Both the position numbers and the translations under genes were made by a program. The notes below the pieces were generated by a model, which saw nothing but the letters and a program-made list of their open reading frames with translations, searched no databases and was not told where the DNA came from. A DNA stretch of 64,000 nt from an uncultured Acidobacteriota bacterium (lineage in GTDB: Bacteria; Acidobacteriota; Thermoanaerobaculia; UBA5066): positions 26,751-90,750 of the forward strand of contig CAIMWE010000025.1 in NCBI GenBank assembly GCA_903845115.1. Direction: 5' to 3'. This document shows, piece by piece, positions 1 to 64,000 of this stretch; within the stretch, counting starts at the first letter, position 1, and each line of letters starts with the position of its first letter.

Positions 1-99
1 CGGGACGAGCGGCCCCGGCAGGGCGTTCTCGGCAGCCGAAAGGGCCGACGCCGCCAAGAAGAGACAGAGGGCCGCGACTTCAGCTCGGGGACGGCGCAT
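1..99 (-). CDS. Partial CDS (N-terminus only; gene runs off the window start): hypothetical secreted protein
   Basis: ATG at 99-97 (complement) opens MRRPRAEVAALCLFLAASALSAAENA..., a signal-peptide-like N-terminus. It is in the same orientation as the downstream pfk. Only 33 codons are visible. Confidence 0.25.
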   Translation of the reverse strand, partial: MRRPRAEVAALCLFLAASALSAAENALPGPLVP

Positions 100-125
100 G
101 GAAGCGAAGAGTATAGGGAAGGCCG

Positions 126-1289
126 TCAGTCCCCCAGGTTCGTCCCAACCGCCCGGGCGCTCTCGAGCCAGGGGTGGTCGAGCGGGACCGTCTTCAGCTT
201 CCCGACGACCTCTTCCAGCGGCACCGGCTCGGTCCCCTCCCCCCGCGCGGCGACCATCACGCCGTACCGCCCCTCGTGGATCAGCTGGGCGCAGGCGGTG
301 CCGAGACGGGTGGCCAGGAAGCGGTCGGCCGCCGAGGGCGTCCCGCCCCGCTGGAGGTGCCCCAGGATCGTCACGCGCGACTCGAGGCCGGTCAGCTCCT
401 CCAGCTGCTCGGCCAGGGACAGGGCGTGGCCCGTCGGGCGCTCCGACTCCAGGTCCGCCAGCCTCCGCGACTCCTTCTCCGCCTTCCGCTTCCTGTCTTT
501 CTTCTCGCCCTTTCCCTTCACGGGGCGCTGCTGCTTCTCGTCCTTCCGCGCCTCCTCGGCCTTCCGCCGTTCCGCAGCCTCCTGCTTCGAGAGGGCCCCC
601 TCGGCCACGGCCACGATGCTGAAGCGCTTGTCCCCCCGGCTCCGCCGCGTGATCGCGTCGGCGACCTTCTTCACGTCGTACGGGATCTCGGGGATCAGGA
701 TGACGTCGGCCCCGCCCGCCACCCCGGCGCCGAGAGCGAGCCAGCCGGCCCGGTGGCCCATCACCTCGCAGACGATGATCCGGTGGTGGCTGTGGGCGGT
801 CGAGTGGAGCCGGTCGATCGCCTCGGTGGCGATCCCGAGGGCCGTGTCGAAGCCGAACGTCGTGTCGGTCATCGCCACGTCGTTGTCGATCGTCTTCGGG
901 AGCGTGATGACGTTGAGCCCCTGCTTTGCCAGGTGGTAGGCGTTCTTCTGCGTCCCCCCGCCGCCGAGGCAGACCAGGACGTCGAGGTGATGCCGCCGGT
1001 AGTTCTCCACGATCATGTTCGTCATGTCGAGGACCTTTCCCCCGACCGGCATCGCGTGGGGCTTGTCGCGGCTCGTCCCGAGGATCGTGCCGCCTCTCGT
1101 CAGGATCCCGGAGAGCGCGGTCTCGTCGAGCGCCACCGTCCGGTTCTGCATCAGGCCGCGGAACCCCTCTCGGAAGCCGACGACCTGCATGCCGTACAGG
1201 CCGATGGCCGACTTGCCCATCCCGCGCAGGGCCGCGTTGAGGCCCGGGCTGTCGCCCCCCGCCGTCAGGACGCCGACGTACTTGGCCAT
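126..1289 (-). CDS. pfkA: ATP/PPi-dependent 6-phosphofructokinase (387 aa) with a Lys/Glu-rich insertion
   Basis: The translation [23 protein letters not shown]...GGGGTQ...TIDNDV...MGHRAG...[12 protein letters not shown] carries the canonical Pfk motifs. GGAGG RBS sits upstream of ATG 1289-1287. The N-terminal 285 aa of track ORF 126..2147 are alternate-frame read-through and were discarded. Confidence 0.85.
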
Positions 1290-2485
1290 CACGTTCCTCC
1301 TATCATCGATCTCAGGATCTCGACTGCCCGGGGGAGGCCGTCCAGCGTCGGAGCCTTCCCCTGGAATACCCGTCCCGACCCACCGCCCCGGCCTCCGAGC
1401 GCCTCGATGATCCTCCTCGAGGCCTCCGGAGCGTCGATCCCCAGCTGCGCCCCGAAGCCGATCGCGAAGAGGTGCTGCCCGCTCCCCGACGCCGTCAGCA
1501 GGACCGCCTTCCCGGGCGAGAGCGCGGCGAGCTGCCGCGCGAGCCGCTGGAGGAAGTCGCCCCCTCTTCCGTCGAAGTGGCGGACCCACGTGGCCCCGGG
1601 CAGGAGGGCGGCCGACCCGGCCAGCGCCTCGATCAGCTCCTCTTCGAGCGCCCGGGCCGTCCGGTGGGCAGCCTGCAGCTGCTCGAGCTTCGCCTCGGCC
1701 GCCGCGACCAGGCCCGCATCGGGCGCGCCGAGGACCGCCCGGAGAGAGGCGTTCCTCGCCTCGTGCCCGCCCATCCGGCGCCGGACGCGAGCCCCCGCGG
1801 CGAAGAAGAGACGCGTCCCTCCCCGGATCGCCTCGGTGCCGAGGAGCTTCAGCGCTTCGATCTCGGACGTCGACTTCAGGTGGGTCCCGCCGCAGGTGTT
1901 CAGGTCGATCCCGTCGATCTCGACGAGGCGGATCTCTCCGGAGTGCCCCTCGGGAAGGCCGCGCGTCCTCACCGGGAGCTTCCCGAAGGCGGCCTCGTCG
2001 ACCCTCCGCGCGGTGACGGAACGCGCGGCGCGGATCTCCACGGCGACGGCCTCCTCGAGGGCTTCGAGGTCGGCCGGCGCGAGCGGCGCCGCGCCGACCT
2101 CGATGTCGGAGACCTCGGCGCCGAGGTGAAAGGCGGTCGTCTCCCACCGGAAGCGGTCGGCGGCCACCGCCGTCAGGAGGTGCTGCCCCGTGTGCTGCTG
2201 CATGTGGTCGAACCGCCTCGGCCAGTCGAGGCGGGCCACGACCGGCCCTTCGCCGAGCAGGCGCTCGAGGTAGTGGCGGATCGCGCCGTCCTTCTTCTGG
2301 ACGTCGACGACGGCGATTCCGTCGAGCGTCCCTTGGTCGGGGGGCTGGCCGCCCCCCTCCGGATAGAAGATCGTCTCGTCCAGGACCGCGAACGGGCGCG
2401 TCGCGTCCGCCCCGGTCTCCACGACGCGGACGCGGAGCTCCGTCCGGTACGGTTCGCGTTCGAAGGTGTAGGGGGCGTTCGTCAC
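1289..2485 (-). CDS. AlaX-L-type alanyl-tRNA editing protein (tRNA synthetase class II second-additional-domain family)
   Basis: HTGQHLL and CGGTH zinc-binding editing motifs. Length about 398 aa with a GTG start. Its TGA stop overlaps the pfk ATG (TGATG). Confidence 0.7.
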
Positions 2486-2506
2486 GCCCCCTAGCCTACG
2501 CCGAAC

Positions 2507-4828
2507 TCAGCCCACCTTCTTGTCGGTCCTGGCCGGGGGCTTCGGCGGCGGAGCCGACTGCCTCTGGGGAGCCGACTGCCTCGGCGGAGCCGGCGGCGGT
2601 TGCCGGACGACCGGCGCCGGCTTCTGCACCGGCGGCTTGGCGACCGGCTGAGGGGCGGCCTGCTGCTTCACCGTGGACCGCTCCACCGACCGGGTGGTGG
2701 ACTGTCCGGAAGTCCTCGTGGAGCCCTGCTGGCCGGAGACGTTGGACTCCGTCTTCCTGGACGTGACGTGGGTCTGCTGGCCCTGCCCGGTCGCGCGCTG
2801 GTCGGACCTCGATCCCGTGGCGGTATCGTTCCCCCTCTTCACCGGCTGGCCCTGGACCTGGTTCGACGAGCCCGTCGTGCCCTGGTCGGTCTTCTTCTCG
2901 AGCCTGTAGGTGCTCGTGCGCTGCCCCTGGGTCTGGGTCTGGGTCTGGGTCTGGGTTTGTGTCTGGCCCTGCCCGGACGTCCTCGTGCCGTCCTTCTTCG
3001 CGAAGCCCTGGCCCGTCGTTCCGGTGTGGCCCGTGGTCTGCTGACCTTGCGTCTCCACCTTCACGAGGCGTTCCGGCTTCCCTCCGACCTGGCCGTGAGT
3101 CTGTCCCTGGCCGGCCGTATTCGTCACGGGCCGCCCTTGCCTCTCCGAAACGGGGCGCTGGTAGCTCTGGAGGTCCTTCGACTGGATCCCGACGGGTTTG
3201 TCGTGGGTGGCGAGGCTTCGGCCCTGGCCCTGCGGGACCGAGACCGGCTGCACCTTGTGGGCCGCCCCGAAGTCCCGTTTCGGCGCGAAGTCCACCTTGC
3301 CGCCGGCGCCGCCCGCGGGCCGGATGTCGGCGACCGGCCGCGCGCCGTGGAAATGGTCGATCGAGAGCTTCTCGGAGACTCTCCGGTCGACCGGCATCCC
3401 GTGGTTCTCCTTGATGAACCCCATCTTCGTGGAGAAGCCCGGGGGCGCCAGCGGCGGGGCGAGCCGCGTCACGACCGACCGGGAGAGGAAGGCGTTCGGC
3501 GGCCGGAGCATGGGCCCGCGGGACCCGCCCGGGAACGGCATCCGGATCGAGGCCTGGGTCGGCAGGAACGGGAGCGGGCCGTGAATGAACGGCGCCGCGG
3601 CGAGCCCCCTCATGACGGCCGCGTCGTGGATGAAGCCCCGCTGGACGTACCCTCCTCCGACGAACGTATCGTGCCTCACCGCGTGCATGTAGCCGCGGTT
3701 CATGAACCCGAAGCCCGGGGGGACCGGGACGGGGACGCGGTGGCCCCACCAGGGGGAGAAGGGCTCCCTCGGCCCGACCGGGAACCAGCCGACGTGCCCG
3801 CCCATCGCCCCGTGCCCCGGAGGGCCCCCGGCGAAGACGACCCGCGCCGGCGAGTAGCGGACGAACCGCTCTCCCCGCGCCGCCGGCAGCCAGAACCAGC
3901 GGTTGCGCCAGCTGGTCCAGCTCCCGTAGTGATAGGGGGCCCAGCCCCAGCGCTCCGCGCCGACCCACGACCAGCCCCACGGGTCCTGCCACATCCAGCG
4001 CCCCTCGGTGTAGGGGGCCCAGCCGGCCGCGACGCCCCGGGGGGTCCACGCCATCCCCTGCTCCGGGATCTCCTCCCAGCTTCCGTCCTCGTCCAGGTCC
4101 TCGGCGCCGACGACCTCCTCGGAGACGTACTTCGCGGCGACAGCCTCCTGGCGGGGCCGGAGCCGGTCCTCGACCCAGCGGTCCCACCGGTCCTGGGCCG
4201 GCTGCGCCACGAGGTCGTAGCGCGGCTGGTCGGTCCCCTCGACCTCCATCGTGTCGCCCTGGCTCAGGTCGATCTGGCCTCCCGCGGCGACGCCCAGCGC
4301 GCCCCCCTCGAACAGGATGAACCGCGTGTTGCCGTCGGCGTCCACGTCGACGCGGTACTTCCCCGGCCGGCGGAACGTGACCGAGACGTTGGGCGTGTCG
4401 ACCTCGAAGACCTCTCCGTCGGCCAGCCGGCGGACCCGGAAGGTCGCCGTGCCGACCGCGACGGAGAGCTGCCGGACGTCGTCGCGCAGGTCGAGCGCCG
4501 TCATCTGCGTCTCCGGCGCGATGAAGATCCGCGTGCCGCCGGTCTCCAGCTCGAGACGCCCGTCCTTGCCAGTGTAGACCCGGTCCCCCAGCGTCAGCGG
4601 GACGTTGACCGCCACGTCCTGCCAGTTCTCGGGGTCGTCTCCCCTGCTGTAGGTGGCTGGCCCCGACCTGTACGCCACGCGGGCGACGGTCTGCTGGATC
4701 TCCTCTTCCCCGCCCCCCTGGGGCTGCGGCTGCGCCGTGGTGGGAGTCGCGACGACCAGGAGGGCGATCGCGGCGGCGAGGACCGGCACCGCGGCAGAAC
4801 GGCAATGGGTCTGCGATCTGGTCTTCAT
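2507..4828 (-). CDS. Secreted FecR-domain / DUF6600-like protein with Gln/Thr-rich low-complexity tail (paralog A)
   Basis: RBS GGAGGAG precedes ATG 4828. It has the signal peptide MKTRSQTHCRSAAVPVLAAAIALLVVATPTTA, a FecR-like beta domain (TATFRVRRLADGEVFEVDTPNVSVTFRRPGKYRVDVD), and a Trp-rich block WGWAPYHYGSW...WFPVGPREPF. The tail has QTQTQTQTQTQ repeats ending in a PPxP tract. Confidence 0.6.
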   Translation of the reverse strand: MKTRSQTHCRSAAVPVLAAAIALLVVATPTTAQPQPQGGGEEEIQQTVARVAYRSGPATYSRGDDPENWQDVAVNVPLTLGDRVYTGKDGRLELETGGTRIFIAPETQMTALDLRDDVRQLSVAVGTATFRVRRLADGEVFEVDTPNVSVTFRRPGKYRVDVDADGNTRFILFEGGALGVAAGGQIDLSQGDTMEVEGTDQPRYDLVAQPAQDRWDRWVEDRLRPRQEAVAAKYVSEEVVGAEDLDEDGSWEEIPEQGMAWTPRGVAAGWAPYTEGRWMWQDPWGWSWVGAERWGWAPYHYGSWTSWRNRWFWLPAARGERFVRYSPARVVFAGGPPGHGAMGGHVGWFPVGPREPFSPWWGHRVPVPVPPGFGFMNRGYMHAVRHDTFVGGGYVQRGFIHDAAVMRGLAAAPFIHGPLPFLPTQASIRMPFPGGSRGPMLRPPNAFLSRSVVTRLAPPLAPPGFSTKMGFIKENHGMPVDRRVSEKLSIDHFHGARPVADIRPAGGAGGKVDFAPKRDFGAAHKVQPVSVPQGQGRSLATHDKPVGIQSKDLQSYQRPVSERQGRPVTNTAGQGQTHGQVGGKPERLVKVETQGQQTTGHTGTTGQGFAKKDGTRTSGQGQTQTQTQTQTQTQGQRTSTYRLEKKTDQGTTGSSNQVQGQPVKRGNDTATGSRSDQRATGQGQQTHVTSRKTESNVSGQQGSTRTSGQSTTRSVERSTVKQQAAPQPVAKPPVQKPAPVVRQPPPAPPRQSAPQRQSAPPPKPPARTDKKVG

Positions 4829-4944
4829 TTTCTCCTCCATTCCCGAGAGAGAAACCGGCCGTGCCCCGCCGGCCCAGAAGGAGGGCCGGCGGTCCGAATC
4901 GAAGAGGGCGAGGGGCTGCCCGAATCGAATCATGGCCCTGGCGC

Positions 4945-7134
4945 TCATCGGTCCTTCTTATCCTTCTTCACCTCATCCGGCTTCGCCGGCGGCGCCTTCT
5001 CGACCTTCGGCGCGGGTTTCGGCTTCTCGACCCTCGGCGCCGGCGGTGCCTGTTCGACGCGGACGGCGGGCGGCGGCTTCTGCTCGACCCTGGGCTGGGG
5101 CGGGGCGGCGACCGGGGGCCGGTCCGGCGGCTTCACCTCCGGCCTCGTCTGGTGGTCCCGCCGCTCCGGCTGACCCTGCTCGACCGGCCGATCGACACTC
5201 CGCTGGACGGGCTTGACGTCGGGCTTCGTCTCGGGCCTGACGTCGGGCTTCGCGTCGGGCTTCATCTCGGGCTTGACCTCGGGACGGGCCTTCGGGTCCC
5301 GGCGCTCCGGCTGCCCACGGTCGACGGGTCTGTCGAAGCTCCGCTCGGCGGGCCTGGGCTCCGGCTTGGGCTCCGGCCTCGCCTCCGGACGAGGCGCAGG
5401 GTCCCGGCGCTCCGGCTGTCCACGGTCGATCGGCCTGTCGGGGTTCCTGACCGGGCCTCCGTCCGGCTTCAGGATGTCGGCTCTCCCCATGGGAGGCGGG
5501 GTCTCCTTCTGGCGGGTGGCGGGGAGCGGCCGCTCCCCCGTCGTGACCTTCCGGCCGTCCGGCGGCGCCGCCGCACGGACTGGCCGCGTCTCGACCAGCT
5601 CGCGCTTCGGGGCGAGGAGCACCTTGCCCCCCTCGGGAACGGCAGGACGATAGTTGACGACGGGCCGGGGCTGACGCCTGACCTCCACCGCGAGCTTCTC
5701 GGCGCTGACCCGGCCGACCGGCATCCCGCCGTTCGAGGTGATCAGCCCCAGCTTCGCCTGGAACGTCGGCGGCGCGGGGGGCGGGACGAGCCGGGTCACG
5801 ACCGCGCGTCCCTCGACGGCCCTGGGTGGACGGGCTGCCGAACCGGGTTCCGTCCTCACCGAGAACCGGACCGAGCCGGGAACCGGCAGGATCGGGAGCG
5901 GTCCGTGGAGGACCGGGGCCGTCACCATCTGGTGGATCACCCGCTGGTCGCGGACGACCTCGCGGTCGACCATCCGGCCGCCGATGAACGCGTCACGGTT
6001 GACGACCGTCACGTGGGTCTGGTTCACGTATCTGACGTTGTTCACGCTGCCGGCGGTGCGCCGGCCCCACCAGGGGATGAACGCGTCGCGCGGGCCGATC
6101 GGGAACCAGCCGACGAAATTCGCGCCGCCGGAGCTCGCGGAACCGGACCAGCCCGGTCCGGCGCCGGTGAAGACGACGCGGGCCGGCGAGTAGCGCACGG
6201 CCTGCGCCGCCCTCGGGACCGGGACCCAGAACCAGCGGTCCTGCCACGACACCCAGCTGCCGTAGTGGTAGGGCGCCCAGCCCCACGGGTCGTACGAGAT
6301 CCAGGTCCAGCCCCACGGGTCCTGCCAGGTCCACCGGCCGTTCCGGTAAGGGGCCCAGCCTGCCACGGTGACCGGCGGGCTCCAGACCCAGCCGTAGTCG
6401 GGGATCTGACGCCAGTCCCCTTCCCTGTCGAGGTCGTCCAGGCCCACGATGTCGGAGCTGGCGTAACGGACCGAGATTCCCTCCCGGAGGCGGCGGGAGC
6501 GCTCGTCCACCCAGCGGTCCCACGCGTCGCTCCGCGGGAGCGCGACGATGTCGTAGCGGGGCTCGTCCAGGCCGTCGACCTGGATGGCGTCGGCCGCCTG
6601 GAGGTCGACCTCGCCCCCCGCCGCGATCGCCACCGCGGACCCCTTGAAGATCGACGCGAAGGTGTTGCCGTCCCGGTCCACGTCGACCCGGTAGTAGCCA
6701 GGGCGCTGGAAGGTGAGCGAGACGTTGGGGGTGTCGACCTCGAAGACCTCTCCTTCCGACAGCCGGTTGATCCGGAACGAGGCGGTCCCGATGGTCAGCG
6801 AGAGCTGCCGGATGTCATCGCGCAGGTCGAGGGCGGCGAGCTCCGACTCCGGGCCGAGGAAGATCCGGACCCCCTCTGCCTGCAGCTCCATCCGCCCGTC
6901 CCGGGCCGTGTAGAGGCGGTCGCCGACGGTCATGGGGAAATTGACGACCGCGTCTTCCCAGCTGTCGGGGTCGTCCCCCCGGTTGAACGAGGCGGAGCCG
7001 GAGAGGAAGGCGATCCGGGCGACCGACTGCCTCACGTCGTCGTCGTCCTGCGCGAAGGACGGGTGCGAGAGGAGAACGGCGAGAGCGAGGAGGCTCGCGA
7101 CGAACGTTTTCGGGTGTTTCGTGATCAATGTCAT
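4945..7134 (-). CDS. Secreted FecR-domain / DUF6600-like protein with Pro/Glu/Lys/Arg repeat tail (paralog B)
   Basis: Same architecture as 2507..4828 (IGTASFRINRLSEGEVFEVDTPNVSLTFQRPGYYRVDVD; WGWAPYHYGSW). The N-terminus MTLITKHPKTFVASLLALAVLLSHPSFA is a signal peptide. The tail has three RPxDRGQPERRD repeats and PEVKPE motifs. Confidence 0.6.
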   Translation of the reverse strand: MTLITKHPKTFVASLLALAVLLSHPSFAQDDDDVRQSVARIAFLSGSASFNRGDDPDSWEDAVVNFPMTVGDRLYTARDGRMELQAEGVRIFLGPESELAALDLRDDIRQLSLTIGTASFRINRLSEGEVFEVDTPNVSLTFQRPGYYRVDVDRDGNTFASIFKGSAVAIAAGGEVDLQAADAIQVDGLDEPRYDIVALPRSDAWDRWVDERSRRLREGISVRYASSDIVGLDDLDREGDWRQIPDYGWVWSPPVTVAGWAPYRNGRWTWQDPWGWTWISYDPWGWAPYHYGSWVSWQDRWFWVPVPRAAQAVRYSPARVVFTGAGPGWSGSASSGGANFVGWFPIGPRDAFIPWWGRRTAGSVNNVRYVNQTHVTVVNRDAFIGGRMVDREVVRDQRVIHQMVTAPVLHGPLPILPVPGSVRFSVRTEPGSAARPPRAVEGRAVVTRLVPPPAPPTFQAKLGLITSNGGMPVGRVSAEKLAVEVRRQPRPVVNYRPAVPEGGKVLLAPKRELVETRPVRAAAPPDGRKVTTGERPLPATRQKETPPPMGRADILKPDGGPVRNPDRPIDRGQPERRDPAPRPEARPEPKPEPRPAERSFDRPVDRGQPERRDPKARPEVKPEMKPDAKPDVRPETKPDVKPVQRSVDRPVEQGQPERRDHQTRPEVKPPDRPPVAAPPQPRVEQKPPPAVRVEQAPPAPRVEKPKPAPKVEKAPPAKPDEVKKDKKDR

Positions 7135-7208
7135 GGTTCAGCTCCGTTTCCCTTCTGTGTAGCGAATCCCGTGCCCGGCGTGCCGGAGTGTCGGGAGGAC
7201 GGCCCGTG

Positions 7209-8975
7209 TCACGGCGCAATCTCCTCGACCGGCATCCTCAGCACTCCCTCGCCTCCCATCCCCAGGAGCCGGACGGCGCGGGTCACGGGGCGGACCGCCT
7301 CGAGGGTCCTCGTCGCCAGCTCGACCGCGGCCTCCCGCTCGCCGGAGTCGCGATTGAGGATCGCCTCGAACGGACTCTTCCTCGCCGGGAAGACCTTCAG
7401 CTCGACCTTCCCGTCGGCGGGGACCTTCGCCGCCGCGCGGGCCAGCTTCAGGGCGGCCGGGATCCCTCCCAGCTCGTCCACGAGGCCGATCGCCTTCGCG
7501 TCCTCCCCGCTCCAGATCCTTCCCTTCGCGATCTCGAGGACCTTCTCCTTCGGGAGCTTCCGTCCCGCCGCCACCTTCGACGTGAAGTCGTCGTAGACCC
7601 GGTCCAGCCACGCCTGGAAGCGCGCCCACTCCTCCGGCGTGTAGTCGTGGGTGCCGGAGAACATCGTCGCGTTCTTGCTGGTGTGGAGCTCGTCCCACGA
7701 GAGGCCCAGCTTCTCCCAGAGCCCGTTCGTCAGGATCTTCCCGCCCAGGACGCCGATCGACCCGGTGATGGTCCCGGGCTGCGCGACGATCTTGTCCGCC
7801 GCCATCGCCACGAAGTAGCCGCCCGACCCCGCCACGTTCCCCATCGAGACGATCACCGGCTTCCCCGCCGCCTTCGCGCGGACCGTCTCCCTCCAGATCG
7901 TGTCGGACGCGACGTACGAGCCGCCCGGGCTGTCGACGCGGAAGAGGATGGCCTTCACGTCCTTGTCCTCGATCGCGGCCCGGAACGCGCCGGCCACCGT
8001 TTCCGACCCCATCGACTGGCTGTCCTGGACCGGGTCGTACTTGCTCTTGCCGCGCTGGACGCCTCCGATCCCGTAGATCAGGGCGATCCGCGTCCCCTTC
8101 TCGTTCGGCCGGCCGGCCCGGTCGAGGTAGGCCCGGAGGGAGAGGAACTTCGCCTTCAGGCCCGCTTTCAGCTTCGTCTTCGCCTTCTCGTGGAACTCGT
8201 CGCGGTAGGCCATCCCGTCCACGAGCCCGGCGTCCAGGGCTTCCTTCCCGAGGTAGGGTCCCGCGTCGAACCGGGCCTTGACCACGTCCGGCGTCAGCTT
8301 CCGGGCCTCGGCGATCCCCTTCACCATCTGCTCGAAGATCGAGTCGATCACCTTTCCCGTCGCCTCGCGGTGGGCCGGGGTGAACTTCGTCTCCGTGTAC
8401 ATGTTCATCGCGTTCTTGTACTCGTACCGGTGGTCCATCCTGGGGACGAGGCCGACCTTGTCGAACGTGCCGCGCAGGAACGGGCTCTCGGCCATCAGCC
8501 CGGTCAGGCCGACGTCGCCCGACGGCTGGAGCCAGATCTCCTGGAACGCCGAGGCCAGATAGTACGAACGGTTCCCGGGGGCGAACTCGCCGAACGTCTC
8601 CGACCACGCCAGGGCCGGCTTCCCCGCCTTCCGGAACGCCAGGACGGCGTCGCGGATCTCCTGGACGTCCGCCAGTCCCATCGGCGCCTCGCCGACGCGG
8701 GCGACGAGGCCAGCGACGTGCGGGTCGGTCGACCCCTTCTCCAGCGCCTCGACGACGTCCCGGAGAGTCGTCACCTTGTCCTTGAAGAAGGAGCCGATCG
8801 GGTCGTCCGGGACCATCTCGATGATCCCCTTCTCGAGGTCGATCTCGAGGATCGTCCGGTCCGAGACGGTCCCCTTCGCGGCCATCGAGACGATGCCGGC
8901 GGCCCCTCCCGCGAGGACCAGCAGGACGGTCAGCGCTCCCACGATGGCGAGGACGGTGACGAGGAATTTCTTCAT
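7209..8975 (-). CDS. sppA: Signal peptide peptidase SppA (protease IV, 67K type), 588 aa
   Basis: ATG at 8975 opens MKKFLVTVLAIVGALTVLLVLAGG (N-terminal TM helix). Two ClpP/crotonase-like S49 repeats follow (GKPVIVSMGNVAGSGGYFVAMAADKIVAQPGTITGSIGV). The first 42 codons of the track ORF are upstream read-through. Confidence 0.85.
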   Translation of the reverse strand: MKKFLVTVLAIVGALTVLLVLAGGAAGIVSMAAKGTVSDRTILEIDLEKGIIEMVPDDPIGSFFKDKVTTLRDVVEALEKGSTDPHVAGLVARVGEAPMGLADVQEIRDAVLAFRKAGKPALAWSETFGEFAPGNRSYYLASAFQEIWLQPSGDVGLTGLMAESPFLRGTFDKVGLVPRMDHRYEYKNAMNMYTETKFTPAHREATGKVIDSIFEQMVKGIAEARKLTPDVVKARFDAGPYLGKEALDAGLVDGMAYRDEFHEKAKTKLKAGLKAKFLSLRAYLDRAGRPNEKGTRIALIYGIGGVQRGKSKYDPVQDSQSMGSETVAGAFRAAIEDKDVKAILFRVDSPGGSYVASDTIWRETVRAKAAGKPVIVSMGNVAGSGGYFVAMAADKIVAQPGTITGSIGVLGGKILTNGLWEKLGLSWDELHTSKNATMFSGTHDYTPEEWARFQAWLDRVYDDFTSKVAAGRKLPKEKVLEIAKGRIWSGEDAKAIGLVDELGGIPAALKLARAAAKVPADGKVELKVFPARKSPFEAILNRDSGEREAAVELATRTLEAVRPVTRAVRLLGMGGEGVLRMPVEEIAP

Positions 8976-9076
8976 GGATCCCCCATTTGCGGGCGGGTCG
9001 CGCCGCCCTGCCCCGAGATTATCGGCCCCCGCACCTTCGGGGTCCGGTGACGGGCGACAATGGAAAGCACAGGAGA

Positions 9077-9943
9077 ATGAAGAGAGCCTCGCCGAACGCA
9101 TCCGTCCCCGCCTCGATCGTCCGCCGGCGCGGCGCGGCCCCGGAGCACGTCCGCGACCTCCTGGCTGCCGAGGAGCCGATGGAGATCCGCCTCCGCGAGG
9201 GGGGAGCGCCCGCCGAGCGGCTAGTGGTGACGATGCGGACGCCGGGCGACGACGAGGACCTCGCGGTCGGCCTCCTCTTCGGCGAGGGGGTCATCCGGTC
9301 GATCGACGAGGTCGTCTCGGTCGAACGCCCGTCCGACCCGCGGATCGACCCGGAGCTGGCCCGGAACGTCGTCGTCGTGACGCTGACGAAGGACCCGGCG
9401 CGGGCGGCGCGCACGCCGCGGCGGGCGACGGTGATGGGGTCGGCGTGCGGCGTCTGCGGCCGGACCACCATCGAGGAGGTCGTCGGCCTCGGGGCCCGGT
9501 GCCGCGAGGGGGCTCGTTCCGCCGGGAACGCCGCGGCCGGCGTCACGATCGACCCCTCCGTCCTGACCGCCCTCCCGGAGAAGCTTCGCGAACGCCAGGA
9601 CGGGTTCGCGGCGACGGGCGGGCTCCACGCCGCCGGCCTCTTCGAAGCCGACGGCCTCCTCCTCGTCGCCCGCGAGGACGTGGGCCGCCACAACGCGACC
9701 GACAAGGTGATCGGGGCCCTCCTCCGCTCCCGCCGTCCCGTCCCCCCGCTCCTTCTCGTCTCCGGCCGCCTCGGTTTCGAGATCGCCCAGAAGGCCGCCC
9801 TGGCCGGCATCCAGGTCGTCGCCGCCATCTCCGCGCCGACCAGCCTGGCCGTCGACCTGGCCGACGAGGCGGGCATCACCCTGATCGGCTTCCTCCGGGG
9901 CGAGACCTTCAACGTCTACACGCACCCGGGGAGAATCGGGTAG
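9077..9943 (+). CDS. fdhD: Formate dehydrogenase accessory sulfurtransferase FdhD
   Basis: AGGAG RBS precedes ATG 9077. Motifs: conserved Cys in SACGVCG and the GRHNATDK motif. Length 288 aa. Confidence 0.85.
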   Translation: MKRASPNASVPASIVRRRGAAPEHVRDLLAAEEPMEIRLREGGAPAERLVVTMRTPGDDEDLAVGLLFGEGVIRSIDEVVSVERPSDPRIDPELARNVVVVTLTKDPARAARTPRRATVMGSACGVCGRTTIEEVVGLGARCREGARSAGNAAAGVTIDPSVLTALPEKLRERQDGFAATGGLHAAGLFEADGLLLVAREDVGRHNATDKVIGALLRSRRPVPPLLLVSGRLGFEIAQKAALAGIQVVAAISAPTSLAVDLADEAGITLIGFLRGETFNVYTHPGRIG

Positions 9944-10093
9944 GGGTCGGATCGGGCAACTGACAGGCTCCGCCAGGGGCCCGGCCGACGGTCGGCCCCC
10001 GGTGTTCACGAGGGGAGAAGACGTGGTCTCGCCCCCCGCGTGCGAGCGTAGACTGGATCCCGAAGTCACGGTCGCCACCGCGGAGGAGCCTTC

Positions 10094-11244
10094 ATGGGTC
10101 TCGCTCCCGGCACGAGGCTCGGTCCCTACGAGATCCTCGCGCCCCTCGGCGCGGGAGGGATGGGCGAGGTCTACCGGGCCCGCGACACGAAGCTCTCCCG
10201 CGACGTAGCCCTGAAGGTCCTCCCCGACCACCTCTCGGACGACCCGAAGGCGCTCGCCCGCTTCGAGAACGAGGCGAAGGCGGTCGCCGCCCTTTCCCAC
10301 CCGCACATCCTCGCCATCTTCGACTTCGGCCGGATCAACGGGGTCTCCTTCGCCGTCACCGAGCTGCTGGAGGGCGAGACCCTGCGCGTCCTCCTCCAGC
10401 GCGGTGCGCTCCCCCTCCGCCGCGCCCTGGAGATAGCCGGCCAGGTCGCGGACGCCCTCGCCGCCGTCCACGGGAAGGGAATCGTCCACCGGGACGTCAA
10501 GCCCGAGAACGTGATCGTCTCGAAGGACGGCAACGCCAAGCTGCTCGACTTCGGCCTGGCCCGCGGGAAGGTCGTTCCCGGGGCGCATCCGATCCTGACC
10601 GCTCCGCGAGACGTCCGCCTGGGGCGCCGTCCCCCGACCGCGAGTGGCTCGCCACGATGCTCCTGGAGGACGGGGGCCAGCAAGACACACTCCTCGTCCG
10701 TGTGCGGACCGGCGAGACGCGGCGCCTCACGGACGACCCGCTCCGCGAGGATTTCCTCGAATGGGCTCCGGACCGCTCGCAGCTCTATTTCACCGTGGCG
10801 CCGGAGGAGCAGAACGAGCTCCGGAGCATCCGGCCAGACGGGAGCGAAAGGGAGCGAGAGGTCGCCCCCGAGAACGGGCGTGACATCACCGGCGCCCTCG
10901 CCTCGCCCGACGGGCGGTGGGTCGCCGGCTACTCCTACTCCCTGGCGGAGGGCCGCCGCCCGCCGCTCACCCTCTTCGATACGCAGAAGAAGACGTTCGA
11001 GGAGCTGGTCGACCTGAAGGCAACCCCCTGGTGCGGCTGGCTTCCCGACTCCCGGCGCCTTCTCCTCGCGGCTGGGGGAAAGCTGGAGGTCCTCGACCGG
11101 GTGACGCGCACGCTCACTCCGGCCGGGTCGCTCGGGGGCGACGTCCGAACCGTCGTGATCTCCCGCGACGGACGATCGCTCTTCGCGTCGAAGATGGTCG
11201 TCGAGGCGGACATCTGGATGCTCGACTACGGACCCGCTCCTTGA
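10094..11244 (+). pseudogene. Remnant of a Ser/Thr protein kinase-TolB/PD40 beta-propeller gene (frameshift or internal deletion)
   Basis: Frame 2 (10094-~10590) encodes the kinase N-lobe through DFG: GxGxxG loop LGAGGMGEVY, VALKVL, HRDVKPEN and DFGLAR. The activation loop, APE and C-lobe are missing. The frame then runs into Pro/Ser/Arg-rich nonsense. Frame 1 (10657..11244) encodes only about 195 aa of a PD40-type propeller (SPDGRWVAGYS...VISRDGRSLF). Confidence 0.5.
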
Positions 11245-11292
11245 GCCGTGCCGCTGCCGGGGGACGGGGCTTCGGGCCCCGGCCGTCAGAGC

Positions 11293-12000
11293 TCAGCCCT
11301 CGGCCGCGAGGAAGGACCGGATCTCCGGGAAGGCCGCCGAGGGAGCCCGGTGGGCCCCACCGTACCTCGCGTGGCGGGCGAGTCGGTAACGAGTCCCGAG
11401 CATCGCGCCGAAGCCGCCGATCCGCTCCGGCGGGTAGAACGGATCGTCGAGGGTCGAGATGTGGAGCGCGGCCGTGTCCCGCGAGGAGGGGGTTCCTTCC
11501 GGCATCCCGTCCCCCTCCACCCACTCGCCCGGTAGGCCGCCACAGAGGCCGATCAGCGCCCGGAACGGCGTGCCGTGCGGCGGGTCGAGCGACGCCCGAT
11601 AGTTGTGGGCGCATGGCTGGCTGAAGCCGCAGAGCGACACGCGGCCCGCGTCCCCTCCCCGTTCCACCGCCCACGCGATGGCCGCCGCGAGGCACGCCCG
11701 GTGACCCGTCTGGTTGTCGGCCGGAGTCTCCGAGACCCCCCAGTGGTAGCCGCGCTCGCCGGCGGCCGACAGCTCCGCCCCCGGGACGAAGGCCGAGTGG
11801 AGCCCCTGCATCGAGACGAGCAGGAACCCCTCCGGCGCGAGCTGGCGCATCAGGCCGAGGAACGGCTTGGCCCTCATGGCGTACCCGTGGAGGCCGAGGA
11901 GGACCGGAAACGGCCCCGGGCCCTCGGGGAGATCCGCGAGGAGCCGGAGGGGGACCTGGACCGGGACGGAAGCTTCGACGAAGCTCTGGGGACCTTTCAT
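11293..12000 (-). CDS. Alpha/beta hydrolase, phospholipase/carboxylesterase (dienelactone hydrolase-like) family
   Basis: Nucleophile elbow GFSQP, about 235 aa, with typical PLCE fold signatures (HGYAM..., LCGFSQ). Minus strand. Confidence 0.6.
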   Translation of the reverse strand: MKGPQSFVEASVPVQVPLRLLADLPEGPGPFPVLLGLHGYAMRAKPFLGLMRQLAPEGFLLVSMQGLHSAFVPGAELSAAGERGYHWGVSETPADNQTGHRACLAAAIAWAVERGGDAGRVSLCGFSQPCAHNYRASLDPPHGTPFRALIGLCGGLPGEWVEGDGMPEGTPSSRDTAALHISTLDDPFYPPERIGGFGAMLGTRYRLARHARYGGAHRAPSAAFPEIRSFLAAEG

Positions 12001-12044
12001 CGCCTCCTAGGATAGTGGGTCGGAGCACTACACTCGGGTCCGCG

Positions 12045-13403
12045 ATGAGCTTCCCCGTTTCTCCCCGCCCCATCGACCTCCTCGTCCAGGGGGGCACCGT
12101 CGTCTGCGTCGACGACCCCTTCACCGTGATCGAGGAGGGCGCCGTCGCGGTGGACGGGACCGACATCGTGGCGGTCGGCCCGGCCGCGTCGCTGAAGGAG
12201 CGCTTCTCCCCGCGGCGGGTGATCGACGCGACGCGCCACGCCATCCTGCCCGGCCTGGTGAACGGCCACACCCACGTGGCGATGACCCTCTTCCGCGGCA
12301 TGGCGGACGACCTCGCCCTCGAGACCTGGCTGCACGACCACATCTGGCCCGCGGAGGCGGCCTTCGTCGACCGGGTGAGCGTGGGCCACGGGACGACCCT
12401 GGCCTGCGTCGAGATGCTCCGGGGCGGGACGACGACCGCCCTCGACATGTACTGGTTTCCCCGCGAGTGCGCGCTCGCGGCCAGGCGGGCGGGGCTGCGG
12501 CTGGTGGTGGGAGGGGTCCTCATCGACGGCCCGGGGGCCGACGGCCTCTCGCACGAGCAGAGGTTCGCCGAGAACCGGGCGCTCCTGGAGGAGTTCCGGC
12601 ACGACCCGCTCATCGGGACGTCGATCCAGCCACACTCCACGTACACCGTCTCGCCGGAGCACCTCCTGGAGGCGAAGGCCCTGGCGGACGAGTTCGGGGT
12701 CCGCTTCGCGCTCCACACCTCCGAGACGGCGGAGGAGGTCCGGATCGTCCTCGAGAGGTACGGGCGGACCCCCGTCCGGCACCTCCACTCCCTCGGGCTC
12801 CTCGGGCCCCGGACGACCCTCCACCACGCCGTTCACCTCGACGACGAGGAGATCGCGCTGCTCGCCTCGACGGGGGCCTCGGCCGTCCACTGCCTCGAGT
12901 CGGAGCTGAAGCTGGCGTCGGGGATTCCCCGGCTCCCCGACCTCCTCCGCGCGGGGGTCGACGTCGGCCTCGGGACCGACGGGGCCGCGAGCAACAACGA
13001 CCTCGACATGTGGGCCGAGATGCGCCTCTCCGCCCTCCTCTACAAGGCGATCGAGAAGGACCCCACCGCCATCCCGGCCCGCGCGGCGCTGACGCTGGCG
13101 ACGCGGGGCGGGGCGAGGGCCCTCGGCATGGACCACCTCGTCGGGTCGCTCGAGCCGGGGAAGCGCGCGGACCTGGTCCTCGTCGACCTCGACCGGCCGC
13201 ACCTCTCCCCCGTCTACAACGTCGTCTCCCACCTCGTCTACGCCGCCCACAGGGCCGACGTGACGACCGTCCTCGTCAACGGTGTCGTCGTCGTCGAGAA
13301 CGGGCGGACGACGCTGGTGGACGAGCGGGAGGCGATGGACGACGTGCGCGAGGTGGCCGACAGGATCCGGAGGAGAGAGCCTCCCTCCGCCTCCGGCCGT
13401 TAG
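12045..13403 (+). CDS. Amidohydrolase, MtaD-like (5-methylthioadenosine/S-adenosylhomocysteine deaminase family)
   Basis: Metal-binding HxH (VNGHTHVAMT), ...HTSET..., GLGTDGAASNN and ...HAVHLDDEE motifs are typical of the subtype III amidohydrolase / MtaD / guanine deaminase family. Start chosen at MSFPVSPRPIDLLVQGGTVV. Confidence 0.65.
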   Translation: MSFPVSPRPIDLLVQGGTVVCVDDPFTVIEEGAVAVDGTDIVAVGPAASLKERFSPRRVIDATRHAILPGLVNGHTHVAMTLFRGMADDLALETWLHDHIWPAEAAFVDRVSVGHGTTLACVEMLRGGTTTALDMYWFPRECALAARRAGLRLVVGGVLIDGPGADGLSHEQRFAENRALLEEFRHDPLIGTSIQPHSTYTVSPEHLLEAKALADEFGVRFALHTSETAEEVRIVLERYGRTPVRHLHSLGLLGPRTTLHHAVHLDDEEIALLASTGASAVHCLESELKLASGIPRLPDLLRAGVDVGLGTDGAASNNDLDMWAEMRLSALLYKAIEKDPTAIPARAALTLATRGGARALGMDHLVGSLEPGKRADLVLVDLDRPHLSPVYNVVSHLVYAAHRADVTTVLVNGVVVVENGRTTLVDEREAMDDVREVADRIRRREPPSASGR

Positions 13404-13438
13404 TACACGATTTCAGGACCGTCCCCTATACTGCGCGG

Positions 13439-14170
13439 ATGAGAATCCAGCCGCTCCTCGCCGCCTTGCTCCTCGCGAGCGGAGGTCCGTCTCTCTTCGC
13501 TCAGGACCGCCTCCCGGTTGACTGGGACCAGAAGGTCCTGGCGGTCGTCAAGGACCCGGAGCGGGCCCGGAAGGTCTCGGAGGCCGGCCGGCAGAGCGAG
13601 GTGGGGCGGCAGCAGGCGATCGCCGCCGTCAGGAAGGCCCGGGAAAAGCTGGGCGAGGTCTTCCTGTCCAGGACGTCCGAGGCGGTCGATCGCCAGATCT
13701 CCCTCAGCACGTTCCGGGACGACCGGCGGAACGCCGCGTTCCTCTGGATCGACCCGATCTACGGTGTGGGGAACCTCGTCACCAAGAAGGAGTGGAGGGC
13801 GATCTGGCCCGAGGGCTTCTTCGCGTTCCCCCCACCAGCGCCGTCCGCGGCCGGGGAGATCCACGCCATGCTCCCGTCCGTGGTCAGCGACCCGGCCCGC
13901 CAGAGACAGGCGATGGACGTCACGGCGTCGCTCGTGAAGGCCGCGGAGACGAACGAGGCCTCCCGCATGCGGGAGACCAGCCGCCTCCAGAAGCTCCTCG
14001 AGGAGGGCTCGATCCCGCGCGACGAGTGCATCGGCGAGATGGACAAGCTGGAGCAGGCCCAGGCGAAGACGGACGACGAGCTCATCAGGGGCTCGATACG
14101 CCTGCAGAAGATCCTGACGCCGGACGAATGGGCGACGATGGTGCGCGGATTGAAGGCCCAGGCGCGCTGA
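13439..14170 (+). CDS. Hypothetical secreted protein (243 aa)
   Basis: ATG 13439 opens MRIQPLLAALLLASGGPSLFAQ (signal peptide). The rest is charged and helical. The upstream 324 codons of track ORF 12467..14170 are alternate-frame over the amidohydrolase. Confidence 0.45.
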   Translation: MRIQPLLAALLLASGGPSLFAQDRLPVDWDQKVLAVVKDPERARKVSEAGRQSEVGRQQAIAAVRKAREKLGEVFLSRTSEAVDRQISLSTFRDDRRNAAFLWIDPIYGVGNLVTKKEWRAIWPEGFFAFPPPAPSAAGEIHAMLPSVVSDPARQRQAMDVTASLVKAAETNEASRMRETSRLQKLLEEGSIPRDECIGEMDKLEQAQAKTDDELIRGSIRLQKILTPDEWATMVRGLKAQAR

Positions 14171-14176
14171 CGGCGA

Positions 14177-15712
14177 TCAGCCGGCCAGGAGCATCCGGTT
14201 GAGCGGGTCGCGCGTCTCGCCGACCGACGTGACGCGCACGGCAGCCTCCTCGCCCACCGGGCACCTGTTCTCGCAGATCCCGCAGCCGACGCAGCGGAGC
14301 GGCTCGATCCTGGGCCGCTTCAGGTGGACCGTTCCGGCTCCGCCCCGGAGCGGCTCGTCCACCTCGTCGAACCAGATCGCCTTCGGGTCGGTCGGGCAGA
14401 CCTCCTCGCAGACGATGCACGGCGTCTGCATGGCCCAGGGGAGGCATTTCCCCTTGTCGACGAAAGCGGTCCCGATCCGGACCGGCGGCCTCCCGTCGTA
14501 GCCCGTCTTCCGGGCGGCCGGCAGCGGTTCGATCGCCCCGGTCGGGCAGACCTCGCCGCAGCGGGTGCATGCGAACTCGCAGCCGCCCCGGCGCGGCACG
14601 ACGACCGGCGTCCAGAACCCCTCCACCCCCGCCTCGCCGATGGCCGGCTGGAGGGCCCCGGTCGGGCAGGTCTGCTGGCAGAGCGCGCACTTGACGCAGC
14701 GGGAGAGGAACTCCTTCTCGCCCAGGGCGCCGGGAGGACGGATCAGCCCCGCCCTGGCCGCGTCACGGCCACCGCCGGAGACGCGGAGGACCGGCGCGAC
14801 GACGGCGGCGCCGAGGGCGGTGCCGACGAGGGCACGTCGGGAGAGGTCGGGCTTCCGCGGGGGAGCTGGAAGCGCCGGGAGGAGCCCGTACGTCAGCGCC
14901 CCCTCGGGGCACTTCGGCAGGCAGCTGAGGCAGACGTGGCACTCGGCGACCCGGTGGCTCCCGAGCGGCTCGTCGGCCCCCTGGCAGGCGAAGGAGCAGA
15001 GGCGGCAGTCGGTGCAGGCGCTGGCGCCGCGGCCGATCCGGAAGAGGGAGAACCGGGCGAAGAGGCCGAGGAACGCGCCGAGAGGGCAGAGCGCGCGGCA
15101 GAAGAGGCGAGGGATGAATCGGCTCGCGATCAGGAAGCCGAGCAACAGGCCCGCCGCGAGCCACCCGGCCGGCACCGCCCGCCCTCCCGGCAGGAGGGGC
15201 CACACGCCCGAAGAAAGGCCGCGCGCCAGGAGCGAGAGCGGGTCGAGGAGCCCGGTCTGGAGGCTCCCGAAGGCCGCACCGACCAGGAGGGCGACCAGGA
15301 GGTAGGTCTTCAGCGCGAACCAGGGGCGCCACCGGTTCGCCTCGAGGCTCTCCCGCTTCGTCCGCGGCGACAGGATCCACGAGAAGAGCTGCTGGAGCGT
15401 TCCGAATGGACAGATCCAGCCGCAGAAGACGCGGCCGAGGACGAGGGTGAGGAGGAGGAGGCCGATTCCCCAGAGGAGCGCTCCCGGAAGGGTCCCGGCT
15501 CCCATCGGGACAGCCGCTGCCGTGAGAGGGTCGGCGTGGTGGAAGAGGGCGTAGGGGAAGAGCCGTTCGTCCCCCGCGGAGAGGCGGGCGAGAAACCAGA
15601 CGAAGAGGCCGAGAAAAGCCGTCTGGTAGAGAACCCTGATCCGGACGGTCCAGGTCGGCCCGCTCCCCCGGTTCACCCCACCGGCGTCCTCACCCTTCCA
15701 TCCCCCGCTCAT
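14177..15712 (-). CDS. Membrane-bound polyferredoxin of the NapH/MauN family (multiple 4Fe-4S clusters)
   Basis: CGWICPFG motif in a TM segment plus six CxxCxxCxxxCP-type clusters (CVKCALCQQTCPTGA, CTRCGEVCPTGA, CIVCEEVCPTD, CVGCGICENRCPVG, ...). Start at ATG 15712 (MSGGWKGE); 15745 is an alternative. The ATG overlaps the TGA of the upstream lanA-like ORF (ATGA). Confidence 0.7.
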   Translation of the reverse strand: MSGGWKGEDAGGVNRGSGPTWTVRIRVLYQTAFLGLFVWFLARLSAGDERLFPYALFHHADPLTAAAVPMGAGTLPGALLWGIGLLLLTLVLGRVFCGWICPFGTLQQLFSWILSPRTKRESLEANRWRPWFALKTYLLVALLVGAAFGSLQTGLLDPLSLLARGLSSGVWPLLPGGRAVPAGWLAAGLLLGFLIASRFIPRLFCRALCPLGAFLGLFARFSLFRIGRGASACTDCRLCSFACQGADEPLGSHRVAECHVCLSCLPKCPEGALTYGLLPALPAPPRKPDLSRRALVGTALGAAVVAPVLRVSGGGRDAARAGLIRPPGALGEKEFLSRCVKCALCQQTCPTGALQPAIGEAGVEGFWTPVVVPRRGGCEFACTRCGEVCPTGAIEPLPAARKTGYDGRPPVRIGTAFVDKGKCLPWAMQTPCIVCEEVCPTDPKAIWFDEVDEPLRGGAGTVHLKRPRIEPLRCVGCGICENRCPVGEEAAVRVTSVGETRDPLNRMLLAG

Positions 15713-16089
15713 GCCGGGGCGATTCTGCACCCGTCCGGCCGCCACGCGGCTCCGCCGCGCTGGGACGACCCGTGAATGCGGCTCACGAGCAGGGGATGTC
15801 GTCCCAGGAGCTCAGAAATCGAAGCGGCTCCCCGGGTAATGGGGGGGCCCGGAATCGGACCCTTTGGGCCAAGCCCCACGGACCTGGCGTCGTCCGGGCT
15901 AAAGGATCCCGAAGATGAATACACCAGGGCGGTCAGGAGGAGACCGCCGCTCGCCTTGCCGAGTTCCTGCTCTCCGAGCTCCTCGCCCTCTTGAGGCCCC
16001 GTGTCCGACTCCTTGACGGTCTCCTTCTTCAAGGAAATCCCCTCCCCTCCCCCTGCGACCTGGTTCCCCTCTTCTGTACGTCCCGACAT
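15709..16089 (-). CDS. lanA: Lanthipeptide precursor-like ORF 1 (degenerate leader, atypical 75-aa Ser/Gly/Pro-rich core with one Cys)
   Basis: GGGAGG RBS sits 7 nt before ATG 16089. The leader is MSGRTEEGNQVAGGGEGISLKKETVKESDTGPQEGEELGEQELGKASGG. Its ISLKKETVKE block is conserved at nucleotide level (cttgacggtctccttcttca) with the three other precursors, and it ends in GG. The core is LLLTALVYSSSGSFSPDD...RPDGCRIAPA. Confidence 0.45.
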   Translation of the reverse strand: MSGRTEEGNQVAGGGEGISLKKETVKESDTGPQEGEELGEQELGKASGGLLLTALVYSSSGSFSPDDARSVGLGPKGPIPGPPITRGAASISELLGRHPLLVSRIHGSSQRGGAAWRPDGCRIAPA

Positions 16090-16304
16090 CTCGAACCTCC
16101 CTTCTTTCGTCACTCGCCGACTCCTCGTTCAGATCGCCTCGATCGAGTGTGACTTGACCCGGCTCACAATTCCGGCGTCACTTGCGAGGCCGAGTCTCCT
16201 CGGCCGTTCGCGCACGGCCCAAGCGTGCCCCTCGAGGACCGGCCCGCTCCACGGAATCTCGCCCTCCTGCAGGCGGACTGCACGTGCCACGCCGGGCCGC
16301 GCCG

Positions 16305-19300
16305 TCATCGGGCTGGACCCGCCCCAGCCTCCCTGGCGAGGCGCGAGGCATAGAGCCGCGAGAGGAGATCGAGCACGGCGAACTCCTGCCTCCGCTGCGC
16401 GGAGCGGAAGAGCCGGTTCATCTGCATGTGAACGAAGCTGACGGCCAGGTCCGCGAGGGGCCGACCGAGGCGCCCGCTCTTCTCCATCTCTCTAAGCGCC
16501 GCGCTCGGTTCGGCGACGGTTCTGGAACGCGCCCGGAAGACCTCGAGACCGGGGGCGAGGGGACCTTCCGGATCGTCCCGCGCTAGGAGGCTCTCCAGGC
16601 CCCTCGATTCCTTCCGGAACCGCTCGCCCAGGGCGCGCCTCAGGTGCGGCCCCTCGCCGTGCTCCTCGGCCAGGCCCTTGCGAGAGCTCTCCACGATGCG
16701 ACCCTTCTCGTCGGGAGAAAGGCCGAGGTCGTCGAGGAGAGCGTCCGCGCCGACCAGCGCGAGCCGCCACCGTTCCTCGTTCCCAGCGTCCCATTCCTCG
16801 AGGCGGGAGAGGATCTCGATGGCGGCTTCGCTGTCCGCGAAGAAGATCTTCTCGGCCAGTCCGATGGCGCCGGCTCCTCCGTAGCGCTCGATCTCCCGTT
16901 CGTAGGTGTCGAGCTGCATCCGCCAGACGCTTCCCGATTCCAGGAGCGGTGCGACCGCCCCGGAGATCGCACGGAGGGCCTCGTCCCGGAGGCGCGCCGG
17001 ATCCCCGTGCAGGCGAATCCGGACGTGGGGCCGGGGATCGGCATAGCGGACGAAGAACCAGCGGTCGGCAACCCCGCGGACGACCGCCTCGCGGACGATC
17101 GGCGCCAGCACGTCCCGCAGGACCCTCTCGGAGGTCGCGGCGCCGGCATAGATCTTTGCCGAGAGCCACTCCGAGCCGGGAGGGAAGCTCCGCCTCGAGC
17201 GCGGCGAGGGAGGGGCCGGTGGCGGCGCAGGGGCGATGGGAGCGGCGGAGACGGTCCGGGGCGTCTGGACGAAGGGGATCAGCAGCTCGTGGACGTAGCG
17301 CCCTTCCGGCCCGCGAGCGCACAGCTCGTCCGGCCCGGGAAACATCTCCGTCAGCTCGAGGCGCCGGAGTCTCCGGACCTGGTGCAAGAAGGCATCCAGC
17401 GAGAGCGGGGATTCGAGGTCGACCGGAAGACCGTTCTCGCCGTCACTGAGGACGACGTGCCGCGGCAAGCGCCGGCGCTTTCGCCACTCCGCCACCGCCC
17501 GGAACGCCTCCGCCCCTCGCGGCTTCGTCAGCTTCTCGAGCTCTTCTCCTTCCTCGGTCCAGCGCGCGCGGGAGAGGACCGTCCGTCCGCTCCGGACGCG
17601 CGGAAGGAAGGGGGCCGCGGCGAGAGGTCCCCACCTCCACGCGAGGCCTCCGGCAACGCCCTCTTCCTGGAGCTGGCAGAGGAATCTGTAGAGCCCCAGG
17701 CCGAACGCCCCGTAATTGTGGGCCGTCGTCATCCGCGGGAGGACCCGTCGGTTCAGCCGCCGGGATCGAAGGTGGACCTTCCCCCGGACCACCGAGAGCA
17801 TCAGGTCGGTCGCCGGGAGCTGCCGCTCCTCCGGGGCTCCCGACACTCCGAGGAAGGGAATCTCGTATTCGCGGAGGACCGGGCGGAGAAGGACGTTCCC
17901 GGCTCGCGCGTCGGGGAGATGGACCACTTCCGCGAGGATCGACTGCCCCTCGAGCGCTTCCTCCCTTCGCAGGTGCTCGCGGACGAGGGACTCCATTTCC
18001 GGGTTCCTCTGGCAGAAGCGGCCGAGCAGCCGGGCCCCGGACGGGCCTCCCACCCATTCGAGAAGGATCTGGAAACGGCCCGCCGCGAGGTCGGCGTCGG
18101 AGGCGGTGGCCACCTGGACCATCGCCGCGAACGCTCCCGGGAGCGGGCGGGGCTCGCGCGCCGCCAGCGCCTCCAGGTCCTTCGCGGAGAGGACGATCTC
18201 CGTCTCGCCCTTCTCCGCCGCGCCCGTGACCTTTCTCAGGAGGAGACTTTGCACGCCGCCCCACCCCTCCGGACCGCCCCGAAGGGGGAAGGCGAGCCCC
18301 TGCAGGAGCGGCGCTCCCTCGGCTCCGTCTTCCGGATGGGGCGGGAACCCGATCCCCGACTCGTCGTCGAGGGCCTCGACAAGGGGAATCTCCCGCTCCT
18401 CGTAGCGCTCGACGAACGCCTGCCGGAAAGAGGCCAGGAGCGGGTTCTCGCCCGATCCGAGGCGCCACAGCCGCTCGACTCCCCGCCGGACCTCCTCGAG
18501 GACCGCCTTCCCTACGGTCGCTTCGGGAGAGGCCTTCGACAGGTCGACCTGGAAGAGGCGGGAGAGCTCCGGGCGGACCGGAAGCGCCGCCAGCCGCGAG
18601 GCGAGAGTCCGGTAGCGTTCCGGAGGATGACCCGAGACCGAGGCATCCAGGAGCTCCAGCTCGTGGCATGCCTCCCGGAGAACGGTCGAGACCGCCGTCG
18701 AGGTGGGGTTCGCCCCGAGACGATCGGCCATCGAGGCGGCCAGCTCGGGTCCCGTCAGGACGAAGCCGGTCTCGGGGACGAGGACCTGGGCGTCGAGGAG
18801 CTCGTCCAGGTATTCCTTGGCTTCGGCAAGGCTCGTCTCTCCATCGACCAGCGCCCCGGCCAGCTCTCCCGCGCGCGCCCCGGGGCGGGAACGGAGCAGC
18901 GTCGCCGAGTGATGAGGGGCCGGCTCGACCGAGACCAGGTGGAAGGTTCGGTTGCGTCCGTCGACGCGCGCCTCGACGTAGCGGATCCGCTCCCCGACTT
19001 CGTAGAGAGTCGAGTTCGGCCTGAGGACGAGGCCTTCGCGGAGGACCCGGTCGCGCGCGATCGCGTCGTGGAGCGCGAAGAGGAAGTCCGTGTCGAGGCG
19101 GGAGCGCCGCGTGCTGGCTCCGGTCTCCCCCAGCACGAGCCGCGTCGTCCCGCCGGTCCGGCCCGTGGAGGTCCCCGCGAAGAGACCGAAAGGGGTGGCG
19201 CGCCCCGTCATCCGGGAGAAGTACTTGACGATCGCCCGTTCGGCCCGCTCGCCCCGATCGCTTCCCGGGGCCTCGAGCCAGCGGGGGATCGCTTCGTCGA

Positions 19301-19550
19301 GGTCGGGCGAGGCGAGGAAGAGCGCTTCCCGGACCGCCGGGCGAGCGACGAGGTCCCGGAGGCGGCGTCTCTGCAGAACGCGGTCCGCCGCCAGGGCCGC
19401 TTCCAGCTTCTCCGAGTCCTCGACGACGGCCGCCGACGAGAGCCCCTCGCCCCAGCGGAGGAACTCGTCGAAGGGGAGGAGCGGCGTCCGGATCGCGACG
19501 AAGCCGGAAGGCTCGAAGGGAGGGACCCTCTTGCGGTCCGGCGACGTCAT
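16305..19550 (-). CDS. lanB: Class I lanthipeptide dehydratase LanB (full length, glutamylation + elimination domains), about 1081 aa
   Basis: The N-terminus ...PFEPSGFVAIRTPLLPFDEF is the canonical LanB N-terminal motif. The large central region is followed by a SpaB_C-type C-terminal domain (...SFVHMQMNRLF...). Start chosen at ATG 19550 (MTSPDRKRVPPFEP). The track ORF start 19679 is a GTG that would overlap precursor 2 by 74 nt. Confidence 0.8.
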   Translation of the reverse strand: MTSPDRKRVPPFEPSGFVAIRTPLLPFDEFLRWGEGLSSAAVVEDSEKLEAALAADRVLQRRRLRDLVARPAVREALFLASPDLDEAIPRWLEAPGSDRGERAERAIVKYFSRMTGRATPFGLFAGTSTGRTGGTTRLVLGETGASTRRSRLDTDFLFALHDAIARDRVLREGLVLRPNSTLYEVGERIRYVEARVDGRNRTFHLVSVEPAPHHSATLLRSRPGARAGELAGALVDGETSLAEAKEYLDELLDAQVLVPETGFVLTGPELAASMADRLGANPTSTAVSTVLREACHELELLDASVSGHPPERYRTLASRLAALPVRPELSRLFQVDLSKASPEATVGKAVLEEVRRGVERLWRLGSGENPLLASFRQAFVERYEEREIPLVEALDDESGIGFPPHPEDGAEGAPLLQGLAFPLRGGPEGWGGVQSLLLRKVTGAAEKGETEIVLSAKDLEALAAREPRPLPGAFAAMVQVATASDADLAAGRFQILLEWVGGPSGARLLGRFCQRNPEMESLVREHLRREEALEGQSILAEVVHLPDARAGNVLLRPVLREYEIPFLGVSGAPEERQLPATDLMLSVVRGKVHLRSRRLNRRVLPRMTTAHNYGAFGLGLYRFLCQLQEEGVAGGLAWRWGPLAAAPFLPRVRSGRTVLSRARWTEEGEELEKLTKPRGAEAFRAVAEWRKRRRLPRHVVLSDGENGLPVDLESPLSLDAFLHQVRRLRRLELTEMFPGPDELCARGPEGRYVHELLIPFVQTPRTVSAAPIAPAPPPAPPSPRSRRSFPPGSEWLSAKIYAGAATSERVLRDVLAPIVREAVVRGVADRWFFVRYADPRPHVRIRLHGDPARLRDEALRAISGAVAPLLESGSVWRMQLDTYEREIERYGGAGAIGLAEKIFFADSEAAIEILSRLEEWDAGNEERWRLALVGADALLDDLGLSPDEKGRIVESSRKGLAEEHGEGPHLRRALGERFRKESRGLESLLARDDPEGPLAPGLEVFRARSRTVAEPSAALREMEKSGRLGRPLADLAVSFVHMQMNRLFRSAQRRQEFAVLDLLSRLYASRLAREAGAGPAR

Positions 19551-19605
19551 CTCGAGGCGAAGGCCAGGTGGGTGAGATCCGACGACGTTCCGCCGAGACG
19601 GTCCA

Positions 19606-19920
19606 CTAAGACTTGCACCCGCCGATCTGATAGGTCGGGGCGACCACGAGACACCCGGGGGTCGCCGAGTTTCCGTCACACACGGGGCGGGTTCCGCAGC
19701 ACGCGGTCGGGCTGTTGGACGGGGCAGGGGAACACGGGTTCATGGCTGCCGCGGAGACCCGGGCCCTCTGCATTCCGCCGTTCACCGCGCCGAGCTGGTC
19801 GTCCCCGAGTTCCCCGGGCTCGCCGGGGCCGCGGCCGAGGTCCTTGACGGTCTCCTTCTTCAGCGTGAGCTTCTTCACGCTCTTCTCTGCCCCCGTCCCT
19901 TTTTCGTTCGAGTTCGTCAT
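19606..19920 (-). CDS. lanA: Lanthipeptide precursor 2 (LanA): 49-aa leader plus 55-aa Cys/Ser/Thr-rich core
   Basis: Leader MTNSNEKGTGAEKSVKKLTLKKETVKDLGRGPGEPGELGDDQLGAVNGG contains LTLKKETVKDL (LxLxKx5L) and a VNGG double-glycine end. The core MQRARVSAAAMNPCSPAPSNSPTACCGTRPVCDGNSATPGCLVVAPTYQIGGCKS has 6 Cys and many Ser/Thr. Confidence 0.75.
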   Translation of the reverse strand: MTNSNEKGTGAEKSVKKLTLKKETVKDLGRGPGEPGELGDDQLGAVNGGMQRARVSAAAMNPCSPAPSNSPTACCGTRPVCDGNSATPGCLVVAPTYQIGGCKS

Positions 19921-20176
19921 CTCCGTTCCCTTTTCTCTCCGCCGGCTCCCGCCCGATCAGCAGGTTCCGCCCCGGGTTCGTTTTCGGAAGGACCAAGAGC
20001 GTGCCGTTTCCCTCACCCTGCGCGAAGCGTCACGGCACGCCGTTCCCCGGCTGGAGGAGCGACCGCCGCCGCGTGCGGCCGACGGCAGGAACCGGAAAGC
20101 GCGGCTCGCGAATCGGGCGAGGGGCTCCCCACAGCCGCGCCCGTCGTGATCAAGGCGTCGCCGCGGGGCGGCCCTC

Positions 20177-20455
20177 CTAGGGCCAGTGGCAAATGCCGCC
20201 CGGGCTCGATTCCGGGATGCACGCGGGACGCGTACCGGGAAGCACGGGCGGCTTTCCGACACAGGCGTTCGACGGGCCCTTGGGAATGAGGTTCGGGTTC
20301 TGCATCTGCCCGCCGTTCACCGCCTCGAGCTGGTCGTCGCCAAGTTCCTTCCCGTTCCCGCGTCCCGAGTCGAGGTCCTTGACGGTCTCCTTCTTCAGCG
20401 AGAGCTTCTTGACGCCTCCCGGCGGCATCTTCCCTTCTTCGTCGGATCTCGTCAT
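20177..20455 (-). CDS. lanA: Lanthipeptide precursor 3 (LanA): 49-aa leader plus 43-aa core
   Basis: Start at ATG 20455 (MTRSDEEGKMPPGGVKKLSLKKETVKDLDSGRGNGKELGDDQLEAVNGG). The core QMQNPNLIPKGPSNACVGKPPVLPGTRPACIPESSPGGICHWP has 3 Cys. The upstream 39 codons of the track ORF are read-through into the intergenic/promoter region. Confidence 0.75.
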   Translation of the reverse strand: MTRSDEEGKMPPGGVKKLSLKKETVKDLDSGRGNGKELGDDQLEAVNGGQMQNPNLIPKGPSNACVGKPPVLPGTRPACIPESSPGGICHWP

Positions 20456-20539
20456 TTCAAGAGTCCTTTCCCCGGGGCGTTGTGCCCGAATTGTCCGTCT
20501 TGATTGCCGACTCGTCCGTGGGCCACCGCGATCGGTACC

Positions 20540-20554
20540 GCAATCGAGATGCCA
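20540..20554 (-). promoter_or_regulatory. Sigma54 (-24/-12) promoter, TGGCAT-N5-TTGC, upstream of precursor 3
   Basis: The reverse complement of 20540-20554 is TGGCATCTCGATTGC (consensus TGGCAC-N5-TTGCW; GG and GC correctly spaced). It lies in the LanC-precursor 3 intergenic region, about 85 nt upstream of the ATG. Confidence 0.5.
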
Positions 20555-20593
20555 GGGAAGGCCGTGGGCCATCCGGAGCCCCCCCGGGGGGCG

Positions 20594-21907
20594 TCACGCG
20601 GCACCGCCGCCGGAGAGGAGGAGCATCCTGTCCCATCCCGGCTCCACCGGGGTGGCCGCGGCGAGGAACGCGAGGGCGATGCCGGCGCTGCCCGTGAGGA
20701 GCCCGGGGAGACCCTTCCAGCGGATCGTTCCGTCGTCGTCCGGCCACCGGCACGTGTAGCCCGCCAGGCCGCTTCCGGGCTGCCGCATCTCTAGGGCCTT
20801 CTCGAGCCAGAAGATCCCGGCGCTCCGCAGCTCCTCGTGGCCCGTGAACTGCCAGAGGCGATTGAAGACGTGGCCCAGGCCCGCGGCTCCGTGGCACAGG
20901 CCGGCGTCGAGGACCCCGGTCTCCTCCGACCGTCGCCGAGCCGCCCGAAGGGCGATCCCCACGGCCTGCCTCTCCCACTCCGATTCGTCCGCGCTCTTCG
21001 CCGCCACGGTCAGCGCCGCCGCCACTCCGGGATCGCCGTAGCACCAGGCCGAGCGGCAGTCGCCCGGCTCGACGCCGGGGACGAGCCAGTACGGGAAGCG
21101 GGATCCCTCGCCGGACCGCCCCTGCCCCAGGAGCCACGCCACAGCGCCGTCGAGGAGTCCCCGTGCCTTCTCCCGCGAGATGTCGGCCGCCGTGATCCGT
21201 CCAAGGAGAGCGATGACGCCCGGGACTCCGTGGGCGAGGCCGAGGTTGTAGTGACCGCCCGGAGACGATTCCACGTGCGAGGGAGGCAAGAGGCTCGGAG
21301 GGGTGTGCCAGGTGAGCTCCGGGCCCTTCCGTTCCGCCCTTTCCGAGAGCCTGTCCACGATCCGCTCGAGACACCTGACCGCGGCCGGGCGGGGGAGTCG
21401 TTCGAGCGCGTAGACGCCGAAGCCGACGAGGCCGCTGACGAGGTCGTAGTCGCCCGTCCAGGGCGAGTCATCGACGACGGAGAGAAGCTCGTCGTCTATT
21501 TCGGCGGCCGGGTCGTCCGGGCCGTCCACGGGGGTCGTGACGTGCGACACGGCCCACGCCAGTCCGCTGTAGCCGCTGTAGAAGGAAGGACCCATCACGA
21601 CCGAAGCAGCCGCGTCGGCCGACTCGTTGAGGAGCTCCGAGGCCTTCTCGAGGCCGCCCGGATCGACGCCGCACTCCGCCAGGTACGCGAACAGAACTGC
21701 GAGACCGGCCGTTCCCCCGGCAAGGGACGCCGGTCGCGTTCCCCCTCCCCCTTCCGCGGGACCTTCGATCGGGTCCCAGTCTGCCAGCGGGCCGGCGAGC
21801 GTCTCGCCGATGGACCGTGCGGTGTCGAGGGCTCGGTCAGCCAGAGCTCCGTCGAGGACGGGCCTCCACGGCCTCCCTCGATTCAGGGTAACGGGAAGGT
21901 CGGGCAT
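20594..21907 (-). CDS. lanC: Lanthionine cyclase LanC
   Basis: All three LanC zinc-ligand motifs are present: GLAHGVPG (GxAHG), WCYGDPG (WCxG) and GLCHGAAG (CHG). The start is ambiguous (ATG 21907 MPDLPVTLNRG chosen; ATG 21952 and GTG 21982 are alternatives). The 3' end of precursor 4 overlaps. Confidence 0.8.
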   Translation of the reverse strand: MPDLPVTLNRGRPWRPVLDGALADRALDTARSIGETLAGPLADWDPIEGPAEGGGGTRPASLAGGTAGLAVLFAYLAECGVDPGGLEKASELLNESADAAASVVMGPSFYSGYSGLAWAVSHVTTPVDGPDDPAAEIDDELLSVVDDSPWTGDYDLVSGLVGFGVYALERLPRPAAVRCLERIVDRLSERAERKGPELTWHTPPSLLPPSHVESSPGGHYNLGLAHGVPGVIALLGRITAADISREKARGLLDGAVAWLLGQGRSGEGSRFPYWLVPGVEPGDCRSAWCYGDPGVAAALTVAAKSADESEWERQAVGIALRAARRRSEETGVLDAGLCHGAAGLGHVFNRLWQFTGHEELRSAGIFWLEKALEMRQPGSGLAGYTCRWPDDDGTIRWKGLPGLLTGSAGIALAFLAAATPVEPGWDRMLLLSGGGAA

Positions 21908-22152
21908 TGCACGGTGAACACCTGAGCGGTCGTCTTCGAGAGGGTCGGGCATCGCTCCGGCCCGGGAAGCACCGCTGGACACACCTGGGTCACCAGGGGC
22001 CTGCGGCCACCTGGTCCGACGATTCCTCCGCCATTTACTCGGTCGAGCTCGCCGTCTCCGAGCTCCCCGGGCTTCTTCCGCCCCGCGTCGAGGTCCTTGA
22101 CCGTCTCCCTCTTCAAGGAGAGTTTCTTAGGACCAGCGGCCTTCTTCGTCAC
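21883..22152 (-). CDS. lanA: Lanthipeptide precursor 4 (LanA): 42-aa leader plus 47-aa core
   Basis: GAGGAGG RBS sits 5 nt before GTG 22152, giving MTKKAAGPKKLSLKRETVKDLDAGRKKPGELGDGELDRVNGG. The core GIVGPGGRRPLVTQVCPAVLPGPERCPTLSKTTAQVFTVQCPTFPLP has 3 Cys. The track ORF start 22206 has GGAG abutting the ATG with zero spacing, so it is less likely. Confidence 0.65.
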   Translation of the reverse strand: MTKKAAGPKKLSLKRETVKDLDAGRKKPGELGDGELDRVNGGGIVGPGGRRPLVTQVCPAVLPGPERCPTLSKTTAQVFTVQCPTFPLP

Positions 22153-22225
22153 GTCAACCTCCTCGGAACCCGGATCCCCGCAGGGGGGCACGTCGTCGCT
22201 CGTCATCTCCCCCGGGCTCGTTCTC

Positions 22226-22240
22226 GCAACTCCCGGACCA
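22226..22240 (-). promoter_or_regulatory. Candidate sigma54 (-24/-12) promoter, TGGTCC-N5-TTGC, upstream of precursor 4/lanC
   Basis: The reverse complement of 22226-22240 is TGGTCCGGGAGTTGC, with GG-N10-GC spacing correct. It lies between the enhancer-binding-protein gene and precursor 4. Confidence 0.4.
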
Positions 22241-22318
22241 CGCCCCCCGGCCCCGCCGGGAACGCCGTCGGGGCTTTGCCCGTCCCGATTCGAGTCGGCC
22301 CGCCCCGTTTCGAGCGCC

Positions 22319-23296
22319 CTATTTCAGGGCAGCCAGCTTCCTTTCGAGGGTGGAGCGGGAAACTCCGAGGGCCTGCGCCGCCCGGGTCTTGTTCCCTCCG
22401 AGCGCGGCCAGGGCCTGGCGCACGTGGGCCTGCTCGAGCGAACGGAGCGACTGGACCGGGCCCGGACGGGGCGCGGGAGGAGAGGAGGGACCGGCCGATT
22501 CGTCCGCCGCGCCCGGTAGGAGGATCGCCCGCTCGTCGATCACCTCGCCTTCCGTCAACGCCACCGCGGCATGGATGACCTGGTCCAGCTCCCGGAGGTT
22601 TCCCGGCCAGGCGTAGGTGACCAGCGCCTGGACCGCGCCCTCCGTGAGCCCGACGATCACGCGGCCCTGCGAGCGGGCTGCGCTCTGGACGGCGGCGGCG
22701 GCGAGGACCCGCAGGTCGGTCGGCCGTTCGCGGAGCGGGGGAAGGGTGACGGTCAGCCCGGCGATCCGGTAGAAGAGGTCGGTCCGGAACTGGGCGGAGT
22801 TCACGAACTTCGCGAGGGGGTAATGCGTGGCCGAGATGAGCCTCACGTCGGCGTCCCGGAGCACCTCGGAGCCCAGCCTCTCGAACTCGCCGCACTCCAC
22901 CGCGCGGAGGATCTTGGCCTGCGCGAGCGCGCTCATGTCCGCGATCTCGTCGATGAACAGGGTCCCGCCGTCGGCCTGCTCGAATTTTCCCCTGACCTGC
23001 TTCTGGGCTCCCGTGAAGGCCCCTTTCTCGTGGCCGAAGAGCTGGCTGTCGAGGAGCGTGTCGGAGAGCGCGGCCGCGTTGAACGAGACGAACGGGCCGG
23101 AGGCCCTCCGGGAGGAGTTGTGGATGGCCCGGGCCAGGAAGGTCTTTCCGGTCCCGGACTCCCCGAGGATCAGGATGGGAAGGTCCGTCCGACAGGCGGA
23201 ACGGGCCATGGCGAGGCAACGCGCCATCGCCGAATCGGACGTCTCGAAGCGGTCGAGCGTCAAATGGCCGGAACCGAGGTGGTTGGCTCTCGTCAC
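22319..23296 (-). CDS. Sigma54-dependent transcriptional activator, AAA+ plus Fis-type HTH, no N-terminal sensor/receiver domain (PspF-like)
   Basis: Walker A GESGTGKT, GAFTGA motif (FGHEKGAFTGAQ), arginine finger region, and C-terminal HTH RAAQALGVSRSTLERKL. Only about 35 aa precede the AAA+ core. Confidence 0.8.
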   Translation of the reverse strand: MTRANHLGSGHLTLDRFETSDSAMARCLAMARSACRTDLPILILGESGTGKTFLARAIHNSSRRASGPFVSFNAAALSDTLLDSQLFGHEKGAFTGAQKQVRGKFEQADGGTLFIDEIADMSALAQAKILRAVECGEFERLGSEVLRDADVRLISATHYPLAKFVNSAQFRTDLFYRIAGLTVTLPPLRERPTDLRVLAAAAVQSAARSQGRVIVGLTEGAVQALVTYAWPGNLRELDQVIHAAVALTEGEVIDERAILLPGAADESAGPSSPPAPRPGPVQSLRSLEQAHVRQALAALGGNKTRAAQALGVSRSTLERKLAALK

Positions 23297-23402
23297 CGGC
23301 GGGACACCTCCGGGACGGGACGGCCCTGCGGGGCGGGTTCTCGCGGCTCCACCGGACTCTTGCTGCGTTCGACCCGGCAGGTCCTCCCGCGCTGCCGCAT
23401 CG

Positions 23403-24386
23403 TCACGCCGTTCCGAGGTCCTTCACCAGAGAGAGGTCCCGCCGGCCCAGACCCCTCTTCTCCGCCTCCGTGATCCACCCGAGCGACGACGGCTCGAGCC
23501 CCATCTGCGTGACGCCCCACGCCTCGCAGAGGACCGGGTCGATCCCCGCGAGGACGGCGTTCACCGCCTTCACGTCGGAGAGGCTCCCCCCCTGTGGGCC
23601 GTTGGCGAGGAGGACGCGCGTCGCGTCGACGACGGTCAGCGTCGGCCGGAAGGTGGCTCCGAGCTCCGCGACCGCCCTGTCGATCCCCTGGTGAAGCCGG
23701 TTCCGGCCGCGGCCGAGGACCCCCATCCAGTTCTTCATCCCGACCGTCGCCCGGGAGAGGCCGTGGTGCTTGACCACGGGGACGTTGATCACCCGCTGGC
23801 ACGAGAAGAGGAGGTCGATCACCTCGAGTCCCGCCGAGGAGCCGGAGAGGGAGGCCTGAACCAGCTTCAGCGACTTCCCGTCCAGGACCTCGGCCCCCGC
23901 CGCCTGCGCCGCCTCGCGCAGGCCGGAGCGGGTCAGCGACCGGACCGGGTCGTTGACGGAGAGATCGGCCACCACGACCCGCCTGGCGCCCGCCGCCCGG
24001 CAGAGACGGACCAGCTCCGCGACCACGTTCGGGTCGGTGTTGGCCGCCTGCTCCGGGAGCCGGTCCCAGCCGGCATTCGGCTTGATCAGGACGCTCTCCC
24101 CTCTCTTCACGAAGGCTTCCATTCCGCCGAGCGCCGCCACGGCCCGTCTCACGTTGGCCGCCGGGTCGGCCCCCCGCGCCGCGGCCCCCTTCGGAGCCGC
24201 GTCGGACCGGGGAACCCGCCAGTCGGGGATCTCCGGGGCGGCCGCCTCGAGCCGCCGCCGGTCGTGGAAGAAGAGGGCGCCTCCGCCGATCGCCGCCGCG
24301 GCGATGCCGGTCGAGGCGAGGCGGGAGGCGATCTCGCGGCGGGTCGGCTTCTCTTCGTAAGGGTCCAGCGAGGGGAGGTCGGTCAT
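23403..24386 (-). CDS. Tat-secreted DUF362 domain protein
   Basis: AGGAGA RBS precedes ATG 24386. Twin-arginine signal TRREIASRLASTGIAAAAIGG, then a DUF362 core (VLIKPNAGW..., VVKHHGLSRATVGMKNWMGVLG). The 208 upstream codons of track ORF 23403..25010 are alternate-frame. Confidence 0.55.
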   Translation of the reverse strand: MTDLPSLDPYEEKPTRREIASRLASTGIAAAAIGGGALFFHDRRRLEAAAPEIPDWRVPRSDAAPKGAAARGADPAANVRRAVAALGGMEAFVKRGESVLIKPNAGWDRLPEQAANTDPNVVAELVRLCRAAGARRVVVADLSVNDPVRSLTRSGLREAAQAAGAEVLDGKSLKLVQASLSGSSAGLEVIDLLFSCQRVINVPVVKHHGLSRATVGMKNWMGVLGRGRNRLHQGIDRAVAELGATFRPTLTVVDATRVLLANGPQGGSLSDVKAVNAVLAGIDPVLCEAWGVTQMGLEPSSLGWITEAEKRGLGRRDLSLVKDLGTA

Positions 24387-24946
24387 GGCGTCTTCTCCTG
24401 GAATGTGGCGCGCGCCAGGGCCTCGAGGCGGGTGGCCGCTTCGGGCCCGGGAGCGAGCGAGGTGAGCTTCAGGTAGTCGCGACCACGGACCGCGAGCAGG
24501 ACGTTGCCGTCCGATACGGCGTCGGCCGGCCCGGCGACCCGCACGGCGGCCGACGGCCGCTCTGCGTCCCGCTGCGCTCTCGCCCCGATCTCCGTCTCGA
24601 ACCGGTGGAGCTCGGCGGAGATCTCGGGGCTCTGTCCGGGACCGCCCGAGCCCGGGTAGGTGTAGACCGCGATCAGCGCGGAGACGAAGCCCCGCGCGAG
24701 GTAGCCGTCCGCGGCGCCGTCGATCGCCTCGTAGAGCGACTCGCGGTCGTAGCGCGCCGGGTCCGACCGGGAGGCGCTCCCCGCGGCCACCGCGCCGGGG
24801 AGGAGAGGGCCACGGCTCGCCCGGAGAGCCGCCAGGACGGCGCCCCGGTCGGGAGTGGCTCGCTTCCCTTGCTGCCAGACCCAGCCGCCGAGAGCCAGGA
24901 GCGGCAACAACAGGAGGAAATGCAGGGCCCGGGGCCTTTCTCGCAC
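24383..24946 (-). CDS. Hypothetical exported protein
   Basis: N-terminal hydrophobic helix MRERPRALHFLLLLPLLALGGWVW. A 4-nt overlap (ATGA) with the downstream DUF362 gene suggests translational coupling. Confidence 0.4.
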   Translation of the reverse strand: MRERPRALHFLLLLPLLALGGWVWQQGKRATPDRGAVLAALRASRGPLLPGAVAAGSASRSDPARYDRESLYEAIDGAADGYLARGFVSALIAVYTYPGSGGPGQSPEISAELHRFETEIGARAQRDAERPSAAVRVAGPADAVSDGNVLLAVRGRDYLKLTSLAPGPEAATRLEALARATFQEKTP

Positions 24947-25183
24947 CCCCTGAGCTTACGCCCGAGAGCCTGATCAGGGCCTCGTCCCGAGCGCTCCAGA
25001 CACCGGCCACGACCGAGACCTCTTGCGTTAACGCGGCCCCTTCCCTCCGGGGTATTGCTCAGAGACAGTGTCGCAATTTGGGCACTAGTCGGTTCGAAAT
25101 CTCATCTTGGGTACATTTTCGCGTTGGACCCGGCCGGCTCGGGTGCTACCCTTTCCCAAAACGATCCATCCAGGAGGTGTGAG

Positions 25184-28100
25184 ATGACGCTTTCCCGGCG
25201 AGGTTTCCTCAAGGCAGGGACGGTCGGCGGAACGATCGCCCTCGGCTTCGACTTCTCCGAGGCCCGGGCCGAGTTGCGGGACCTGAAGATCTCGCGAACG
25301 ACCGAGACCCGCTCCACCTGCCCGTACTGCTCGGTCTCGTGCGGCGTCATCATCCACACGCTGGGAGACAAGGCCAAGAACGTGACCGGGTCGGTCGTCC
25401 ACGTGGAAGGGGACCCGGATCATCCGATCAACCGGGGGACCCTCTGTCCCAAGGGGGCCACGCTCAAGGAGGACATCCGGAACCCGCACCGGTTGATGGT
25501 GCCGCAGGTGCGGCGCCCGGGGTCGAGCAAGTGGGAGGAGATCTCCTGGGACGAGGCTATCGCCGGGATCGCGGGGAAGGTCAAGGAGACGCGCGACAAG
25601 ACGTTCGTCACGAAGAACGGCAAGGGGCAGACGGTCAGCCGGAATCCCGGGATGGCGGTCATCGGCGGCTGCACCGACACGAGCGAGTTCGCCTACCTCC
25701 TCTGGAAGAGCTCGATCGCGCTGGGGGCCGTCTACAGGGACCACCAAGCACGGGTTTGACACGGACCGACGGTGGCCAGTTTGGCCGCCACGTTCGGTCG
25801 GGGGGCGATGACCAACGGGTGGGTCGACATCAAGAATGCCGACGTGGTCTTCGTCATGGGCGGAAACCCCGCCGAGAACCACCCCTGCGGCTTCAAGTGG
25901 GCGATCGAGGCCCGCAAGGCGCGCGGCGCCAAGATCGTCGTCGTCGACCCGCGGTTCACCCGGACCGCCGCCGTGGCCGACGTCTACGCGCCGCTGCGCG
26001 CCGGAACCGACATCGCGTTCCTCCTCGGGATCTGCCGCTACGCGATCGAGAACAAGAAGGTCCACGAGGAGTACGTCAAGCTCCACACCAACGCGTCGGT
26101 CCTGGTCAGCGACAAGTTCGCCTTCGACGAGGGGCTCTTCTCGGGCTACGACGGCGAGAAGCGCGCCTACGACAAGGGGTCGTGGGCGTTCCGGGTCGAC
26201 GACAAGGGGATGCTCGAGACCGACCCGACGCTCCAGAACCCGCGGTCGGTCTTCCAGCTCCTCAAGAAGCACGTCGACCGGTACACGCCGGAGATGGTCG
26301 AGAAGGTCTGCGGCACGCCGAAGGACCAGTTCCTGAAGGTGGCCGAGGCGGTCAGCTCGACCGGGAACGCCCAGAAGGTCGGGACGATCCTCTACGCTCT
26401 CGGCTGGACGCAGCACTCCACCGGCGTCCAGATCATCCGGGCGTCCGGGATCCTGCAGCTCCTCCTCGGGAACGTCGGGCGGCCCGGCGGCGGCGTGAAC
26501 GCGCTCCGCGGCCACTCCAACATCCAGGGCGCCACCGACATGGGGGGCAACTTCGACGTCTACCCCGGCTACCTGAAGGCCCCCCAGGCCACGATGCCGG
26601 CGCTGAAGGACTACCTCGAGGCGAACACGCCCAAGGCTCTGACCACGGCGTCGATGAACTACAGCCAGAACACCCCGAAGTTCATGACGTCGCTCCTGAA
26701 GGCGCTCTACGGAAAGGCGGCGACGAAGGAGAACGACTTCGGCTACGGCTGGCTCCCGAAGGCGGACGGCAACTACTCCTGGCTCTTCATGTTCGACGAC
26801 ATGCTCAAGGGGAAGTCGAAGAGGGCCGACGTCGAGGAGGCCGCGCCGGAAGGGCTCTTCGCCTGGGGGATGAACCCCGTGGCGACGGGACCCAACTCCA
26901 AGAAGATGGTGGCGGCCCTGGCGAAGCTGAAGTGGCTCGTCGTGGTCGAGAACTCCGAGACCGAGACCGCCGGCTTCTGGAAGGCGCCCGCCGAGTACGA
27001 GGGCCCCGAGGCTTCCAAGATCCCCACGGAGGTCTACCTCCTCCCGGCCGCGAGCTTCGCCGAGAAGGACGGGACCTTCACGAACTCCGGCCGGTGGGTC
27101 CAGTGGAAGTGGAAGGCGGTCGACCCGCCGGGGAAGGCCAAGGCCGACCAGGAGATCCTCTCGAGGATCCTGCTGGCGGTGAAGGATCTCTACAAGAAGG
27201 AAGGGGGCGCGTTCCCCGAGCAGGTCCTGAACGTCGCCTGGAGCTACACGAACCCGGTCAGCCCGGACCTCGGGGAGGTGCTCAAGGAGATCAGCGGCAA
27301 GGCGCTGGCCGAGCTCCCCGACCCGAAGGACAAGACGAAGATCCTCAAGAACCCCGGCCAGCAGCTCGACGGGTTCGGCCAGCTGCAGGACGACGGGACC
27401 ACCTCCTGCGGCAACTGGATCTACGGCGGGGCGTTCACCGAGGCCGGGAACCTGACCCAGCGGCGCCTGGCGACCGACCCGATGGGCCTCGGGGCGTTCC
27501 ACCAGTGGGGCTTCTCGTGGCCGGCGAACCGCCGCGTCCTCTACAACCGCGCCTCGGCCGACGCCGACGGCAAGCCGTGGGATCCGACCCGCTCCGGGAT
27601 CTCCTGGAACGGCGAGAAGTGGGTCGGCGACGTCCCGGACATCAAGCCCGACTCGCCCCCCGGCACCTTCGGCGCCTTCATCATGAACCCCGAGGGACTC
27701 GGCCGGCTCTACGCGCCGAGCCTCGCCGACGGACCCTTCCCCGAGCACTACGAGGCGACGGAAGCCGCCACCGACAACGTCCTCCACCCGAAGGTGACGT
27801 CGAGCCCGGTCGTGAGGGTCTGGAAGAGCGACAAGGACGCCCTCGGCAAGAAGGAGGACTTCCCGATCGTCTGCTCGACCTACCGGCTCACCGAGCACTT
27901 CCACTTCTGGACGCAGCACAACCCGCGCCTGAACCAGGTCCAGCCCGGCTTCTTCTTCGAGATCCCGGAAGGTCTCGCGAAGGAGAAGGGGATCGCCAAC
28001 GGCCAGCAGATCAAGGTCTCCTCCGCCCGCGGGTCGATCACCGCTCTCGCCATGGTGACGAAGCGATTCCGCCCGCTGAAGGCGAACGGGAAGGAGATCT

Positions 28101-28249
28101 GGCAGATCGGCCTGCCGATCCACTGGGGCTACGCGGGGAACCCCGACCACACCGGCCCCCTGGCCAACTTCCTCACCCCGACGACCGGCGACCCGAACAC
28201 CCTGACCCCGGAGTTCAAGACCTTCCTCGTGAAGGTCGAGAAGGCGTGA
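25184..28249 (+). CDS. fdnG: Formate dehydrogenase-N alpha subunit, selenocysteine-containing (in-frame TGA at 25757-25759)
   Basis: AGGAGG RBS precedes ATG 25184. Tat signal MTLSRRGFLKAG and the 4Fe-4S motif CPYCSVSCG. The context ...HQARV-TGA-HGPTVASL matches the FdnG/FdoG Sec site (RVUHGPTV). Track ORFs 25055..25759 and 25772..28249 are two halves in one frame joined by the TGA. Molybdopterin oxidoreductase domains run through to ...FKTFLVKVEKA. Confidence 0.9.
25771..25789 (+). promoter_or_regulatory. SECIS-like hairpin immediately 3' of the fdnG UGA
   Basis: ggtggcca-gtt-tggccgcc forms an 8-bp stem (one G-U pair), starting 12 nt after the UGA. The position is appropriate for a bacterial SelB-binding element. 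Confidence 0.5.
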
Positions 28250-28259
28250 GGGGAGAGCG

Positions 28260-29141
28260 ATGACCGCCAATCTCGAGATCGTCCGCTCCTCCGCCAGCAC
28301 GTGGGGAGGGGCCTCCGGCCTCCGCTCCCTCCCGGTCGTCTCCAAGTACATCGACACCTCCATCTGCATCGGCTGCAAGTCGTGCGAGGTCTCCTGCGCG
28401 GAATGGAACGACCTCCCTCCCGTCAAGACCGTGCAGACCGGCACCTACCAGACGATGCCGGAGACCCACGCCGCGTTCTGGAACCTGATCAAGTTCCGGG
28501 AGCAGGAGCACGAAGGGGGCTTCGCCTGGCTCTTCCGGAAGGACCAGTGCATGCACTGCTCCGACCCGGGGTGCCTCACGGCCTGCCCGGCACCCGGCGC
28601 GATCGTCCAGTACGCCAACGGCATCGTCGACGTCAATGCCGATCAGTGCATCGGCTGCGGCTACTGCGCGACCGGGTGTCCCTTCGACATCCCGAAGTTC
28701 CACGAGAAGACGGCGAAGATGCAGAAGTGCACACTCTGCGTCGACCGGAGCCGCCTCGGCCTGGAGCCGGCCTGCGTCAAGAGCTGCCCGTCCGGCTGCC
28801 TCCACTACGGGACGAAGGAGGACATGCTCCTCCTCGCGGCCCAGCGGGTCGCCCATCTGAAGAAGACCGGCTTCGCCGAGGCCGCCCTCTACGACCCGCC
28901 GGGGGTCGGAGGGACGACGGTGGTCACGGTCCTCGCCTTCGGGAACCACCCGGAGTGGTACGGCCTCCCGAAGGACCCGTCCATCCCGTGGACCGTCAAG
29001 CTCTGGAAGAACGTCCTCCGGCCGTTCGGCTTCATCGCGATCGTCGGGGCGATCATCGGCGCGTTCGGACACCATCTCTACCATGGCAACAAGGGGCACA
29101 TCGACCCGGCGCCCCTCGACGACGAGCCGCCGCAGGCGTGA
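28260..29141 (+). CDS. fdnH: Formate dehydrogenase-N beta subunit (4x[4Fe-4S], C-terminal TM anchor)
   Basis: CIGCKSCEVSC, CMHCSDPGCLTACP, CIGCGYCATGCP and CTLCVDR...CVKSCP motifs, plus the C-terminal helix FGFIAIVGAIIGAFGHHLY. Confidence 0.9.
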   Translation: MTANLEIVRSSASTWGGASGLRSLPVVSKYIDTSICIGCKSCEVSCAEWNDLPPVKTVQTGTYQTMPETHAAFWNLIKFREQEHEGGFAWLFRKDQCMHCSDPGCLTACPAPGAIVQYANGIVDVNADQCIGCGYCATGCPFDIPKFHEKTAKMQKCTLCVDRSRLGLEPACVKSCPSGCLHYGTKEDMLLLAAQRVAHLKKTGFAEAALYDPPGVGGTTVVTVLAFGNHPEWYGLPKDPSIPWTVKLWKNVLRPFGFIAIVGAIIGAFGHHLYHGNKGHIDPAPLDDEPPQA

Positions 29142-29154
29142 GCGGGAGGAAACG

Positions 29155-29844
29155 ATGAGCAGCGTTCGTCACCAGATCGGCCTCGACGTCGGAGCCCTCG
29201 AGGCCCGCGACACGGAGGACGTCGTCGTCGGCAAGGAGATCATCCGCCACCGCCTCTCGTCGCGGGTCATCCACTGGCTGGTCGCCGACTTCTTCCTCCT
29301 CTGCGCCGCCACCGGCCTCCCGGTCTTCTCCCCCGTGTTCGGCTGGCTCGGCAGCCTCTTCGGGGGCCTGGCCGTCTGCCGGGTCGTCCACCCGCTCGCC
29401 GGCCTCGCCTTCTTCGCCTCGGCGGCCGTCATGTTCCGCCACTGGAGCCAGGAGATGGAGATGACCGCCCAGGAGCGCGGATGGGTCGGCCCGAAGCTCC
29501 TCGAGTACCTGCGCGACGAGGCGAATCACGACCAGATCGGCAAGTACAACGGCGGACAGAAGGTCTTCTTCTACACCGCCGCCCTCGCGGCGCTCGGCTT
29601 CCTGGGCTCCGGCGTCGTCCTCTGGTTCCCCCTGACGTTCCCGGGGGTCCTGCGCCAGATCGCGATCCTGCTGCACAACCTGACGTTCATCGCCTTTTTC
29701 ACCTCGATCGTCTTCCACGTCTACCTGGCCACCATCGCGGAGCCCGGCACCTTCAACGCGATGACCCGCGGCACCGTCTCGAAGGCTTGGGCGCGGATCC
29801 ACCACCCGAAGTGGTACCGGGAGCTGACGGGCTCCGGGAAGTAG
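29155..29844 (+). CDS. fdnI: Formate dehydrogenase-N gamma subunit (cytochrome b556)
   Basis: GGGAGGA RBS precedes ATG 29155 (MSSVRHQIGLD). Four TM helices with conserved His (RVIHWL, VVHPLAG, LLHNL, VFHVY). Confidence 0.8.
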   Translation: MSSVRHQIGLDVGALEARDTEDVVVGKEIIRHRLSSRVIHWLVADFFLLCAATGLPVFSPVFGWLGSLFGGLAVCRVVHPLAGLAFFASAAVMFRHWSQEMEMTAQERGWVGPKLLEYLRDEANHDQIGKYNGGQKVFFYTAALAALGFLGSGVVLWFPLTFPGVLRQIAILLHNLTFIAFFTSIVFHVYLATIAEPGTFNAMTRGTVSKAWARIHHPKWYRELTGSGK

Positions 29845-30636
29845 GTGACAGTCGAGGAGCGGTTCGCCCGGCGCGCCGCACGCGCCGGCGAGCTCGGGAA
29901 AGGGAACGGGGCCGCCGCGGACCTCCTGGGATTCGCGGCGGCCCTCCTCTCCGCGCAGGGGCGGCTCGGCGCCGCCTTCAGCTCGCTCCACGCCCTGGAG
30001 CCTCTCGTCGGAGGGCTTCCGGAGGACCTCGACCGGTTGATGCCGAGCCTCTCGCCGTTTCTCGAGCTCGTGGCGAGGAAGGCCCCCGACGAGCTGGCCG
30101 CCGAAGCGTCCCGCCGGGCAGCCGAGCCGGCCGCCGGCGCGAGGACGAGGCTCCTCGGCTGGTGGTCCCGCGAGGGAGAGAGCACAGAGGACTATCTTTC
30201 CCGGGCGTTCCTCCGTCCCTACCTCGAGCTCCTTGGGGCCTCGGGACTGACCGCCTCTCGGCCGCGGGCCGTCGGCGGGTGCCCGGCCTGCTCGGGACCG
30301 CCGGCACTCTCGGTCCGGCGGCCGGAGCCGGAGAGCCAGGCCGGGCGCCGGTTCCTCCTCTGCGCTCACTGCGGAGAGGAGTGGCCGTTCGCGAGGATCA
30401 GCTGCCCCTCCTGCTCCGAGGAGGAGCCGGACCGGCTCCCCTCCTTCCAGGCAGCGCAGCACCCGGGCGTGAGGATCGAGGCGTGCGAGAGCTGTCACCG
30501 CTACCTGAAGTCGATCGACCTGACGCTCGACGCCCGGCCGGTCCCCGAAGTGGACGACCTGGTCTCGGTCGTCCTCGACCTCTGGGCTCAGGAACAGGGG
30601 TTCACGCGGATCGAGCCGGGGATCGCGGGCCTCTGA
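29845..30636 (+). CDS. fdhE: Formate dehydrogenase accessory protein FdhE
   Basis: GTG start immediately after the fdnI TAG. Four CxxC pairs (CPACS...CAHCG...CPSCS...CESCH) typical of FdhE. Confidence 0.85.
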   Translation: MTVEERFARRAARAGELGKGNGAAADLLGFAAALLSAQGRLGAAFSSLHALEPLVGGLPEDLDRLMPSLSPFLELVARKAPDELAAEASRRAAEPAAGARTRLLGWWSREGESTEDYLSRAFLRPYLELLGASGLTASRPRAVGGCPACSGPPALSVRRPEPESQAGRRFLLCAHCGEEWPFARISCPSCSEEEPDRLPSFQAAQHPGVRIEACESCHRYLKSIDLTLDARPVPEVDDLVSVVLDLWAQEQGFTRIEPGIAGL

Positions 30637-30655
30637 CCGGCGAAGGAACTCCAGC

Positions 30656-33600
30656 CTAGCGTGGCAGGGGCGGGCTACCCTCCGCTCCCCGCTTCGCCAG
30701 GACGAACTTCTGGATCGCCAGGGCGACGAGCGCGAGCGCCAGGGCCAGCCCGACGAACGAGGCGACCCGGGAGAGCCCTTCGAGATGCGCGAGGTCGTGG
30801 AGGAAGGCCTTCAGGATCGTGACGACGAGGAGGCCGATCGCCGCGATCCGCGCGGCGAAACTCCGGAGGAAGACCCCCGCGAACAGGAGCGCAAGGGCGA
30901 AGAGCGCCCACGCGAGCGTGTAGGTGAGGTCCTCCGCCTGGGTGCGTCCGGCCCAGTGGACGCCGATGGTGCGGCCGGTGGCGAAGAGGTCGGCGACCTC
31001 GAGATTGACCAGGACGAAGAGGAGCACGGTCCCCATCGCCGGGAGCACCCTCGAGGCCCGGAGTCCCCCGAGGTCGAGGAGGTCTTCCGTCGGCCTCAGG
31101 AACCACGCCGCGGCGAAATGGGCGGCGGCCGCGACGCCATAGGCGTAGAGGAGCCAGTTCACGATCGGCGTGCCGCTCCGCGGGTGGTACTCGAGGACCC
31201 CCGGGTTGAGGACGAGCCGGACGAACGCGGCGAGGAGGAGCCCGCTCGAGGCGGCGAGCAGCCCCCGGTGCGGAATCCGCCCGAACAGCCAGGCGAGGGC
31301 CGCTCCCTCGAGCGCCCAGCCCAGCGTGACCCACTCCCGGTCCAGCTGGAGGGGCACGGCGACGGTGACGAACGCGAGGAGAGCTCCCGCCACGAGCGCG
31401 AGCCGGCCCGGGTCCCGGTCGGCGGGGGTCTCGAGACGGAGGAGCCGGACGAGGAGGAGCCCGAGGAGCGCCGCCTGGAAGAGCGGGAGGAGACCGATCG
31501 CCGGAGAGTGCCCCGTCGCGACCAGGCCTCGCCACGCGATGAAAAAGAACGCGACGCTCGCCAGGACGGCGCCGAGGAAAGGTTGAAGGAGTTTTTCCGC
31601 CCGTCTGCCGAGGAGGAGCGGACTGGCGAGATACACCGCGTAGACCGCCGCCGCGAAGAGGAGCCGGCCGTTCCAGCTCTCCTCCGGCCGGGCGGCCGTC
31701 CATGTCCAGGCCGCGAAGAAAGCCGGGGTCAGGACGACGAGCGGGATCGCGTGCCTCCCCGTTCGCCACGAAAGGCCGGTCGCCGCGACGAGGAGGGCCA
31801 GGTGGGCGGGGACGAGGATCCCGAGCGGCAGCGTTCCCGGCACGTGCCCGGCGGCGACGATCGCCACGAGCTGCGCCAGGACGATCGAGAGGACCGCCGC
31901 CGTGCCGAACGCCGTGGTCGTCTGCTCCGGTCCCGTCCGTCCCCGGCGCTCGGCGAGCGCGTGGGCGACCAGGCCGACGGCGGCCAGGACGAGAGCGGCC
32001 GCGACCGACTCGCGCGACCAGCGGCGGTCCCGGCTGGCCCCTTCGAAGACGAGGAGGACGAGGCCCGCCATCAGGAGATTGGCGGCCTGGAGCGCCCCCT
32101 CGCGGAGGAGGAGCGCGGCGCCGGCGATCAGGGTCGTCAGGCCGAGCAGGACGCCGAGCACCAGGAGGTGATCCGCGACTCCCTCGTCGAAGAGCGAGAG
32201 GGGCGCCAGGGCCAGGAGGAGGAGAGGCGCCGCGAAGGAGGCCGTCAGCCACTCCCGGGCGGGGGTTTCCTCCCTGCGCGCGGCCAGCAAAGGGGCCGCA
32301 CCGAAGAAGAGGACGAAGAGGGCCAGGAAGGCGAGGACCGAAGGCCAGGCGGCCGGACTCCACGACAGGCCGATCCAGACCGCGAAGACGAAGAGGGTCG
32401 AGCCGGCGCCCGCGAGGTGGAGGAGACGGGGACCGCGCCAGAGAGCGACGGCGAAGAGCCCGGCGTCCACGACGAAGAGGAAGCCGAAGAGGAGACCGAA
32501 GTGGCTCCCGTAAGCCGGGACGGCGGCCAGGTAGAGAGCGAAGGCGAGCGGGACGAGCGCGCTCATCGCCACGGACCTGGCGAAGGCGGCGCCCAGCCCG
32601 TCTCCCTCGTCCCTCGCGGCCCGAGCCGCCGTGGCGGCCGCGAGCAGCGGAAAGGCGAGGAAGACCCCCGCGGCGAACGGAAGCTGGCCGGCCGACAGGA
32701 ACTGGCCGACCCAGGCCCACTGGTAGATCGTCGTCAGGACCACGCTGAGGAGCGAGAGGACGGGCCATCGCTTCCGGCAGGCGACCCAGGCGAGCCCCCC
32801 GTTCAGGAGCAGCAGGTAGCCGAAGAGCCCCACCGGATGGTCCTCGCCGGTCGAGAGGAGGGCCGGCGTGGCGAACCCGCCGACCAGCCCGAGGAGAGCG
32901 ATGAAGAGCGAGTCGCGGCGGATCGAGAGGATGACGGCCACGGCGGCGATCAGCGCGAGGGAGAGGAAGGCCCCGGCCACCGGGATCAGCTTCCAGACCA
33001 CGTGCCCCGCGAAGACCGTGGAGAAGAGGATCGCGACGCCCGCCCCGTCCAGGGCGTTGGCCGTCACGGCATACCGCCGAGCTGCCTTCAACTCGCAGAC
33101 CCCGAGGAGGGCCGCCCCGACCGCCAGGCCGATCCCCATCCGGACCGGCGCCGCCAGCCATCCGCGCTGGATCGAGTAGTTGAGGAAGTAGAGAGCCCCC
33201 ATCACCAGGAAGATCCCGGCGAGCCAGGAGAAGAGCTTCACCCCGACGAGGCCCTCCCAGTCGAACGCGGTTTTCGGCGCGGGGGGAACGGGAACGGGGG
33301 CTGGCCGGAGCGCCGCGGAAGCAGGAAGCGGCGGAACGGGGAGCGGGGACGCCGGGACGCCGGGAGGACCGGGCCGGGGGACGAGGTTCGCCGGCGGCGG
33401 CGGCGGAGCCGGGGCCGGGGCCGGCACCGGCGGGGGAACCGGGATCCGGTCCGTCGTCTCCTCCTGGATCGGCATGGGGGGAGCGGCGGGGGACGTCCCC
33501 CGCCGGGAAAGAACCCTTCCCTCCAGCCGCTCGAACGACCTTCTCAGCTCATCCAGCCGGCGGTCCAGCTCATCGATCCGGCGCCTGACCCCCAGCGCCA

Positions 33601-33664
33601 CGGTGAGCGCGGAGACCGCGATCGCCAGGAAGGCCGCCCCGGCCAGCAGAACCGGGATCTCCAT
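30656..33664 (-). CDS. DUF2339-type large polytopic membrane protein (N-terminal coiled coil, Pro-rich linker, >25 TM helices)
   Basis: MEIPVLLAGAAFLAIAVSALTV... then RRRIDELDRRLDELRRSFERLEGRV, a PPVPAPAPAPPPPP tract, and a very long run of hydrophobic helices. 1002 aa. Confidence 0.55.
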   Translation of the reverse strand: MEIPVLLAGAAFLAIAVSALTVALGVRRRIDELDRRLDELRRSFERLEGRVLSRRGTSPAAPPMPIQEETTDRIPVPPPVPAPAPAPPPPPANLVPRPGPPGVPASPLPVPPLPASAALRPAPVPVPPAPKTAFDWEGLVGVKLFSWLAGIFLVMGALYFLNYSIQRGWLAAPVRMGIGLAVGAALLGVCELKAARRYAVTANALDGAGVAILFSTVFAGHVVWKLIPVAGAFLSLALIAAVAVILSIRRDSLFIALLGLVGGFATPALLSTGEDHPVGLFGYLLLLNGGLAWVACRKRWPVLSLLSVVLTTIYQWAWVGQFLSAGQLPFAAGVFLAFPLLAAATAARAARDEGDGLGAAFARSVAMSALVPLAFALYLAAVPAYGSHFGLLFGFLFVVDAGLFAVALWRGPRLLHLAGAGSTLFVFAVWIGLSWSPAAWPSVLAFLALFVLFFGAAPLLAARREETPAREWLTASFAAPLLLLALAPLSLFDEGVADHLLVLGVLLGLTTLIAGAALLLREGALQAANLLMAGLVLLVFEGASRDRRWSRESVAAALVLAAVGLVAHALAERRGRTGPEQTTTAFGTAAVLSIVLAQLVAIVAAGHVPGTLPLGILVPAHLALLVAATGLSWRTGRHAIPLVVLTPAFFAAWTWTAARPEESWNGRLLFAAAVYAVYLASPLLLGRRAEKLLQPFLGAVLASVAFFFIAWRGLVATGHSPAIGLLPLFQAALLGLLLVRLLRLETPADRDPGRLALVAGALLAFVTVAVPLQLDREWVTLGWALEGAALAWLFGRIPHRGLLAASSGLLLAAFVRLVLNPGVLEYHPRSGTPIVNWLLYAYGVAAAAHFAAAWFLRPTEDLLDLGGLRASRVLPAMGTVLLFVLVNLEVADLFATGRTIGVHWAGRTQAEDLTYTLAWALFALALLFAGVFLRSFAARIAAIGLLVVTILKAFLHDLAHLEGLSRVASFVGLALALALVALAIQKFVLAKRGAEGSPPLPR

Positions 33665-33736
33665 CCGTCGCCTCCCGTCCGCGTCGCGCTCGATTCTACG
33701 GGCCCGGCGCCGGCAGCGGGGACATCCCGCCGGGGG

Positions 33737-34678
33737 TCAGCGTTCCCGGCCGTCGAGCCCCTGGTCGTTCCAGGAGGCGGGGTCCTCGAAGGGCTCCAGG
33801 TGGGTGAGGACCGTGGCGTGAGGGATCGCGGCGCCCACGGCCACCTCGATCTCCTCGCAGAGGTCGTGCCCCTTCTGGACGGTCCAGACCCCGGGGACCA
33901 GGACGTGCATCTCGAGGAAGCGCCGGCGGCCGGCGACACGGGTCCGGACCGCGTGGATCATCACGCCGCGGTCCCGGTACGACTCCAGGACCGCGTTCAC
34001 TTTCGCCCGGTCCTCGGTGGAGATGGCCGAGTCGAGGAGGCCGTGGCCGGTCTCCAGGAGGAGCTTCGCGGCGGTCCAGACGATGTTCGTCGCGACGATC
34101 AGCGCGACGATCGGGTCGACGAGGAGCCAGCCCGTCATCTTCACGAGGACGACGCCGACGAGGACGCCGCCCGAGGTCCAGACGTCGGTGAAGAGGTGGT
34201 GGGCGTCGGCCCGGAGCGTGATGGACGAGAGCCGCTTTCCCGCCCTGAGGAGGATCAGGGCCACGCCGCCGTTGATCCCGGCCGCGACCAGGGAGATTCC
34301 GAGGCCCGCCCAGACGTTCGTGAGCGGCTGCGGATCCTGGATCCGGCCCCAGGCCGCGATCGCGATGCTGATCGCCGCCCCCAGGATCGCGAGCCCCTCG
34401 AACCCGCTGGCGAAGTACTCCGCCTTGGAGTGTCCGAAGGCGTGCTCCTCGTCGGCCGGCTGCTTCGCGACCGTGAGCGCCCAGAGGGCGACGATCGCCG
34501 CGAGGAGGTTGACGATCGACTCGACGGCGTCCGAGAGGAGGCCGACCGACCCGGTCAGGGCGTAGGCGCCGAACTTCAGGGCGAGCGTCGTGAGACCGGC
34601 GGCGATCGAGAGCCGGGCGTACGCCGTCGCGGGAGGAGCGGAGGCCGGCGAGGGGCCGTGGACAGCGGTCGCGGACAC
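33737..34678 (-). CDS. Cation diffusion facilitator (CDF) family divalent metal efflux transporter
   Basis: Six TM helices plus a C-terminal cytoplasmic domain. Conserved HxxxD-type metal site motifs (DAVESIVN, HHLFTDVWTS). Confidence 0.8.
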   Translation of the reverse strand: MSATAVHGPSPASAPPATAYARLSIAAGLTTLALKFGAYALTGSVGLLSDAVESIVNLLAAIVALWALTVAKQPADEEHAFGHSKAEYFASGFEGLAILGAAISIAIAAWGRIQDPQPLTNVWAGLGISLVAAGINGGVALILLRAGKRLSSITLRADAHHLFTDVWTSGGVLVGVVLVKMTGWLLVDPIVALIVATNIVWTAAKLLLETGHGLLDSAISTEDRAKVNAVLESYRDRGVMIHAVRTRVAGRRRFLEMHVLVPGVWTVQKGHDLCEEIEVAVGAAIPHATVLTHLEPFEDPASWNDQGLDGRER

Positions 34679-34707
34679 GACCCATCAAGCTAGCATGAGA
34701 CCTTCTC

Positions 34708-35124
34708 TCACTCCGTCGGCCGGTTCGACGACGCCCGGTAGTTCCGGATGACCGGCGTCGCCGCGGCCACCGCCGCCGCGGAGACCGCCGTCAGGAGGTA
34801 GAGCCAGCCCTTCGTCTCCGCGTGGAAGAACGTCAGCCCCGAGAGGGCGACCGCCGCCAGCGTCATCGCGCTCCGCGAGACGAGGAGGACGTTCCGCCGG
34901 TCGCGGCGGTCGGCCACCACGCCGCCCCAGAGGGAGAAGACGATCACCGGGACGACCCGGACGAGGCCCAGCAGGCCGATCGCCAGGGGCGACCCGGTGA
35001 GCAGGTAGACCTGCCAGTTGATGGCCACGACCTGCATCTGGGAGCCGGTCTAGGAGACGAGCTGGGCTCCCCAGAACCTTCGGAAGTCCTGGAACTTCAG
35101 GGCGTGGTACGGACGGTGGCTCAT
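34708..35124 (-). pseudogene. MFS transporter (EntS/enterobactin-exporter-like) fragment with in-frame TAG and 3' truncation
   Basis: Translation from ATG 35124 gives MSHRPYHALKFQDFRRFWGAQLVS-TAG(35052-35050)-TGSQMQVVAINWQVYLLTGSPLAIGLLG... It is the canonical MFS N-terminus but interrupted by a stop. The reading frame ends after about 3 TM helices at 34708, with the CDF gene starting at 34678. Confidence 0.55.
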
Positions 35125-35176
35125 CTGTTGCCGGCCGCGCCGACGGCGGCCGCCTCATGGCCGCGGTCCGGACCGG

Positions 35177-35386
35177 TCAGGCGCGATCGACCTTGAACCC
35201 GATCTTGATCGTCACCTGGAACTCGGCGACCGCGCCGTCCTGGATCCGGCCGCGCTGCTCCACGACCTCGAACCACGACATGTTGCGGATGGTCTTCGAG
35301 GCCTCCGCGACAGCGCTCTTCACCGCTTCCGAGAAACTGACCGTGGAGGTCCCCACGACCTCGACTTTCTTGTACAGATTGCTCAT
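35177..35386 (-). CDS. Dodecin (flavin-binding dodecameric protein), 69 aa
   Basis: MSNLYKKVEVVGTSTVSFSEAVKSAVAEASKTIRNMSWFEVVEQRGRIQDGAVAEFQVTIKIGFKV matches the dodecin family consensus. AAGAGGAG RBS sits 6 nt before ATG 35386. Confidence 0.75.
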   Translation of the reverse strand: MSNLYKKVEVVGTSTVSFSEAVKSAVAEASKTIRNMSWFEVVEQRGRIQDGAVAEFQVTIKIGFKVDRA

Positions 35387-35494
35387 CGCCATCTCCTCTT
35401 TCTGAGATTTGGTATCGACTCCATCCTGATTGTAGTCCGGATGGCCCGGAATCCCTCCGGGCCGGTTTCTCGTAAACTCAATGGGGAGGGCTCC

Positions 35495-35749
35495 ATGAAG
35501 GTCCGGATCACCTACTGCACCGTCTGAAACTACCTGCCGAGGGCCGCGAGTCTCGCGGCCGAGCTAGAAACGCAGCTGGGTGCCGACTCCACCCTCGTCC
35601 CCGGCTCCGGCGGCGTCTTCGAAGTCGTCGTGGACGGCCGGAACGTCTTCTCGAAGAAGGAGGCCGGCCGGTTCCCGGAACCGGGCGAGATCTCGAAGAA
35701 GCTGGGGGAAAAACGGACCGGCGGCTCCCCCACCCATCAACATCACTAA
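35495..35749 (+). CDS. selW: SelW/Rdx-family selenoprotein (CxxU motif; in-frame TGA at 35525-35527). The ORF track misses it.
   Basis: GGGGAGGG RBS precedes ATG 35495. MKVRITYCTV-U-NYLPRAASLAAELETQLGADSTLVPGSGGVFEVVVDGRNVFSKKEAGRFPEPGEISKKL... fits the Rdx fold pattern (IxYCxxU ... GxFEVxVxGxxVxSK...GxFP). Stop is TAA at 35747. Track ORF 35580..35888 is an overlapping alternate frame. Confidence 0.7.
35542..35560 (+). promoter_or_regulatory. SECIS-like hairpin 14 nt downstream of the selW UGA
   Basis: ggccgcgag-t-ctcgcggcc is a perfect 9-bp inverted repeat (apical loop AGUCU if the top pair opens), immediately 3' of the in-frame TGA. Confidence 0.55.
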
Positions 35750-35761
35750 GGAGGAGAAACC

Positions 35762-36262
35762 ATGGAACGTACAGGCGTCATCACCTTCCTCGGCGGCCCC
35801 CTCACCCTCGTCGGACCGGAGATCCAGGTCGGGCAGAAGGCCCCCGACTTCACCGTCCTGGACAACGGTCTCGCGCCGAAGTCTCTGAAGGACTTCGCCG
35901 GCAAGACGGTCGTCATCAGCGTCACTCCGTCGCTCGACACGCCCGTCTGCGACGCCCAGCTCCGGAAGTTCAACGACTCCGCGACCAAGCTCGCCAGCGA
36001 CGTCGTCGTGCTGAACGTCAGCATGGACCTGCCGTTCGCCAACAAGCGCTTCTGCTCCGTCGCCGGGATCGAGAAGGCGGTCACGCTGAGCGACCACAGG
36101 GACGCCTCGTTCGGGACGGCCTACGGGGTCCTGATCAAGGAGCTGCGGCTCCTCGCCCGTTCGATCTTCGTCGTCGGCAAGGACGGCATCGTCAAGTACT
36201 CCGAGATCGTCCCCGAGGTCACCCACAACCCGTCCTTCGACAAGGCCCTCGCCGCCATCTGA
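35762..36262 (+). CDS. tpx: Thiol peroxidase Tpx (atypical 2-Cys peroxiredoxin)
   Basis: AAGGAGGAG RBS precedes ATG 35762. The peroxidatic Cys lies in SVTPSLDTPVCDAQ and the resolving Cys in FCSVAG. Length 166 aa. Confidence 0.9.
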   Translation: MERTGVITFLGGPLTLVGPEIQVGQKAPDFTVLDNGLAPKSLKDFAGKTVVISVTPSLDTPVCDAQLRKFNDSATKLASDVVVLNVSMDLPFANKRFCSVAGIEKAVTLSDHRDASFGTAYGVLIKELRLLARSIFVVGKDGIVKYSEIVPEVTHNPSFDKALAAI

Positions 36263-36325
36263 GGCGCTTCGCGCCTCACGGGAGCGGCTTCCTCCAGCGA
36301 GGGGAACCCTGCGCGGGTTCCCCTC
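36261..36325. terminator. Tandem GC-rich hairpins between convergent tpx (+) and fadL-like (-) genes; likely bidirectional terminator
   Basis: gaggcgc-ttc-gcgcctc (36261-36277) directly after the tpx TGA. Then gaggggaaccc-tgcgc-gggttcccctc (36299-36325), a perfect 11-bp stem. Confidence 0.45.
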
Positions 36326-36401
36326 GCCGCCTCGCGGCCCTCCCCTCCGCGGAACGAGGGCTCGACGGACGCCGCCGGTCAGCTGGCGGCGGATCGTCCG
36401 C

Positions 36402-37670
36402 CTAGAACCCGAAGGACCAGCCGAGCTCGAAGTCCCACTGGTCCATCGTCAGCGCGATCTTCTGCTGGCCGGGAGCCTCCAGCGGGTTCGCCCCCGTGAT
36501 CGTGTTGGAGAGGCCCCGGATGATCGAGAGGTTCAGCTTGTTCCCCTTCGACACCAGGTACGACCCGCCGAGCGTCACGTGCTGCTCGATGACGCCGGGG
36601 GCCAGGATGTTCATGAAGACCTCGGACCCCGGGACCGGCTGCTTGCCCGTGGCGAAGCCGGCCCGCAGGGTGAGCTCGTCCGTGGCCTTCCACTCGAGGC
36701 CGAACTTGTAGACCGTCATGTTCTTCCAGCCGAAGCCCGCGCCGTTGTCGGCACCGAGGGGGGCCTGCATCAGGTTCGGCAGCATCGGGTTCCCGACGGA
36801 GGCTTCCTGCGAGAAGTAGATCTCCTGGACGTCCACGGCGAAGGTGATCTTGTCGGTCGGGTGGAGAGCGATCCCCACGGTCCAGTTCGCCGGGTCGTCG
36901 AAGTATCCGTGCTCGGCGAAGAGGCCCGCGTATTCCTTCAGCTTTCCGTAGGCGACCTCCGTCTGGTACGAGGCGCCGACCGTTAGCCACGGGGTCCACT
37001 TCCCCAGGTAGCCGATCCGGCCGCCGAACCCGAAGGAGGTCGCGTAGCCGTTCCCCGTCAGCTTCGTCGGGTCGGACGAGTAGCCGCCGAACGCCTCGAG
37101 ACCGTAGGCCTTGAACCGCTGCCAGGAGACCATCGGGCTGATGCCGACCGAGTGGTTCTCCCCGAACTTGTGGGCCCACGTCCCCACGACGTAGAACTTG
37201 CCCATGTCGACGCCGACCGGCTTCGACCCGTAGAAGATCGGCGAGTCGTACGTCGTGTTCATCCCGCCGTTACCGTAGATCGAGACGCCGATCGAGTCGT
37301 TCTTCCCCACCATCCAGTTCGCGCCCAGGTTCGGGACCAGGAAGACGCTCGTGTCGCTCTTGGTGGTGCCGGGGGTGAGGCCGAACGTCTTGTCGTAGCC
37401 CGACGGGTTCCCGGTCACCGTGAGCTCGCGGTTCGGGTTGAAGAGCGCGAGGCCAAGGTCGTACTCGCACCCGACGAAGACCATCGACGCCGGGTTCGTC
37501 GCCGCCGAGAGCGCGCTCCCCGGGACCGCGACACCGGTGCCGCCCATCCCCTTCGAGACCGTCCCGTAGCCCAGCATGAAGTACCCGTCCGTTGCCGTCG
37601 CGACGTTCGAAGCGACCGCGATCAGGCAAACCACCAGCGCTGCGGCGAAAGCCGTCCTGTTCCTGTTCAT
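36402..37670 (-). CDS. Outer-membrane hydrophobic-compound channel, FadL/TodX/OMPP1 family
   Basis: Signal peptide MNRNRTAFAAALVVCLIAVASNVATA, a 14-strand-barrel length (422 aa), and a C-terminus ending GWSFGF (aromatic beta-barrel signature). Confidence 0.8.
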   Translation of the reverse strand: MNRNRTAFAAALVVCLIAVASNVATATDGYFMLGYGTVSKGMGGTGVAVPGSALSAATNPASMVFVGCEYDLGLALFNPNRELTVTGNPSGYDKTFGLTPGTTKSDTSVFLVPNLGANWMVGKNDSIGVSIYGNGGMNTTYDSPIFYGSKPVGVDMGKFYVVGTWAHKFGENHSVGISPMVSWQRFKAYGLEAFGGYSSDPTKLTGNGYATSFGFGGRIGYLGKWTPWLTVGASYQTEVAYGKLKEYAGLFAEHGYFDDPANWTVGIALHPTDKITFAVDVQEIYFSQEASVGNPMLPNLMQAPLGADNGAGFGWKNMTVYKFGLEWKATDELTLRAGFATGKQPVPGSEVFMNILAPGVIEQHVTLGGSYLVSKGNKLNLSIIRGLSNTITGANPLEAPGQQKIALTMDQWDFELGWSFGF

Positions 37671-37697
37671 GACTCCTCCCTCTTTCTCAGCGGCCGC

Positions 37698-38882
37698 TCA
37701 GCAGCCGCCGCCCTTCTTTGGAGCCGAAGCGGCTCCTGCCGTTGACTTGATCTGGATCTGGACCGGTTCCGGAACGCTCCGGACTCCGGTGAATCGCTGG
37801 TACAGGGCGGTCCTCATCCGGTACTCGGCCACGAGGACCGGCGTCGCCTCCGCGGGCGGGGCCGGCTTCACGAGGTAGGCCGCCTGGAACGCCTCGTAGC
37901 CTCCCCGGAGGAGGGCTATCTTTCCAGGGAACTTCGCGGCTCCCTTCGGAAGGGAGGTCAGCTCCTTCTGCCCGTAGAGGACGAGGGTCCGCCCCGCGGG
38001 GAGCTGTGCCAGGAGGTCGTCGCCCTTGGTCCCCGCCGGCAGCGCGATGGCCCCCGGGATACGGTCCTTGGCCGCCACGGCCTCGCCGCGGACGTCGACC
38101 AGCCAGAAGCTCTCGGGAGCGGTGACGACCTCCTCGGCGAGGGCCGCGGCACCGATCTGATCGACCGGCCTGGCCGTCGCCACGGGCGGCGCCTTCGGGA
38201 GGAACGCGAAGACGAGGGAGACCGCCACGGTCGCGCCCAGGCCGCTGAAGACAGCGTTGCGGGTCTTCGGGTTCGCCTGCGGGACCGGGTCCCCGGTCTT
38301 CTTGCAGAAGATCGCCTCGACCTTCTCGGCCCCGATGAACGCTCCGATCGCCATCGCGACGACCCCGGCCGCCACGACCGCGGACGGCACGCCCAGCACG
38401 CCGGGGAGGGTGAGAACTCCCATCGCGCCGCTCAGATAGAACTTCTCGATCGGGCCGTAGAAGGCGCCGAAGAGAAGGCTCCCGCCCATCATCCCGCCGA
38501 TCGTCAGGAGCGCGTCGACGTTGCCGGACGCCGTGGCGACGACCCCGGTCCCCGGACAGTAGCCCGAGACGATGAAGCCGATCCCGAAGAGGAACCCGCC
38601 GACGATCTGCGGCCCGAGGAAGGTCTCGGGGATCGTCACCAGCGACAGGTCGAGGAGGCCGGTCGCCGCGAGGAGCGCCATCCCGGCGGCGCAGGTCGCG
38701 ACGGCCGAGAACATCACCTTCAGGACCCGCATGTTCGTCAGGTAGAACTGCGCCGTCAGGATCCGGGCGCTCCCGAAGCCGCCGCGCTCGAGCGTGAAGC
38801 CGAACGCGATGCCGACGAGCGTCCCGACGACGTAGCCGGTGTAGCCGCCGAAGAGGTCGTGGCCGAAGAGAGGGAACGTCAT
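37698..38882 (-). CDS. YeeE/YedE-family sulfur-compound transporter half fused to a C-terminal Cys-less rhodanese-like domain; ends -KKGGGC
   Basis: YeeE/YedE CPG motif (IVSGYCPGTG) in a 4-5 TM region. The C-terminal domain has the rhodanese fold pattern (FWLVDVRGEA...IPGAIALP...LVLYGQKELTS...LLRGGYEAF), with the catalytic Cys position occupied by Gly. The terminal tetrapeptide is GGGC. Confidence 0.65.
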   Translation of the reverse strand: MTFPLFGHDLFGGYTGYVVGTLVGIAFGFTLERGGFGSARILTAQFYLTNMRVLKVMFSAVATCAAGMALLAATGLLDLSLVTIPETFLGPQIVGGFLFGIGFIVSGYCPGTGVVATASGNVDALLTIGGMMGGSLLFGAFYGPIEKFYLSGAMGVLTLPGVLGVPSAVVAAGVVAMAIGAFIGAEKVEAIFCKKTGDPVPQANPKTRNAVFSGLGATVAVSLVFAFLPKAPPVATARPVDQIGAAALAEEVVTAPESFWLVDVRGEAVAAKDRIPGAIALPAGTKGDDLLAQLPAGRTLVLYGQKELTSLPKGAAKFPGKIALLRGGYEAFQAAYLVKPAPPAEATPVLVAEYRMRTALYQRFTGVRSVPEPVQIQIKSTAGAASAPKKGGGC

Positions 38883-38886
38883 CGCC

Positions 38887-39414
38887 TCACCTCCACTGCT
38901 TCCGGAGAAGGGGCGCGAAGAGGTAGGCCCCGGCGAAGAACATCATCATGAAGATCCAGGAGCCGACCGAGAGGGCCGCCCCTCCCGTCAGCGCCTGCCC
39001 CGAGGCGCAGCCTCGCGCGAGGCGGGCGGCGACTCCCATCAGGACGCCCCCCAGCACGGCGAGGAGCAGTCTCTGTGTGCGGGCGATCCGCGGTCCCTTC
39101 TGGACGTTCAGCTTGAGCCTGCCCCCCGAATAGGCGGCCAGGAAGCCGCCCAGGAGGACGCCGAGGACCTCGAAGACCAGCCAGTCGTCGAGGATCTTCT
39201 TCCCGGGACCGGCGTACGGCGCGAAGTAGGCGTTCGTCTCGACGGCGTGCGGCGCGACGCACCACGCGGCGCCGATCGCGAGGCGGTTCGTCGCTCCGGA
39301 GGCCCCGAGCCCGAACCCCATGACGAGGTACGAGGCGAGGAGGACGAGGCCGAGGACGGCCCCGGCGACGTAGGGGTTCCAGAGAGGGCGTTCGACCGGT
39401 TCGATCTGTTCCAT
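38887..39414 (-). CDS. YeeE/YedE-family transporter, small half (175 aa)
   Basis: Start at ATG 39414 (MEQIEPVERPLWNPYVAG...). Conserved ARGCASGQ motif. The upstream 196 codons of track ORF 38887..40005 are alternate-frame over psrC. Confidence 0.65.
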   Translation of the reverse strand: MEQIEPVERPLWNPYVAGAVLGLVLLASYLVMGFGLGASGATNRLAIGAAWCVAPHAVETNAYFAPYAGPGKKILDDWLVFEVLGVLLGGFLAAYSGGRLKLNVQKGPRIARTQRLLLAVLGGVLMGVAARLARGCASGQALTGGAALSVGSWIFMMMFFAGAYLFAPLLRKQWR

Positions 39415-39434
39415 CTGTTCTCTCTCCAGCGCCT

Positions 39435-40403
39435 TCAGGGGATCAGCCGGAACGCGGAATCCTGCCCCGCCGCCAGGAGGATGGCGCGGAGCGCCAGCCC
39501 TCCCACGAGGACCAGGGCGGGGGTGACCAGGGTGAACGGCAGGTGGCGCTTCGCCTCCACCGCCTCCATGAGGAGCGGCACGACGAGGCCGAGGACGACG
39601 ACGAGGGACCAGAACACGGGGGTGTACGGCCCGCCGAGGAAGTTGGAGGCCGCGAACCGCGCGCTCTCGGTCCCGTACCCGAAGCCGATCAACATCAGGA
39701 GAATCAGCACCAGCTCGGTCCCGATGGCGTTCACGTCCCAGCGGACGATCCGCTTCCGCTCCTCCTCGTGGAGGCCCGTGAGGAGGAGGAACGCCGCGCC
39801 GGTCGAGAGGCCCGACACCAGGAAGAGGGGCCCGAGGAGGGCGCTGTTCCACTGGAGGCGCGCCGCCATCGTCCCCAGGAGGAGGCCGGTGTAGACGCCG
39901 AGGCCGAGGCCGATGAAGAAGACCCCGGTCAGGATCTCGCGGCGGCGCTCGATCGCGTGCTTCTCGACCCGGTCGTACAGCCCTTCGAGGTTCTTCGGGA
40001 CCCACGACCGGACGAAGCTCCGGCCGGAGTCGTCGAGCGAGCCGAGGCCGAAGACGAAGGCGGCCGGGTAGACGGCCACCAGGATCCAGGATCCCCAGGA
40101 CATGGGCGAGGCGAGCTGGAAGCGCGTGTAGAAGCGCCAGACATGGAACGGGTACTCGAGGTCGAGGAAGAGCGCCCCCATGCCCAGGGAGAGGATCCCG
40201 AGGGCGACGAAGGGGGCGGTCCGGAAGATCGGCGAGGAGGGCTTTCCGTGCCGCAGCTCCAGGAGCGCCGACAGAGAGAGGATCCCGGCCACCATCCCTC
40301 CGAGGAAGAGATAGACCGTGATCTGCCAGCCCCAGATCGCGAGCCCCGGGTCGATCAGGTGGTTGGCGCGGGTGGTGACCGATTCGAGGAGTGTCGTGTT
40401 CAT
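39435..40403 (-). CDS. Polysulfide/thiosulfate reductase membrane anchor, NrfD/PsrC family
   Basis: Eight predicted TM helices, 322 aa, NrfD-family profile (WGWQITVYLFLGGMVAG...). Confidence 0.8.
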   Translation of the reverse strand: MNTTLLESVTTRANHLIDPGLAIWGWQITVYLFLGGMVAGILSLSALLELRHGKPSSPIFRTAPFVALGILSLGMGALFLDLEYPFHVWRFYTRFQLASPMSWGSWILVAVYPAAFVFGLGSLDDSGRSFVRSWVPKNLEGLYDRVEKHAIERRREILTGVFFIGLGLGVYTGLLLGTMAARLQWNSALLGPLFLVSGLSTGAAFLLLTGLHEEERKRIVRWDVNAIGTELVLILLMLIGFGYGTESARFAASNFLGGPYTPVFWSLVVVLGLVVPLLMEAVEAKRHLPFTLVTPALVLVGGLALRAILLAAGQDSAFRLIP

Positions 40404-40413
40404 CGCTGCCGCC

Positions 40414-40962
40414 TCACACCAGGAAGAAGACGTTCGGGTCGGCCCCCGACTCGGGGTGGTTCACCTTCGACTTCCGCTTCCTCAGGATCTGCGACACGGC
40501 GGACGCCGGGTCGTTGCGGTCGCCCAGGGTCAGCGTCCCCGTCGGGCAGACGCCGACGCAGGCCGGCTGCAGCCCCTTCTGGACCCGGTGGAGGCAGAAG
40601 GTGCACTTGTCGACGTACCCCTTCGGGTGGACGTACCGGGCGTCGTACGGGCAGCCCGCGATGCAGGCCTTGCAGCCCGTACACTTGCCGTGGGTCACCA
40701 GGACCACCCCCCCCTCGGCAATGTTGCTGGCGCCGGTCGGGCAGACCGAGACGCAGGGGGCGTCGGAGCAGTGGTTGCACCGTTCCGACCGGATCTCGGC
40801 CGAAAGGTCCGGGAACTCGCCGCGGACCTCCTCGACGATCCAGTCGCGGCAGAACCCGTCCGGCACGTCGTTCTCGCTCTTGCAGGCGAGGACGCACGCC
40901 TTGCACCCGACGCAGGTGCGCGTGTCGACGGTCATCGCGTAACGCTTCTTGCTCGCGCTCAT
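40414..40962 (-). CDS. 4Fe-4S ferredoxin-type electron-transfer subunit (PsrB/PhsB/DmsB family)
   Basis: CVGCKACVLAC, CNHCSDAPCVSVCP, CTGCKACIAGCP and CTFCLHR...CVGVCP motifs. Confidence 0.85.
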   Translation of the reverse strand: MSASKKRYAMTVDTRTCVGCKACVLACKSENDVPDGFCRDWIVEEVRGEFPDLSAEIRSERCNHCSDAPCVSVCPTGASNIAEGGVVLVTHGKCTGCKACIAGCPYDARYVHPKGYVDKCTFCLHRVQKGLQPACVGVCPTGTLTLGDRNDPASAVSQILRKRKSKVNHPESGADPNVFFLV

Positions 40963-40965
40963 CGC

Positions 40966-43179
40966 TCAGGCCCTCTCGACCGTGACGAAGTTGACGCTCA
41001 TCCCGGTCGACCCGGCCAGAGGGTCGACGGCGATCTTCGTGACGAGCCTGGAGTCGTCCATCCCTCGCCCCTTCGCGAACTTCAGCCCCGGGCTCGAATG
41101 GCCGTAGCCGTGGACGACGAAGACGCAGTCGTGACGGATCCGCTGGGTCGCCTTGAGCCGCACGGGCTCGGAGCGGACGCCGTCCTGGTTGACGAGAACC
41201 ACCCTGTCGCCGTTCGAGAGGCCCCTCTCCCGCGCGACCTTGGCGCTCAGCCAGACCTCGTTCTCGTTGGTGACCTCGGAGAGGAAGCGGTTGTTCGTCG
41301 TCCGCCCGAAGGTGTGCGTGGGGGTCCGGCCGAAGAGGAGCCGGAACTGTCCGTCGGCCGGCTGGGGATGCCGGGTGTATTCCGGCATCGGGGAGGCTCC
41401 GGCCTCGGCCATCCTCTTCGAGTAGAGCTCGATCTTCTTCGAGGGGGTGGCGAAGGTCAGCTCGAGGCCGTCCTCGGTGGTGACCGGGACTCTCTTCCCC
41501 CGGATGACTCCCTTGGCCTTCAGGAGGTCGAAGTCGTAACCGCCCTTCCGGAGCCGCGCCTCGACCATCTTCCCCGCGTCGTCCCAGGGGAAGTACGCCC
41601 CGAGCTCCATCCGGTTCGCGAGCTCCTTCGCGATCCACCAGCCCGGCTTGCTCTCGTAGAGCGGGTCGACGACCGGCTGCCGGATCGCGAGGAACGGCTC
41701 GCGCCAGGGGGTCGGCCCGGCGTCGTCCCACCGCTCGAGGTAAGTCGCCTCCGGGAGGACGACGTCGGCGTAGCCGGTGATCTCGGCCGGGAGGACGTCG
41801 ATGGCGACCATCAGGTCGAGGTGCTGGGCCGCCTCGATCACCTGCTGGCGCTGCGGGAGCGCCTGGATGAGGTTCGTGCCGTAGACGATCCACCCCTTGA
41901 TGGGACATCCGCTGGTCATGATCTTGCCGGGCACGGTCGCGTCGCAGACGCCGTGCGAGAGGACCTCGTCGGCGAACGGGTAGACCGTGCCGTCGGGGTG
42001 ATCCTGGGCCGTCTTCGGCGGCGCCGCGTAATCGGGACAGGGGTACTTCGGCACGGGCATCGAGGCGGGGATGAAGATCCCGCCGCGCCGGCCCCAGGAG
42101 CCCAGGAGCGCGTTGAGAATCGCGATGGCGCGCGACCTCTGGGTGTCGTCGCCGTACCAGGTCGTGTGCCGGCCGGGGTGGACGAGCGAGGCCGGGCGGG
42201 CCCCGGCGATGAAGCGGGCCGTCTCGACGATCTTCTCCGGCGGGATCGTCGTTTCTGTGAAGGCCCACTCCGGCGTCTTGTCCTCCAGGTGCTTCCTCAG
42301 CTCCGGGAGGCCGGTCGCGTACTTCTCGAGGTAGGCCGCGTCGTAGAGCTCCTCCTTCACGATCACGTGCATCCAGGCGAGGAGGAGGGCCAGGTCGGTG
42401 CCCGGCTTGATCGGGAGCCAGTGGCGGGCCTTCCCGGCGGCCGTGGAGAACCGGGGGTCGACGACGACCACCTCGGCCCCCTTCGCGATCGCCCTGGCGA
42501 AGTCCTGCACCTGGGTGTTGTGCATGTTCTCGCCCAGGTGCGACCCGATGAGCGTCAGGACCCTCGAGTTCTCGATGTCGAGGACCTCCGGGGAGCCGAG
42601 CGACGACCCGAAGGTGAGGTTGAAGCCGACCTCGCGGGGGCCGCGGCACTGGCCGTACGACGGGGCGGTCACGTTCCCGCTCCCGTAGGCGAAGAGGAGG
42701 TGCTTGAAGAACGACCCGCCGTAGCCGTGCGAGAAGAGGGCCACCTTGTCCGGCCCGCAGTCCCTCTTGATCTTCATCAGCTTTTCGGCCGTGAAGTCGA
42801 GGGCCTTCGCCCAGGAGACCTCCTCGAAGTCCTGCCCGCCCCGCTTGTTCGATCTCCGGAGGAGGGGCTTCTTCAGACGGTCGGGGTCGTACAGGAGGCC
42901 CATGCCGCCGGTCCCGCGCGGACAGAGGTGGCCCCGGGAGAGCGGGTGGTCGGGGTTGCCGACGATCTTCGTCACCCGGCCGTTCCGGACGTGGGCCAGG
43001 ACGCCGCACTTCCAGAAACAGAGCTCGCAGAACGTCGGGACGACCTTGTCACCGTCGGTGTTCGGGTCTTCCACCGCGTCCCGGTCGAGCCCCCAGAACT
43101 TGTTCACGAAGCCGGATCCGACGGTTGCGGCCCCGACGGTGGCTCCGGAGATCTTGATGAATTCGCGCCGGCTCGTCAT
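40966..43179 (-). CDS. Tat-exported molybdopterin oxidoreductase catalytic subunit, polysulfide/thiosulfate reductase (PsrA/PhsA) family
   Basis: GGAGGTGG RBS precedes ATG 43179. Tat signal MTSRREFIKISGATVGAATV and the N-terminal FeS motif CELCFWKCG. MopB domains are similar to the second paralog at 51157. Confidence 0.85.
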   Translation of the reverse strand: MTSRREFIKISGATVGAATVGSGFVNKFWGLDRDAVEDPNTDGDKVVPTFCELCFWKCGVLAHVRNGRVTKIVGNPDHPLSRGHLCPRGTGGMGLLYDPDRLKKPLLRRSNKRGGQDFEEVSWAKALDFTAEKLMKIKRDCGPDKVALFSHGYGGSFFKHLLFAYGSGNVTAPSYGQCRGPREVGFNLTFGSSLGSPEVLDIENSRVLTLIGSHLGENMHNTQVQDFARAIAKGAEVVVVDPRFSTAAGKARHWLPIKPGTDLALLLAWMHVIVKEELYDAAYLEKYATGLPELRKHLEDKTPEWAFTETTIPPEKIVETARFIAGARPASLVHPGRHTTWYGDDTQRSRAIAILNALLGSWGRRGGIFIPASMPVPKYPCPDYAAPPKTAQDHPDGTVYPFADEVLSHGVCDATVPGKIMTSGCPIKGWIVYGTNLIQALPQRQQVIEAAQHLDLMVAIDVLPAEITGYADVVLPEATYLERWDDAGPTPWREPFLAIRQPVVDPLYESKPGWWIAKELANRMELGAYFPWDDAGKMVEARLRKGGYDFDLLKAKGVIRGKRVPVTTEDGLELTFATPSKKIELYSKRMAEAGASPMPEYTRHPQPADGQFRLLFGRTPTHTFGRTTNNRFLSEVTNENEVWLSAKVARERGLSNGDRVVLVNQDGVRSEPVRLKATQRIRHDCVFVVHGYGHSSPGLKFAKGRGMDDSRLVTKIAVDPLAGSTGMSVNFVTVERA

Positions 43180-43224
43180 GCCCACCTCCAAGAGAAGACC
43201 CAGAATCGGTTCACGACTCTCCTC

Positions 43225-43240
43225 TTCAAGAAGCGGGCCA
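43225..43240 (-). promoter_or_regulatory. Sigma54-like -24/-12 motif TGGCCC-N5-TTGAA upstream of psrA (non-canonical -12)
   Basis: The reverse complement of 43225-43240 is TGGCCCGCTTCTTGAA, about 48 nt upstream of the psrA ATG. The same 16-mer pattern recurs upstream of the octaheme operon (48917-48934). GG-N10-GA rather than GG-N10-GC. Confidence 0.3.
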
Positions 43241-43436
43241 CCCACCAAACAACAGCTTTTCCCAACAAATCCGGTCGTATTGCCGGTTCACATTCCGCGC
43301 GGCTGAAACAACTCGTTTCGTCTGAAACATCGTGGTTCAGGCCGGGCCCTCCCGCTCGGTCCGACGCTCTCCGAGCCTCGCCTTCCGGTGCCGACAGCCC
43401 GGGATCCGCGTGTTCAGATGGATCGCGATCGTTATC

Positions 43437-44816
43437 ATGACCCGGATGCCCATCGCTCACTCGGTCGACGTTCCCGGCTGGTCCAACCTCGAGACCGTCT
43501 TCGAATCCCTCGGGAGAGTCCTGATCACGCTCGATGCCCAGTTCGAGATCATCCGCGTCAGCCGGAACCTGGACCAGCTCGCCGGGGCCGGCGCTTCGGC
43601 CACCGCGATCGGGCAACCGGTCGAGACACTGATCGGCGCCAGGCTCTTCGGCCCGTCCGACACGCTCCGGGAATCTCTCCGTCAGGGGCACCGCGTGGAA
43701 GGACGCCGAGGGGTCCTTCTCTGCGGTAGCGAAGACGCCCGCCTCGTCTCGATCACGACCGCCCCCGTCTCCGAGGTCGTCTACAACATGTGCGACCCGA
43801 GGGCCAGGTTCATCGTCGTCGTCAGGCCCGCCGAAGAGGACGACGTGATGCTCCAGAGCGCGCACGCCTCTCATGGCCTCGTCTCGAGGTCGCCACAGAT
43901 GCGCCGGATCATCCACGTGGTCGAGTCGCTCCACCACAGCGACGCGACCGTCCTGATCACCGGGGAGAGCGGCACGGGCAAGGAGGTGATCGCCCGGGCG
44001 ATCCACGCCCGATCGCCCCACAGCGCCGGTCCGTTCGTCGCCGTCAACTGCGCCGCCTTGCCGGGGGAGCTGCTGGAAACGGAGCTGTTCGGGCACGTCC
44101 GGGGCGCCTTCACGGGCGCTGTGAAGGACCGGATCGGCCGGGTCGAGATGGCCGCCGGGGGCACCCTCTTCCTCGACGAGGCCGCCGACATCCCGCTTCC
44201 GGTACAGGTGAAGCTCCTGCGGGTCCTCCAGGACCGAGTCTACGAGCGAGTGGGGGAAAGCACCTCCCGGCCGCTGAACGCCCGCGTGATCGCCGCGACC
44301 AACGGCGACCTCGCCGCGGCGATCCGTGAAGGCCGGTTGCGCGAGGACCTCTACTACCGGCTCAAGGTCGTCCCGATCCACGTCCCGCCGCTCCGGGAGC
44401 GGCCGGAGGACATCGAGACGATCGCCCAGCATCTCCTCGCCCGGATCGGCGGACGGGAGGGCCGGGCTCTCTGGCTCTCCGAGGACACGCTCGACCTGTT
44501 TCGCGGCTACCCGTGGCCCGGCAACATCCGGGAGATGGAGAACGTCCTGGAGTATGCCGTGGCTCTCTGCCGCGGTCAGACGATCCACGTGGACGACCTC
44601 CCTCCAGAGATTTGCTCCGCCCCGGCCAGCGCGGCTCCGGCTGCGCCGGTTCCGACCGAACCCGGCGAGGCCGCGCCCGGCTCTCCCGAAGCCCGCCTCA
44701 TCCAGGCGACCCTCGAGCGAAACCTCTGGAACCGATCCAGAGCCGCGAGAGAGCTCGGGATGAGCCGGAGCACCCTCTGGCGCAAGATGCGGGAGATGCG
44801 GATCGGGACTACCTGA
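43437..44816 (+). CDS. Sigma54-dependent transcriptional activator with N-terminal PAS/GAF-like sensor domain
   Basis: The N-terminal ~150-aa sensor domain is followed by the AAA+ core (TGESGTGKEVIARAIH; GAFTGA in FGHVRGAFTGAV) and the C-terminal HTH AARELGMSRSTLWRKM. It is divergent from the psrA operon. Confidence 0.8.
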   Translation: MTRMPIAHSVDVPGWSNLETVFESLGRVLITLDAQFEIIRVSRNLDQLAGAGASATAIGQPVETLIGARLFGPSDTLRESLRQGHRVEGRRGVLLCGSEDARLVSITTAPVSEVVYNMCDPRARFIVVVRPAEEDDVMLQSAHASHGLVSRSPQMRRIIHVVESLHHSDATVLITGESGTGKEVIARAIHARSPHSAGPFVAVNCAALPGELLETELFGHVRGAFTGAVKDRIGRVEMAAGGTLFLDEAADIPLPVQVKLLRVLQDRVYERVGESTSRPLNARVIAATNGDLAAAIREGRLREDLYYRLKVVPIHVPPLRERPEDIETIAQHLLARIGGREGRALWLSEDTLDLFRGYPWPGNIREMENVLEYAVALCRGQTIHVDDLPPEICSAPASAAPAAPVPTEPGEAAPGSPEARLIQATLERNLWNRSRAARELGMSRSTLWRKMREMRIGTT

Positions 44817-44833
44817 CCGCCAGGGAAGAGTGC

Positions 44834-46030
44834 TCAGCACCCGCCCTGGACCTTCTTTTCCACCTTGGGCTTCTTCGCTCCGCCCGCCTTGGCGGCCTGG
44901 ACCTGCTTTAGGATCTCGGTCTTCGCCCCTTCCCGGAATCGCCTCACGTCGCCGTCCCATCGGCTTCCGGTCGAGACGAAGGCGGTGGGGGCGAGGATCG
45001 TCCCGTTGAAGGCCGGGATTCCCCCCTCGAGGATGGCGAGGTTCTCGTAACCCAGCTTCTTGAGAAGGAAGTAGGCCGCGCGCTCCTGGCCCTCGCTATC
45101 ACCCACGATCAGCTTCTTCACGTGCCTTTGCGAGAGGGATGACGCGGCGTCCTTCCCCAGGAGCTCCGGCAGCGAGATGTTGACCGAGCCGGGAAGCGAG
45201 AGGACGGAGAAGGCTGCGGCACTCCTCACGTCGACGATCTTCAGGCGCGGCTCGTGGTCGACGATCCGGAAGGCGAGCTCGTCGGGGGTCATCCGGACCA
45301 CCGGGTTCGCCGGGATCGCAGCCTCCCTCGTGGCTCCTGACAACAGGCGGGTCCGGTAGTCGGGGATGAGGGCCAGGACGACCGCGAGCGCCACGAGGCC
45401 GGCTCCGAAAGAGACGTGCGTCCGGACCGGGAAGGTGAGGGAAGGCGCATGGGCCGGGTCCACCAGCTTCTCGACCTTCGCCGCCGCCGCGAAAGCCCCG
45501 ACGGCCGCCACGACGAGAAGAACGATGAAGAGCCCTTGCGAGATCCCGAGCGACGAGAAGACCTTGACCGGCCCGAGCGACGTGGAGTCGTTGAAGTGCT
45601 TCAGGAGCGGGTAGGCCTCGCCGAAGGCGAAGACCCCCACGACGCCGCCGAGGACGAAGAAGATCGCGTCGATCTTCCCGATCGCCGCCGCGCAGATGCT
45701 GGTCCCGGGGCAGTAGCCTCCGAGGATGAAGCCGAGTCCCATGATGATTCCGCCGACAGCGGCCGGGGCGAGCCACGTCGGGTTCACGAAGATCGCATCC
45801 GTGTCGAGCCACCCCGCCGAGCCGAGGATCAGGACGCCGGCCATCGCCGTGAGGGCCGCGGTGAAGAAGACGCGCAGGACGGTGAAGTCGTATCCGTAGA
45901 AGAGGCCGGCGAGCCGCCGGGACGACGAGAAGCCCGCCTGCTCGAGGACGAAGCCGAAACCGACCCCGAGGACGAGCGCGACGACCAGGTTGAGCTGGTC
46001 GGAGATCAGGTCCGGTGCGAAAGGCGCCAT
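44834..46030 (-). CDS. YeeE/YedE half fused to Cys-less rhodanese-like domain; ends -KKVQGGC (paralog of 37698..38882)
   Basis: ILGGYCPGTS motif. The C-terminal rhodanese-like domain (RIVDHEPRLKIVDVRSAAAF...LIVGDSEGQERAAYFLLKKLGYENLAILEGGIPAF) has no catalytic Cys. The C-terminal tripeptide is GGC. Confidence 0.65.
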   Translation of the reverse strand: MAPFAPDLISDQLNLVVALVLGVGFGFVLEQAGFSSSRRLAGLFYGYDFTVLRVFFTAALTAMAGVLILGSAGWLDTDAIFVNPTWLAPAAVGGIIMGLGFILGGYCPGTSICAAAIGKIDAIFFVLGGVVGVFAFGEAYPLLKHFNDSTSLGPVKVFSSLGISQGLFIVLLVVAAVGAFAAAAKVEKLVDPAHAPSLTFPVRTHVSFGAGLVALAVVLALIPDYRTRLLSGATREAAIPANPVVRMTPDELAFRIVDHEPRLKIVDVRSAAAFSVLSLPGSVNISLPELLGKDAASSLSQRHVKKLIVGDSEGQERAAYFLLKKLGYENLAILEGGIPAFNGTILAPTAFVSTGSRWDGDVRRFREGAKTEILKQVQAAKAGGAKKPKVEKKVQGGC

Positions 46031-46034
46031 GGCG

Positions 46035-46565
46035 TCACTTCCCCTGCTTCTGGGCGATCCAGAGCCCGCGAGCCAGATACGCGAACAGGTACCCGGACCC
46101 GAAGATCGCCATCATCGTGACGAACCCGGCGGTCGAGAGGACCGCCATGCCGCTGAGGGCCGCGCCGCTCGTGCAACCCCGCGCGAGCTGCGCGCCGATC
46201 CCGAAGAGGGCGCCCCCGAGAATCGCGAAGAGCCACCGGGTCTTCGTGGCGACCCGGGGCCCGGCCTCGGTCGTCCAGCGGAGGCGGTCGGAGACCAGGC
46301 CGGAGGCGAAGGCCCCGATCAGGACGCCGGCCACCTCGAAGACGAGCCAGCCCTTGAGCGGGCTCTCCTTCCCCGCACCGACGTACTGACTGTAGAAGGG
46401 CGAGCGGGCCGCGTGCGCCGGGGCGACGGCGTCGACGGCTGCCACCACCACGTTCTTCACCGCGCCGCTGGCCCCCAGGCCGCGCCCGGTGACGAAAATC
46501 GTCGCGAGGAGGACGAGGCCGAGGAGGAACCCGGCCAGGTAGGGGTTCATCACCTTGTTGTTCAT
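46035..46565 (-). CDS. YeeE/YedE-family transporter, small half (paralog of 38887..39414)
   Basis: Start at ATG 46565 (MNNKVMNPYLAGFLLG...), with the ARGCTSGAALSG motif. The upstream part of track ORF 46035..47024 is alternate-frame. Confidence 0.65.
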   Translation of the reverse strand: MNNKVMNPYLAGFLLGLVLLATIFVTGRGLGASGAVKNVVVAAVDAVAPAHAARSPFYSQYVGAGKESPLKGWLVFEVAGVLIGAFASGLVSDRLRWTTEAGPRVATKTRWLFAILGGALFGIGAQLARGCTSGAALSGMAVLSTAGFVTMMAIFGSGYLFAYLARGLWIAQKQGK

Positions 46566-47236
46566 TCGTTCCCTTTCACGAGGACGAGCACGGGCGTTCC
46601 GGCGGCGGGAGGCGTCGCGTGGACCGGTTCGTCTCTTTCCAGGTCCTCCCATCCGGTCAGCATCGCCTTGAGGTTCGCGGTGACGGTGTGCCCGGTCGTC
46701 ATCAGATAGAGGTGCGCGATGAGGAAGGCCAGGAGGAGAAAGGCGCCCGCCGTGTGGACGAGCGCGATCAGCTCGAGCCCCCCGACGTTCAGCCCGACGA
46801 CCTCGTGCCGGGCCGGATAGCGGTAGAACATGTAGAGCAGGCCGGAGACCGCGACCACGGGGATCACGAGGAGCTTCAGCCCGGCGTACGTCAGCTTCTG
46901 GAGCGGGTTGAGCTTGCTGAGGACCGTCTTCTTCGTCGGGTGCGGGGCGTTCCGGAAGATCCCGAAGAGGTAATAGTCGGCCTGGGCCCGCAGGTTCTTC
47001 CAGGTCGGGACGTACTGGCGCCACTCTCCCGTCGTCGCGTGCCAGAAGATGGCGAAGACGATCAGGACGAGGAACCCCTTCGCCGCCAGGCCGTGGACCC
47101 GCACCGCCTGCTCGAAGCCGAAGAAGCGAATCGACCCGTGGATCTCGAAGCCGGTGACCGCGAGCAGCGCGATCAGGGCTGCCTGGCTCCAGTGCCAGAA
47201 GCGCTCGAACGCCTTGTAGACGTACTGCCTGTTCAT
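46562..47236 (-). CDS. Membrane b-type dihaem cytochrome (PhsC / Ni-Fe hydrogenase cytochrome b family)
   Basis: Four TM helices with conserved His (FWHWSQ, RVHGLA, IFWHATT, LVHTAG, IAHLYLM). It overlaps the octaheme gene stop, which is operon-like. Confidence 0.6.
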   Translation of the reverse strand: MNRQYVYKAFERFWHWSQAALIALLAVTGFEIHGSIRFFGFEQAVRVHGLAAKGFLVLIVFAIFWHATTGEWRQYVPTWKNLRAQADYYLFGIFRNAPHPTKKTVLSKLNPLQKLTYAGLKLLVIPVVAVSGLLYMFYRYPARHEVVGLNVGGLELIALVHTAGAFLLLAFLIAHLYLMTTGHTVTANLKAMLTGWEDLERDEPVHATPPAAGTPVLVLVKGNE

Positions 47237-47237
47237 C

Positions 47238-48803
47238 TCACTCTCCTCCGTTCCGGTGTCCGGCCATGAACCGGGCTCCCCCGTGGACCACGACGCCGAG
47301 AAGGGTCAGGCCGAGCAGGCCCTGGCCGATCCCGTCCAGCCACCCCTTGCGGTCCCGGCCCGGCATGTAGAAGCCCTTCAGCGCCGCGAGCCGTCCCTTT
47401 TCCCTCGTGTGGCACTCGTTGCACCGGACGGTCTCCGCCTTCGGCGACACCATGTGGTTGAGGGGCCAGCTCATCTCCGTGCTCGCGAATCCGTAGCTTC
47501 CGCTGTAAGGGAGGTCGATCTCGTGCATCCCCGCGATCGCCGCCTTGTTCCAGTCGAATTCGCCCCAGAAGCCGCCGTCACCCGGTGTGGACGAGTAGAG
47601 CTTCGGCTGGATGACGTACGAGTACTTCGTGTCGTAGATCTGGCGGCCACGGTGGACCTTGACCGGGATGATCTTGGAGTCGGGGTCGTCGTAGGCCCCG
47701 TGCAGCTCGTTCATCCTGAGGGGCACCGACGGGTCGAACTTCTCCCCGACGAGGTAGTGCGAGGCAGTGCCGTTGAACCAGGCGTATTCCGGCTGGACGT
47801 TCGTGCCCCAGACGAACGAACCCTTGATCGACATGTAGACGTCCGTCCCCTTTGCGTCCTTTTCCTCGTATGGCTTTCCGTCCCTGAGCTTCCCCGCGGT
47901 CGACCAGTCCCAGACGAGCTTGGTCGGGTTGACCTTGGCGTACCTGGGGATGTGACAGGCCTGACAGGCCACCTTGTAGCCGTGGTCGTTCAGGACGTCG
48001 TCTGCGTGGGGCATTCCCGAGTGGCACGTCTCGCACTCCACGCGGTTCCGGTTCATGGAGGAGATCGAGTAGGCCTTGCCGAGGATCTGGTGCTTCTCGG
48101 CGGTGTGGCAGTCGACGCACTGCAGGTCCACGCCGTCCGAGCCCATGTGGACGTCCACCTCGCGGGAGGGGTCGAACTGGGCCTTCTCGAGGTCCCCGTG
48201 CTTGACGTTGTTCCCACCGCCGCCGAAGAAGTGGCAGGTCCCGCAGTTGGTCCGGGTCGGCTTCCCCACGTGCTGGGCGACGTTCGCGAGGTCGATGCCG
48301 GAGTCGGGCATCCCCGCCCCGCCCGATTTCTTCACGTAGGTCGAGGTTCCGTCGTGGCAGGCGAGACAGTCGACGTTCAGCGGATCCTTGAAGTCGAAGT
48401 TCGCGTCCCCCCAGCCGTACCCGATGTGGCACTTGTTGCAGCTGGCCTCGCTCCCGGAGATCCCGATACAGAAGTTGTTCAGGACGTTCTTCTTCCCGAC
48501 CGGGCGAATCCCCTTCCCCTCGACGTACTCGCTCCGCTCCCAGTTCCAGTGGGTCGAGGCCATCACCTCGACCTGCCTCCCGTTGTGGCAGGAGATGCAG
48601 GCCGCGGTCACGTCCTGGGGCCGCTTGAACGGCGCCTTCAGCTGGGCGAACTTGGAGTGGTCCACCGACGGCTTCGCCTTCTTGGCGAGGTGCTGCTTCA
48701 GCTCCTCGAGCGGCGTCAGCTCTCGTCCCGGACGCCGCAACGCGACGAAGACCATGCCCCCAAGGGCCCCGATCAAGAGCAGCGAGAACAGTATGCGTTT
48801 CAT
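47238..48803 (-). CDS. Octaheme c-type cytochrome, octaheme tetrathionate reductase (OTR) family
   Basis: Signal/anchor MKRILFSLLLIGALGGMVFVAL. Eight CxxCH motifs (CISCH, CNKCH, CLACH, CGTCH, CVDCH, CETCH, CQACH, CNECH). About 520 aa with a C-terminal hydrophobic helix. Confidence 0.7.
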   Translation of the reverse strand: MKRILFSLLLIGALGGMVFVALRRPGRELTPLEELKQHLAKKAKPSVDHSKFAQLKAPFKRPQDVTAACISCHNGRQVEVMASTHWNWERSEYVEGKGIRPVGKKNVLNNFCIGISGSEASCNKCHIGYGWGDANFDFKDPLNVDCLACHDGTSTYVKKSGGAGMPDSGIDLANVAQHVGKPTRTNCGTCHFFGGGGNNVKHGDLEKAQFDPSREVDVHMGSDGVDLQCVDCHTAEKHQILGKAYSISSMNRNRVECETCHSGMPHADDVLNDHGYKVACQACHIPRYAKVNPTKLVWDWSTAGKLRDGKPYEEKDAKGTDVYMSIKGSFVWGTNVQPEYAWFNGTASHYLVGEKFDPSVPLRMNELHGAYDDPDSKIIPVKVHRGRQIYDTKYSYVIQPKLYSSTPGDGGFWGEFDWNKAAIAGMHEIDLPYSGSYGFASTEMSWPLNHMVSPKAETVRCNECHTREKGRLAALKGFYMPGRDRKGWLDGIGQGLLGLTLLGVVVHGGARFMAGHRNGGE

Positions 48804-48916
48804 GACTCCATCCCCTCGAATCGCCTCGGTCAGTTCGATCCTCGAGCGACGGGCCTAGGTCCCCTGCCCGGCGCCCGCCAGGGGCTCTCCCCTTCCTAGA
48901 CGACGCAACCCTCCCA

Positions 48917-48934
48917 TTTCAAGAACGGGGCCAG
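48917..48934 (-). promoter_or_regulatory. Sigma54-like motif TGGCCC-N5-TTGAAA upstream of the octaheme-cytochrome operon
   Basis: The reverse complement is GCTGGCCCCGTTCTTGAAAT, nearly identical to the psrA-upstream motif and about 115 nt upstream of the ATG. Further upstream an inverted repeat CGCGACA-GAG-TGTCGCG (48998-49014) within a tandem AGAGTGTCGCGA repeat could be an activator site. Confidence 0.3.
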
Positions 48935-49102
48935 CCGCGGATCAGCAGGAACAGCGAGGCCGCGGCCACCCGACGTCCGATCCGGCCGCCAGAGTGTCGC
49001 GACAGAGTGTCGCGAACAGAACGCTTCGCTCTTCTCCGAGGCCCCTGCAGCGGCGAACCGGCCTCGCGAAGAGCCCTCGGCTCGGGAACCGAGCCCGGCG
49101 GC

Positions 49103-49495
49103 CTAATGCCCCCCGCAGGTGCCTCCGTGCGAATGGCTCCCATGGCCTGCGCAGGCCGACTCCGCGCCCAGCAGCGTTTTCTCCCCGGATACGAGCGAGG
49201 CCAGACAGGCCCTAACCGTCGGGCCGGTCCCGCGAATCACCTGGATCCCGGCGGCCTGGAGCCGCTGGAGGGCCCCACCGCCAATCCCGCCGACGACGCA
49301 GGCGTCCACGGTCCGGTCCCGGAACGCGTCGAGGGGGCGGCAAGCCCCGTGCTCGTGAGCCTCCGAGGCGCGGGGCACGAACTCTGCTCCGCCAGTTTCG
49401 GTGTCGATGAAGAGGAAGCCGGGCGCGGAGCCGAAATGTCCCGAGAGCGGGCTGTCGAGACCTGCATCACTGGTGACGGGGAAGCAAATGTTCAT
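49103..49495 (-). CDS. NifX/NifB-type dinitrogenase FeMo-cofactor-binding domain protein (PF02579 family) with Cys/His-rich tail
   Basis: ...DSPLSGHFGSAPGFLFID...VDACVVGGIGGGALQRLQAAGIQV matches the NifX/NafY/DUF fold. The tail is CAGHGSHSHGGTCGGH. Confidence 0.55.
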   Translation of the reverse strand: MNICFPVTSDAGLDSPLSGHFGSAPGFLFIDTETGGAEFVPRASEAHEHGACRPLDAFRDRTVDACVVGGIGGGALQRLQAAGIQVIRGTGPTVRACLASLVSGEKTLLGAESACAGHGSHSHGGTCGGH

Positions 49496-49680
49496 GGATC
49501 GATTCTCCCATTCGGGCGCTCCGGTTCACCGGGTGCCCCTGGCAGCCTGCTTGCAAGAAGCGGTCCGGACCCCTGTCTTTCTCGTCGGGTACTCGTCTCG
49601 AAAACGGAACTGACCCGCTCTTCGCCGGAGCGCCGGGCCACCCTTGGTAATAAGATTCCACCGAATATGGAGGGTTGATC

Positions 49681-50586
49681 ATGCGTAAAGGAATCGTCGT
49701 CCTTGCCCTGGCGCTGCTCGCCGCCACCGTTCCCCTCTTTGCCGCGCCCAATCCGGCGGTCGTCAGCCCGGCCTGGCTCGCGGAGAAGCTCGCCGCCCCG
49801 GGGAGCATCGCCATCCTCGACGCCCGTCCGTCCTTGAAGGCCTATCTCGAGGGCCACATTCCGGGAGCCCAGCCGCTCGTGGTCGAAAACCTCCGTTCTT
49901 CGTCCGGCGGGGTCGCGGCGACGCTCTATCCGTGGGACACGTTGCATCTCGCCATTCACCGGCTCGGCCTGGGACCCCAGACTCCCGTCGTCGTTTACGC
50001 CGAGGAGAGCGACGTCGACGCGACCTACGTGGCCGTCATCCTCAGGATCTGTGGTCTTTCCGACGTCTCGATCCTCGACGGCGGATTCGAGCGGTGGGAG
50101 GCGGAAAAGCGGCCGGTGACGAAGGAGCGGAAGCTCGTCCCGGTCTCGACGGACAAGCTGGTGCCCGATAGCAAGGCGCTCATCCCGATGAGCGAGGTCC
50201 TCGCGGCGGTGGAGAAGAAGAGCGCTCTCCTGATCGACCTCCGGCCACCCGCTCTGTACGCGGCCGGACACATCCCCGGAGCCAAGAGCCGGTTCTGGAT
50301 GAAGGACGTCGTTCCGGTCGGCCAGCCTAACGCGGGCTCGTTCCGGAACGAAGCCGAGATCAAGGCGGAGCTCGAGGCTCTCGGCGCGACGAAGGAGACC
50401 CCGATCATCGTCTATTGCACCACCGGACATCAGGCGTCCGAGGGTTTCTACACCTTGAAATACCGGTTCAATCACCCGAACGTCAGGATCTACAACGGCT
50501 CGTGGCTCGAATGGTCGATCACCCCCGGAACGCCGAAGGAGAAGGACCCGGCGCCGGCGACGCCGCCGCCTCCCCCGGCGAAATAG
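49681..50586 (+). CDS. Periplasmic thiosulfate sulfurtransferase (tandem rhodanese domains)
   Basis: GGAGGG RBS sits 6 nt before ATG 49681. Signal peptide MRKGIVVLALALLAATVPLFA. Active-site loop CTTGHQAS. Two rhodanese repeats. Confidence 0.8.
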   Translation: MRKGIVVLALALLAATVPLFAAPNPAVVSPAWLAEKLAAPGSIAILDARPSLKAYLEGHIPGAQPLVVENLRSSSGGVAATLYPWDTLHLAIHRLGLGPQTPVVVYAEESDVDATYVAVILRICGLSDVSILDGGFERWEAEKRPVTKERKLVPVSTDKLVPDSKALIPMSEVLAAVEKKSALLIDLRPPALYAAGHIPGAKSRFWMKDVVPVGQPNAGSFRNEAEIKAELEALGATKETPIIVYCTTGHQASEGFYTLKYRFNHPNVRIYNGSWLEWSITPGTPKEKDPAPATPPPPPAK

Positions 50587-50628
50587 GCGACGGCCCCAGT
50601 TCCTGACGGCCTGAAGAGCCGGCACATT

Positions 50629-50668
50629 CCGGACGGCGGCCCAGCAACGCCGCCGTCCGGTCGCTTTG
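50629..50668 (+). terminator. Intrinsic terminator after the rhodanese gene
   Basis: ccggacggcggc-ccagcaac-gccgccgtccgg (12-bp perfect GC-rich stem) followed by tcgctttgaa. Confidence 0.5.
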
Positions 50669-50697
50669 AAAGAGATCACTCGTGTAAGGAGAAGCCG

Positions 50698-51024
50698 ATG
50701 ACTAGACACGTTGCGTCCGCCATCGCCCTGGTCGTGGTCCTGCTGCTCGGGACTGCCGCGGCTTTCGCCGCCGCGCCGCCGACCAACGGCAAGGTCGTCG
50801 CCGTCGAGGCTGGCGTCGTCAAGATCGCGATCGAGGGCGAGAAGCCTGCCTGGGTCAAGAAGGAGGCGCCGGTGAAGTTCAAGGACGGCGTCGGAAAGAT
50901 CCTGGAAATTTCAGCCGAGGGGACAACGCCCGTCGTCATCACGGTCAAGACCAAGAAGGCCGCCTCGATGAAGGCGGGAGAAGCCATCACCTTCGAGAAG
51001 GGGAAACCGATGGCGGGCTGCTAG
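50698..51024 (+). CDS. Small exported protein of unknown function ending in -MAGC
   Basis: AGGAGAAG RBS. Signal peptide MTRHVASAIALVVVLLLGTAAAFAA. Lys-rich beta-type sequence. C-terminal Cys. Confidence 0.4.
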   Translation: MTRHVASAIALVVVLLLGTAAAFAAAPPTNGKVVAVEAGVVKIAIEGEKPAWVKKEAPVKFKDGVGKILEISAEGTTPVVITVKTKKAASMKAGEAITFEKGKPMAGC

Positions 51025-51156
51025 AGACCGAATAGTCTCTGTAATCGTCGGCCGTGGGCCCCCGGGCCGCCGGTCTCCCCCCGTGATCAGGGGAGGCCGG
51101 CTCCGGGGCCTGCGCCGGACCGGCGGTTCCCCTTGAGCGGCAGCGAGGTCGTCACG

Positions 51157-53361
51157 ATGAAGAGCGACATCACCCGGAGGCGTTTTCTAGAGACCGCCGC
51201 CACCCTGGGCGCCGGAGCCGTCGCGATGCCGGCGGCGGCCGGTCCAAAGACCCAGCAGCCTGGATGGCGCGGCTCCGCACGGGTGGAAAAGATCGCCACG
51301 ACCTGCGAGCTGTGCTTCTGGCGGTGCGGCGTCCTGGCCTCCGTGGCGGACGGCAAGGTGGTCCGGGTCGAGGGGAACCCGGAGCATCCCCAGAACCTGG
51401 GCCGCCTCTGCGCCCGGGGAAACGCCGGGACGGGCCTTCTCTACGACCCGGATCGGCTGAAGACTCCCCTGCTGCGGGACGGCCCGCGCGGCGAAGGGCG
51501 CTTCCGGCCCGTCGGCTGGAACGAGGCCCTCGATTTCCTGGCCGAGAAGCTCGTGAAGCTCCGGAAGGAGCACGGCCCGGAGAGCGTCGCCTTCTTCCCC
51601 CACGGGAACGGGGCCCGTTTCTTCAGCACGCTCATGCGCGCGTACGGCACGCCGAACAGCGCCGAGCCTTCCTTCGCCCAGTGCCGAGGGCCGAGAGAGG
51701 TCGGCTACAACCTCACCTTCGGCCAGCCGCTCGGGTCGCCCGAGCCGGTCGACCTGGAGGAGGCCCGCGTCGTCGTCCTGATCGGAAGCCACCTGGGCGA
51801 GAACGTCTTCACCTCCCAGATCACCGCCTTCGCAACGGGACTCTCGCGCGGGGCGAAGCTGATCGCGGTCGACCCCCGCTTCTCGACCGCCGCGTCGAAG
51901 GCCGACTGGTGGCTGCCGATCCGGCCGGGAACCGACATCGCGCTCCTGCTCGCCTGGATGAACGTCCTGATCTCCGAGAACCTGTACGACAAGGGTTACA
52001 TCGATTCGTACGCCGCCGGGTTCGACCAGCTGGCGACGCACGTCCGGGAGTTCACGCCGGAGTGGGCCGAGCCGATCACCGAGATCCCCTCGGCGAAGAT
52101 CCGGGAGACGGCGCGGGCCATGGGCGCGGCGAAGCCGGCGGTGGCCATTCACCCCGGCAGGCACGTCACCTGGTACGGCGACGACACCCAGCGCGCCCGG
52201 GCAATGGCGATCCTCACGGCCCTCCTGGGTAGCTGGGGACGGAAGGGCGGCATCTTCCTGCCCACCCCGATCGACCGCGGGAGCTTCGACCTGCCGGATT
52301 TCCCCGAGCCGAAGCGGGGCCGGGCCGACGGCGCCGGGACCCGCTTCCCGCTGGCTCCCGAGGAGCTGGGGGTCACCAACGGCCTGATCGACGCCACCCT
52401 GTCGGGGGACCCCTACCCGCTCAAGGCCTGGATCGTCTACGGACAGAACATGCTCGAGAGCATCCCGCAGCCGGCCCGGACGGTCGAGGCGATCGGGAAG
52501 CTGGACCTGATGGTCGTCGTCGACGTCCTGCCCGTCGACCAGATCCGGTACGCGGACCTGGTGCTCCCGGAAGCGACGTACCTCGAGCGCTACGACCCGC
52601 CGACGATCGTGGAGTCCGCCAAGCGACCGTTCATCGCGGTCCGCTCTCCGGCCTGCGAGCCGCTCTTCGAGTCCAAGCCAGGGTGGTGGATCGCCCGGGA
52701 GATGGCGAAGCGGCTCGACCTGCTGGCGTACTTCCCGTGGGAGACGCCCGAGCAGCATCTCGAGAAGATCCTGGCCCCCACCGGGATCAACGCGAAGCAG
52801 CTCCTGAACTGCGGCGCCGTCTCCTTCCCGGGCAAGCCGTACCTCGAGGACCGCTCCCCGGACGAGCGCTCCTTCGGCACGGCGAGCGGGAAGATCGAGC
52901 TCTACTCGCAGGAGCTCGCCGACCATCACGCGGACCCGATGCCCCGGTACACGGCGCCCTCCCTTCCGCCGAAGGGATTCCTGCGGCTGATCTACGGACG
53001 AGCCCCCGTCCACTCCTTCGCCCGGAGCCAGAACAACGAGGCCCTCTCCGCTCTGATGAACGAGAACGAGGTGTGGCTGCACACGAGCTCCGCGCTCGCG
53101 ACCGGCGTGAAGGACGGCGAGCGGGTCGTCCTGGAGAACGGCGACGGCGTGCGGAGCAGTCCGGTCCGGGTCCGGGTGACGGAGGGGATCCGGAACGACT
53201 GCGCCTACATGGTTCACGGCTTCGGCCAGCAGTCCAAAGCCCTGCGGCGAGCCCACGGACGGGGCGCTTCCGACAATTCGCTGATGAGCCGCGTGAGCGT
53301 GGACCCGCTCACGGGCGGGACCGGGATGCGCGTCAACTTCGTGCGCCCCGTCCGGGCCTGA
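51157..53361 (+). CDS. Tat-exported molybdopterin oxidoreductase catalytic subunit (second PsrA/PhsA-family paralog)
   Basis: Tat signal MKSDITRRRFLETAATLGAGAVA, CELCFWRCG, and MopB domains collinear with 40966..43179. Confidence 0.85.
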   Translation: MKSDITRRRFLETAATLGAGAVAMPAAAGPKTQQPGWRGSARVEKIATTCELCFWRCGVLASVADGKVVRVEGNPEHPQNLGRLCARGNAGTGLLYDPDRLKTPLLRDGPRGEGRFRPVGWNEALDFLAEKLVKLRKEHGPESVAFFPHGNGARFFSTLMRAYGTPNSAEPSFAQCRGPREVGYNLTFGQPLGSPEPVDLEEARVVVLIGSHLGENVFTSQITAFATGLSRGAKLIAVDPRFSTAASKADWWLPIRPGTDIALLLAWMNVLISENLYDKGYIDSYAAGFDQLATHVREFTPEWAEPITEIPSAKIRETARAMGAAKPAVAIHPGRHVTWYGDDTQRARAMAILTALLGSWGRKGGIFLPTPIDRGSFDLPDFPEPKRGRADGAGTRFPLAPEELGVTNGLIDATLSGDPYPLKAWIVYGQNMLESIPQPARTVEAIGKLDLMVVVDVLPVDQIRYADLVLPEATYLERYDPPTIVESAKRPFIAVRSPACEPLFESKPGWWIAREMAKRLDLLAYFPWETPEQHLEKILAPTGINAKQLLNCGAVSFPGKPYLEDRSPDERSFGTASGKIELYSQELADHHADPMPRYTAPSLPPKGFLRLIYGRAPVHSFARSQNNEALSALMNENEVWLHTSSALATGVKDGERVVLENGDGVRSSPVRVRVTEGIRNDCAYMVHGFGQQSKALRRAHGRGASDNSLMSRVSVDPLTGGTGMRVNFVRPVRA

Positions 53362-53374
53362 AGGGAGAAGCCCA

Positions 53375-54106
53375 GTGGCCAGATACGCCATGGTGACGGA
53401 CCTGAGAAAGTGCGTGGCCTGTCACGCCTGCACCGTCGCCTGCAGTGCCGAGTGGAGCGTCCCGGCGGGGCACGCGCGGACTCACGTGAGGACGACACCG
53501 CTCGCCGGCTCGTTTCCGGACCTGAAGTCGAGCCCCCACGTCGGCCAGTGCAACCAGTGCGACCGCCCGCCCTGCGTCGAGCCGTGCCTTTCCGGGGCGA
53601 CGTATCAGGATGCGGCCGGAATCGTCCGGGTGGACGGCGACCTCTGCATCGGCTGCGGCTTCTGCGTCGACGCCTGTCCCTACGAGGCGCGCTTCATCAG
53701 CCCGCTCTCCAGAAAAGTCGACAAGTGCGATTTCTGCCGACCGCGCATCGAGCGGGGAGAAGAGCCCGCGTGCGTGACGACTTGCACGGCCCACGCAAAA
53801 TACTTCGGGGATCTCGAGGACCGGAGCGGCGAGGTGCACCGGATGGTCTTCCACGAGGGAGGCCGGCGGATGGAGACGAAGACCGTCGCCGTCGGCCCGA
53901 ACGTCTTCTATCTCGGCCGGCCGGAGCACCTCGACCTCGTCCTGACGAGCTTCCCACCCCGGCCCCCGCGGCTCCTCACCGCGGGCAAGGCCCTGCAGAA
54001 GCTCGCGTGGCCGCTGGTGGTCGGGGCGGTGGGCGTGAGCCTCCTCGGCCAGGCGGTCGCGTTCTTCAACCAGCTCCACAAGGGGGAGGACGACTTTGAG
54101 GAGTAG
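53375..54106 (+). CDS. 4Fe-4S electron-transfer subunit (PhsB/TtrB-like) with C-terminal TM helix
   Basis: CVACHACTVAC, CNQCDRPPCVEPC, CIGCGFCVDACP and CDFCRPR...CVTTC motifs. Confidence 0.85.
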   Translation: MARYAMVTDLRKCVACHACTVACSAEWSVPAGHARTHVRTTPLAGSFPDLKSSPHVGQCNQCDRPPCVEPCLSGATYQDAAGIVRVDGDLCIGCGFCVDACPYEARFISPLSRKVDKCDFCRPRIERGEEPACVTTCTAHAKYFGDLEDRSGEVHRMVFHEGGRRMETKTVAVGPNVFYLGRPEHLDLVLTSFPPRPPRLLTAGKALQKLAWPLVVGAVGVSLLGQAVAFFNQLHKGEDDFEE

Positions 54107-54920
54107 CGTCGTACCGCTCGTACCGATGCCGCTCTCCCCGGAGCAGGCCGAGGAGATGCTCCAGCGGCGGATCAAGAAGCACCACGTGGCCATCATCCTG
54201 TTGCACTGGTTCAACGCGACGACCTGGATCCTCGAGCTTTCGACCGGAGCCGCCCTCATCTCTTCCCGGCTCTTCAAGGTCGCCCCGGACTGGTACATCG
54301 CGATGTTCAACGGTCTGTTCGGGACGAGGGCCAACCTGCTCCAGTTCCACATCGCCCTCGGCATGACCTGGATCATCGTCTTCCTCCCCTACGGGCTCTT
54401 CGGCTTCCGCACGTACCTCCGCGGCGAGATGCTGAACCTGACCGACCGGGACGACGTGCGCTGGCTGATCGTCCGCACGCTCCGGATCCTCGGGAAGACG
54501 GACGAGCCGCTCCCTCCCCAGGGGATCTACAACGCCGGGCAAAAGGCCTTTTCGATGGTGGTCTGGCTGATGACGCCGGTGGTGATGGTCACAGGGGCCA
54601 TCATGGCGTTCCGGCTCGTCTCCCCGGTATTGGTCGGCTGGGCCGTCGTCCTCCACTTCTTCTCGGTGGGGATGATCGTGGCCGGACTGGTCGTGCACGT
54701 CTACATGGGAGCGGTCTTCCCGGAAGAGAAACCCGCTTTCTTCTCGATGATCACCGGGACCGTCAACGAGCTCTTCGCCTACAACCATCACTTCAAGTGG
54801 TGGAGGGAAATGAAGCTGGCTGAGCAGGCCTGGGAACGCAAGCGCCGGCCGAAGGACGAGGCGGTGATCGCCGATGTTCCGCCGGGCTCGCAGGACACCT
54901 CTTCGGAGCCCCCGGGCTGA
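54096..54920 (+). CDS. Membrane cytochrome b subunit (PhsC-like quinol-interacting anchor)
   Basis: GGGGGAGG RBS precedes TTG 54096. Five TM helices with conserved His (ILLHWFN, QFHIALG, VVLHFFS, VVHVYMG). Confidence 0.65.
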   Translation: MRSSVVPLVPMPLSPEQAEEMLQRRIKKHHVAIILLHWFNATTWILELSTGAALISSRLFKVAPDWYIAMFNGLFGTRANLLQFHIALGMTWIIVFLPYGLFGFRTYLRGEMLNLTDRDDVRWLIVRTLRILGKTDEPLPPQGIYNAGQKAFSMVVWLMTPVVMVTGAIMAFRLVSPVLVGWAVVLHFFSVGMIVAGLVVHVYMGAVFPEEKPAFFSMITGTVNELFAYNHHFKWWREMKLAEQAWERKRRPKDEAVIADVPPGSQDTSSEPPG

Positions 54921-54934
54921 CCTACCATCGCCGG

Positions 54935-56773
54935 GTGAGAGGTCCCCTCGCCCTCGTCCTGGTCCTCTCGGGCGTGCTCGCCGGCTGCAGGCGAACTGCG
55001 GCGGAAGGGGAAGGCTGCCTCGGCTGCCACCGGAACCTGGAACTCGCCTCCCGGGCGCACGATGGCTGCGTTTCGTGCCACGGGGGAGATCCCACCGCCA
55101 CCGAGAGAGTGGCGGCGCACCGTGGAATGTTCGGGACCAACGAGCCGTCGAGCCGCGACCGCTGGGAGCTGGGCTGCGGCACCTGCCATCGTGACCAGGT
55201 GGGCCGGATGACCAGCAGCCAGATGTTCACGAACGCCGGGATGATCGCGCAGATCCAGGCGACCTGGGAGGGCGAGCGACCAGGCGTCGTGTTCGGCGCC
55301 CGAGAAGACAACCTGTTTCGCCCCGACGGTTTCGGGATGGCGATGGCGTCCGTCTCGGGCCTCGACGACCTCTCCGGAGAGCTCTACCGGAAGTTCTGCT
55401 CCCGCTGTCACCTCGCCATGGCGGACGTCGACCCGGCCTCCGGTCACCCGGCCGGGTGCGCCGCCTGTCACTTCCCTTACGGCGAGGAGGCTACGTACCG
55501 TGGCGGGGACAAGGCCGTGAGGGGAAAGGGCCCCCACAGCGCCACCCACACTCTCCAGGGACTCCCTCCGATGGCGGCGTGCGAGCGGTGCCACAACCGG
55601 AGCGGACGGACGGCGCTGACCTATCAGGGGCTCATGGACGGGAACAACTCCCTCGTTCCCACCCGGGGAGGCCTTCCCGGGCCGGTCGCCGGGAGCGAGG
55701 AGCGGTCGTTCACCCACATCGCCGCCGACGTTCACTTCGAGGCGGGGATGGAGTGCATCGACTGCCACACCTCACGCGAGGTGATGGGAGACGGGTACGC
55801 CCAGGCCGGCATGGAAGGGCAGCTCGAGATCCGCTGCGAGGATTGCCACGGCGACGGCACCCGGCAGCCGCAATTCACCGAGGCGACACGGGAGAGCGAC
55901 GCTCCCGTCCGGGAGTCGCGACAGTACGCCCGGCCGATGCCGCCGGGAAGCCGCATGGCGCTGACGGGAAAGGGGCGCCCCTACACGAACGTATTCGAGA
56001 GCGGGGGCCGGGTGACGCTCGCGACGAAGCGGAACGGCAAGCTCCTGAGGAGCCCGGTCGTCACGGGGAGCCCGGCCCACACGATCGCCGGCCACGGGCG
56101 GCTGCGGTGCGCCGCCTGTCATTCCCGCGCCGTGCCACAGTGCTTCGGGTGCCACACCAGCTACGACAAGCGGGCCGCGAGCTGGGACGTGATCAGGGAC
56201 GAGGACACCCCGGGAGAGTTCGCCGAGACGGAGGACGTTCGTACCCTCTACCCGTTTCCGCTGGCCGTCGACGGCAGTGGCGGCATCTCGCCGATGACGC
56301 CCGGCTGCCAGACGTTCGTGACGGTGATCGAGGCGAACGGGCGACGCTCGAAGGACGAATCGGTGGCCCGTTACCGGGGCAGGCCGCAGCTCCGTTTCGC
56401 TCCGTTCTACTCCCACAACACCGGCCGCAAGGCCGTCGGGTGTGAGGAGTGCCACGGCGACCCGGCCTTTCTCGGGTTCGGCCAGCACGTCCTGGAGAAC
56501 GGCTCCGTCCGCAGCACGCTCCTGTGCGAACGAAATCCGAAGAAGGCGCTCGACGGGTTCCTGTCGATGGAAGGCGGCCGGGTCGTCTCACACGCCGCGA
56601 TCGCCCGGACCGGGGCGCGCCCCCTCGGGCACGAGGAGGTGCTCGGCGCCCTGGCGGTCAATCTCTGCCTCGTCTGCCACGAAAGGGCCGACGACCCCAT
56701 CTACCGAAAGAAGCTGGACCATGCCGCGCTGGACGACGCCCTGCATCGCCGCCTGCTGGCTGCTCGCCCGTAG
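54935..56773 (+). CDS. Dodecahaem c-type cytochrome lipoprotein
   Basis: Lipobox LSGVLAGC. Twelve CxxCH motifs (CLGCH, CVSCH, CGTCH, CSRCH, CAACH, CERCH, CIDCH, CEDCH, CAACH, CFGCH, CEECH, CLVCH). Confidence 0.7.
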   Translation: MRGPLALVLVLSGVLAGCRRTAAEGEGCLGCHRNLELASRAHDGCVSCHGGDPTATERVAAHRGMFGTNEPSSRDRWELGCGTCHRDQVGRMTSSQMFTNAGMIAQIQATWEGERPGVVFGAREDNLFRPDGFGMAMASVSGLDDLSGELYRKFCSRCHLAMADVDPASGHPAGCAACHFPYGEEATYRGGDKAVRGKGPHSATHTLQGLPPMAACERCHNRSGRTALTYQGLMDGNNSLVPTRGGLPGPVAGSEERSFTHIAADVHFEAGMECIDCHTSREVMGDGYAQAGMEGQLEIRCEDCHGDGTRQPQFTEATRESDAPVRESRQYARPMPPGSRMALTGKGRPYTNVFESGGRVTLATKRNGKLLRSPVVTGSPAHTIAGHGRLRCAACHSRAVPQCFGCHTSYDKRAASWDVIRDEDTPGEFAETEDVRTLYPFPLAVDGSGGISPMTPGCQTFVTVIEANGRRSKDESVARYRGRPQLRFAPFYSHNTGRKAVGCEECHGDPAFLGFGQHVLENGSVRSTLLCERNPKKALDGFLSMEGGRVVSHAAIARTGARPLGHEEVLGALAVNLCLVCHERADDPIYRKKLDHAALDDALHRRLLAARP

Positions 56774-57866
56774 CGCGATCGCGGGCCCCGCTCCGGCGGG
56801 GGCCGGCTCGGGCTCGGGGACCGCTTGCGTGCGGTGCCACGAGACCGCTCGAGGGGTGCTGTCCGGCCCCATGGCCACTCGCGAGGGCGAACGGCGGTTC
56901 GCCCTGCAGGCCTTCGGGGCCGGGGGGGACCGCTTCTTCGCCGAGTCGTGTGCCGGGTGCCACGTCACGGGCTGCGCGGACTGCCACGGGGACGACCCGC
57001 ACCGGGCCGGGCGTCCGGGGAACGAGGCGTGCCTTCGCTGCCATCGCGGCTACTCGGTCGGCTGGGAGTACGAGGGCCGGGCGCCCCGCGAGGACCACGC
57101 GCGCTACAGGCGCGGAGCGACGGACCACGGAGAGCCGTTCCTGAGGATGCTCCCGGACGTCCACTTCGAGCGCGGGATTGCCTGCGCAGGCTGCCACACG
57201 ATGAGTTCCCTGCAGGAGGGGAAGCGCGTCGGCAAGAGCTGCCGGGAATGCCATTCGCCGTCCGCGTCCAGCCCGGAACATGCCATCGCGGGGCACCTGG
57301 AGAAGATGACCTGCGCCGCCTGTCACGCCGCGTGGGCCGCCCAGGAGTATGGAACGTTCCTGGTACGGCCCGGGACCGAGGAGCAGAAGGAGGCGTTCTC
57401 GCCCCTTCCCGCGTGGGGGCCCTGGCGCAAGAGCGCCCACCTGAAGCGGCAGGACTCCCCTCCTCTCGGCCTTGACCAGAAGGGCCTCGTGTCGCCCGTT
57501 CGCCCCTTCTTCACGCTTCTGGCCACCGACCCGAAGGCCGGCTGGGAGAACCGCCTGCTGGCGGCGGAGTGGCGGGCTGTCTCGCCGCACACCATTCGCC
57601 GCGGAACGGTCGCTTGCGGTGGCTGCCACGACAACCGGCGGCGCTTCCTGCTCGAGAAGGACGCCGAGCGCCTCTACCGGCTCGAGAGGGACGGCCTGCC
57701 GCTCCGGTCATACTGGAGCCGCGATGGGCAGACCCTGGTCAACGGCTCGTTCTTTCCGGTCGAACGCTTCGACCGGATGAACGCGAGGACTCCCGAGTAC
57801 AAGCGCCGCGTCGTCAGCAGATGGCAGCACCTCCTCGATCTCGCCGCTCCGCGCTGGAAGCGATAG
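56721..57866 (+). CDS. Octahaem c-type cytochrome (secreted)
   Basis: ATG 56721 gives MPRWTTPCIAACWLLARSAIAG (signal peptide). Eight CxxCH motifs (CVRCH, CAGCH, CADCH, CLRCH, CAGCH, CRECH, CAACH, CGGCH). The 5' end overlaps the previous gene by about 50 nt. The start is uncertain. Confidence 0.55.
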   Translation: MPRWTTPCIAACWLLARSAIAGPAPAGAGSGSGTACVRCHETARGVLSGPMATREGERRFALQAFGAGGDRFFAESCAGCHVTGCADCHGDDPHRAGRPGNEACLRCHRGYSVGWEYEGRAPREDHARYRRGATDHGEPFLRMLPDVHFERGIACAGCHTMSSLQEGKRVGKSCRECHSPSASSPEHAIAGHLEKMTCAACHAAWAAQEYGTFLVRPGTEEQKEAFSPLPAWGPWRKSAHLKRQDSPPLGLDQKGLVSPVRPFFTLLATDPKAGWENRLLAAEWRAVSPHTIRRGTVACGGCHDNRRRFLLEKDAERLYRLERDGLPLRSYWSRDGQTLVNGSFFPVERFDRMNARTPEYKRRVVSRWQHLLDLAAPRWKR

Positions 57867-58300
57867 GCCTTTTCGCCCTCGGGGCGACGGGTCTCTGGCG
57901 CTTCCTCACCCCGCGCCAGGGGGTGGGGAAGGGTCTCGGCTCGGAGGGTGTCCGGCTCACCGAGGAGGAAATCCCAGCGGACGGCGCCCTGGTCCTTCCC
58001 CAGTTCGGCTTCGCCGTGGTCCGCGAGGGGACGGAGCTGATCGCGCTCGACCTCGCCTGCACGCACCTCGGCTGTACCGTGACGGCCAACGAGAGCGGTT
58101 TCGCCTGCCCGTGCCACGGCAGCCGGTTCAGCAGCTCGGGAGCGGTGCTCTCCGGCCCCGCGGCGCGTCCCCTTCGCCGGCTGGCCATCGAGCGGGAGGG
58201 AGACGGCCTGCGCGTGGCGCGGGGCCCGGAGTCCAGCGGCAAGGGCCCTTGCGCGGGGTGCGCGCCGCCGTCTCCGGGCGGCGTCCCGGGCCCAGCGTGA
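57821..58300 (+). CDS. Rieske [2Fe-2S] iron-sulfur subunit
   Basis: Box I CTHLGC and box II CPCHGS. An RR-containing N-terminus with a TM helix (RRSALEAIGLFALGATGLW). Confidence 0.75.
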   Translation: MAAPPRSRRSALEAIGLFALGATGLWRFLTPRQGVGKGLGSEGVRLTEEEIPADGALVLPQFGFAVVREGTELIALDLACTHLGCTVTANESGFACPCHGSRFSSSGAVLSGPAARPLRRLAIEREGDGLRVARGPESSGKGPCAGCAPPSPGGVPGPA

Positions 58301-58304
58301 ATGC

Positions 58305-58925
58305 ATGCTGAAGGATCTGACGAGGCACCTCTTCCCGCGGCTGGTCCTGAAGGAGAACCTCCGGATCAGCTACACCCTATGCCTCGGAGGCCTCGCCTTC
58401 ACTTGCTTGCTGGTACTGGCGGGAACCGGACTCCTCCTTCTCTTCTACTACAGCCCGTCACCGCTCGAGGCCCACGCCTCGATCCAGTTCCTCGAACGGG
58501 CGGTCTGGGGCGGCCGGTACCTCAGAAGCCTGCATCGCCTCGCCTCGCACGGTCTGCTGATCCTGGTCGGGTTGCATACGGTCCGGGTGGTCCTGACCGG
58601 GGCCTTCCAGCGCCCCGCGAGGCTCAACTGGTTGGTCGGCTGTTTCTTGCTCTTCCTCTCGGTCTTCGGGGCCTACACCGGGTACCTCCTGCCGATGGAC
58701 CAGCTCGCCTACTGGTCCACCCAGACGGGGATGGAGCTGCTTCGGACGCTCCCGCTCGGGGACGCGGCGCGGTCGCTCCTGGTCCCGGACGGGGTGGCCG
58801 GTCCGCTCTCCCTCCTCCGGTTCTTCGCGCTTCACGTCGCGATCGTCCCCCTCGCTCTCCTGGGCCTCGCGATGCTCCACTTCTTCGTCATCCGGCGGCA
58901 GAAGGGGCTCCTGCCATACCTGTGA
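58305..58925 (+). CDS. Cytochrome b (b6-like N-terminal half of a split cytochrome b)
   Basis: Conserved haem-ligand His in ...YLRSLHRLASHGLLILVGLHTVRV... and ...FFALHVAIVPL. About 206 aa, with PetB-like topology. Confidence 0.8.
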   Translation: MLKDLTRHLFPRLVLKENLRISYTLCLGGLAFTCLLVLAGTGLLLLFYYSPSPLEAHASIQFLERAVWGGRYLRSLHRLASHGLLILVGLHTVRVVLTGAFQRPARLNWLVGCFLLFLSVFGAYTGYLLPMDQLAYWSTQTGMELLRTLPLGDAARSLLVPDGVAGPLSLLRFFALHVAIVPLALLGLAMLHFFVIRRQKGLLPYL

Positions 58926-59332
58926 GCCGCTACGTTTCGACCTCCCCGCACTTCTTCCGGCCCGTGAGGCGCGCCTTCTGGGCCGGCCTTGCAGTCCTGT
59001 TGGTGATGGCGGCGCTGATCCCCGCGCCGCTCGAGATCGCCGCGGACCCGGCGCACCCGCCGAACCCGGCGAAGTCGGCCTGGTTCCTGCTCTGGATCCA
59101 GGAGCTGGTGAGCTACGACACGCTGGCCCTCTACTTCGCTCTCGCCCTCGCCGGCCTGCTGGTTTTCCTGCCCTGGCTCCCCCTGAGGACGGCGGAAAGC
59201 GCTGCATGGTTCCAGCGAGGCCACCGGCCGCTCGGCGTGTTCGTTCTCCTCGTCTGCCTCGGCCTCCTCGCCTTGACCGTGACAGGCCTCTTCTTCCGGG
59301 GGATTGATTGGCGCCTCGTCTCGCCCTTCTGA
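58922..59332 (+). CDS. Cytochrome b C-terminal half / subunit IV-like (PetD-like)
   Basis: GTG 58922 overlaps the upstream TGA (GTGA). Three TM helices with the PEW-like region ...AWFLLWIQELVSYDT... Confidence 0.65.
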   Translation: MSRYVSTSPHFFRPVRRAFWAGLAVLLVMAALIPAPLEIAADPAHPPNPAKSAWFLLWIQELVSYDTLALYFALALAGLLVFLPWLPLRTAESAAWFQRGHRPLGVFVLLVCLGLLALTVTGLFFRGIDWRLVSPF

Positions 59333-60156
59333 TCGCGGTGCCTCTGGTACTCGCGGGGGGCTGCGTTCGGTCCCCCGCTGCGGGGCACGCCGCGAACGGC
59401 TGCCTGGCCTGCCACGTGCCCCGGCATCCCGCCCGGGGATCCTGCGCATCCTGTCACCGCGGCGACCCGGCCTCCGAGCGCAAGGAGCTGGCCCACCACC
59501 GCCTGCTCACGGGGAGGGCCGCGGAGCATCGTTCACCCGATTCCCAGGCCGTGGAGGAAGGGCGGAAGAACGTCGAACGCCTCGCCTGCCGGAGGTGCCA
59601 CACCATCGACGGCACCGGCAACCGCCTCGCCACCGACCTCGACCGTGTCGCCTGGATGCGGGACCAGGCCGGCCTCGTCTGGTCGATCGGCGATCCGGTC
59701 GTGAACATGCCCAGGTTCGGCCTGGACGGGCGCAAGACGGAGGCGATGGTGGCCTACCTCCTGCACTCCGCCGCCCGGGAGTCCTCGGTGGCTACCTACC
59801 GGATCAGATTCTCGAAACGCGGAGCCGTCAGAGGCACCGCTTTCGAGGTGAATTGCGGCGGCTGTCACCGGTCGATCACCGGCGCGGGTCCGTCAGGAAG
59901 AGGATCGTCCGGCCCGAATCTCTCGGGGCTCTTCACCCCCTTCTATCCGGCCGGCGCGCCCGGCCACCCTCCCTGGAACGCCTCGAGCCTGGAGCGCTGG
60001 CTGAAGAACCCTCGCACGCTTCGGCCCAGCACCACCATGCGCCCCGTCCCTCTCGACGCCGACGCCTTCGAGCGCGTCGTCGGGGAGATCGGGGGAACCT
60101 CGATCTCGGCGGGGCTGCCGGAGCCGGGGGATGGAAAACCGCGCGGTAACATGTGA
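59308..60156 (+). CDS. Tetrahaem c-type cytochrome lipoprotein
   Basis: TTG start. Lipobox VLAGGC. CLACH, CASCH, CRRCH and CGGCH motifs. Confidence 0.6.
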   Translation: MAPRLALLIAVPLVLAGGCVRSPAAGHAANGCLACHVPRHPARGSCASCHRGDPASERKELAHHRLLTGRAAEHRSPDSQAVEEGRKNVERLACRRCHTIDGTGNRLATDLDRVAWMRDQAGLVWSIGDPVVNMPRFGLDGRKTEAMVAYLLHSAARESSVATYRIRFSKRGAVRGTAFEVNCGGCHRSITGAGPSGRGSSGPNLSGLFTPFYPAGAPGHPPWNASSLERWLKNPRTLRPSTTMRPVPLDADAFERVVGEIGGTSISAGLPEPGDGKPRGNM

Positions 60157-60533
60157 CGGTGGTCCCGTTCTCACAGCCGTTTCCCGGCTTCTCGGCGCTC
60201 GCGGGCCGCTCGCGCCCCACCGTGGGACTTGGGCTGGCGATAGGCTTGGCGGCCGTCGGCCTCGTGGTCGTCGCGATCGACTTGACTCGGCCCTCCCCTT
60301 CCCGTGCCGAGGCCGAGAGCCTCACCCGGACCCTCGGCCTGACGGACCTGGCGCTGGTCACCGAAGCCCGCTATCTGCGCCACGTCAGCCTAGCGGACCT
60401 CCATTCGGCTTTTCAGGACCATCCGGTCGCCCTGGAGCACTTTCCGGCCGGGGCGCTGATCGCGCCGCCGGCACACCTCCGTCCCGCGCCGGCCCAGCCT
60501 CCGCAAACCGTGGACCATGCGCGCCTGGATTAA
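60153..60533 (+). CDS. Hypothetical single-TM protein
   Basis: One hydrophobic helix (VGLGLAIGLAAVGLVVVAIDL). No recognisable domain. It directly precedes the ABC permease. Confidence 0.3.
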   Translation: MTVVPFSQPFPGFSALAGRSRPTVGLGLAIGLAAVGLVVVAIDLTRPSPSRAEAESLTRTLGLTDLALVTEARYLRHVSLADLHSAFQDHPVALEHFPAGALIAPPAHLRPAPAQPPQTVDHARLD

Positions 60534-61659
60534 CCGCCAGTCGCTGCTGATCGACTACACGCTGTCCTCGCTCGGCCGCCACGGTGGACGGAACCTCGGG
60601 CTGTTTGCCGTCTATGCCGGCATCGTCTTCGTTCTCGCCTCCACGATGCTCTTCACTCATGCCATTCGCCGGGAGGCGAAGGCGCTCCTGGCGCACAGCC
60701 CGGAGGTGCTCTTGCTGAAGCTGAAGGCTGGCCGGCACGCGTACCTGACTCGGGCGGACCTCGACGGCCTCGGCCGGCTCCGCGGGGTGAGCAAGGTCGA
60801 GGGCCGGCGCTGGGGGTATTTCTTCGACTCGCTCGCCGGGGCCAACTACACGTTGATGGCCCCGTCCGCCGGGTCCCCGGACCGCGGCCGCATCGACGTG
60901 GGCGACGGCGTCGCCCGCACCCGTGGACTTGCAGCGGGCGATACGCTTTCGCTGCGCAGCGCGGCGGGCGGGCTCCACGCGTTCACGGTCGGCCGGGTCT
61001 TCTCGGCCGAGAGCAGCCTCATCGCCGCCGACCTGGTCCTGATGAACCCCTCCGACTGGGAGGCGTTCTTCCAGCTCCCCGACGACGTTTTCACCGACGC
61101 TGCCCTGAGCGTCGTCAACCCGCTCGAGGTGAAGAACGTCGCACGCAAGATCAGCGACCGCCTTCCCGAGGCCCGGGTGATCCTGCGCGAGGAAGTGCTG
61201 CGGACCTACGATTCTCTGTTCGACTGGCGCGAGGGGGTGCTGCTCGCCCTCGCCAGCATGGCGGCAGCGGCATTCGGGATCCTCGCCTGGAGCAAGGCCT
61301 CGGGCCTCTCCGCGGACGAGCGGCGGGAGATCGGGATCCTGAAAGCCATCGGCTGGGACACCCGTGACGTCTTGACGATGAAGCTCTGGGAGGGGGCTCT
61401 GATCTCGGGCGGCGCTTTCGCGGTCGGGTTCCTGGTCGCCTGGGCGCACGTCTTCCATTTCGAAGCGGCCCTGATCGCACCGGTGCTGAAGGGCTGGTCG
61501 GTGCTCTACCCCCGGTTCATCCTGACTCCGTCCATCGATGCGGCGTCGCTCCTGACGCTCGGGCTCCTCACGATCCTCCCGTACACGCTCGCGACCCTCG
61601 TCCCCGCCTGGCGAGCCGCAGCCACCGACCCGGACCAGGTGATGCGGGGGACGGAGTGA
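60517..61659 (+). CDS. ABC transporter permease, FtsX/MacB-LolE family
   Basis: N-terminal TM, a ~200-aa periplasmic domain, and three C-terminal TM helices with the FtsX signature (REIGILKAIGWDTRDV). Confidence 0.8.
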   Translation: MRAWINRQSLLIDYTLSSLGRHGGRNLGLFAVYAGIVFVLASTMLFTHAIRREAKALLAHSPEVLLLKLKAGRHAYLTRADLDGLGRLRGVSKVEGRRWGYFFDSLAGANYTLMAPSAGSPDRGRIDVGDGVARTRGLAAGDTLSLRSAAGGLHAFTVGRVFSAESSLIAADLVLMNPSDWEAFFQLPDDVFTDAALSVVNPLEVKNVARKISDRLPEARVILREEVLRTYDSLFDWREGVLLALASMAAAAFGILAWSKASGLSADERREIGILKAIGWDTRDVLTMKLWEGALISGGAFAVGFLVAWAHVFHFEAALIAPVLKGWSVLYPRFILTPSIDAASLLTLGLLTILPYTLATLVPAWRAAATDPDQVMRGTE

Positions 61660-62336
61660 GCGCGATGATCGAGCTGGCCGGCGTCACCAAGGTGTTCCAC
61701 GAGGGGCGCCACAACGCCCTCGTGGCCCTCGACGGGATCGACCTGACGATCCCGGAGGGGCGCATCACGGTGCTCCAGGGCCCGTCCGGATCAGGCAAGA
61801 CGACGCTTCTCACGGTCATCGCCTGCCTCTCCCGGCCGACCGCCGGGCGGGTCCGCGTGGCGGGCGAGGTGGTCTCGAACCTGCCGGAGGCGTTCCTGGC
61901 CGACGTCCGGCGGCGCACCTTCGGCGTGGTCTTCCAGCAATTCCACCTCGTCGCCGGGCTCTCCGCCCGGACCAACGTGATGCTGCCGGCCTACCCGACG
62001 GGCCGGTCCCACGCCGACATCGCCGGCCGGGCCGGCGGGCTGCTGGACCGGCTCGGCCTCGCCCGTCTCGCGGAAGAACGGGTCGAAGGTCTCTCCGGGG
62101 GAGAGCAGCAGAGGGTGGCCATCGCCCGCGCGCTGATCAACGACCCGCGGGTCGTCGTTGCGGACGAGCCGACCGCCAACCTCGACTCGGCGCTCTCGGC
62201 GGACTTCCTCGGAATCCTCGCGGGGCTGCGCGACGAGGGCCGGACCGTGATCATGTCGAGCCACGACCCCCGGGTCTGCCAGGCGTCGGTGGTGGATCGG
62301 GTCGTCCACCTGCTCGATGGGAAGCTGGCGGCGTGA
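61656..62336 (+). CDS. ABC transporter ATP-binding protein (LolD/MacB-type)
   Basis: Walker A GPSGSGKTT, Q-loop, ABC signature LSGGEQQRVAIARAL, Walker B VVVADEPT, and H-loop. Confidence 0.9.
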   Translation: MSAMIELAGVTKVFHEGRHNALVALDGIDLTIPEGRITVLQGPSGSGKTTLLTVIACLSRPTAGRVRVAGEVVSNLPEAFLADVRRRTFGVVFQQFHLVAGLSARTNVMLPAYPTGRSHADIAGRAGGLLDRLGLARLAEERVEGLSGGEQQRVAIARALINDPRVVVADEPTANLDSALSADFLGILAGLRDEGRTVIMSSHDPRVCQASVVDRVVHLLDGKLAA

Positions 62337-63346
62337 TCTTCCAGAAGTCGATCCTCGCCCTCCTCCTCGCCTCCTCCGCCGCCATGCTGGGCGCCCTGGC
62401 CGCCGGACCGTACGCCCTGGCAGTCTGGCGCCACTGGGACCTCGAGTCGGGGAGCGCCCGCCAGGTACGGCTGGAGAGGCGAGCGTCGCTGGTTTCGACG
62501 GGCATGGCTCTGCTGCTGGCGGTGCAGTCACTGACGCTGCTCCTGTTCGTCTTCAATGCCGACCGGATGGCGAGCCAGTTCGTCGGTGCGATGTGCGCGG
62601 TGGGGACCTTGCAGGTCGACAGCTTCGGCTTTCCGGCCCTCCTGGCCCAGATCGCGGCATTTCTGGGAAGCAGCGTCTGGCTGACGATGAACGCCGTGGA
62701 CGGCGGGTGCCGGGACTACCCCCTCACCCGGGCCAAGAGCGCTCTCCTCCTCGCGCTCATCCCGGTCCTGGCGCTCTCCTTCGGCCTCGAGCTCGCCTAC
62801 TTCCTGGGCCTGAAGGCCGACGTGATCACCTCGTGTTGCGGCGGCCTCTTCGGGGACCAGGCTCCGGGGGTCAGCGGCGACCTGGCCGCCTGGCCGCCAG
62901 GGCCGGCAATGGCGGCCATGTTCGCCGCCCTGTCGGCCGCAGCTCTCGTCGCGGCCCGGGTGGCCTGGCGCGGGCGAGGCGGTCTCGCTTTGGGGATCTC
63001 GGGAATCCTCGCCTTCGCGATGTCGCTGGCCGGCGTCGTCGCCTTCCTCTCGCTTTACGTCTACGAGGATCCCCGTCACCACTGCCCGTTCTGCCTGCTG
63101 AAGCCAGACTACGGCTACCGGGGATACGCGTTCTACGTCCCTCTCTTCGCGGCCACGGCCGCTTCGCTCGGCGCGGTGGCCCTCGCGCCCTACGTGGGAC
63201 GGAAGCTGGACCCGGCGCTGGCCGGCCGGGCCCGCGGGGCTTCCCGTGTGCTGGCGAGCGTAGCTCTCGCCGGCTTCCTCCTGATCATCGTCCTGATGGC
63301 GTGGCAGATCGCGTCGTCGGGCCTGACGCTCCTCCAGCATGACTAG
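62333..63346 (+). CDS. Polytopic membrane protein with conserved Cys pairs (CPFC, SCCGG); function unknown
   Basis: About 8 hydrophobic helices. HHCPFC and TSCCGG motifs lie in loops. It overlaps its neighbours by 4 nt on both sides. Confidence 0.45.
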   Translation: MIFQKSILALLLASSAAMLGALAAGPYALAVWRHWDLESGSARQVRLERRASLVSTGMALLLAVQSLTLLLFVFNADRMASQFVGAMCAVGTLQVDSFGFPALLAQIAAFLGSSVWLTMNAVDGGCRDYPLTRAKSALLLALIPVLALSFGLELAYFLGLKADVITSCCGGLFGDQAPGVSGDLAAWPPGPAMAAMFAALSAAALVAARVAWRGRGGLALGISGILAFAMSLAGVVAFLSLYVYEDPRHHCPFCLLKPDYGYRGYAFYVPLFAATAASLGAVALAPYVGRKLDPALAGRARGASRVLASVALAGFLLIIVLMAWQIASSGLTLLQHD

Positions 63347-63851
63347 GCGAGCTGTCCTCCCCCTGGCGCTGCTTCTCAGCCTGTCGGGCTTCGGAGGCAC
63401 GAAGGAGCCGGTCATGGCGGGAGACGCGGCGCCCCCGTTTGCGCTGCCGACGCTCGCCGGCCGAACGCCCCGGTTCCCCAAGGACTTCGCCGGTCGCGCC
63501 GTCGTGCTCCGCTTCTGGGCAGGCTGGTGCCGGTTCTGCGAGCAGGAGATGAAAGAGATCGACCCGGTGGCGGCCCGCCTCGCCACGGAGGGCGTCTCGG
63601 TGCTCGCGGTGAACGTCGGGCAGGATCGGGCGGCGGTCCAGGCGTTCGTCGACCGCGTGGCGTTCCGCTATCCGGCCCTTCTCGACGAGGCGGCGACTAC
63701 GGCCAGGGCCTACGGCGTCAAGGGGCTGCCGACGACCTTCTTCATCCTGCCGAACGGACGGGTCCGGACCCGGCTCATCGGAGAGGCGGATGCGGCCACC
63801 TTCGAGCGGCTGGCCCGGGGGCTGATCCCGGCCTCCGGAGGCCCCCGATGA
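63339..63851 (+). CDS. TlpA/ResA-like periplasmic thiol-disulfide oxidoreductase
   Basis: Signal peptide, thioredoxin fold, and active site WCRFC (CxxC). Confidence 0.8.
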   Translation: MTRRAVLPLALLLSLSGFGGTKEPVMAGDAAPPFALPTLAGRTPRFPKDFAGRAVVLRFWAGWCRFCEQEMKEIDPVAARLATEGVSVLAVNVGQDRAAVQAFVDRVAFRYPALLDEAATTARAYGVKGLPTTFFILPNGRVRTRLIGEADAATFERLARGLIPASGGPR

Positions 63852-64000
63852 CCCTCTGGCTCGCGGCGCTGGCGGGCCTCCTCGGGAGCGGCCACTGCGT
63901 CGGCATGTGCGGCGCGCTCGTCTCGAGTTGCTTCCTGAGGCTGGGCCCGGGGGCTCGGCGGCCCGCCGCCCACGCCGCGTACCACGCCGCGCGGCTGGGG
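63848..64000 (+). CDS. Partial CDS (runs off the window): membrane protein with a GSGHCVGMCG motif (DsbD_2/UreH-like transmembrane family)
   Basis: MTLWLAALAGLLGSGHCVGMCGALV... Only 51 codons are visible. Confidence 0.35.
   Translation, partial: MTLWLAALAGLLGSGHCVGMCGALVSSCFLRLGPGARRPAAHAAYHAARLG

Follow-up and report, generated by a model that had tools for sequence, protein, structure and literature searches.

How a lanthipeptide cluster is switched on when the regulator encoded beside it carries no sensor domain is the question raised by this locus. The cluster lies on the minus strand of the window (the whole 64-kb stretch of DNA that was analysed) and is of class I, with LanB (both domains), LanC and leader-core precursors all present. 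The original prediction placed these genes under sigma-54 control by the adjacent enhancer-binding protein (bEBP), and family context, promoters and phased repeats now lend this computational support. In the reading that we consider likely, the 325-aa bEBP would be a stand-alone sigma-54 activator dedicated to the peptide cluster, acting by the mechanism proposed below. The genes concerned are as follows.

24383-24946, minus strand: DUF6599 gene (Pfam), directly upstream of the bEBP region, in the same order as in the related locus L001.
About 23403-24386, minus strand: DUF362 gene (Pfam), directly upstream of the bEBP, order again as in L001.
22319-23296, minus strand: sensor-less sigma-54 activator (bEBP), 325 aa, from Pfam domains and from structure and family alignments.
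21883-22152, minus strand: precursor A ("precursor 4" in the original prediction), leader KKLSLKRETVKDL...RVNGG, core with 3 Cys, from translation.
20594-21907, minus strand: lanC cyclase, 437 aa (Pfam LANC_like, E=3.6e-36).
20177-20455, minus strand: precursor B (formerly "precursor 3"), 92 aa, leader KKLSLKKETVKDL...AVNGG, core with 3 Cys, from translation.
19606-19920, minus strand: precursor C, 104 aa, core with 6 Cys, from translation.
16305-19550, minus strand: lanB dehydratase, 1081 aa, start ATG 19550 (Pfam Lant_dehydr_N, E=7e-153; Lant_dehydr_C, E=3e-65).
15709-16089, minus strand: degenerate precursor-like ORF D, with ISLKKETVKE...KASGG resembling a leader and one Cys in a long core, from translation.
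14177-15745, minus strand: NapH/NapG-like polyferredoxin membrane protein, from profile matches, also found after lanB in L001.

The leader KKL(S/T)LK(K/R)ETVKDL...VNGG is common to precursors A-C and is followed by cores with 3 to 6 Cys; that of precursor B weakly matches the class I lanthipeptide leader model NF038153 (NCBIfam) at 18.9 bits, below the cut-off of 22. Precursor A starts at GTG 22152, which has GAGGAGG ahead of it and lines up with the homolog's ATG in L001 (alignment A2), while ATG 22206 was rejected as a start, not being conserved in L001 (A2). From the lanC ATG at 21907 the frame, worked out by hand, runs to the stop at 20594, and the first 25 nt of the gene lie within the end of precursor A, implying co-transcription of the two. 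The LanB N-terminus aligns with that of L001 LanB. ORF D is possibly a decayed precursor copy, and the membership of the NapH/NapG-like gene in the cluster is uncertain. Since the leaders end in double glycine, cleavage and export by a C39-peptidase ABC exporter are expected; no C39 or ABC exporter was found among the window ORFs, and the products would be cleaved and exported by one encoded elsewhere in the genome.

The bEBP consists of an AAA+ core with GAFTGA, a lid domain, a Pro/Ala-rich linker and a C-terminal Fis-type HTH. Pfam matches Sigma54_activat (PF00158) to residues 20-183 (E=4e-61), together with AAA_lid_14 and HTH_8 (E=2e-11), and the motifs GHEKGAFTGA, GESGTGKT (Walker A) and LFIDEI (Walker B) are all intact. 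The core begins at about residue 20-22, with no sensor or receiver domain N-terminal to it, and since GTG 23296 is the earliest possible start after an upstream in-frame stop, such a domain cannot be encoded in this ORF. The best 120 homologs are likewise short (289-356 aa). Pfam, the start-codon limit and homolog lengths therefore bear out the predicted protein, with its intact GAFTGA core and HTH and no N-terminal regulatory domain. Its description as PspF-like holds for the sensor-less layout and fails for orthology, which is ruled out by scores of 252.7 bits against TIGR02974 (cut-off 443.55) and 225 bits against NF008622 (cut-off 529); none of the NCBIfam equivalog cut-offs was reached. 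Alignment to the ZraR and PspF structures matches PspF residues 24-237 to bEBP residues 33-245, and over the core ZraR and NifA outscore PspF. The 64-kb window also encodes a second bEBP, and two such genes imply that the organism has rpoN, which an RpoN-box search did not find within the window.

The original prediction had also placed -24/-12 elements in the gap between lanC and precursor B and upstream of precursor A, and both are present.

22226-22240, minus strand: P1, sigma-54-type -24/-12 element TGGTCC-GGGAG-TTGC (TGGTCCGGGAGTTGC), a motif match with a matrix score of 9.4.
20540-20554, minus strand: P2, sigma-54-type -24/-12 element TGGCAT-CTCGA-TTGC (TGGCATCTCGATTGC), a motif match with a matrix score of 13.5.

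P1 sits between the bEBP stop (22319) and the precursor A GTG at 22152, and P2 lies within the 138 nt that separate the lanC stop (20594) from the precursor B ATG at 20455. In both, GG and GC are exactly 10 nt apart, and P2 differs by one mismatch from TGGCAC-N5-TTGC. Transcription is predicted to start at about 22214 from P1 and about 20528 from P2, which would give leaders of 62 nt to precursor A and 73 nt to precursor B. By a rough sigma-54 matrix, which we built from the general consensus, P2 ranks second of 128,000 window positions (its score is reached by 1.6e-5 of positions) and P1 about eleventh (8.6e-5); the chance of such matches within those particular short gaps is about 0.002 for P2 and 0.014 for P1. 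Precursor C and ORF D have no sigma-54-like element of their own upstream (best scores 2.6 and 5.7). P1 had been called the weaker element, and by score it is, but its positional homolog in L001, TGGTACGAGGGCTGCA, scores 14.8, and it is P1, not P2, that has a candidate enhancer (see below). When the intergenic regions of the window are aligned with those of L001, the parts conserved in otherwise diverged gaps are the -24/-12 blocks and the repeats described below.

These matches might have arisen by chance, with ordinary promoters serving the cluster and the bEBP regulating other genes, such as the flanking DUF362/polyferredoxin redox genes. P1 is indeed weak, 11 window positions scoring as high, and motif counts over the whole window are near expectation: TGGCAC-N5-TTGC with at most one mismatch is found 3 times against 1.7 expected, which is not significant, while TGG-N8-TTGC occurs 8 times against 2.7 expected, a count reached in 0 of 100 shuffles. 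The DUF6599/DUF362 genes upstream and the NapH/G-like gene downstream are shared by the window and L001. On the other hand, upstream of the DUF362 genes and of the bEBP gene itself the window shows no sigma-54-like element. Sigma-70 promoter matches numbered zero, a result of little weight since the organism's own promoter types may differ. Taken by itself, the window makes sigma-54 control suggestive, and the decisive support comes from the related loci, which, with the phasing of repeats and promoter described below, leave the chance explanation very improbable.

At least 120 short bEBPs, with 60-81% identity to this one, make up the family to which it belongs. Eleven loci were compared (the window and 10 related loci), selected solely by the length of their contigs, with 80 generic bEBP loci (1 Mb) as controls. 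In every one of the 11 the gene adjoins RiPP or double-glycine small peptide genes, a context seen in none of the 80 controls. Also missing from the controls are the cNMP-binding/C39 ABC exporter, which 8 of the 10 related loci carry (its TIGR03796 score of 522 bits stays under the cut-off of 853), and the LanB and LanC pair, present in 5 of the 10. Peptides, and not DUF362, accompany the family in 9 of the 11 loci, and a -24/-12 element stands ahead of the peptides in every one, the top or near-top matrix match of each locus lying 30-150 nt upstream of a same-strand peptide ORF. Within the 300 nt past the bEBP stop, 9 of 11 loci have a match at an empirical p<=0.045 (8 of these at <=0.027), and the Fisher combined p is 8e-8. 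Members of the family were seen in Acidobacteriota-like, Rokubacteria-like and Methylomirabilis-like metagenome bins, and its conserved, uncharacterised companions include a PpiC-like protein (about 350 aa, with a weak match to TIGR04500) and a small ORF family.

Beyond the original prediction, a candidate enhancer was found between the bEBP gene and P1.

22282-22328, minus strand: candidate enhancer (UAS) of direct repeats R0, R1 and R2, from a leave-out matrix and recurrence in related loci.
22328-22316, minus strand: R0, CCTGAAATAGGGC, weak, overlapping the bEBP stop codon.
22314-22302, minus strand: R1, CTCGAAACGGGGC, candidate enhancer repeat.
22294-22282, minus strand: R2, CTCGAATCGGGAC, candidate enhancer repeat.

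The repeats (CTCGAAwCGnnAC) are direct and 20-21 nt apart, the first one 4 nt past the bEBP stop codon. The motif was spotted by eye and tested afterwards with a matrix whose training set left out the window and L001, by which R1 and R2 rank first and second of the 128,000 window positions; no other pair in the window is spaced by 20-22 nt, and none at all occurs in the 1 Mb of control loci. The layout R0-14-R1-20/21-R2 recurs in L003, L084, L085 and L087, the R1-20/21-R2 pair without R0 is found in L001 and L089, and the repeats are conserved between the window and L001 (A2). They are poorly matched in the most distant loci (L093 and L094), and a metagenome search with the repeat pattern alone gave chance matches only, among the matches listed. 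In the window, R2 starts 54 nt upstream of the P1 TGG. Across loci this distance is 54, 55, 55, 66, 86, 87, 88, 87 and 149 nt, values that are phased at 10.5 bp per turn (R=0.91, Rayleigh p=1.5e-4), so that by these sequence distances the spacing between R2 and the promoter changes in steps of about one DNA turn.

The repeats are probably the site bound by the bEBP. An assignment to another regulator, or to an element of the bEBP mRNA 3' end, would draw on two features: bEBP sites are more often inverted repeats, direct ones being unusual, and the repeats begin 4 nt past a stop codon, where 3'-end elements could lie. They are direct repeats and not hairpins, however, and no terminator-like structure was predicted on the minus strand in this gap. 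In L085 a repeat array has been copied along with each of three promoters, far from the bEBP gene, and in L002 and L084 repeats precede peptide promoters that do not adjoin the bEBP 3' end. With the distance to the -24 element phased as well, and the bEBP the sole DNA-binding protein conserved across all loci, such an assignment appears improbable.

In the mechanism that we favour, the bEBP would bind the repeats through its C-terminal HTH, assemble there and contact, from a fixed face of the helix, sigma-54 RNA polymerase poised at P1. ATP-driven opening of P1 would then allow precursor A and lanC to be transcribed as one unit, while P2 would drive precursors B and C and lanB, operon boundaries that are predicted from gene and promoter positions. 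P2 would be activated by the same bEBP, either bound at the enhancer, some 1.7 kb farther upstream, or free of DNA.

That only P1 belongs to the bEBP, P2 being a chance match, the promoter of another activator, or unneeded because of read-through from P1, is possible, though we doubt it. Proximity alone ties P2 to the bEBP, given that no enhancer-like repeat lies within 260 nt of it, nor of its L001 counterpart, in contrast to the repeats just upstream of P1. The arrays at each of the three L085 promoters suggest that a local enhancer is the rule, and the second bEBP in the window could be the other activator. Against this, only one sigma-54 match in the 64 kb scores better than P2, which falls inside a 138-nt gap; within that gap, conservation relative to L001 is highest in the GGCA-N2-TCGATTGCG block while the flanks have diverged (alignment A1), and the extended CGATTGC -12 region of P2 is common to the peptide promoters of other family loci. 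NtrC sites, too, remain functional after relocation to more than 1 kb from glnAp2.

How the bEBP may itself be controlled is hinted at by the position of its gene in the family. In 8 of the 10 related loci its gene directly follows the last gene of the exporter operon (exporter, HlyD-like), and in 6 it overlaps the HlyD-like gene by 4 nt, an arrangement that suggests control through expression level. As the bEBP is last in this operon, which has no sigma-54-like element ahead of it in the 8 loci (best score 6.8), a cascade is likely: exporter and activator would be made first, and the amount of activator would then switch on precursors and modifying enzymes. This logic may not apply here, since the window and L001 have no exporter beside the bEBP; the DUF6599/DUF362 genes occupy the position held by the exporter operon in most family loci.

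The original prediction had instead taken the lack of a regulatory domain to imply a partner protein or anti-activator, and no neighbourhood supports this: neither PspA/IM30 nor a recognisable equivalent was found among the scanned window ORFs or the genes tabulated for the 10 related loci. Restraint by a trans-acting anti-activator, encoded elsewhere or by an uncharacterised neighbour, has precedents in PspA-PspF and HrpV-HrpS, as PspF and HrpR/HrpS also have no regulatory domain and are controlled in this way (PMC7057263, PMC3105312, PMC3128695). The short N-terminal segment of the family has invariant residues (Cys27 and an F-x-S/T-x-D motif, alignment A3) that could form a partner surface, and the PpiC-like protein, the exporter cNMP-binding domain and the small ORF family all travel with the bEBP. 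None of the genes for these candidate partners is adjacent in the window or L001, however, and the 4-nt overlap with the HlyD-like gene fits expression control, so we regard restraint of this kind as unlikely.

Returning to the dedicated activator, a broader generalisation may be offered tentatively, with less confidence than the reading for this locus. The widespread sensor-less family could be a dedicated master switch of double-glycine peptide/RiPP loci, binding phased direct repeats and made from the exporter operon, so that precursors are licensed only when export capacity is present; sensing would occur in trans, through the cNMP-binding domain of the exporter or a conserved small peptide. 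RiPP clusters of uncultured soil phyla, lanthipeptide ones included, usually stay silent after transfer to laboratory hosts, and if the proposal for this locus is correct, expression could be obtained by supplying a single small activator in an rpoN+ host. The order of bEBP, repeats, -24/-12 element and Lys-rich leader ending in GG would also serve as a signature for unannotated small-peptide genes in metagenomes.

Among known systems, the NisRK/SpaRK-controlled class I lanthipeptide operons are alike in having a dedicated in-cluster regulator and separate promoters for the precursor and downstream genes. Their promoters are sigma-70 promoters, and a histidine kinase/response regulator pair senses the mature peptide, whereas here a kinase and a response regulator are both absent, the promoters belong to the -24/-12 type and the regulator is an AAA+ ATPase. 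For lanthipeptide clusters, clades of two-component systems have been described (PMC10663231). Direct control of natural-product genes by sigma-54 promoters and bEBPs is known from Myxococcus xanthus, but there the genes are of PKS/NRPS type and the bEBPs are NtrC-like with sensor or receiver domains; that report (PMC7910581) does not mention RiPPs, lanthipeptides or bacteriocins. No report of a sigma-54 switch by a sensor-less bEBP was found in the literature for the lanthipeptide class, and none of a sigma-54 regulator in the searchable literature on NHLP/Nif11/HetC-type exporter systems. HetC-type exporters with a cNMP-binding, C39 and ABC layout have been described (PMC10986499), and it is such an exporter, with an HlyD-like protein, that the bEBP follows in most related loci, unlike in the window itself.

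The closest parallels are activators that also have no sensor domain. HrpR/HrpS, acting at the hrpL promoter of Pseudomonas syringae, have their activity set in trans and by expression level (PMC3105312, PMC7057263), but they are a co-dependent pair with an inhibitor, HrpV, and a different regulon, whereas here there is a single gene and no HrpV-like gene. PspF, at the pspA promoter of the E. coli phage-shock system, differs in its PspA partner, for which no locus has a counterpart, and in its membrane-stress targets, those predicted for the bEBP being peptide precursors and modifying enzymes; the candidate sites here are phased direct repeats, and the two proteins are not orthologs. PspF is nevertheless of the same size, with an AAA+ core and HTH and no N-terminal regulatory domain, and activates a sigma-54 promoter close by from sites upstream of it, as the bEBP may do from its candidate sites. 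If the proposal is correct, a simple, testable order of events (exporter and activator first, precursors afterwards) and a defined candidate enhancer built of phased direct repeats would come with this family, which would form a third, large group of sensor-less activators after PspF and HrpR/S.

The genes of the cluster lie on the minus strand, in the order (5' to 3') and at the positions listed here, together with the promoter elements and repeats discussed below:

24383-24946 (-), DUF6599 gene, first in the 5' to 3' order
about 23403-24386 (-), DUF362 gene, between DUF6599 and the activator gene
22319-23296 (-), sigma-54 activator (bEBP), 325 aa; Pfam Sigma54_activat, AAA_lid_14 and HTH_8
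22314-22302 (-), candidate enhancer repeat R1, CTCGAAACGGGGC
22294-22282 (-), candidate enhancer repeat R2, CTCGAATCGGGAC
22240-22226 (-), element P1, TGGTCCGGGAGTTGC, in the 166 nt gap between the activator gene and precursor A
22152 (GTG) to 21883 (-), precursor A
21907 (ATG) to 20594 (-), lanC; Pfam LANC_like; its start overlaps the end of precursor A
20554-20540 (-), element P2, TGGCATCTCGATTGC, in the 138 nt gap between lanC and precursor B
20455-20177 (-), precursor B
19920-19606 (-), precursor C
19550 (ATG) to 16305 (-), lanB; Pfam, both dehydratase domains
16089-15709 (-), ORF D, degenerate and precursor-like, downstream of lanB
15745-14177 (-), NapH/NapG-like polyferredoxin membrane protein

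By its enzymes and precursors, this is a class I lanthipeptide cluster, and the element positions, activator domains and layout given in the original prediction proved accurate in every detail when compared with the sequence and Pfam. The overlap of precursor A and lanC supports their co-transcription. The start of precursor A is fixed at GTG 22152 by the gap alignment with L001, a syntenic locus carrying an activator homolog of 81% identity. An upstream ATG (22206) was rejected: L001 does not share it, and the predicted transcription start site is only 8 nt away. A 535-aa "DUF362" ORF was also discarded as an over-extended call, the true layout being DUF6599 followed by DUF362, as in L001. 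No C39 exporter was found in the 64-kb window, NCBIfam holds no specific model for the peptides, and an Rfam search of 15500-25800 detected no RNA element in the leaders, the sole match being a SECIS element at 25754.

ORF D is a fourth precursor-like ORF with a degraded yet recognisable leader (ISLKKETVKE...KASGG) and a core of 77 residues with just one Cys. At its end it runs into the start of the polyferredoxin gene, and it may be a precursor copy in decay. In L001 (324-1870 and 8595-10085) as in the window, the bEBP-lanthipeptide genes are flanked by DUF6599 and DUF362 upstream and the polyferredoxin downstream; these could have a redox tailoring or accessory role, or could merely reflect the common ancestry of two related genomes.

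The activator carries the motifs GESGTGKT, LFIDEI and GHEKGAFTGA, and its AAA+ core begins near residue 20 with no upstream extension of the ORF possible, in agreement with the earlier description of a bEBP with a GAFTGA core and HTH but no N-terminal domain. A protein search returned at least 120 clusters of relatives at 60–81% identity, all of them 289-356 aa in length and therefore all without a sensor domain; the few named members belong to Acidobacteria, Thermoanaerobaculia, Rokubacteria and Methylomirabilis bins. None of the NCBIfam models is specific for this family, and matches to PspF, NifA, ZraR and other named bEBP families fall far under the cut-offs. The protein is similar in architecture to PspF and HrpS but is not their ortholog. 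In the alignment of the short bEBPs (A3), the GAFTGA loop deviates in two members, P0012 (GAFTDA) and P0014 (GAYTGA), and an invariant Cys, Cys27 of the window's activator, lies in the short N-terminal segment.

Ten homolog loci, picked solely for their long contigs, were examined besides the window. In eight of these (all but L001 and L084), the activator gene lies directly 3' of an operon encoding a PpiC-like protein of ~350 aa (231 aa in L092), an exporter with cNMP-binding, C39-peptidase and ABC domains, and an HlyD-like protein. In L092 the exporter and the HlyD-like protein are each split between two genes. Six of the eight loci show a 4-nt overlap between the operon's final gene and the activator gene; in L085 and L089 the activator gene starts 16 and 10 nt past that final gene, respectively. 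Downstream of the activator, seven of the eight exporter loci have one to ten same-strand ORFs of 33-78 aa, followed in L085, L087 and L089 by lanC and lanB. In the eighth, L002, an ABC transporter pair directly follows the activator; its two small peptide ORFs and lanC-lanB lie upstream of the exporter operon and run in the other direction. In L084, the activator gene has a 4-nt overlap with an upstream 377-aa ORF, truncated at the contig end and without a Pfam assignment, and the locus further contains a YcaO gene and a flavoprotein-LanC fusion. Common to the small ORFs is a Lys-rich leader, KKLxLKKETVKDL...(K/R/N)GG, which ends in a double-glycine cleavage signal. By tblastn, 8 of the 10 family loci contain the exporter N-terminus and 5 of the 10 contain LanB and LanC; none of the three was detected in 80 control loci (1 Mb) around generic bEBPs with 38-48% identity to the activator. 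The control loci came from a genome collection scan in which back-translated activator patterns had matched universal AAA+ motifs and no true relatives. This negative control indicates that the association of activator and peptide genes is specific. The sequence comparisons place the activator in a large, so far unannotated family that is dedicated to peptide loci.

A second conserved family of small ORFs has an Arg/Lys-rich N-terminus, the motif (V/I)xLxDLxPRxDPKGG and then a conserved FGE(x)P segment. It occurs in L087 (9101-9292), L090 (9175-9393), L092 (9610-9795), L093 (9382-9543) and as an uncalled ORF after L002 4266 (-), and is missing from the window. It is the first ORF past the sigma-54 promoter in L087, L089/L090 and L002, and comes after other small ORFs in L092 and L093.

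Candidate sigma-54 promoters were scored with a rough, approximate matrix based on the sigma-54 consensus. Judged from the window alone, the -24/-12 elements exceed chance only weakly: TGGCAC-N5-TTGC with up to one mismatch occurs 3 times (1.7 expected), and TGG-N8-TTGC occurs 8 times (2.7 expected), half of these inside genes. Both of the predicted elements were recovered in the matrix scan of the window, with scores of 13.5 for P2, the second best of 128,000 positions, and 9.4 for P1, a score matched by eleven window positions. The chance of such a score in the specific short gap is ~0.002 for P2 and ~0.014 for P1. Precursor C, ORF D, the DUF362 genes and the activator gene have no comparable element ahead of them in the scan; two candidates, CGGCACGCTCTTGGT ahead of precursor C (score 1.9) and TGGCACGTGCAGTCC downstream of lanB (score 5.6), both lack the -12 GC and were rejected as promoters.

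When the gaps of the window and L001 are aligned, the -24/-12 blocks are kept and their surroundings have diverged. A matrix match 30-150 nt upstream of a same-strand peptide ORF is the top match of the locus in L001, L002, L003, L084, L085, L089 and L094, and the second best in L087, L093 and the window. The 300 nt past the activator stop contain a match with an empirical p of 0.045 or less in 9 of 11 loci (p being floored near 0.009 by the sliding-window design), giving a Fisher combined p of 8e-8 for loci that are phylogenetically independent only to an undefined degree. L002 and L084, the loci without such a match, carry their peptides elsewhere, and their top matches are the promoters of those peptides. 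An extended -12 region, CGATTGC, is common to many of these peptide promoters. Scans of 15500-25800 for sigma-70 promoters (no sites, 0.1 expected) and terminators (three sites, all on the opposite strand) say little at 70% GC, and an RpoN-box search of the six-frame translation of the window gave no match.

Upstream of the promoters are direct repeats of the form CTCGAAwCGnnAC, which were spotted by eye before testing and which start, in the window, 4 nt past the activator stop codon. With a matrix trained without the window and L001, R1 and R2 rank first and second of all positions in the 64-kb window and form its sole pair spaced 20-22 nt. Exactly one such pair is present at the expected place in each of L001, L003, L087 and L089, and none in the 1-Mb control set. 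The recurring layout is a weaker repeat (R0), R1 14 nt further on, and R2 20-21 nt past R1. Across nine promoters the distances from R2 to the TGG are 54, 55, 55, 66, 86, 87, 88, 87 and 149 nt, which differ by whole helix turns (Rayleigh R=0.91, p=1.5e-4 at 10.5 bp, run without L001 as a close relative of the window). Such face-of-helix dependence is predicted for a looping activator. The repeat centre is TTT instead of AAA in L092, and the repeats are only weakly recognisable in the most distant loci, L093 and L094. L085 has three near-identical cassettes (9010-9140, 11460-11595 and 11945-12080), each with a repeat array, a -24/-12 element (TGGCCCGTCGATTGCT) and a precursor, showing that the regulatory module has been duplicated along with the precursor gene.

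The repeat motif has another good match, the third, within the activator gene (CTCGAAAGGAAGC, 22348-22336 (-), score about 13), at the codons for the HTH's conserved LERKL. With its offset of 34 nt it does not keep the register of R1 and R2, and codon conservation probably accounts for it. A metagenome scan for CTCGAAWCG-N11-12-CTCGAAWCG gave, among the 82 matches listed (80 loci), none with a bEBP upstream, and the most promising (L103) was rejected as it lies inside a coiled-coil coding region. Since the pattern is too short for a collection that large, the scan was swamped by chance matches and is uninformative rather than negative.

Family context, promoters and repeats together support the predicted sigma-54 control of the lanthipeptide cluster via the adjacent bEBP. 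The activator would bind the candidate repeats and from there engage the sigma-54 polymerase at P1 and open it; the product would be a joint transcript of precursor A and lanC. The predicted start sites are at about 22214 for P1 and about 20528 for P2. P2 is nearer to consensus than P1 and is conserved in L001, and has no repeat within 260 nt; with lower confidence, the same activator may work on it over a distance of 1.7 kb or from solution, or P2 may rely on another factor. Precursor C and lanB, which have no element of their own, are probably read from P2. A PspA-like partner had also been proposed, and negative partner proteins are known for PspF (PspA) and for HrpR/S (HrpV) (PMC7057263), but neither the window ORFs scanned nor the genes tabulated for the ten other loci included one. 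Self-regulation of the exporter-bEBP operon was rejected, since no sigma-54-like element lies upstream of it in 8 loci (best score 6.8). Given this, and an activator gene that sits directly behind the exporter operon and usually overlaps its final gene, the simplest model is a cascade: activator level would act as the signal, and precursors would be made only when the exporter is made. This would fit the window and L001 less clearly, where DUF6599 and DUF362 stand in the exporter's place.

Elsewhere in the window there is a second bEBP of 494 aa (43332-44816, +), the N-terminal ~180 aa of which have no Pfam match. It is transcribed divergently from a polysulfide/thiosulfate-reductase-like operon with a molybdopterin subunit and NrfD, and genes for sulfur transport and rhodanese lie close by; the associated genes are at 40966-43248 (-), 39435-40403 (-), 44834-46030 (-) and 49675-50586 (+). 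The best sigma-54 match of the entire window, TGGCAGCCTGCTTGCA at 49540 (+), is ~120 nt upstream of the rhodanese gene, and a weaker match, at 43240 (-), stands before the reductase gene. The SECIS element (Rfam SECIS_3, 25754-25800 (+), 51 bits, E=1e-9, match clipped by the search range) lies at the start of a molybdopterin oxidoreductase gene (ORF region 25339-28263), which suggests a formate-dehydrogenase-like enzyme that contains selenocysteine; FdhE-like (29845-30636) and FdhD-like (8987-9943) genes lie in the vicinity. Two adjacent large paralogs, 2507-4948 (-) and 4945-7134 (-), of 813 and 729 aa, each contain DUF6600.

Compared with class I lanthipeptide clusters in general, the present one has neither an exporter nor the usual two-component regulator. 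In Myxococcus xanthus, polyketide and non-ribosomal peptide genes have been shown to be under sigma-54 control, in a study that does not mention RiPPs (PMC7910581), and full-text searches, which covered few subscription journals, turned up no description of precursor genes for lanthipeptides, RiPPs or double-glycine bacteriocins with sigma-54 promoters. What the sequence comparisons add is a dedicated, unannotated activator family, a defined candidate enhancer, which the original prediction had missed, and a helical phasing between enhancer and promoter.

Follow-up and report, generated by a model that had tools for sequence, protein, structure and literature searches.

A SelW-like selenoprotein gene, predicted to be read through an in-frame UGA, adjoining tpx in an uncultured Acidobacteriota bacterium

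Introduction

A short reading frame located immediately upstream of a thiol peroxidase gene (tpx), in DNA from an uncultured Acidobacteriota bacterium, is interrupted at its eleventh codon by a TGA triplet, and that arrangement raises the question of whether the triplet is a stop that divides or destroys the gene, or is instead decoded as selenocysteine (Sec) during the synthesis of a complete protein. The DNA in question (referred to throughout as 'the window') corresponds to the whole stretch of 64,000 nucleotides that was analysed, numbered from its first position. A preliminary description of the locus, made without database searches (the sequence-only reading), had proposed that the frame represents an unannotated selenoprotein gene of the SelW/Rdx family, equipped with a hairpin of the type (SECIS) that directs Sec insertion.

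The family itself is not new. SelW-like proteins with a CxxU motif were found to be the most abundant selenoprotein family in Sargasso Sea data, and the same study, published in 2005, illustrated a bacterial SECIS element residing within the SelW-like gene and described the role of the bacterial proteins as unclear (PMC1088965). In 2006, SelW-like proteins were included among those families for which Cys homologues are scarce or absent in bacteria that use Sec (PMC1794560). The gene described here is therefore a member of a family known since 2005, and leaves the existing knowledge of Sec decoding unchanged; what follows concerns its identification, its conservation and its surroundings. The analysis indicates that positions 35495-35749 very probably encode a SelW-like (Rdx) selenoprotein, in which the UGA at position 35525 would be recoded in a SelB-dependent manner by way of a hairpin at 35542-35560. 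The features that bear upon that reading, together with other loci in the window, are collected in Table 1.

Table 1. Features of the window discussed in the text, with positions counted from its first nucleotide
Feature	Position	Strand	Details
Candidate SelW-like / Rdx-family selenoprotein CDS	35495..35749	+	84 codons, predicted Sec at codon 11, TAA stop
Shine-Dalgarno-like GGGGAGGG	35483..35490	+	4 nt upstream of ATG; read directly from sequence
Predicted CxxU redox motif TGC-ACC-GTC-TGA (Cys8, Sec11)	35516..35527	+	Sec codon = TGA 35525-35527
Putative bacterial SECIS hairpin	35542..35560	+	8-bp stem GGCCGCGA/UCGCGGCC, GUC loop (or 7 bp, AGUCU loop)
Leader of the SelW-like gene: terminator-like hairpin (35442-35464) and T-rich tail, then predicted hairpin with its 3' arm over the SD	35442..35491	+	consensus scan, folds
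tpx, thiol peroxidase (atypical 2-Cys peroxiredoxin)	35762..36262	+	NF001808 201.5 bits vs cutoff 123; Pfam Redoxin, AhpC-TSA
Dodecin gene, divergent	35177..35392	-	PF07311 97.3 bits; NF043052 100 bits vs cutoff 75
fdnG, formate dehydrogenase-N alpha subunit	25184..28249	+	TGA 25757-25759 at catalytic Sec position, motif ARV*HGPTV
SECIS element of fdnG	25754..25812	+	Rfam RF01989 SECIS_3, 67.6 bits vs gathering score 63, E 1.2e-13
Large protein with thiopeptide-type bacteriocin biosynthesis domain	16305-19739	-	TIGR03891 216 bits
LanC/LanM-like cyclase-domain protein	20594-22126	-	adjoins the bacteriocin-domain protein
Second PhsA-like molybdoenzyme with NrfC/NrfD-type subunits	39435-43287	-	
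Octaheme tetrathionate-reductase-family cytochrome	47238-48854		TIGR04315 588 bits; cytochrome b subunit 46562-47305
Rhodanese, weak ExtH match	49654-50586		
PhsA-like molybdopterin oxidoreductase with Fe-S and cytochrome b subunits	51025-54920		
ExtM c-type cytochrome	54824-56773		NF040943 893.8 bits vs cutoff 800
Cytochrome b, ExtP-like match	58083-58925		213 bits, under 290 cutoff

The reading frame and its protein family

Translation from the ATG at position 35495 produces a frame that extends to a TAA at 35747-35749, and within which the TGA at 35525-35527 is the sole interruption. The ten residues that precede the TGA (MKVRITYCTV) are followed beyond it by NYLPRAASLAAEL...EISKKL..., and the entire segment from the TGA to the TAA reads NYLPRAASLAAELETQLGADSTLVPGSGGVFEVVVDGRNVFSKKEAGRFPEPGEISKKLGEKRTGGSPTHQHH. 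Both the course of this frame as far as position 35749 and the presence of a good ribosome-binding site ahead of its start codon had been claimed in the sequence-only reading; translation confirmed the first, and the Shine-Dalgarno-like GGGGAGGG the second. The GGGAGGG block of that element is kept in two closely related loci, designated L081 and L082. The ORF track had been said to contain an overlapping frame in an alternate register, and a mechanical listing of ORFs indeed returned only alternate-frame ORFs at the gene, together with a single same-frame fragment of 39 residues that begins at an internal GTG (35630).

Profile searches were conducted with the TGA read as Cys, using the resulting 84-residue sequence as the query. 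That sequence was matched by the Pfam Rdx model (PF10262) with 76.6 bits against a cutoff of 22.6 (E 1.7e-21, over profile positions 1-72 of 74), by TIGR02174 (CXXU_selWTH) with 63.8 bits against a cutoff of 34.2, and by the NCBIfam equivalog NF041051 ("SelT/SelW/SelH family (seleno)protein") with 100 bits against a cutoff of 88. All three scores lie above the curated cutoffs and thereby bear out the proposed assignment to the Rdx/SelW family and its CxxU motif. The PF10262 match covers residues 2-70 of the product and crosses the TGA, and the segment ITY-C8-T-V-U11 aligns with the CxxC motif of two proteins of solved structure (3DEX and 2FA8), as well as with the C-x-x-TGA of 78 related loci described below.

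The relatives of the product that were recovered by sequence from the PDB correspond to 3DEX, 2FA8, 2OKA, 2OJL, 2OBK, 2P0G, MIEN1 (2LJK) and mouse SelW (2NPB), and their similarity suggests that the SelW-like product adopts a thioredoxin-like alpha/beta Rdx fold. The Cys-form structures (3DEX, which is SAV_2001; 2FA8, which is Atu0228; 2OKA; 2OJL; 2OBK; and 2P0G) align with the window protein over residues 2-71, with E values from 1e-12 to 6e-7, and share with it a core of the form YCxxC/U...PRAA...GG.F.V...G...F; they differ from it in that Cys occupies the position of the predicted Sec, in that they are approximately 20 residues longer, and in that no SECIS is needed for their synthesis. Mammalian SelW (2NPB, E 0.0035) and MIEN1 (2LJK, E 6e-5) belong by sequence to the same Rdx family and carry CxxU or CxxC at the same place, but they resemble the window protein only weakly in sequence. 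Eukaryotic SelW further depends upon a SECIS of a different type, located in the 3'-UTR and acting with SBP2 and eEFSec.

When set beside the bacterial SelW-like selenoproteins described by PF10262, TIGR02174 and NF041051, the predicted product shares their size (about 70-85 residues), an N-terminal I-x-Y-C-x-x-U with Sec encoded by TGA, and a SECIS hairpin that lies just 3' of the TGA and within the coding region, in a family in which Sec forms outnumber Cys forms. No essential difference was found, with tpx being an unusual neighbour for the copy in the window. The C-terminus of that copy is 10-11 residues longer (GSPTHQHH...) than those encoded by L081 and L082. Comparison of positions 35716-35749 with the two relatives indicated that the window lacks a stretch of approximately 29 nucleotides found in L081 (and longer still in L082). 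That stretch contains the TGA at which translation ends in those relatives, so that the frame of the window extends instead to a TAA that overlaps the ribosome-binding site of tpx.

A search of protein databases returned 49 relatives (P0001-P0049), most of which are 50-63 residues in length and begin just past the position of the TGA, and five of which are full-length entries that print W at the Sec position. This pattern agrees with the earlier expectation that standard gene callers would miss the gene, most database relatives being either post-TGA fragments or sequences carrying W, and the SelW-like family is systematically mis-annotated in metagenome-derived protein sets. Some of the fragment entries are still named 'selenoprotein W-related protein'. 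The description of the gene as 'unannotated' holds in part: naive ORF finding does miss it, but the NF041051 equivalog is passed, so pipelines that employ the NCBI models should name it. The term is thus dependent on the pipeline, and the family itself is known.

The same database entries provide an argument for a different reading, according to which the locus comprises two translation units (a leader peptide of 10 codons, followed by a shorter Rdx-like protein synthesized from an internal start) and the downstream hairpin acts as a translational or transcriptional regulator rather than as a SECIS. Automated calls for most relatives (P0001, P0002, P0004 and others) do begin past the TGA, and start-proximal hairpins can regulate translation. 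The first in-frame start past the TGA, however, is the GTG at 35630, which would leave a product of 39 residues; the Rdx model depends on the first strand, encoded ahead of the TGA, and on the CxxC/U motif, to which the TGA itself belongs; and the I-x-Y-C peptide that precedes the TGA is kept across phyla. The shortened calls, moreover, start at varying internal codons, as would be expected if they were artefacts of treating the TGA as a stop. Division of the locus into two units is, on this evidence, extremely unlikely, and the continuous frame that crosses the TGA is the reading followed below.

Conservation of the TGA codon

A scan of a genome collection, in which each species was represented by one genome, identified at least 570 loci that encode relatives of the SelW-like protein, and the best 80 of these were read directly from DNA. 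The loci are distributed among Acidobacteriota (including Thermoanaerobaculia), Eisenbacteria, Desulfobulbia, Planctomycetota, Myxococcota, Gemmatimonadota, Verrucomicrobiota, Chloroflexota and other taxa. The codon aligned with the TGA of the window is itself TGA in 78 of those best 80 loci and TGC in one (L063), with the remaining locus (L032) being deleted at its 5' end; a conserved [IV]-x-[IV]-x-Y-C-x-x block precedes the codon in all 78. The situation that had been named in advance as counting against the reading, namely relatives with neither Cys nor Sec at this position and a frame not conserved beyond the TGA, was not what was encountered among these best 80 loci (TGA in 78/80, TGC in 1/80). 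The TGA is also kept in the closer relatives L081, whose protein is 84% identical, and L082, and the changes that distinguish the window from those two loci are mostly synonymous on both sides of the codon.

Two loci depart from this pattern. In a homologue at positions 63-281 of L083 (JACXTT011388776.1), the TGA is replaced by TTA (Leu), which is one base off, and a SECIS-type hairpin (GGCUGCC-AGU-CUGGCGGCC) is kept; the TTA reflects either an error in sequencing or a mutation that has recently inactivated the gene. In L032 (positions 2985-3240 of CALFNC010000143.1, from an uncultured Acidobacteria bacterium), a deletion of approximately 99 bp, roughly equivalent to 35452-35550 of the window, has cost the SelW-like gene its ribosome-binding site, ATG, CxxU motif and 5' SECIS arm. 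That locus is the closest relative within the genome collection (its dodecin, CDF and FadL proteins being 90%, 89% and 81% identical to those of the window); tpx is absent from it, and fadL lies directly next. Either the gene has decayed there or the deletion is an artefact of assembly.

Observations of this kind bear on the possibility that the gene in the window is a pseudogene, in which a nonsense mutation converted the Cys codon of an ancestral CxxC Rdx gene (TGC to TGA) and from which no full-length protein is made. A Cys form does exist, in L063, and the family shows signs of decay in this lineage, in the form of the 5' loss in L032, the TTA of L083, and the truncation of a neighbouring MFS gene in the window. 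Against such an origin, the presence of TGA in 78 of 80 loci over many phyla points to an ancestral and selected state; the flanking codons vary only synonymously or conservatively among close relatives; and the ribosome-binding site, the start codon and a covarying hairpin are all intact. We consider loss of function through nonsense mutation to be very unlikely, and decoding of the UGA as Sec to be the reading that the comparison of relatives favours.

A hairpin downstream of the UGA

An inverted repeat (GGCCGCGAG / CTCGCGGCC, spanning 35542-35560) begins 14 nucleotides past the UGA, and had originally been described as perfect over 9 bp. That description is correct for the DNA; since the two 9-nucleotide arms are split by a single T, the RNA can pair over only 8 bp (closing a GUC loop) or 7 bp (closing an AGUCU loop). 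The isolated hairpin was calculated to have a minimum free energy (MFE) of -16.3 kcal/mol. Folding of the single sequence produced an unexceptional z-score (-0.31), and resampling of synonymous codons (preserving the peptide and employing the codon usage of the window) generated an 8-bp stem in 152 of 2000 trials (7.6%), with the MFE again unexceptional. The hairpin alone is statistically unremarkable in sequence of 70% G+C, and the case for it consequently rests on comparative data.

Those data were derived from an ungapped alignment of 79 sequences, extending 55 nucleotides from the UGA, in which the helix occupies columns 18-25 and 29-36. The hairpin is found at identical columns, and at an equal distance past the TGA, in all 78 TGA loci, and 22 nucleotides (positions 4-25) separate the UGA from the loop both in the window and in every aligned locus. 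Across the 79 sequences, 92.1% of the cells in the helix are paired, as compared with 20-54% in controls whose 3' partners were slid by 1-3 columns. Double-sided changes occur in five of the eight stem pairs (50 double-changed cells), and the covariation score of 0.345 exceeds both that of shuffled alignments (0.147, with 0 of 500 reaching the observed value) and those of the slid controls (0.02-0.12). At pair 21/33, the variants convert C-G to G-C, U-A or U-G, and at pair 22/32 they convert G-C to U-A; the window itself carries a swap from C-G to G-C at pair 24/30, accomplished via synonymous GCG and CTC codons. The same helix was predicted independently by RNAalifold. Within the loop, G26 never varies, and at least 90% of the 79 sequences carry U27.

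The stem overlaps the codons of a conserved peptide (RAA[S/G]LAA), so conservation of the hairpin could come partly from the protein, with the constraints on RNA and protein being entangled; in some lineages, the peptide changes from AA-S-L-AA to AS-S-L-GA and pairing is retained. The one Cys-form locus among the 80, L063, forms four of the eight hairpin pairs and displays GG where the Sec forms carry the loop GU, a loss of pairing that fits the SECIS reading and is, as a single case, suggestive. Taken together, the family match that extends across the TGA and the comparative evidence raise the observation far above chance.

A consensus for bacterial SECIS elements, as quoted in PMC13188914, calls for a loop of 3-9 nucleotides on a stem of 4-16 bp, a G within the first two positions of the loop (usually then followed by G or U), a spacing of 16-37 nucleotides and an MFE at or below -7.5 kcal/mol. 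The hairpin in the window agrees with all four rules: its loop of 3 or 5 nucleotides caps 8 or 7 bp, respectively, the loop reads (A)GUC(U), the spacing is 22 nucleotides and the MFE is -16.3 kcal/mol. The original proposal of a SECIS hairpin thus draws support both from covariation and from published rules. A search of positions 35380-35800 against Rfam returned no match to any SECIS family, even at E <= 10. The Rfam models do not seem to cover the SelW-type hairpin, because the only Rfam SECIS match in the window is the fdnG element; this lowers the standing of the hairpin as a member of an Rfam family rather than its standing as a SECIS.

Comparison with that second element (of the E. coli fdhF-type and FDH-N class, RF01989) reveals a common plan, in which a stem-loop starts shortly past the UGA and presents an apical loop of the form A-GU-N-U (...GGCC-AGUUU-GGCC... 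in fdnG, and ...CGCG-AGUCU-CGCG... in the SelW-like gene). Counted from the U of the UGA, the loop GU occupies positions 26-27 in the SelW-like gene and 23-24 in fdnG. Unlike SECIS elements of the RF01989 type, the SelW-like hairpin is without a long lower stem, as well as without an Rfam match.

Selenocysteine decoding and the genetic code

The formate dehydrogenase gene fdnG had been cited, in the sequence-only reading, both as a Sec-containing gene in its own right and as a sign that the organism decodes UGA as Sec. The first of these statements is upheld by the location of its TGA at the Sec position and by matches to TIGR01553 and to SECIS_3, with the former returning 1369.5 bits over the full length of the protein when fdnG is read through the TGA; the second is supported by the same TGA and by the Rfam match. 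The fdnG gene would accordingly provide evidence, independent of the SelW-like gene, that UGA is decoded as Sec in this host. It forms part of a complete formate dehydrogenase-N locus (25184-30636) that also contains fdnH (TIGR01582, 351.6 bits), fdnI and an FdhE-like gene, with fdhD situated apart from it at 8960-9943. No tRNA, and hence no tRNA-Sec (selC), was found in a search of the 64-kb window, and a scan of 34 window ORFs against NCBIfam identified no selA, selB or selD. The Sec machinery of the host is thus a prediction, to which the Sec-type fdnG and its recognised SECIS lend indirect support.

An altered genetic code, in which TGA would be read throughout the organism as Trp or Gly (codes 4 or 25) and the motif would correspond to CxxW or CxxG, was also considered. 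The entries P0006, P0007, P0015, P0023 and P0028 do print W at the Sec position; most likely, that residue was introduced by callers using a code in which TGA specifies Trp. Of the 34 genes assigned with confidence in the window, 25 (tpx among them) end in TGA, which indicates recoding as Sec rather than an altered code, and an altered code was rejected on that basis. Additionally, the lineages known to reassign TGA are of low G+C content, whereas this genome is approximately 70% G+C. A scan for in-frame TGA codons flanked on both sides by coding-type GC3 flagged only fdnG, at its known Sec position, with its other matches corresponding to adjacent same-frame genes or to the antisense strand of fdnG. 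The SelW-like gene was missed by the scan, which is thus insensitive to short upstream segments, and its TGA rests on translation and on family matches. The probability of a reassigned code appears to be next to negligible.

Genomic neighbourhood

The tpx gene begins 12 nucleotides past the SelW-like stop codon, with its ribosome-binding site overlapping the 3' end of the SelW-like gene. The order dodecin, SelW-like gene, tpx recurs in L081 and L082 (whose Tpx proteins are 93% and 92% identical, respectively), and dodecin is found in the same position in L032, L081 and L082. The divergent orientation of the SelW-like gene and dodecin, which had been pointed out beforehand, was verified by the assignment of dodecin to 35177-35392 on the minus strand. 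Beyond L081 and L082, a tblastn search for Tpx within 3 kb (E <= 1) found no match in the 79-80 loci, and a corresponding search of 80 loci recovered dodecin, CDF and FadL only in L032. The genes that lie downstream of SelW-like genes elsewhere encode NAD kinase, an M16 peptidase, proline dehydrogenase and others.

The proposal that the SelW-like gene and tpx form a small redox operon therefore fared unevenly. The gap of 12 nucleotides and the pairing of the two genes in two close relatives speak for it; 79 other loci show no such pairing, and L032, the closest relative that the genome collection offered, retains neither tpx nor the 5' end of its SelW-like gene. Co-transcription of the two genes in this organism is plausible from their arrangement. 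A conserved functional unit of the two was rejected, their adjacency being restricted to the close relatives L081 and L082.

In the leaders of the window, L081 and L082, a hairpin is predicted that would cover the Shine-Dalgarno element, and a single U-to-C change among these three close sequences keeps its pairing; the leader hairpin may serve in translational control. Upstream, between the CDF gene and dodecin, the window contains a fragment of an MFS transporter (34708-35037, minus strand; 109 residues, corresponding to approximately 36-131 of the 419-position EntS model), the counterpart of which in L081 is an MFS gene of 421 residues. The fragment is probably the remnant of a deletion.

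Several other loci in the window were characterized in passing. The region spanning 49654-58925 contains a cluster that resembles a selenite/tellurite reduction (ext) operon, and it shares the window with the two selenoprotein genes. The genes that lie between 39435 and 48854 suggest a region devoted to the respiration of sulfur or selenium oxyanions. On the minus strand, positions 16305-22126 may correspond to a locus for RiPP biosynthesis.

Proposed mechanism and implications

The most likely account of the SelW-like gene would involve the following events. A ribosome translating its mRNA would meet the UGA at codon 11, and the hairpin at 35542-35560, with its apical-loop GU located 22 nucleotides past the UGA, would serve as a bacterial SECIS. 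That element would recruit SelB-GTP-Sec-tRNA(Sec), Sec would be inserted, and translation would proceed to the TAA that ends at position 35749. The predicted product is a small cytoplasmic protein of 84 residues, with Cys8-x-x-Sec11 positioned at the end of its first strand; that pair would cycle between the selenol/thiol and selenenylsulfide states, as expected of a thiol-dependent redox protein, and the gene would most likely be co-transcribed with tpx. We infer the insertion of Sec, the binding of SelB, the redox cycle and the joint transcription with tpx from the sequence of this gene and from that of its relatives.

A more specific, and rather doubtful, idea is that the acidobacterial SelW-like protein has come to serve as a redox partner dedicated to Tpx, for example by reducing the Cys-Cys disulfide of the peroxidase via its CxxU motif, with both proteins produced from one mRNA and the leader hairpin gating the ribosome-binding site. 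If that were true, the partnership with Tpx would represent the first concrete biochemical role for bacterial SelW-like proteins.

The locus shows cleanly how a real gene can be truncated or missed by calling methods based on stop codons, and both fdnG and the SelW-like gene merit annotation as selenoprotein genes of the window. The latter would add an Acidobacteriota-like member to a widespread family, and the lineage-specific pairing of that gene with tpx may be usable in testing the role of bacterial SelW-like proteins.

Follow-up and report, generated by a model that had tools for sequence, protein, structure and literature searches.

Several described systems resemble parts of the locus analyzed here. 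In PmpAB and YedE1E2 (Cupriavidus pinatubonensis, Serratia), two adjacent genes encode the halves of a sulfur channel, each half having a Sulf_transp fold and one essential pore Cys (equivalent to C91 and C293 of StYeeE); PmpA and PmpB, of about 140 aa apiece, comprise four TM helices and no other parts. The polysulfide-sulfur transferase Sud (Wolinella succinogenes, PDB 1QXN), a soluble protein of the periplasm with a single rhodanese-like domain, is thought to supply PsrA with polysulfide sulfur; it holds sulfur on the Cys of its rhodanese active-site loop. The split pair YedE1E2 imports zero-valent sulfur via its two essential Cys (PMC10812762). In thiosulfate uptake by TsuA-TsuB (YeeE-YeeD), an extra protein-borne Cys lengthens the Cys relay of the channel, and channel-helper fusions exist. 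SoxY binds sulfur substrates on a swinging arm, through the Cys of its C-terminal GGCGG / VTIGGC motif (PMC6067878; PMC11237559), and SoxYZ has been suggested to pass sulfur on to a YeeE-like importer (PMC11582611).

The window, i.e. the whole stretch of 64,000 nt that was analyzed, carries two paralogous split YeeE/YedE pairs on the minus strand, S1-L1 and S2-L2, as claimed in the original prediction (Table 1). Sulf_transp was found by Pfam in both small halves and in both large halves (58 bits in L1, 57 bits in L2); L1 and L2 share 38% identity across their first 160 residues (E=5e-31), and S1 and S2 share 47%. Beyond what PmpB has, L includes an H7 equivalent, one more TM helix and, outside the membrane, a module of 170 aa composed of a dead rhodanese and a terminal Cys. 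In addition, the S-L genes belong to respiratory operons (OTR, Psr), whereas PmpAB/YedE1E2 lie beside a persulfide dioxygenase. In the AlphaFold models, each L protein has six long TM helices, two short helices, an alpha/beta domain and a long helix, followed by a tail that is disordered (pLDDT<50); the overall pLDDT is 79.9 for L2 (below 50 at residues 386-398) and 75.4 for L1 (below 50 throughout the tail). S2 aligns with residues 234-319 of StYeeE, with C131 opposite C293, and the RGCTSG motif reaches a conservation of 95% or more across 79 sequences. Among 77 aligned L proteins, the only invariant Cys are C107 in the pore loop GYCPGT and the terminal Cys. Our searches turned up neither a curated family nor a paper on this architecture; it is undescribed, as had been supposed.

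The alpha/beta domain of L scores 46 bits (E=6.5e-12) against the Pfam Rhodanese model in L2 and 21.9 bits, slightly below the cut-off of 22.2, in L1. By Foldseek, it matches rhodanese domains only (TMt up to 0.81, for L2), and the L profile matches the Sud structure 1QXN (E=9.5e-5). The claim that the domain lacks the catalytic Cys was confirmed: the residue at that position is Gly in both proteins (LVLYG in L1, LIVG in L2, where Gly310 is opposite the catalytic Cys of 6MXV in the profile alignment) and G, A, S, D or L in homologues, and the L1 and L2 domains contain no Cys at all, shifted ones included. Unlike Sud, L has Gly in the active-site loop and a C-terminal Cys, and it is attached to a channel.

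The predicted -GGC termini are present in both proteins, and their conservation is far beyond chance. All 120 L2 homologues end in xGGC and 118 of 120 L1 homologues in GGGC, the remaining two being truncated. In the L2 subfamily, whose genomes range in GC from 0.30 to 0.72, 72 of 78 reading frames end in GGC and two more in GGCS or GGCGV, and the L2-type tail consensus K-K-[IV]-Q-G-G-C is 95-100% conserved. More widely, G-C lies within the last 4 residues of 120 of the 149 representatives of 50%-identity clusters, and many L relatives terminate in GGCG or GGCGG. The last 3-7 residues are constant and the preceding linker varies freely across homologues: the terminal Cys, essentially invariant, is under extreme selection while the linker drifts. 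The tail had been described as Lys-rich, which holds for L2; that of L1 is Ala/Pro-rich with one KK.

Five complete relatives of 664-700 aa have no tail. They keep the dead rhodanese and have added a tandem rhodanese with a catalytic loop of the CRTGHQAS type, which occupies the end of the protein where the tail sits in other members. The tandem rhodanese encoded in the window is related to the C-terminal part of one of them, P0363 (34% identity over 276 aa, E=5e-43). Tail and catalytic rhodanese are thus an either/or choice, and the proposal that the tail Cys replaces the rhodanese Cys gains support from this pattern, although the carrier role itself is one that we infer.

The cytochrome encoded next to S2-L2 is a clear relative of Shewanella oneidensis OTR (PDB 1SP3, E=3.9e-138) and scores 588 bits against TIGR04315 (cut-off 375). 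S adjoins L in 77 of 77 loci, and the order OTR-cyt b-S-L is intact in all 66 loci with enough sequence; in several phyla, the S-L module is a constant component of OTR operons. The Shewanella otr encodes the only OTR studied biochemically and adjoins a monohaem cytochrome gene (SO4142) in the literature, where we found no mention of S-L neighbours, and it seems to be without them, which speaks against the arm proposed below. Judged from sequence, the psrABC genes upstream of S1-L1 encode a polysulfide/thiosulfate-reductase-type complex. This operon was said to end with L1; however, a FadL-type gene follows on the same strand. The order psrABC-S-L-FadL is conserved in Holophagales loci, and the FadL-type gene is conserved after L in L081/L082. 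The membrane side, the SoxY GGCGG arm precedent, the fixed membership in OTR operons and the occurrence without a reductase had not been part of the original prediction.

Table 1. Features of the two S-L loci and their surroundings in the window.
Feature	Position	Strand	Description	Evidence
FadL/TodX-family outer-membrane channel gene	36402..37670	-	directly downstream of L1	Toluene_X 68 bits
L1	37698..38882	-	394 aa, L2 paralogue with identical architecture, C-terminus -PKKGGGC	
L1 terminal Cys394 codon	37701-37703	-		
L1 tail	37701..37766	-	residues 373-394, disordered, Ala/Pro-rich, ending P-K-K-G-G-G-C	
L1 rhodanese-like domain	37872..38162	-	residues about 241-337	Pfam, AF2, Foldseek
L1 pore Cys109	38556-38558	-		
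S1	38887..39417	-	176 aa, small half paired with L1	Sulf_transp 86 bits
S1 Cys137	39007-39009	-	in RGCASG	
psrABC	39435..43248	-	predicted polysulfide/thiosulfate-reductase-type complex	
psrC	39435-40403	-	NrfD	Pfam
psrB	40414-40962	-	4Fe-4S	Pfam
psrA	40966-43248	-	Mo-bisPGD, TAT signal	Pfam
Sigma-54-dependent transcriptional activator	43332..44816	+	between both operons	Sigma54_activat 226 bits, HTH_8
L2	44834..46030	-	398 aa, large half of split YeeE/YedE (PmpAB-type) channel: YeeE H1-H7 equivalents and extra TM6, Cys-less rhodanese-like domain, helix, basic tail -KKVQGGC	
L2 stop codon	44834-44836	-	TGA	
L2 terminal Cys398 codon	44837-44839	-		
L2 arm	44837..44956	-	helix 359-382, then disordered basic tail 383-398	
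L2 rhodanese-like domain	44993..45298	-	residues about 245-346	Pfam, Foldseek
L2 membrane core	45368..46000	-	residues 11-221, six TM and two short re-entrant helices	AF2
L2 pore-loop Cys107	45710-45712	-	in GYCPGT, matches StYeeE C91 / PmpB Cys	
S2	46035..46565	-	channel small half, YeeE H8-H13 equivalents	Sulf_transp 71 bits, profile positions 175-308
S2 Cys131	46173-46175	-	in RGCTSG	
Cytochrome b (Ni_hydr_CYTB / b561 type)	46562..47236	-	membrane, OTR module	Pfam 95 bits
Octahaem c-type cytochrome	47238..48803	-	OTR family, N-terminal hydrophobic anchor or signal	
Tandem rhodanese	49675..50586	+	N-terminal signal-like sequence, catalytic loop YCTTGHQAS	Pfam

We lean towards the view that the locus encodes a sulfur channel to which a covalent sulfur-carrier arm of the SoxY/Sud kind is tethered. 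S and L would jointly form a YeeE/PmpAB-type channel, S providing the periplasm-facing Cys (RGC[TA]SG, the StYeeE C293 equivalent) and L the cytoplasmic-side Cys (GYCPGT, the C91 equivalent). The extra TM helix after the YeeE H7 equivalent would bring the L chain back to the periplasm, where the dead rhodanese-like domain, a helical or Ala/Pro-rich spacer and a disordered, basic tail of 12-22 residues with C-terminal Gly-Cys would lie. That sulfur is carried covalently, which partners the arm serves and which way sulfur flows is what we infer: the terminal thiolate would bear a sulfur species such as a persulfide, polysulfide or thiosulfonate on a swinging arm, like the C-terminal GGCGG Cys of SoxY and the Sud loop Cys that serves polysulfide reductase. 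The arm would move this sulfur among three sites, namely the active site of the redox enzyme encoded alongside it and located in the periplasm (PsrA or the OTR-type octahaem cytochrome), a rhodanese of the periplasm at loci that have one, and the Cys at the periplasmic mouth of the channel to which it belongs. As in TsuA-TsuB, an extra protein-borne Cys would lengthen the channel relay; however, TsuB has a TusA fold and is placed in the cytoplasm at the channel exit, whereas the helper part of L is rhodanese-like with a tail Cys and is predicted to be on the periplasmic (entry) side. L shares with SoxY, a periplasmic protein, a Cys in a Gly-flanked motif at the extreme C-terminus, sulfur-binding in SoxY, and a flexible arm, which in SoxY enters partner active sites. 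Nevertheless, SoxY has an Ig-like beta-sandwich fold, is soluble, pairs with SoxZ and serves SoxAX, SoxB and SoxCD, whereas L has a rhodanese fold, is anchored to a channel in the membrane and has no SoxZ partner; no sequence relationship between the two is detectable beyond the motif, and this likeness of 3-6 residues speaks against the arm, as does the missing rationale for an import channel serving a reductive respiratory enzyme. In terms of geometry, it is plausible that the arm shuttles between the transporter and the reductases, as predicted, since the domain and tail are predicted to be periplasmic like PsrA (TAT) and OTR. Overall, the original prediction is partly supported: apart from the operon end and the L1 tail, its sequence-level claims all held, and carrier function is the part that stays conditional.

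The domain and tail are very probably periplasmic, beside PsrA and the octahaem cytochrome, because of the YeeE topology with six TM helices, the charge bias of the family and a three-way split of the system in Ignavibacteriales. StYeeE is N-out/C-in, and its H7 crosses from outside to inside (PMC7449682). Among 144 representatives, K+R is 0.25 at the N-terminus and 0.37 in the TM2-3 loop, both pointing outside, and 4.5 in the TM5-TM6 loop, pointing inside; the post-TM6 segment has a net charge of -0.26, and the TM5-TM6 loop is the more positive of these two in 128 representatives. Ignavibacteriales have a natural break of the gene within the TM5-TM6 loop. A separate protein of 219 aa, which would be signal-anchored, there comprises TM6, the dead rhodanese and a tail with the ending KKREGC, and has an N-terminal MLLKAFAEIPARKR followed by one TM. 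This stand-alone form is a family with [KR]EGC termini in 116 of 118 members and a terminal Cys in 117 of 118 full-length versions, and the flank N-terminal to its single TM is the more positive one in 115 of 118. Around TM6 of the L2 subfamily alone, K+R is 1.1 in the loop and 3.3 in the post-TM6 segment, an ambiguous positive-inside signal, and the side is therefore deduced from the number of helices, from the family at large and from the stand-alone form. The opposite placement, with a cytoplasmic domain and tail whose Cys would be a channel-exit acceptor, i.e. a fused TsuB/YeeD substitute and "fourth cysteine" of the YeeE pathway, is very unlikely in our judgement. It would fit the docking of YeeD at the cytoplasmic face of YeeE and the natural YeeE-YeeD fusions (PMC11073785), the strongly basic tail and the fairly basic post-TM6 segment of the L2 subfamily; however, an N-out chain with six TM helices has its C-terminus outside, the flank charge of the stand-alone form indicates signal-anchor orientation, the extra TM is conserved although direct attachment after H7 would have sufficed, and what the tail-less relatives use instead is homologous to tandem rhodaneses that are secreted. 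In P0267, the domain is followed by an ArsR HTH, which would also imply a cytoplasmic location and hence count against the arm, but this protein is without the tail motif and resembles a frameshifted merge of two genes.

Instead of carrying cargo, the terminal Cys might be a redox gate or sensor that pairs reversibly, as a disulfide, with the Cys of S that faces the periplasm, or binds metal, and so plugs or regulates the channel in response to the redox or sulfur status of the periplasm. The length of the tail would suffice for it to reach the channel mouth, StYeeE cysteines readily form disulfides (PMC7449682), DsbD/thioredoxin genes are present at some loci, and S-L pairs also occur without any reductase, e.g. 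as MarR-rhodanese-S-L. We consider such a gate unlikely, as it would leave unexplained the substitution of the tail by a catalytic rhodanese, the strict OTR or Psr linkage and the SoxY-like Gly-Gly-Cys context, and a reach of 40-60 residues would be needless. The arm and channel might alternatively handle selenium, as selenotrisulfide or perselenide from selenite reduction: there are weak matches to selenium-metabolism-linked YedE-family models, the Psr/Phs clade includes the respiratory selenite reductase Srr, which is encoded alongside proteins with rhodanese domains, the tandem rhodanese of the window weakly matches ExtH of a selenite/tellurite reduction operon, and the genome uses selenocysteine. 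Selenium cargo is nonetheless quite improbable, since every match to selenium-linked models is far below cut-off, PsrA scores best against the thiosulfate reductase model PhsA (475 bits, below the cut-off of 694), the characterised pair YedE1E2 moves zero-valent sulfur, and the otr of an Acidobacteriota was induced by tetrathionate in sediment microcosms (PMC8528874). Finally, the terminal TGC is directly followed by TGA in both L genes and the genome encodes a selenocysteine-containing formate dehydrogenase, which would allow a thioredoxin-reductase-like Cys-Sec redox tail. This idea has next to no chance of being right: read-through is refuted by the stop codons of homologues, which are TAA (44), TGA (23) and TAG (14) and track genome GC, and no in-frame stop lies near past the TGA, the L1 frame entering the next gene and the L2 frame the convergent regulator.

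A distant member with a GGCG tail has the OTR-cyt b-S-L module together with DsbD-like and thioredoxin genes. Genes of this sort might hold a thiol in the reduced state in the periplasm; only about 8 of 80 loci have them close to the module, which speaks against the arm.

Operons A and B both lie on the minus strand of a respiratory island of 70% GC. Each encodes a split channel of YeeE/YedE type, in which a small half (S1 and S2, respectively) is followed by a large half (L1 and L2) consisting of a membrane part, a Cys-less rhodanese-like domain and a tail ending in Cys. According to Pfam, operon A specifies a polysulfide/thiosulfate-reductase-type (Psr/Phs) complex, wherein the A subunit combines a TAT signal with Mo-bisPGD domains, and the B and C subunits are of the 4Fe-4S and NrfD types. 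The PhsA equivalog model gives PsrA 475 bits, under its cut-off of 694 bits, and therefore leaves the substrate specificity of the complex undefined. The operon B cytochrome belongs to the octahaem cytochromes of the tetrathionate reductase (OTR) family, with 588 bits against TIGR04315 (cut-off, 375 bits) and homology to PDB 1SP3 at E=3.9e-138. The whole analysis is computational, and the structure models of L1 and L2 are single-chain AlphaFold models.

Coordinates of the genes of operons A and B and of their neighbors in the window
Feature	Coordinates	Strand	Characteristics
Operon A, FadL/TodX-family outer-membrane channel gene	36402-37670	-	Directly downstream of L1
Operon A, L1	37698-38882	-	Sulf_transp N-terminal half + Rhodanese
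Operon A, S1	38887-39417	-	Sulf_transp C-terminal half
Operon A, psrC/NrfD	39435-40403	-	NrfD-type C subunit, Pfam
Operon A, psrB	40414-40962	-	4Fe-4S B subunit, Pfam
Operon A, psrA	40966-43248	-	TAT signal
Sigma-54 activator gene	43332-44816	+	Separates operons A and B
Operon B, L2	44834-46030	-	Sulf_transp N-terminal half + Rhodanese
Operon B, S2	46035-46565	-	Sulf_transp C-terminal half
Operon B, b561-type cytochrome b	46562-47236	-	
Operon B, OTR-family octahaem cytochrome c	47238-48803	-	TIGR04315, PDB 1SP3
Tandem rhodanese with N-terminal signal-like sequence (MIMRKGIVVLALALLAATVPLFA)	49675-50586	+	Catalytic loop YCTTGHQAS

The Sulf_transp profile (PF04143; cut-off, 27 bits) is covered in a complementary manner by L1 (58 bits, profile positions 1-174) and S1 (86 bits, 176-310), and likewise by L2 (57 bits, 11-195) and S2 (71 bits, 175-308). 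S1 and S2 share 47% identity, and L1 and L2 share 38% across their membrane parts. When both L models were compared with the PDB in Foldseek, all hits were rhodanese domains and YeeE 6LEO was not among them; therefore, the evidence for a channel consists of the Pfam matches and of a phmmer alignment between S2 and StYeeE, the YeeE of the crystal structure. Equivalents of both pore-loop Cys of StYeeE are present, that of C91 in L and that of C293 in S: the GYC107PGT motif of L is invariant among 77 aligned sequences, and across 79 sequences the RGC131TSG motif of S, which lines up with C293 on the periplasmic side, shows conservation of at least 95% (residue numbers from L2 and S2). The equivalent of StYeeE C22 is replaced by Ser, as it is in PmpAB. 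Neither L nor S scores above the cut-off of any NCBIfam model, and Pfam gives generic domains only. In addition, the Arg in the LC loop of S (StYeeE R215) does not track the partner enzyme: the residue there varies among R, F, N, Q and S with no pattern. The halves of PmpAB have about 140 aa, four TM helices and no extra domain, a description that fits S, whereas L, with six TM helices and an extramembrane module of 170 aa, represents a variant architecture. Together, L and S are a member of the YeeE/YedE superfamily resembling PmpAB, and a putative transporter of thiosulfate or zero-valent sulfur. The split pair YedE1E2 imports zero-valent sulfur via two essential Cys (PMC10812762).

The original prediction had described the large halves as carrying a rhodanese-like domain devoid of the catalytic Cys and ending in -GGC, and Pfam, the AlphaFold models with Foldseek, and the alignments agree with this description. 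For L2, PF00581 scores 46 bits and the Foldseek TMt values reach 0.81; for L1, the Pfam score is 21.9 bits vs a cut-off of 22.2 bits, and the TMt values to rhodanese domains are 0.53-0.68. The position of the catalytic Cys, which in catalytic rhodaneses opens the active-site loop, is aligned with Gly in L1 and L2, and with G, A, S, D or L in homologues. In L1 and L2 the domain is entirely free of Cys, and the only invariant Cys among the 77 aligned L proteins are the pore-loop C107 and the last residue.

An exhaustive profile search returned 8,387 cluster representatives (E<=1e-3) from Acidobacteriota, Bacteroidota, Ignavibacteriota, Calditrichota and others, showing that this channel-and-arm architecture is common. 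Gly-Cys occurs within the last four residues in 120 of the best 149 of these representatives, typical ends being ...GGC, ...GGCG, ...GGCS, ...GGCGG, ...REGC and ...RRRGC. Closer to the window, xGGC terminates 120/120 homologues of L2, and GGGC terminates 118/120 homologues of L1, where both exceptions are truncated. When 78 frames of the L2 subfamily, from genomes with GC contents of 0.30-0.72, were read to the stop codon, 72 ended in GGC and two in GGCS/GGCGV, the rest being broken. The terminal motif is preceded by a basic stretch (mean K+R 3.2 and D+E 0.4 over nine residues), and the spacer ahead of the tail is free to vary: L1-family proteins have an Ala/Pro-rich spacer, L2-family proteins a helical one rich in Lys. 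In both L models, the last 13-22 residues have pLDDT <50.

The Cys codon of both L1 and L2 is followed by TGA (TGC TGA), and selenocysteine is used by this genome, as the formate dehydrogenase gene at 25055-28249 has a classic in-frame TGA. Selenocysteine read-through was considered for the tails and rejected: the codon after Cys in homologues is TAA (44), TGA (23) or TAG (14), indicating that these are ordinary stop codons. The formate dehydrogenase gene itself belongs to a formate dehydrogenase-N-type operon (25055-30636, plus strand), wherein the TGA of the alpha gene at 25757-25759, within HQARV*HGPTVASL...FGRGAMTN, is the selenocysteine codon, and the alpha gene is followed by genes for an FeS subunit (28260-29141), a cytochrome b (29083-29844) and an FdhE-like CxxC protein (29845-30636).

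Thirteen full-length representatives of the L family lack the terminal Cys. Eight of them are long forms which keep the Cys-less rhodanese domain and the next helix and then continue into a tandem rhodanese; in the five that are complete, the last domain has a canonical catalytic loop, reading VHCRTGHQAS, TSCRTGHSAS, LYCRTGQAAT or VYCRTGHQAS. Two others are clearly artefactual, one being a frameshift-like fusion and one a read-through, and the remaining three (P0359, P0371 and P0382) have neither the tail nor an extra rhodanese, the Arg/Ser-rich end of P0382 being frameshift-like. With a tail Cys or a catalytic rhodanese at the C-terminus, nearly all family members thus terminate in a reactive Cys, whichever of the two kinds it is. 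This either/or pattern is the strongest sequence-level support for the idea, put forward in the original prediction, that the tail Cys functionally replaces the rhodanese Cys. The rhodanese domain would have lost its catalytic Cys while the protein gained one on the tail, and sister proteins carry an added catalytic rhodanese instead, which would make the L family a clear natural case of an active-site residue moved onto an arm. The tandem rhodanese of the window is related to the tail-replacing domain of the long forms (34% identity, E=5e-43). It also gives a weak, sub-threshold match to ExtH of a selenite/tellurite reduction operon.

The side of the membrane on which the arm lies decides the mechanism, and this point was left unsettled by the original prediction. 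The crystal structure of StYeeE has its N-terminus outside and its C-terminus inside; helices H1-H6 start and finish outside, and H7 runs from outside to inside (PMC7449682). The L models show six long TM helices and two short re-entrant helices, that is, the equivalents of H1-H7 plus one extra helix, and the C-terminal module is therefore expected outside. The charges in 144 representatives point the same way: K+R and D+E are 0.25 and 1.2 at the N-terminus, 0.37 and 1.4 in the TM2-TM3 loop, and 4.5 and 1.3 in the TM5-TM6 loop, the 24 residues past TM6 have a net charge of -0.26, and the TM5-TM6 loop is more positive than the post-TM6 segment in 128/144, although the latter comparison is ambiguous for the L2 subfamily by itself, a weak point of the argument. 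The orientation of S is complementary, with a basic TM2-TM3 loop and a basic C-terminus. The opposite placement might be read from P0267, a representative in which L is fused to an ArsR HTH; however, this protein is probably a frameshifted merge, as the tail motif is gone and an Arg-rich, out-of-frame-like stretch stands ahead of the HTH.

The best evidence on the membrane side comes from a natural experiment in Ignavibacteriales/Melioribacteraceae, where two genes replace L after psrABC-S at three loci (L051, 14164-15436; L054, 14149-15409; L056, 14341-15613). The first product has 203 aa and ends within the basic TM5-TM6 loop; the second has 219 aa, starts with MLLKAFAEIPARKR, and continues with one hydrophobic helix, the Cys-less rhodanese domain and a tail ending in ...KKKREGC. 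The psr-linked channel is thus in three pieces, and the OTR-linked L2 gene of the same loci remains fused. The stand-alone rhodanese-tail form constitutes a family of at least 322 proteins, and among 118 full-length members the N-side flank of the single helix is the more positive one in 115, as in a signal anchor, and the end is [KR]EGC in 116. A periplasmic side also agrees with the resemblance of the tail-replacing domain to the signal-bearing rhodanese of the window, and with a similar signal-bearing rhodanese upstream of S-L at another locus. On the basis of the topology, the charges and the signal-anchored family, a periplasmic location of the dead rhodanese domain and the arm is predicted with good confidence. 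The periplasm is also the compartment of the TAT-exported PsrA and of any c-type cytochrome.

Gene linkage was examined in 80 species-level genomes with an L2-type gene, the counts being taken from loci with enough sequence. One of the loci (L025) belongs to a MAG assigned to Ignavibacterium album. S adjoins L in 77/77, and the complete order OTR-cytochrome b-S-L is kept in 66/66. A remote module (L083) shows the same order, with a multihaem-cytochrome b fusion after OTR and a GGCG tail, and upstream of it (884-3748) lie genes for an ArsR-type regulator, two thioredoxins, a DUF6132 protein and a DsbD_TM-thioredoxin fusion. These thioredoxin/DsbD genes could supply reductant for a periplasmic thiol, in parallel to the SoxV/SoxS-type upkeep of SoxY. 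They are not fixed neighbours of the OTR module: they are present in about 8/80 loci, and thioredoxin-like genes border it in about 7 of the 80 other loci. Nor is a secreted tandem rhodanese a fixed neighbour, none being found within 8 kb in the 80 loci, and a tandem rhodanese is fused or adjacent to L only in some branches. Homologues of a NifX/NifB-like small gene (Pfam Nitro_FeMo-Co), which in the window separates the OTR operon from the secreted rhodanese gene (49103-49495, minus strand), occur close to the OTR module at three loci (L013, L050 and L066).

The L1-type genes of Holophagales are arranged as psrABC-S-L-FadL, as in the window; the FadL/TodX-family gene takes the position downstream of L1 at L081/L082 (9280-10533) and L074 (9567-10790). 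This channel may be a putative entry route for hydrophobic elemental sulfur to the periplasm. Elsewhere, S-L is found alone with a MarR regulator and a secreted rhodanese, or beside a cysteine-desulfurase-like gene. These other contexts indicate that the device is a general one, of which the OTR and Psr operons are two uses. On a 2.9-kb contig (L089, 264-2577), S and L come directly after a PsrB-like 4Fe-4S gene, an intervening NrfD/PsrC gene being absent, which raises the question of whether S-L can be the membrane partner of a Psr-type enzyme.

The tail of L resembles the C-terminus of SoxY, defined by a Gly-flanked Cys (GGC/GGCGG) at the extreme end of a flexible peptide (PMC11237559, PMC6067878), as seen from the motif counts and the pLDDT values below 50. 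However, SoxY has an Ig-like fold, a SoxZ partner and a sox context, whereas L is rhodanese-like and neighbours OTR/cytochrome b or psrABC. A search with the 34-residue GGCGG-type tail region against PDB sequences gave nothing at E<=10, and homology of the tail to SoxY was rejected, the resemblance being at motif level only. TsuB/YeeD differs from L in its TusA/SirA fold with a CPxP Cys and its cytoplasmic location, whereas L has no TusA domain in Pfam, is rhodanese-like and is predicted to be periplasmic; YeeD provides an extra Cys at the opposite end of the YeeE pathway (PMC11073785). The structure of Sud (1QXN) is matched by the L profile at E=9.5e-5. In Wolinella, Sud acts for polysulfide reductase.

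Each of the three components, the YeeE-family channel, the rhodanese domain and the Cys-tipped carrier arm, is already known by itself. Full-text literature searches (YeeE, rhodanese, OTR, Psr, Acidobacteriota) found no description of this architecture, and what appears to be new is a channel with a built-in, probably periplasmic arm of predicted carrier function. In the literature on Shewanella otr, SO4142 is listed as a monohaem cytochrome and no mention of S-L was found. Outside Gammaproteobacteria, OTR is encoded beside a predicted Cys-arm carrier and a sulfur channel, making L a concrete partner candidate for OTR-type octahaem cytochromes. The physiological substrate of OTR is still disputed twenty years after its structure (PMC12949373), and this open role is the main reason why the combination of arm and channel is of interest.

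The alignments and models establish a PmpAB-like split channel with both pore Cys, an extra TM helix and an extramembrane Cys-less rhodanese domain, together with a flexible basic tail bearing a near-invariant terminal Cys, in fixed linkage to periplasmic sulfur redox enzymes. By analogy with known carrier arms, the terminal thiolate of L would bind sulfur species covalently, and the loaded arm would swing among the partner enzyme, the periplasmic rhodanese, if present, and the periplasmic Cys of S, from which a YeeE-type Cys relay would take the sulfur inward. Such an arm would physically link periplasmic sulfur chemistry to membrane import, a step that for SoxYZ and SoxT is so far a postulate; SoxYZ has been proposed to pass its sulfur on to an importer of the YeeE type (PMC11582611). 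Operon A is most simply read as having its own Sud built in, with the FadL-type porin letting in hydrophobic sulfur.

For operon B, we speculate that the arm captures tetrathionate/thiosulfate as a thiosulfonate and that OTR acts on the bound form. More tentatively, OTR-cytochrome b-S-L could work as a machine of four parts, with OTR acting physiologically not on a free ion but on a sulfur adduct on the C-terminal Cys of L, either a Cys-S-S-SO3- thiosulfonate formed by thiol attack on tetrathionate or a persulfide. The assembly would correspond to a SoxAX/SoxY tethered to the membrane, with cytochrome b connecting it to the quinone pool and the YeeE-type channel to the cytoplasm, and, if true, it could explain the poor in vitro tetrathionate/thiosulfate activity of isolated OTR. 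In environmental genomics, S-L beside otr or psr may mark respiration of sulfur intermediates better than the reductase genes alone.

The window also contains a third respiratory module (51133-56773, plus strand), which encodes a molybdopterin oxidoreductase (742 aa), a 4Fe-4S subunit, a b561-type cytochrome b and a 612-aa multihaem cytochrome c. Meanwhile, a very hydrophobic multi-pass membrane protein of 1002 aa with a Pro/Ala-rich N-terminal region is encoded at 30656-33664 on the minus strand.
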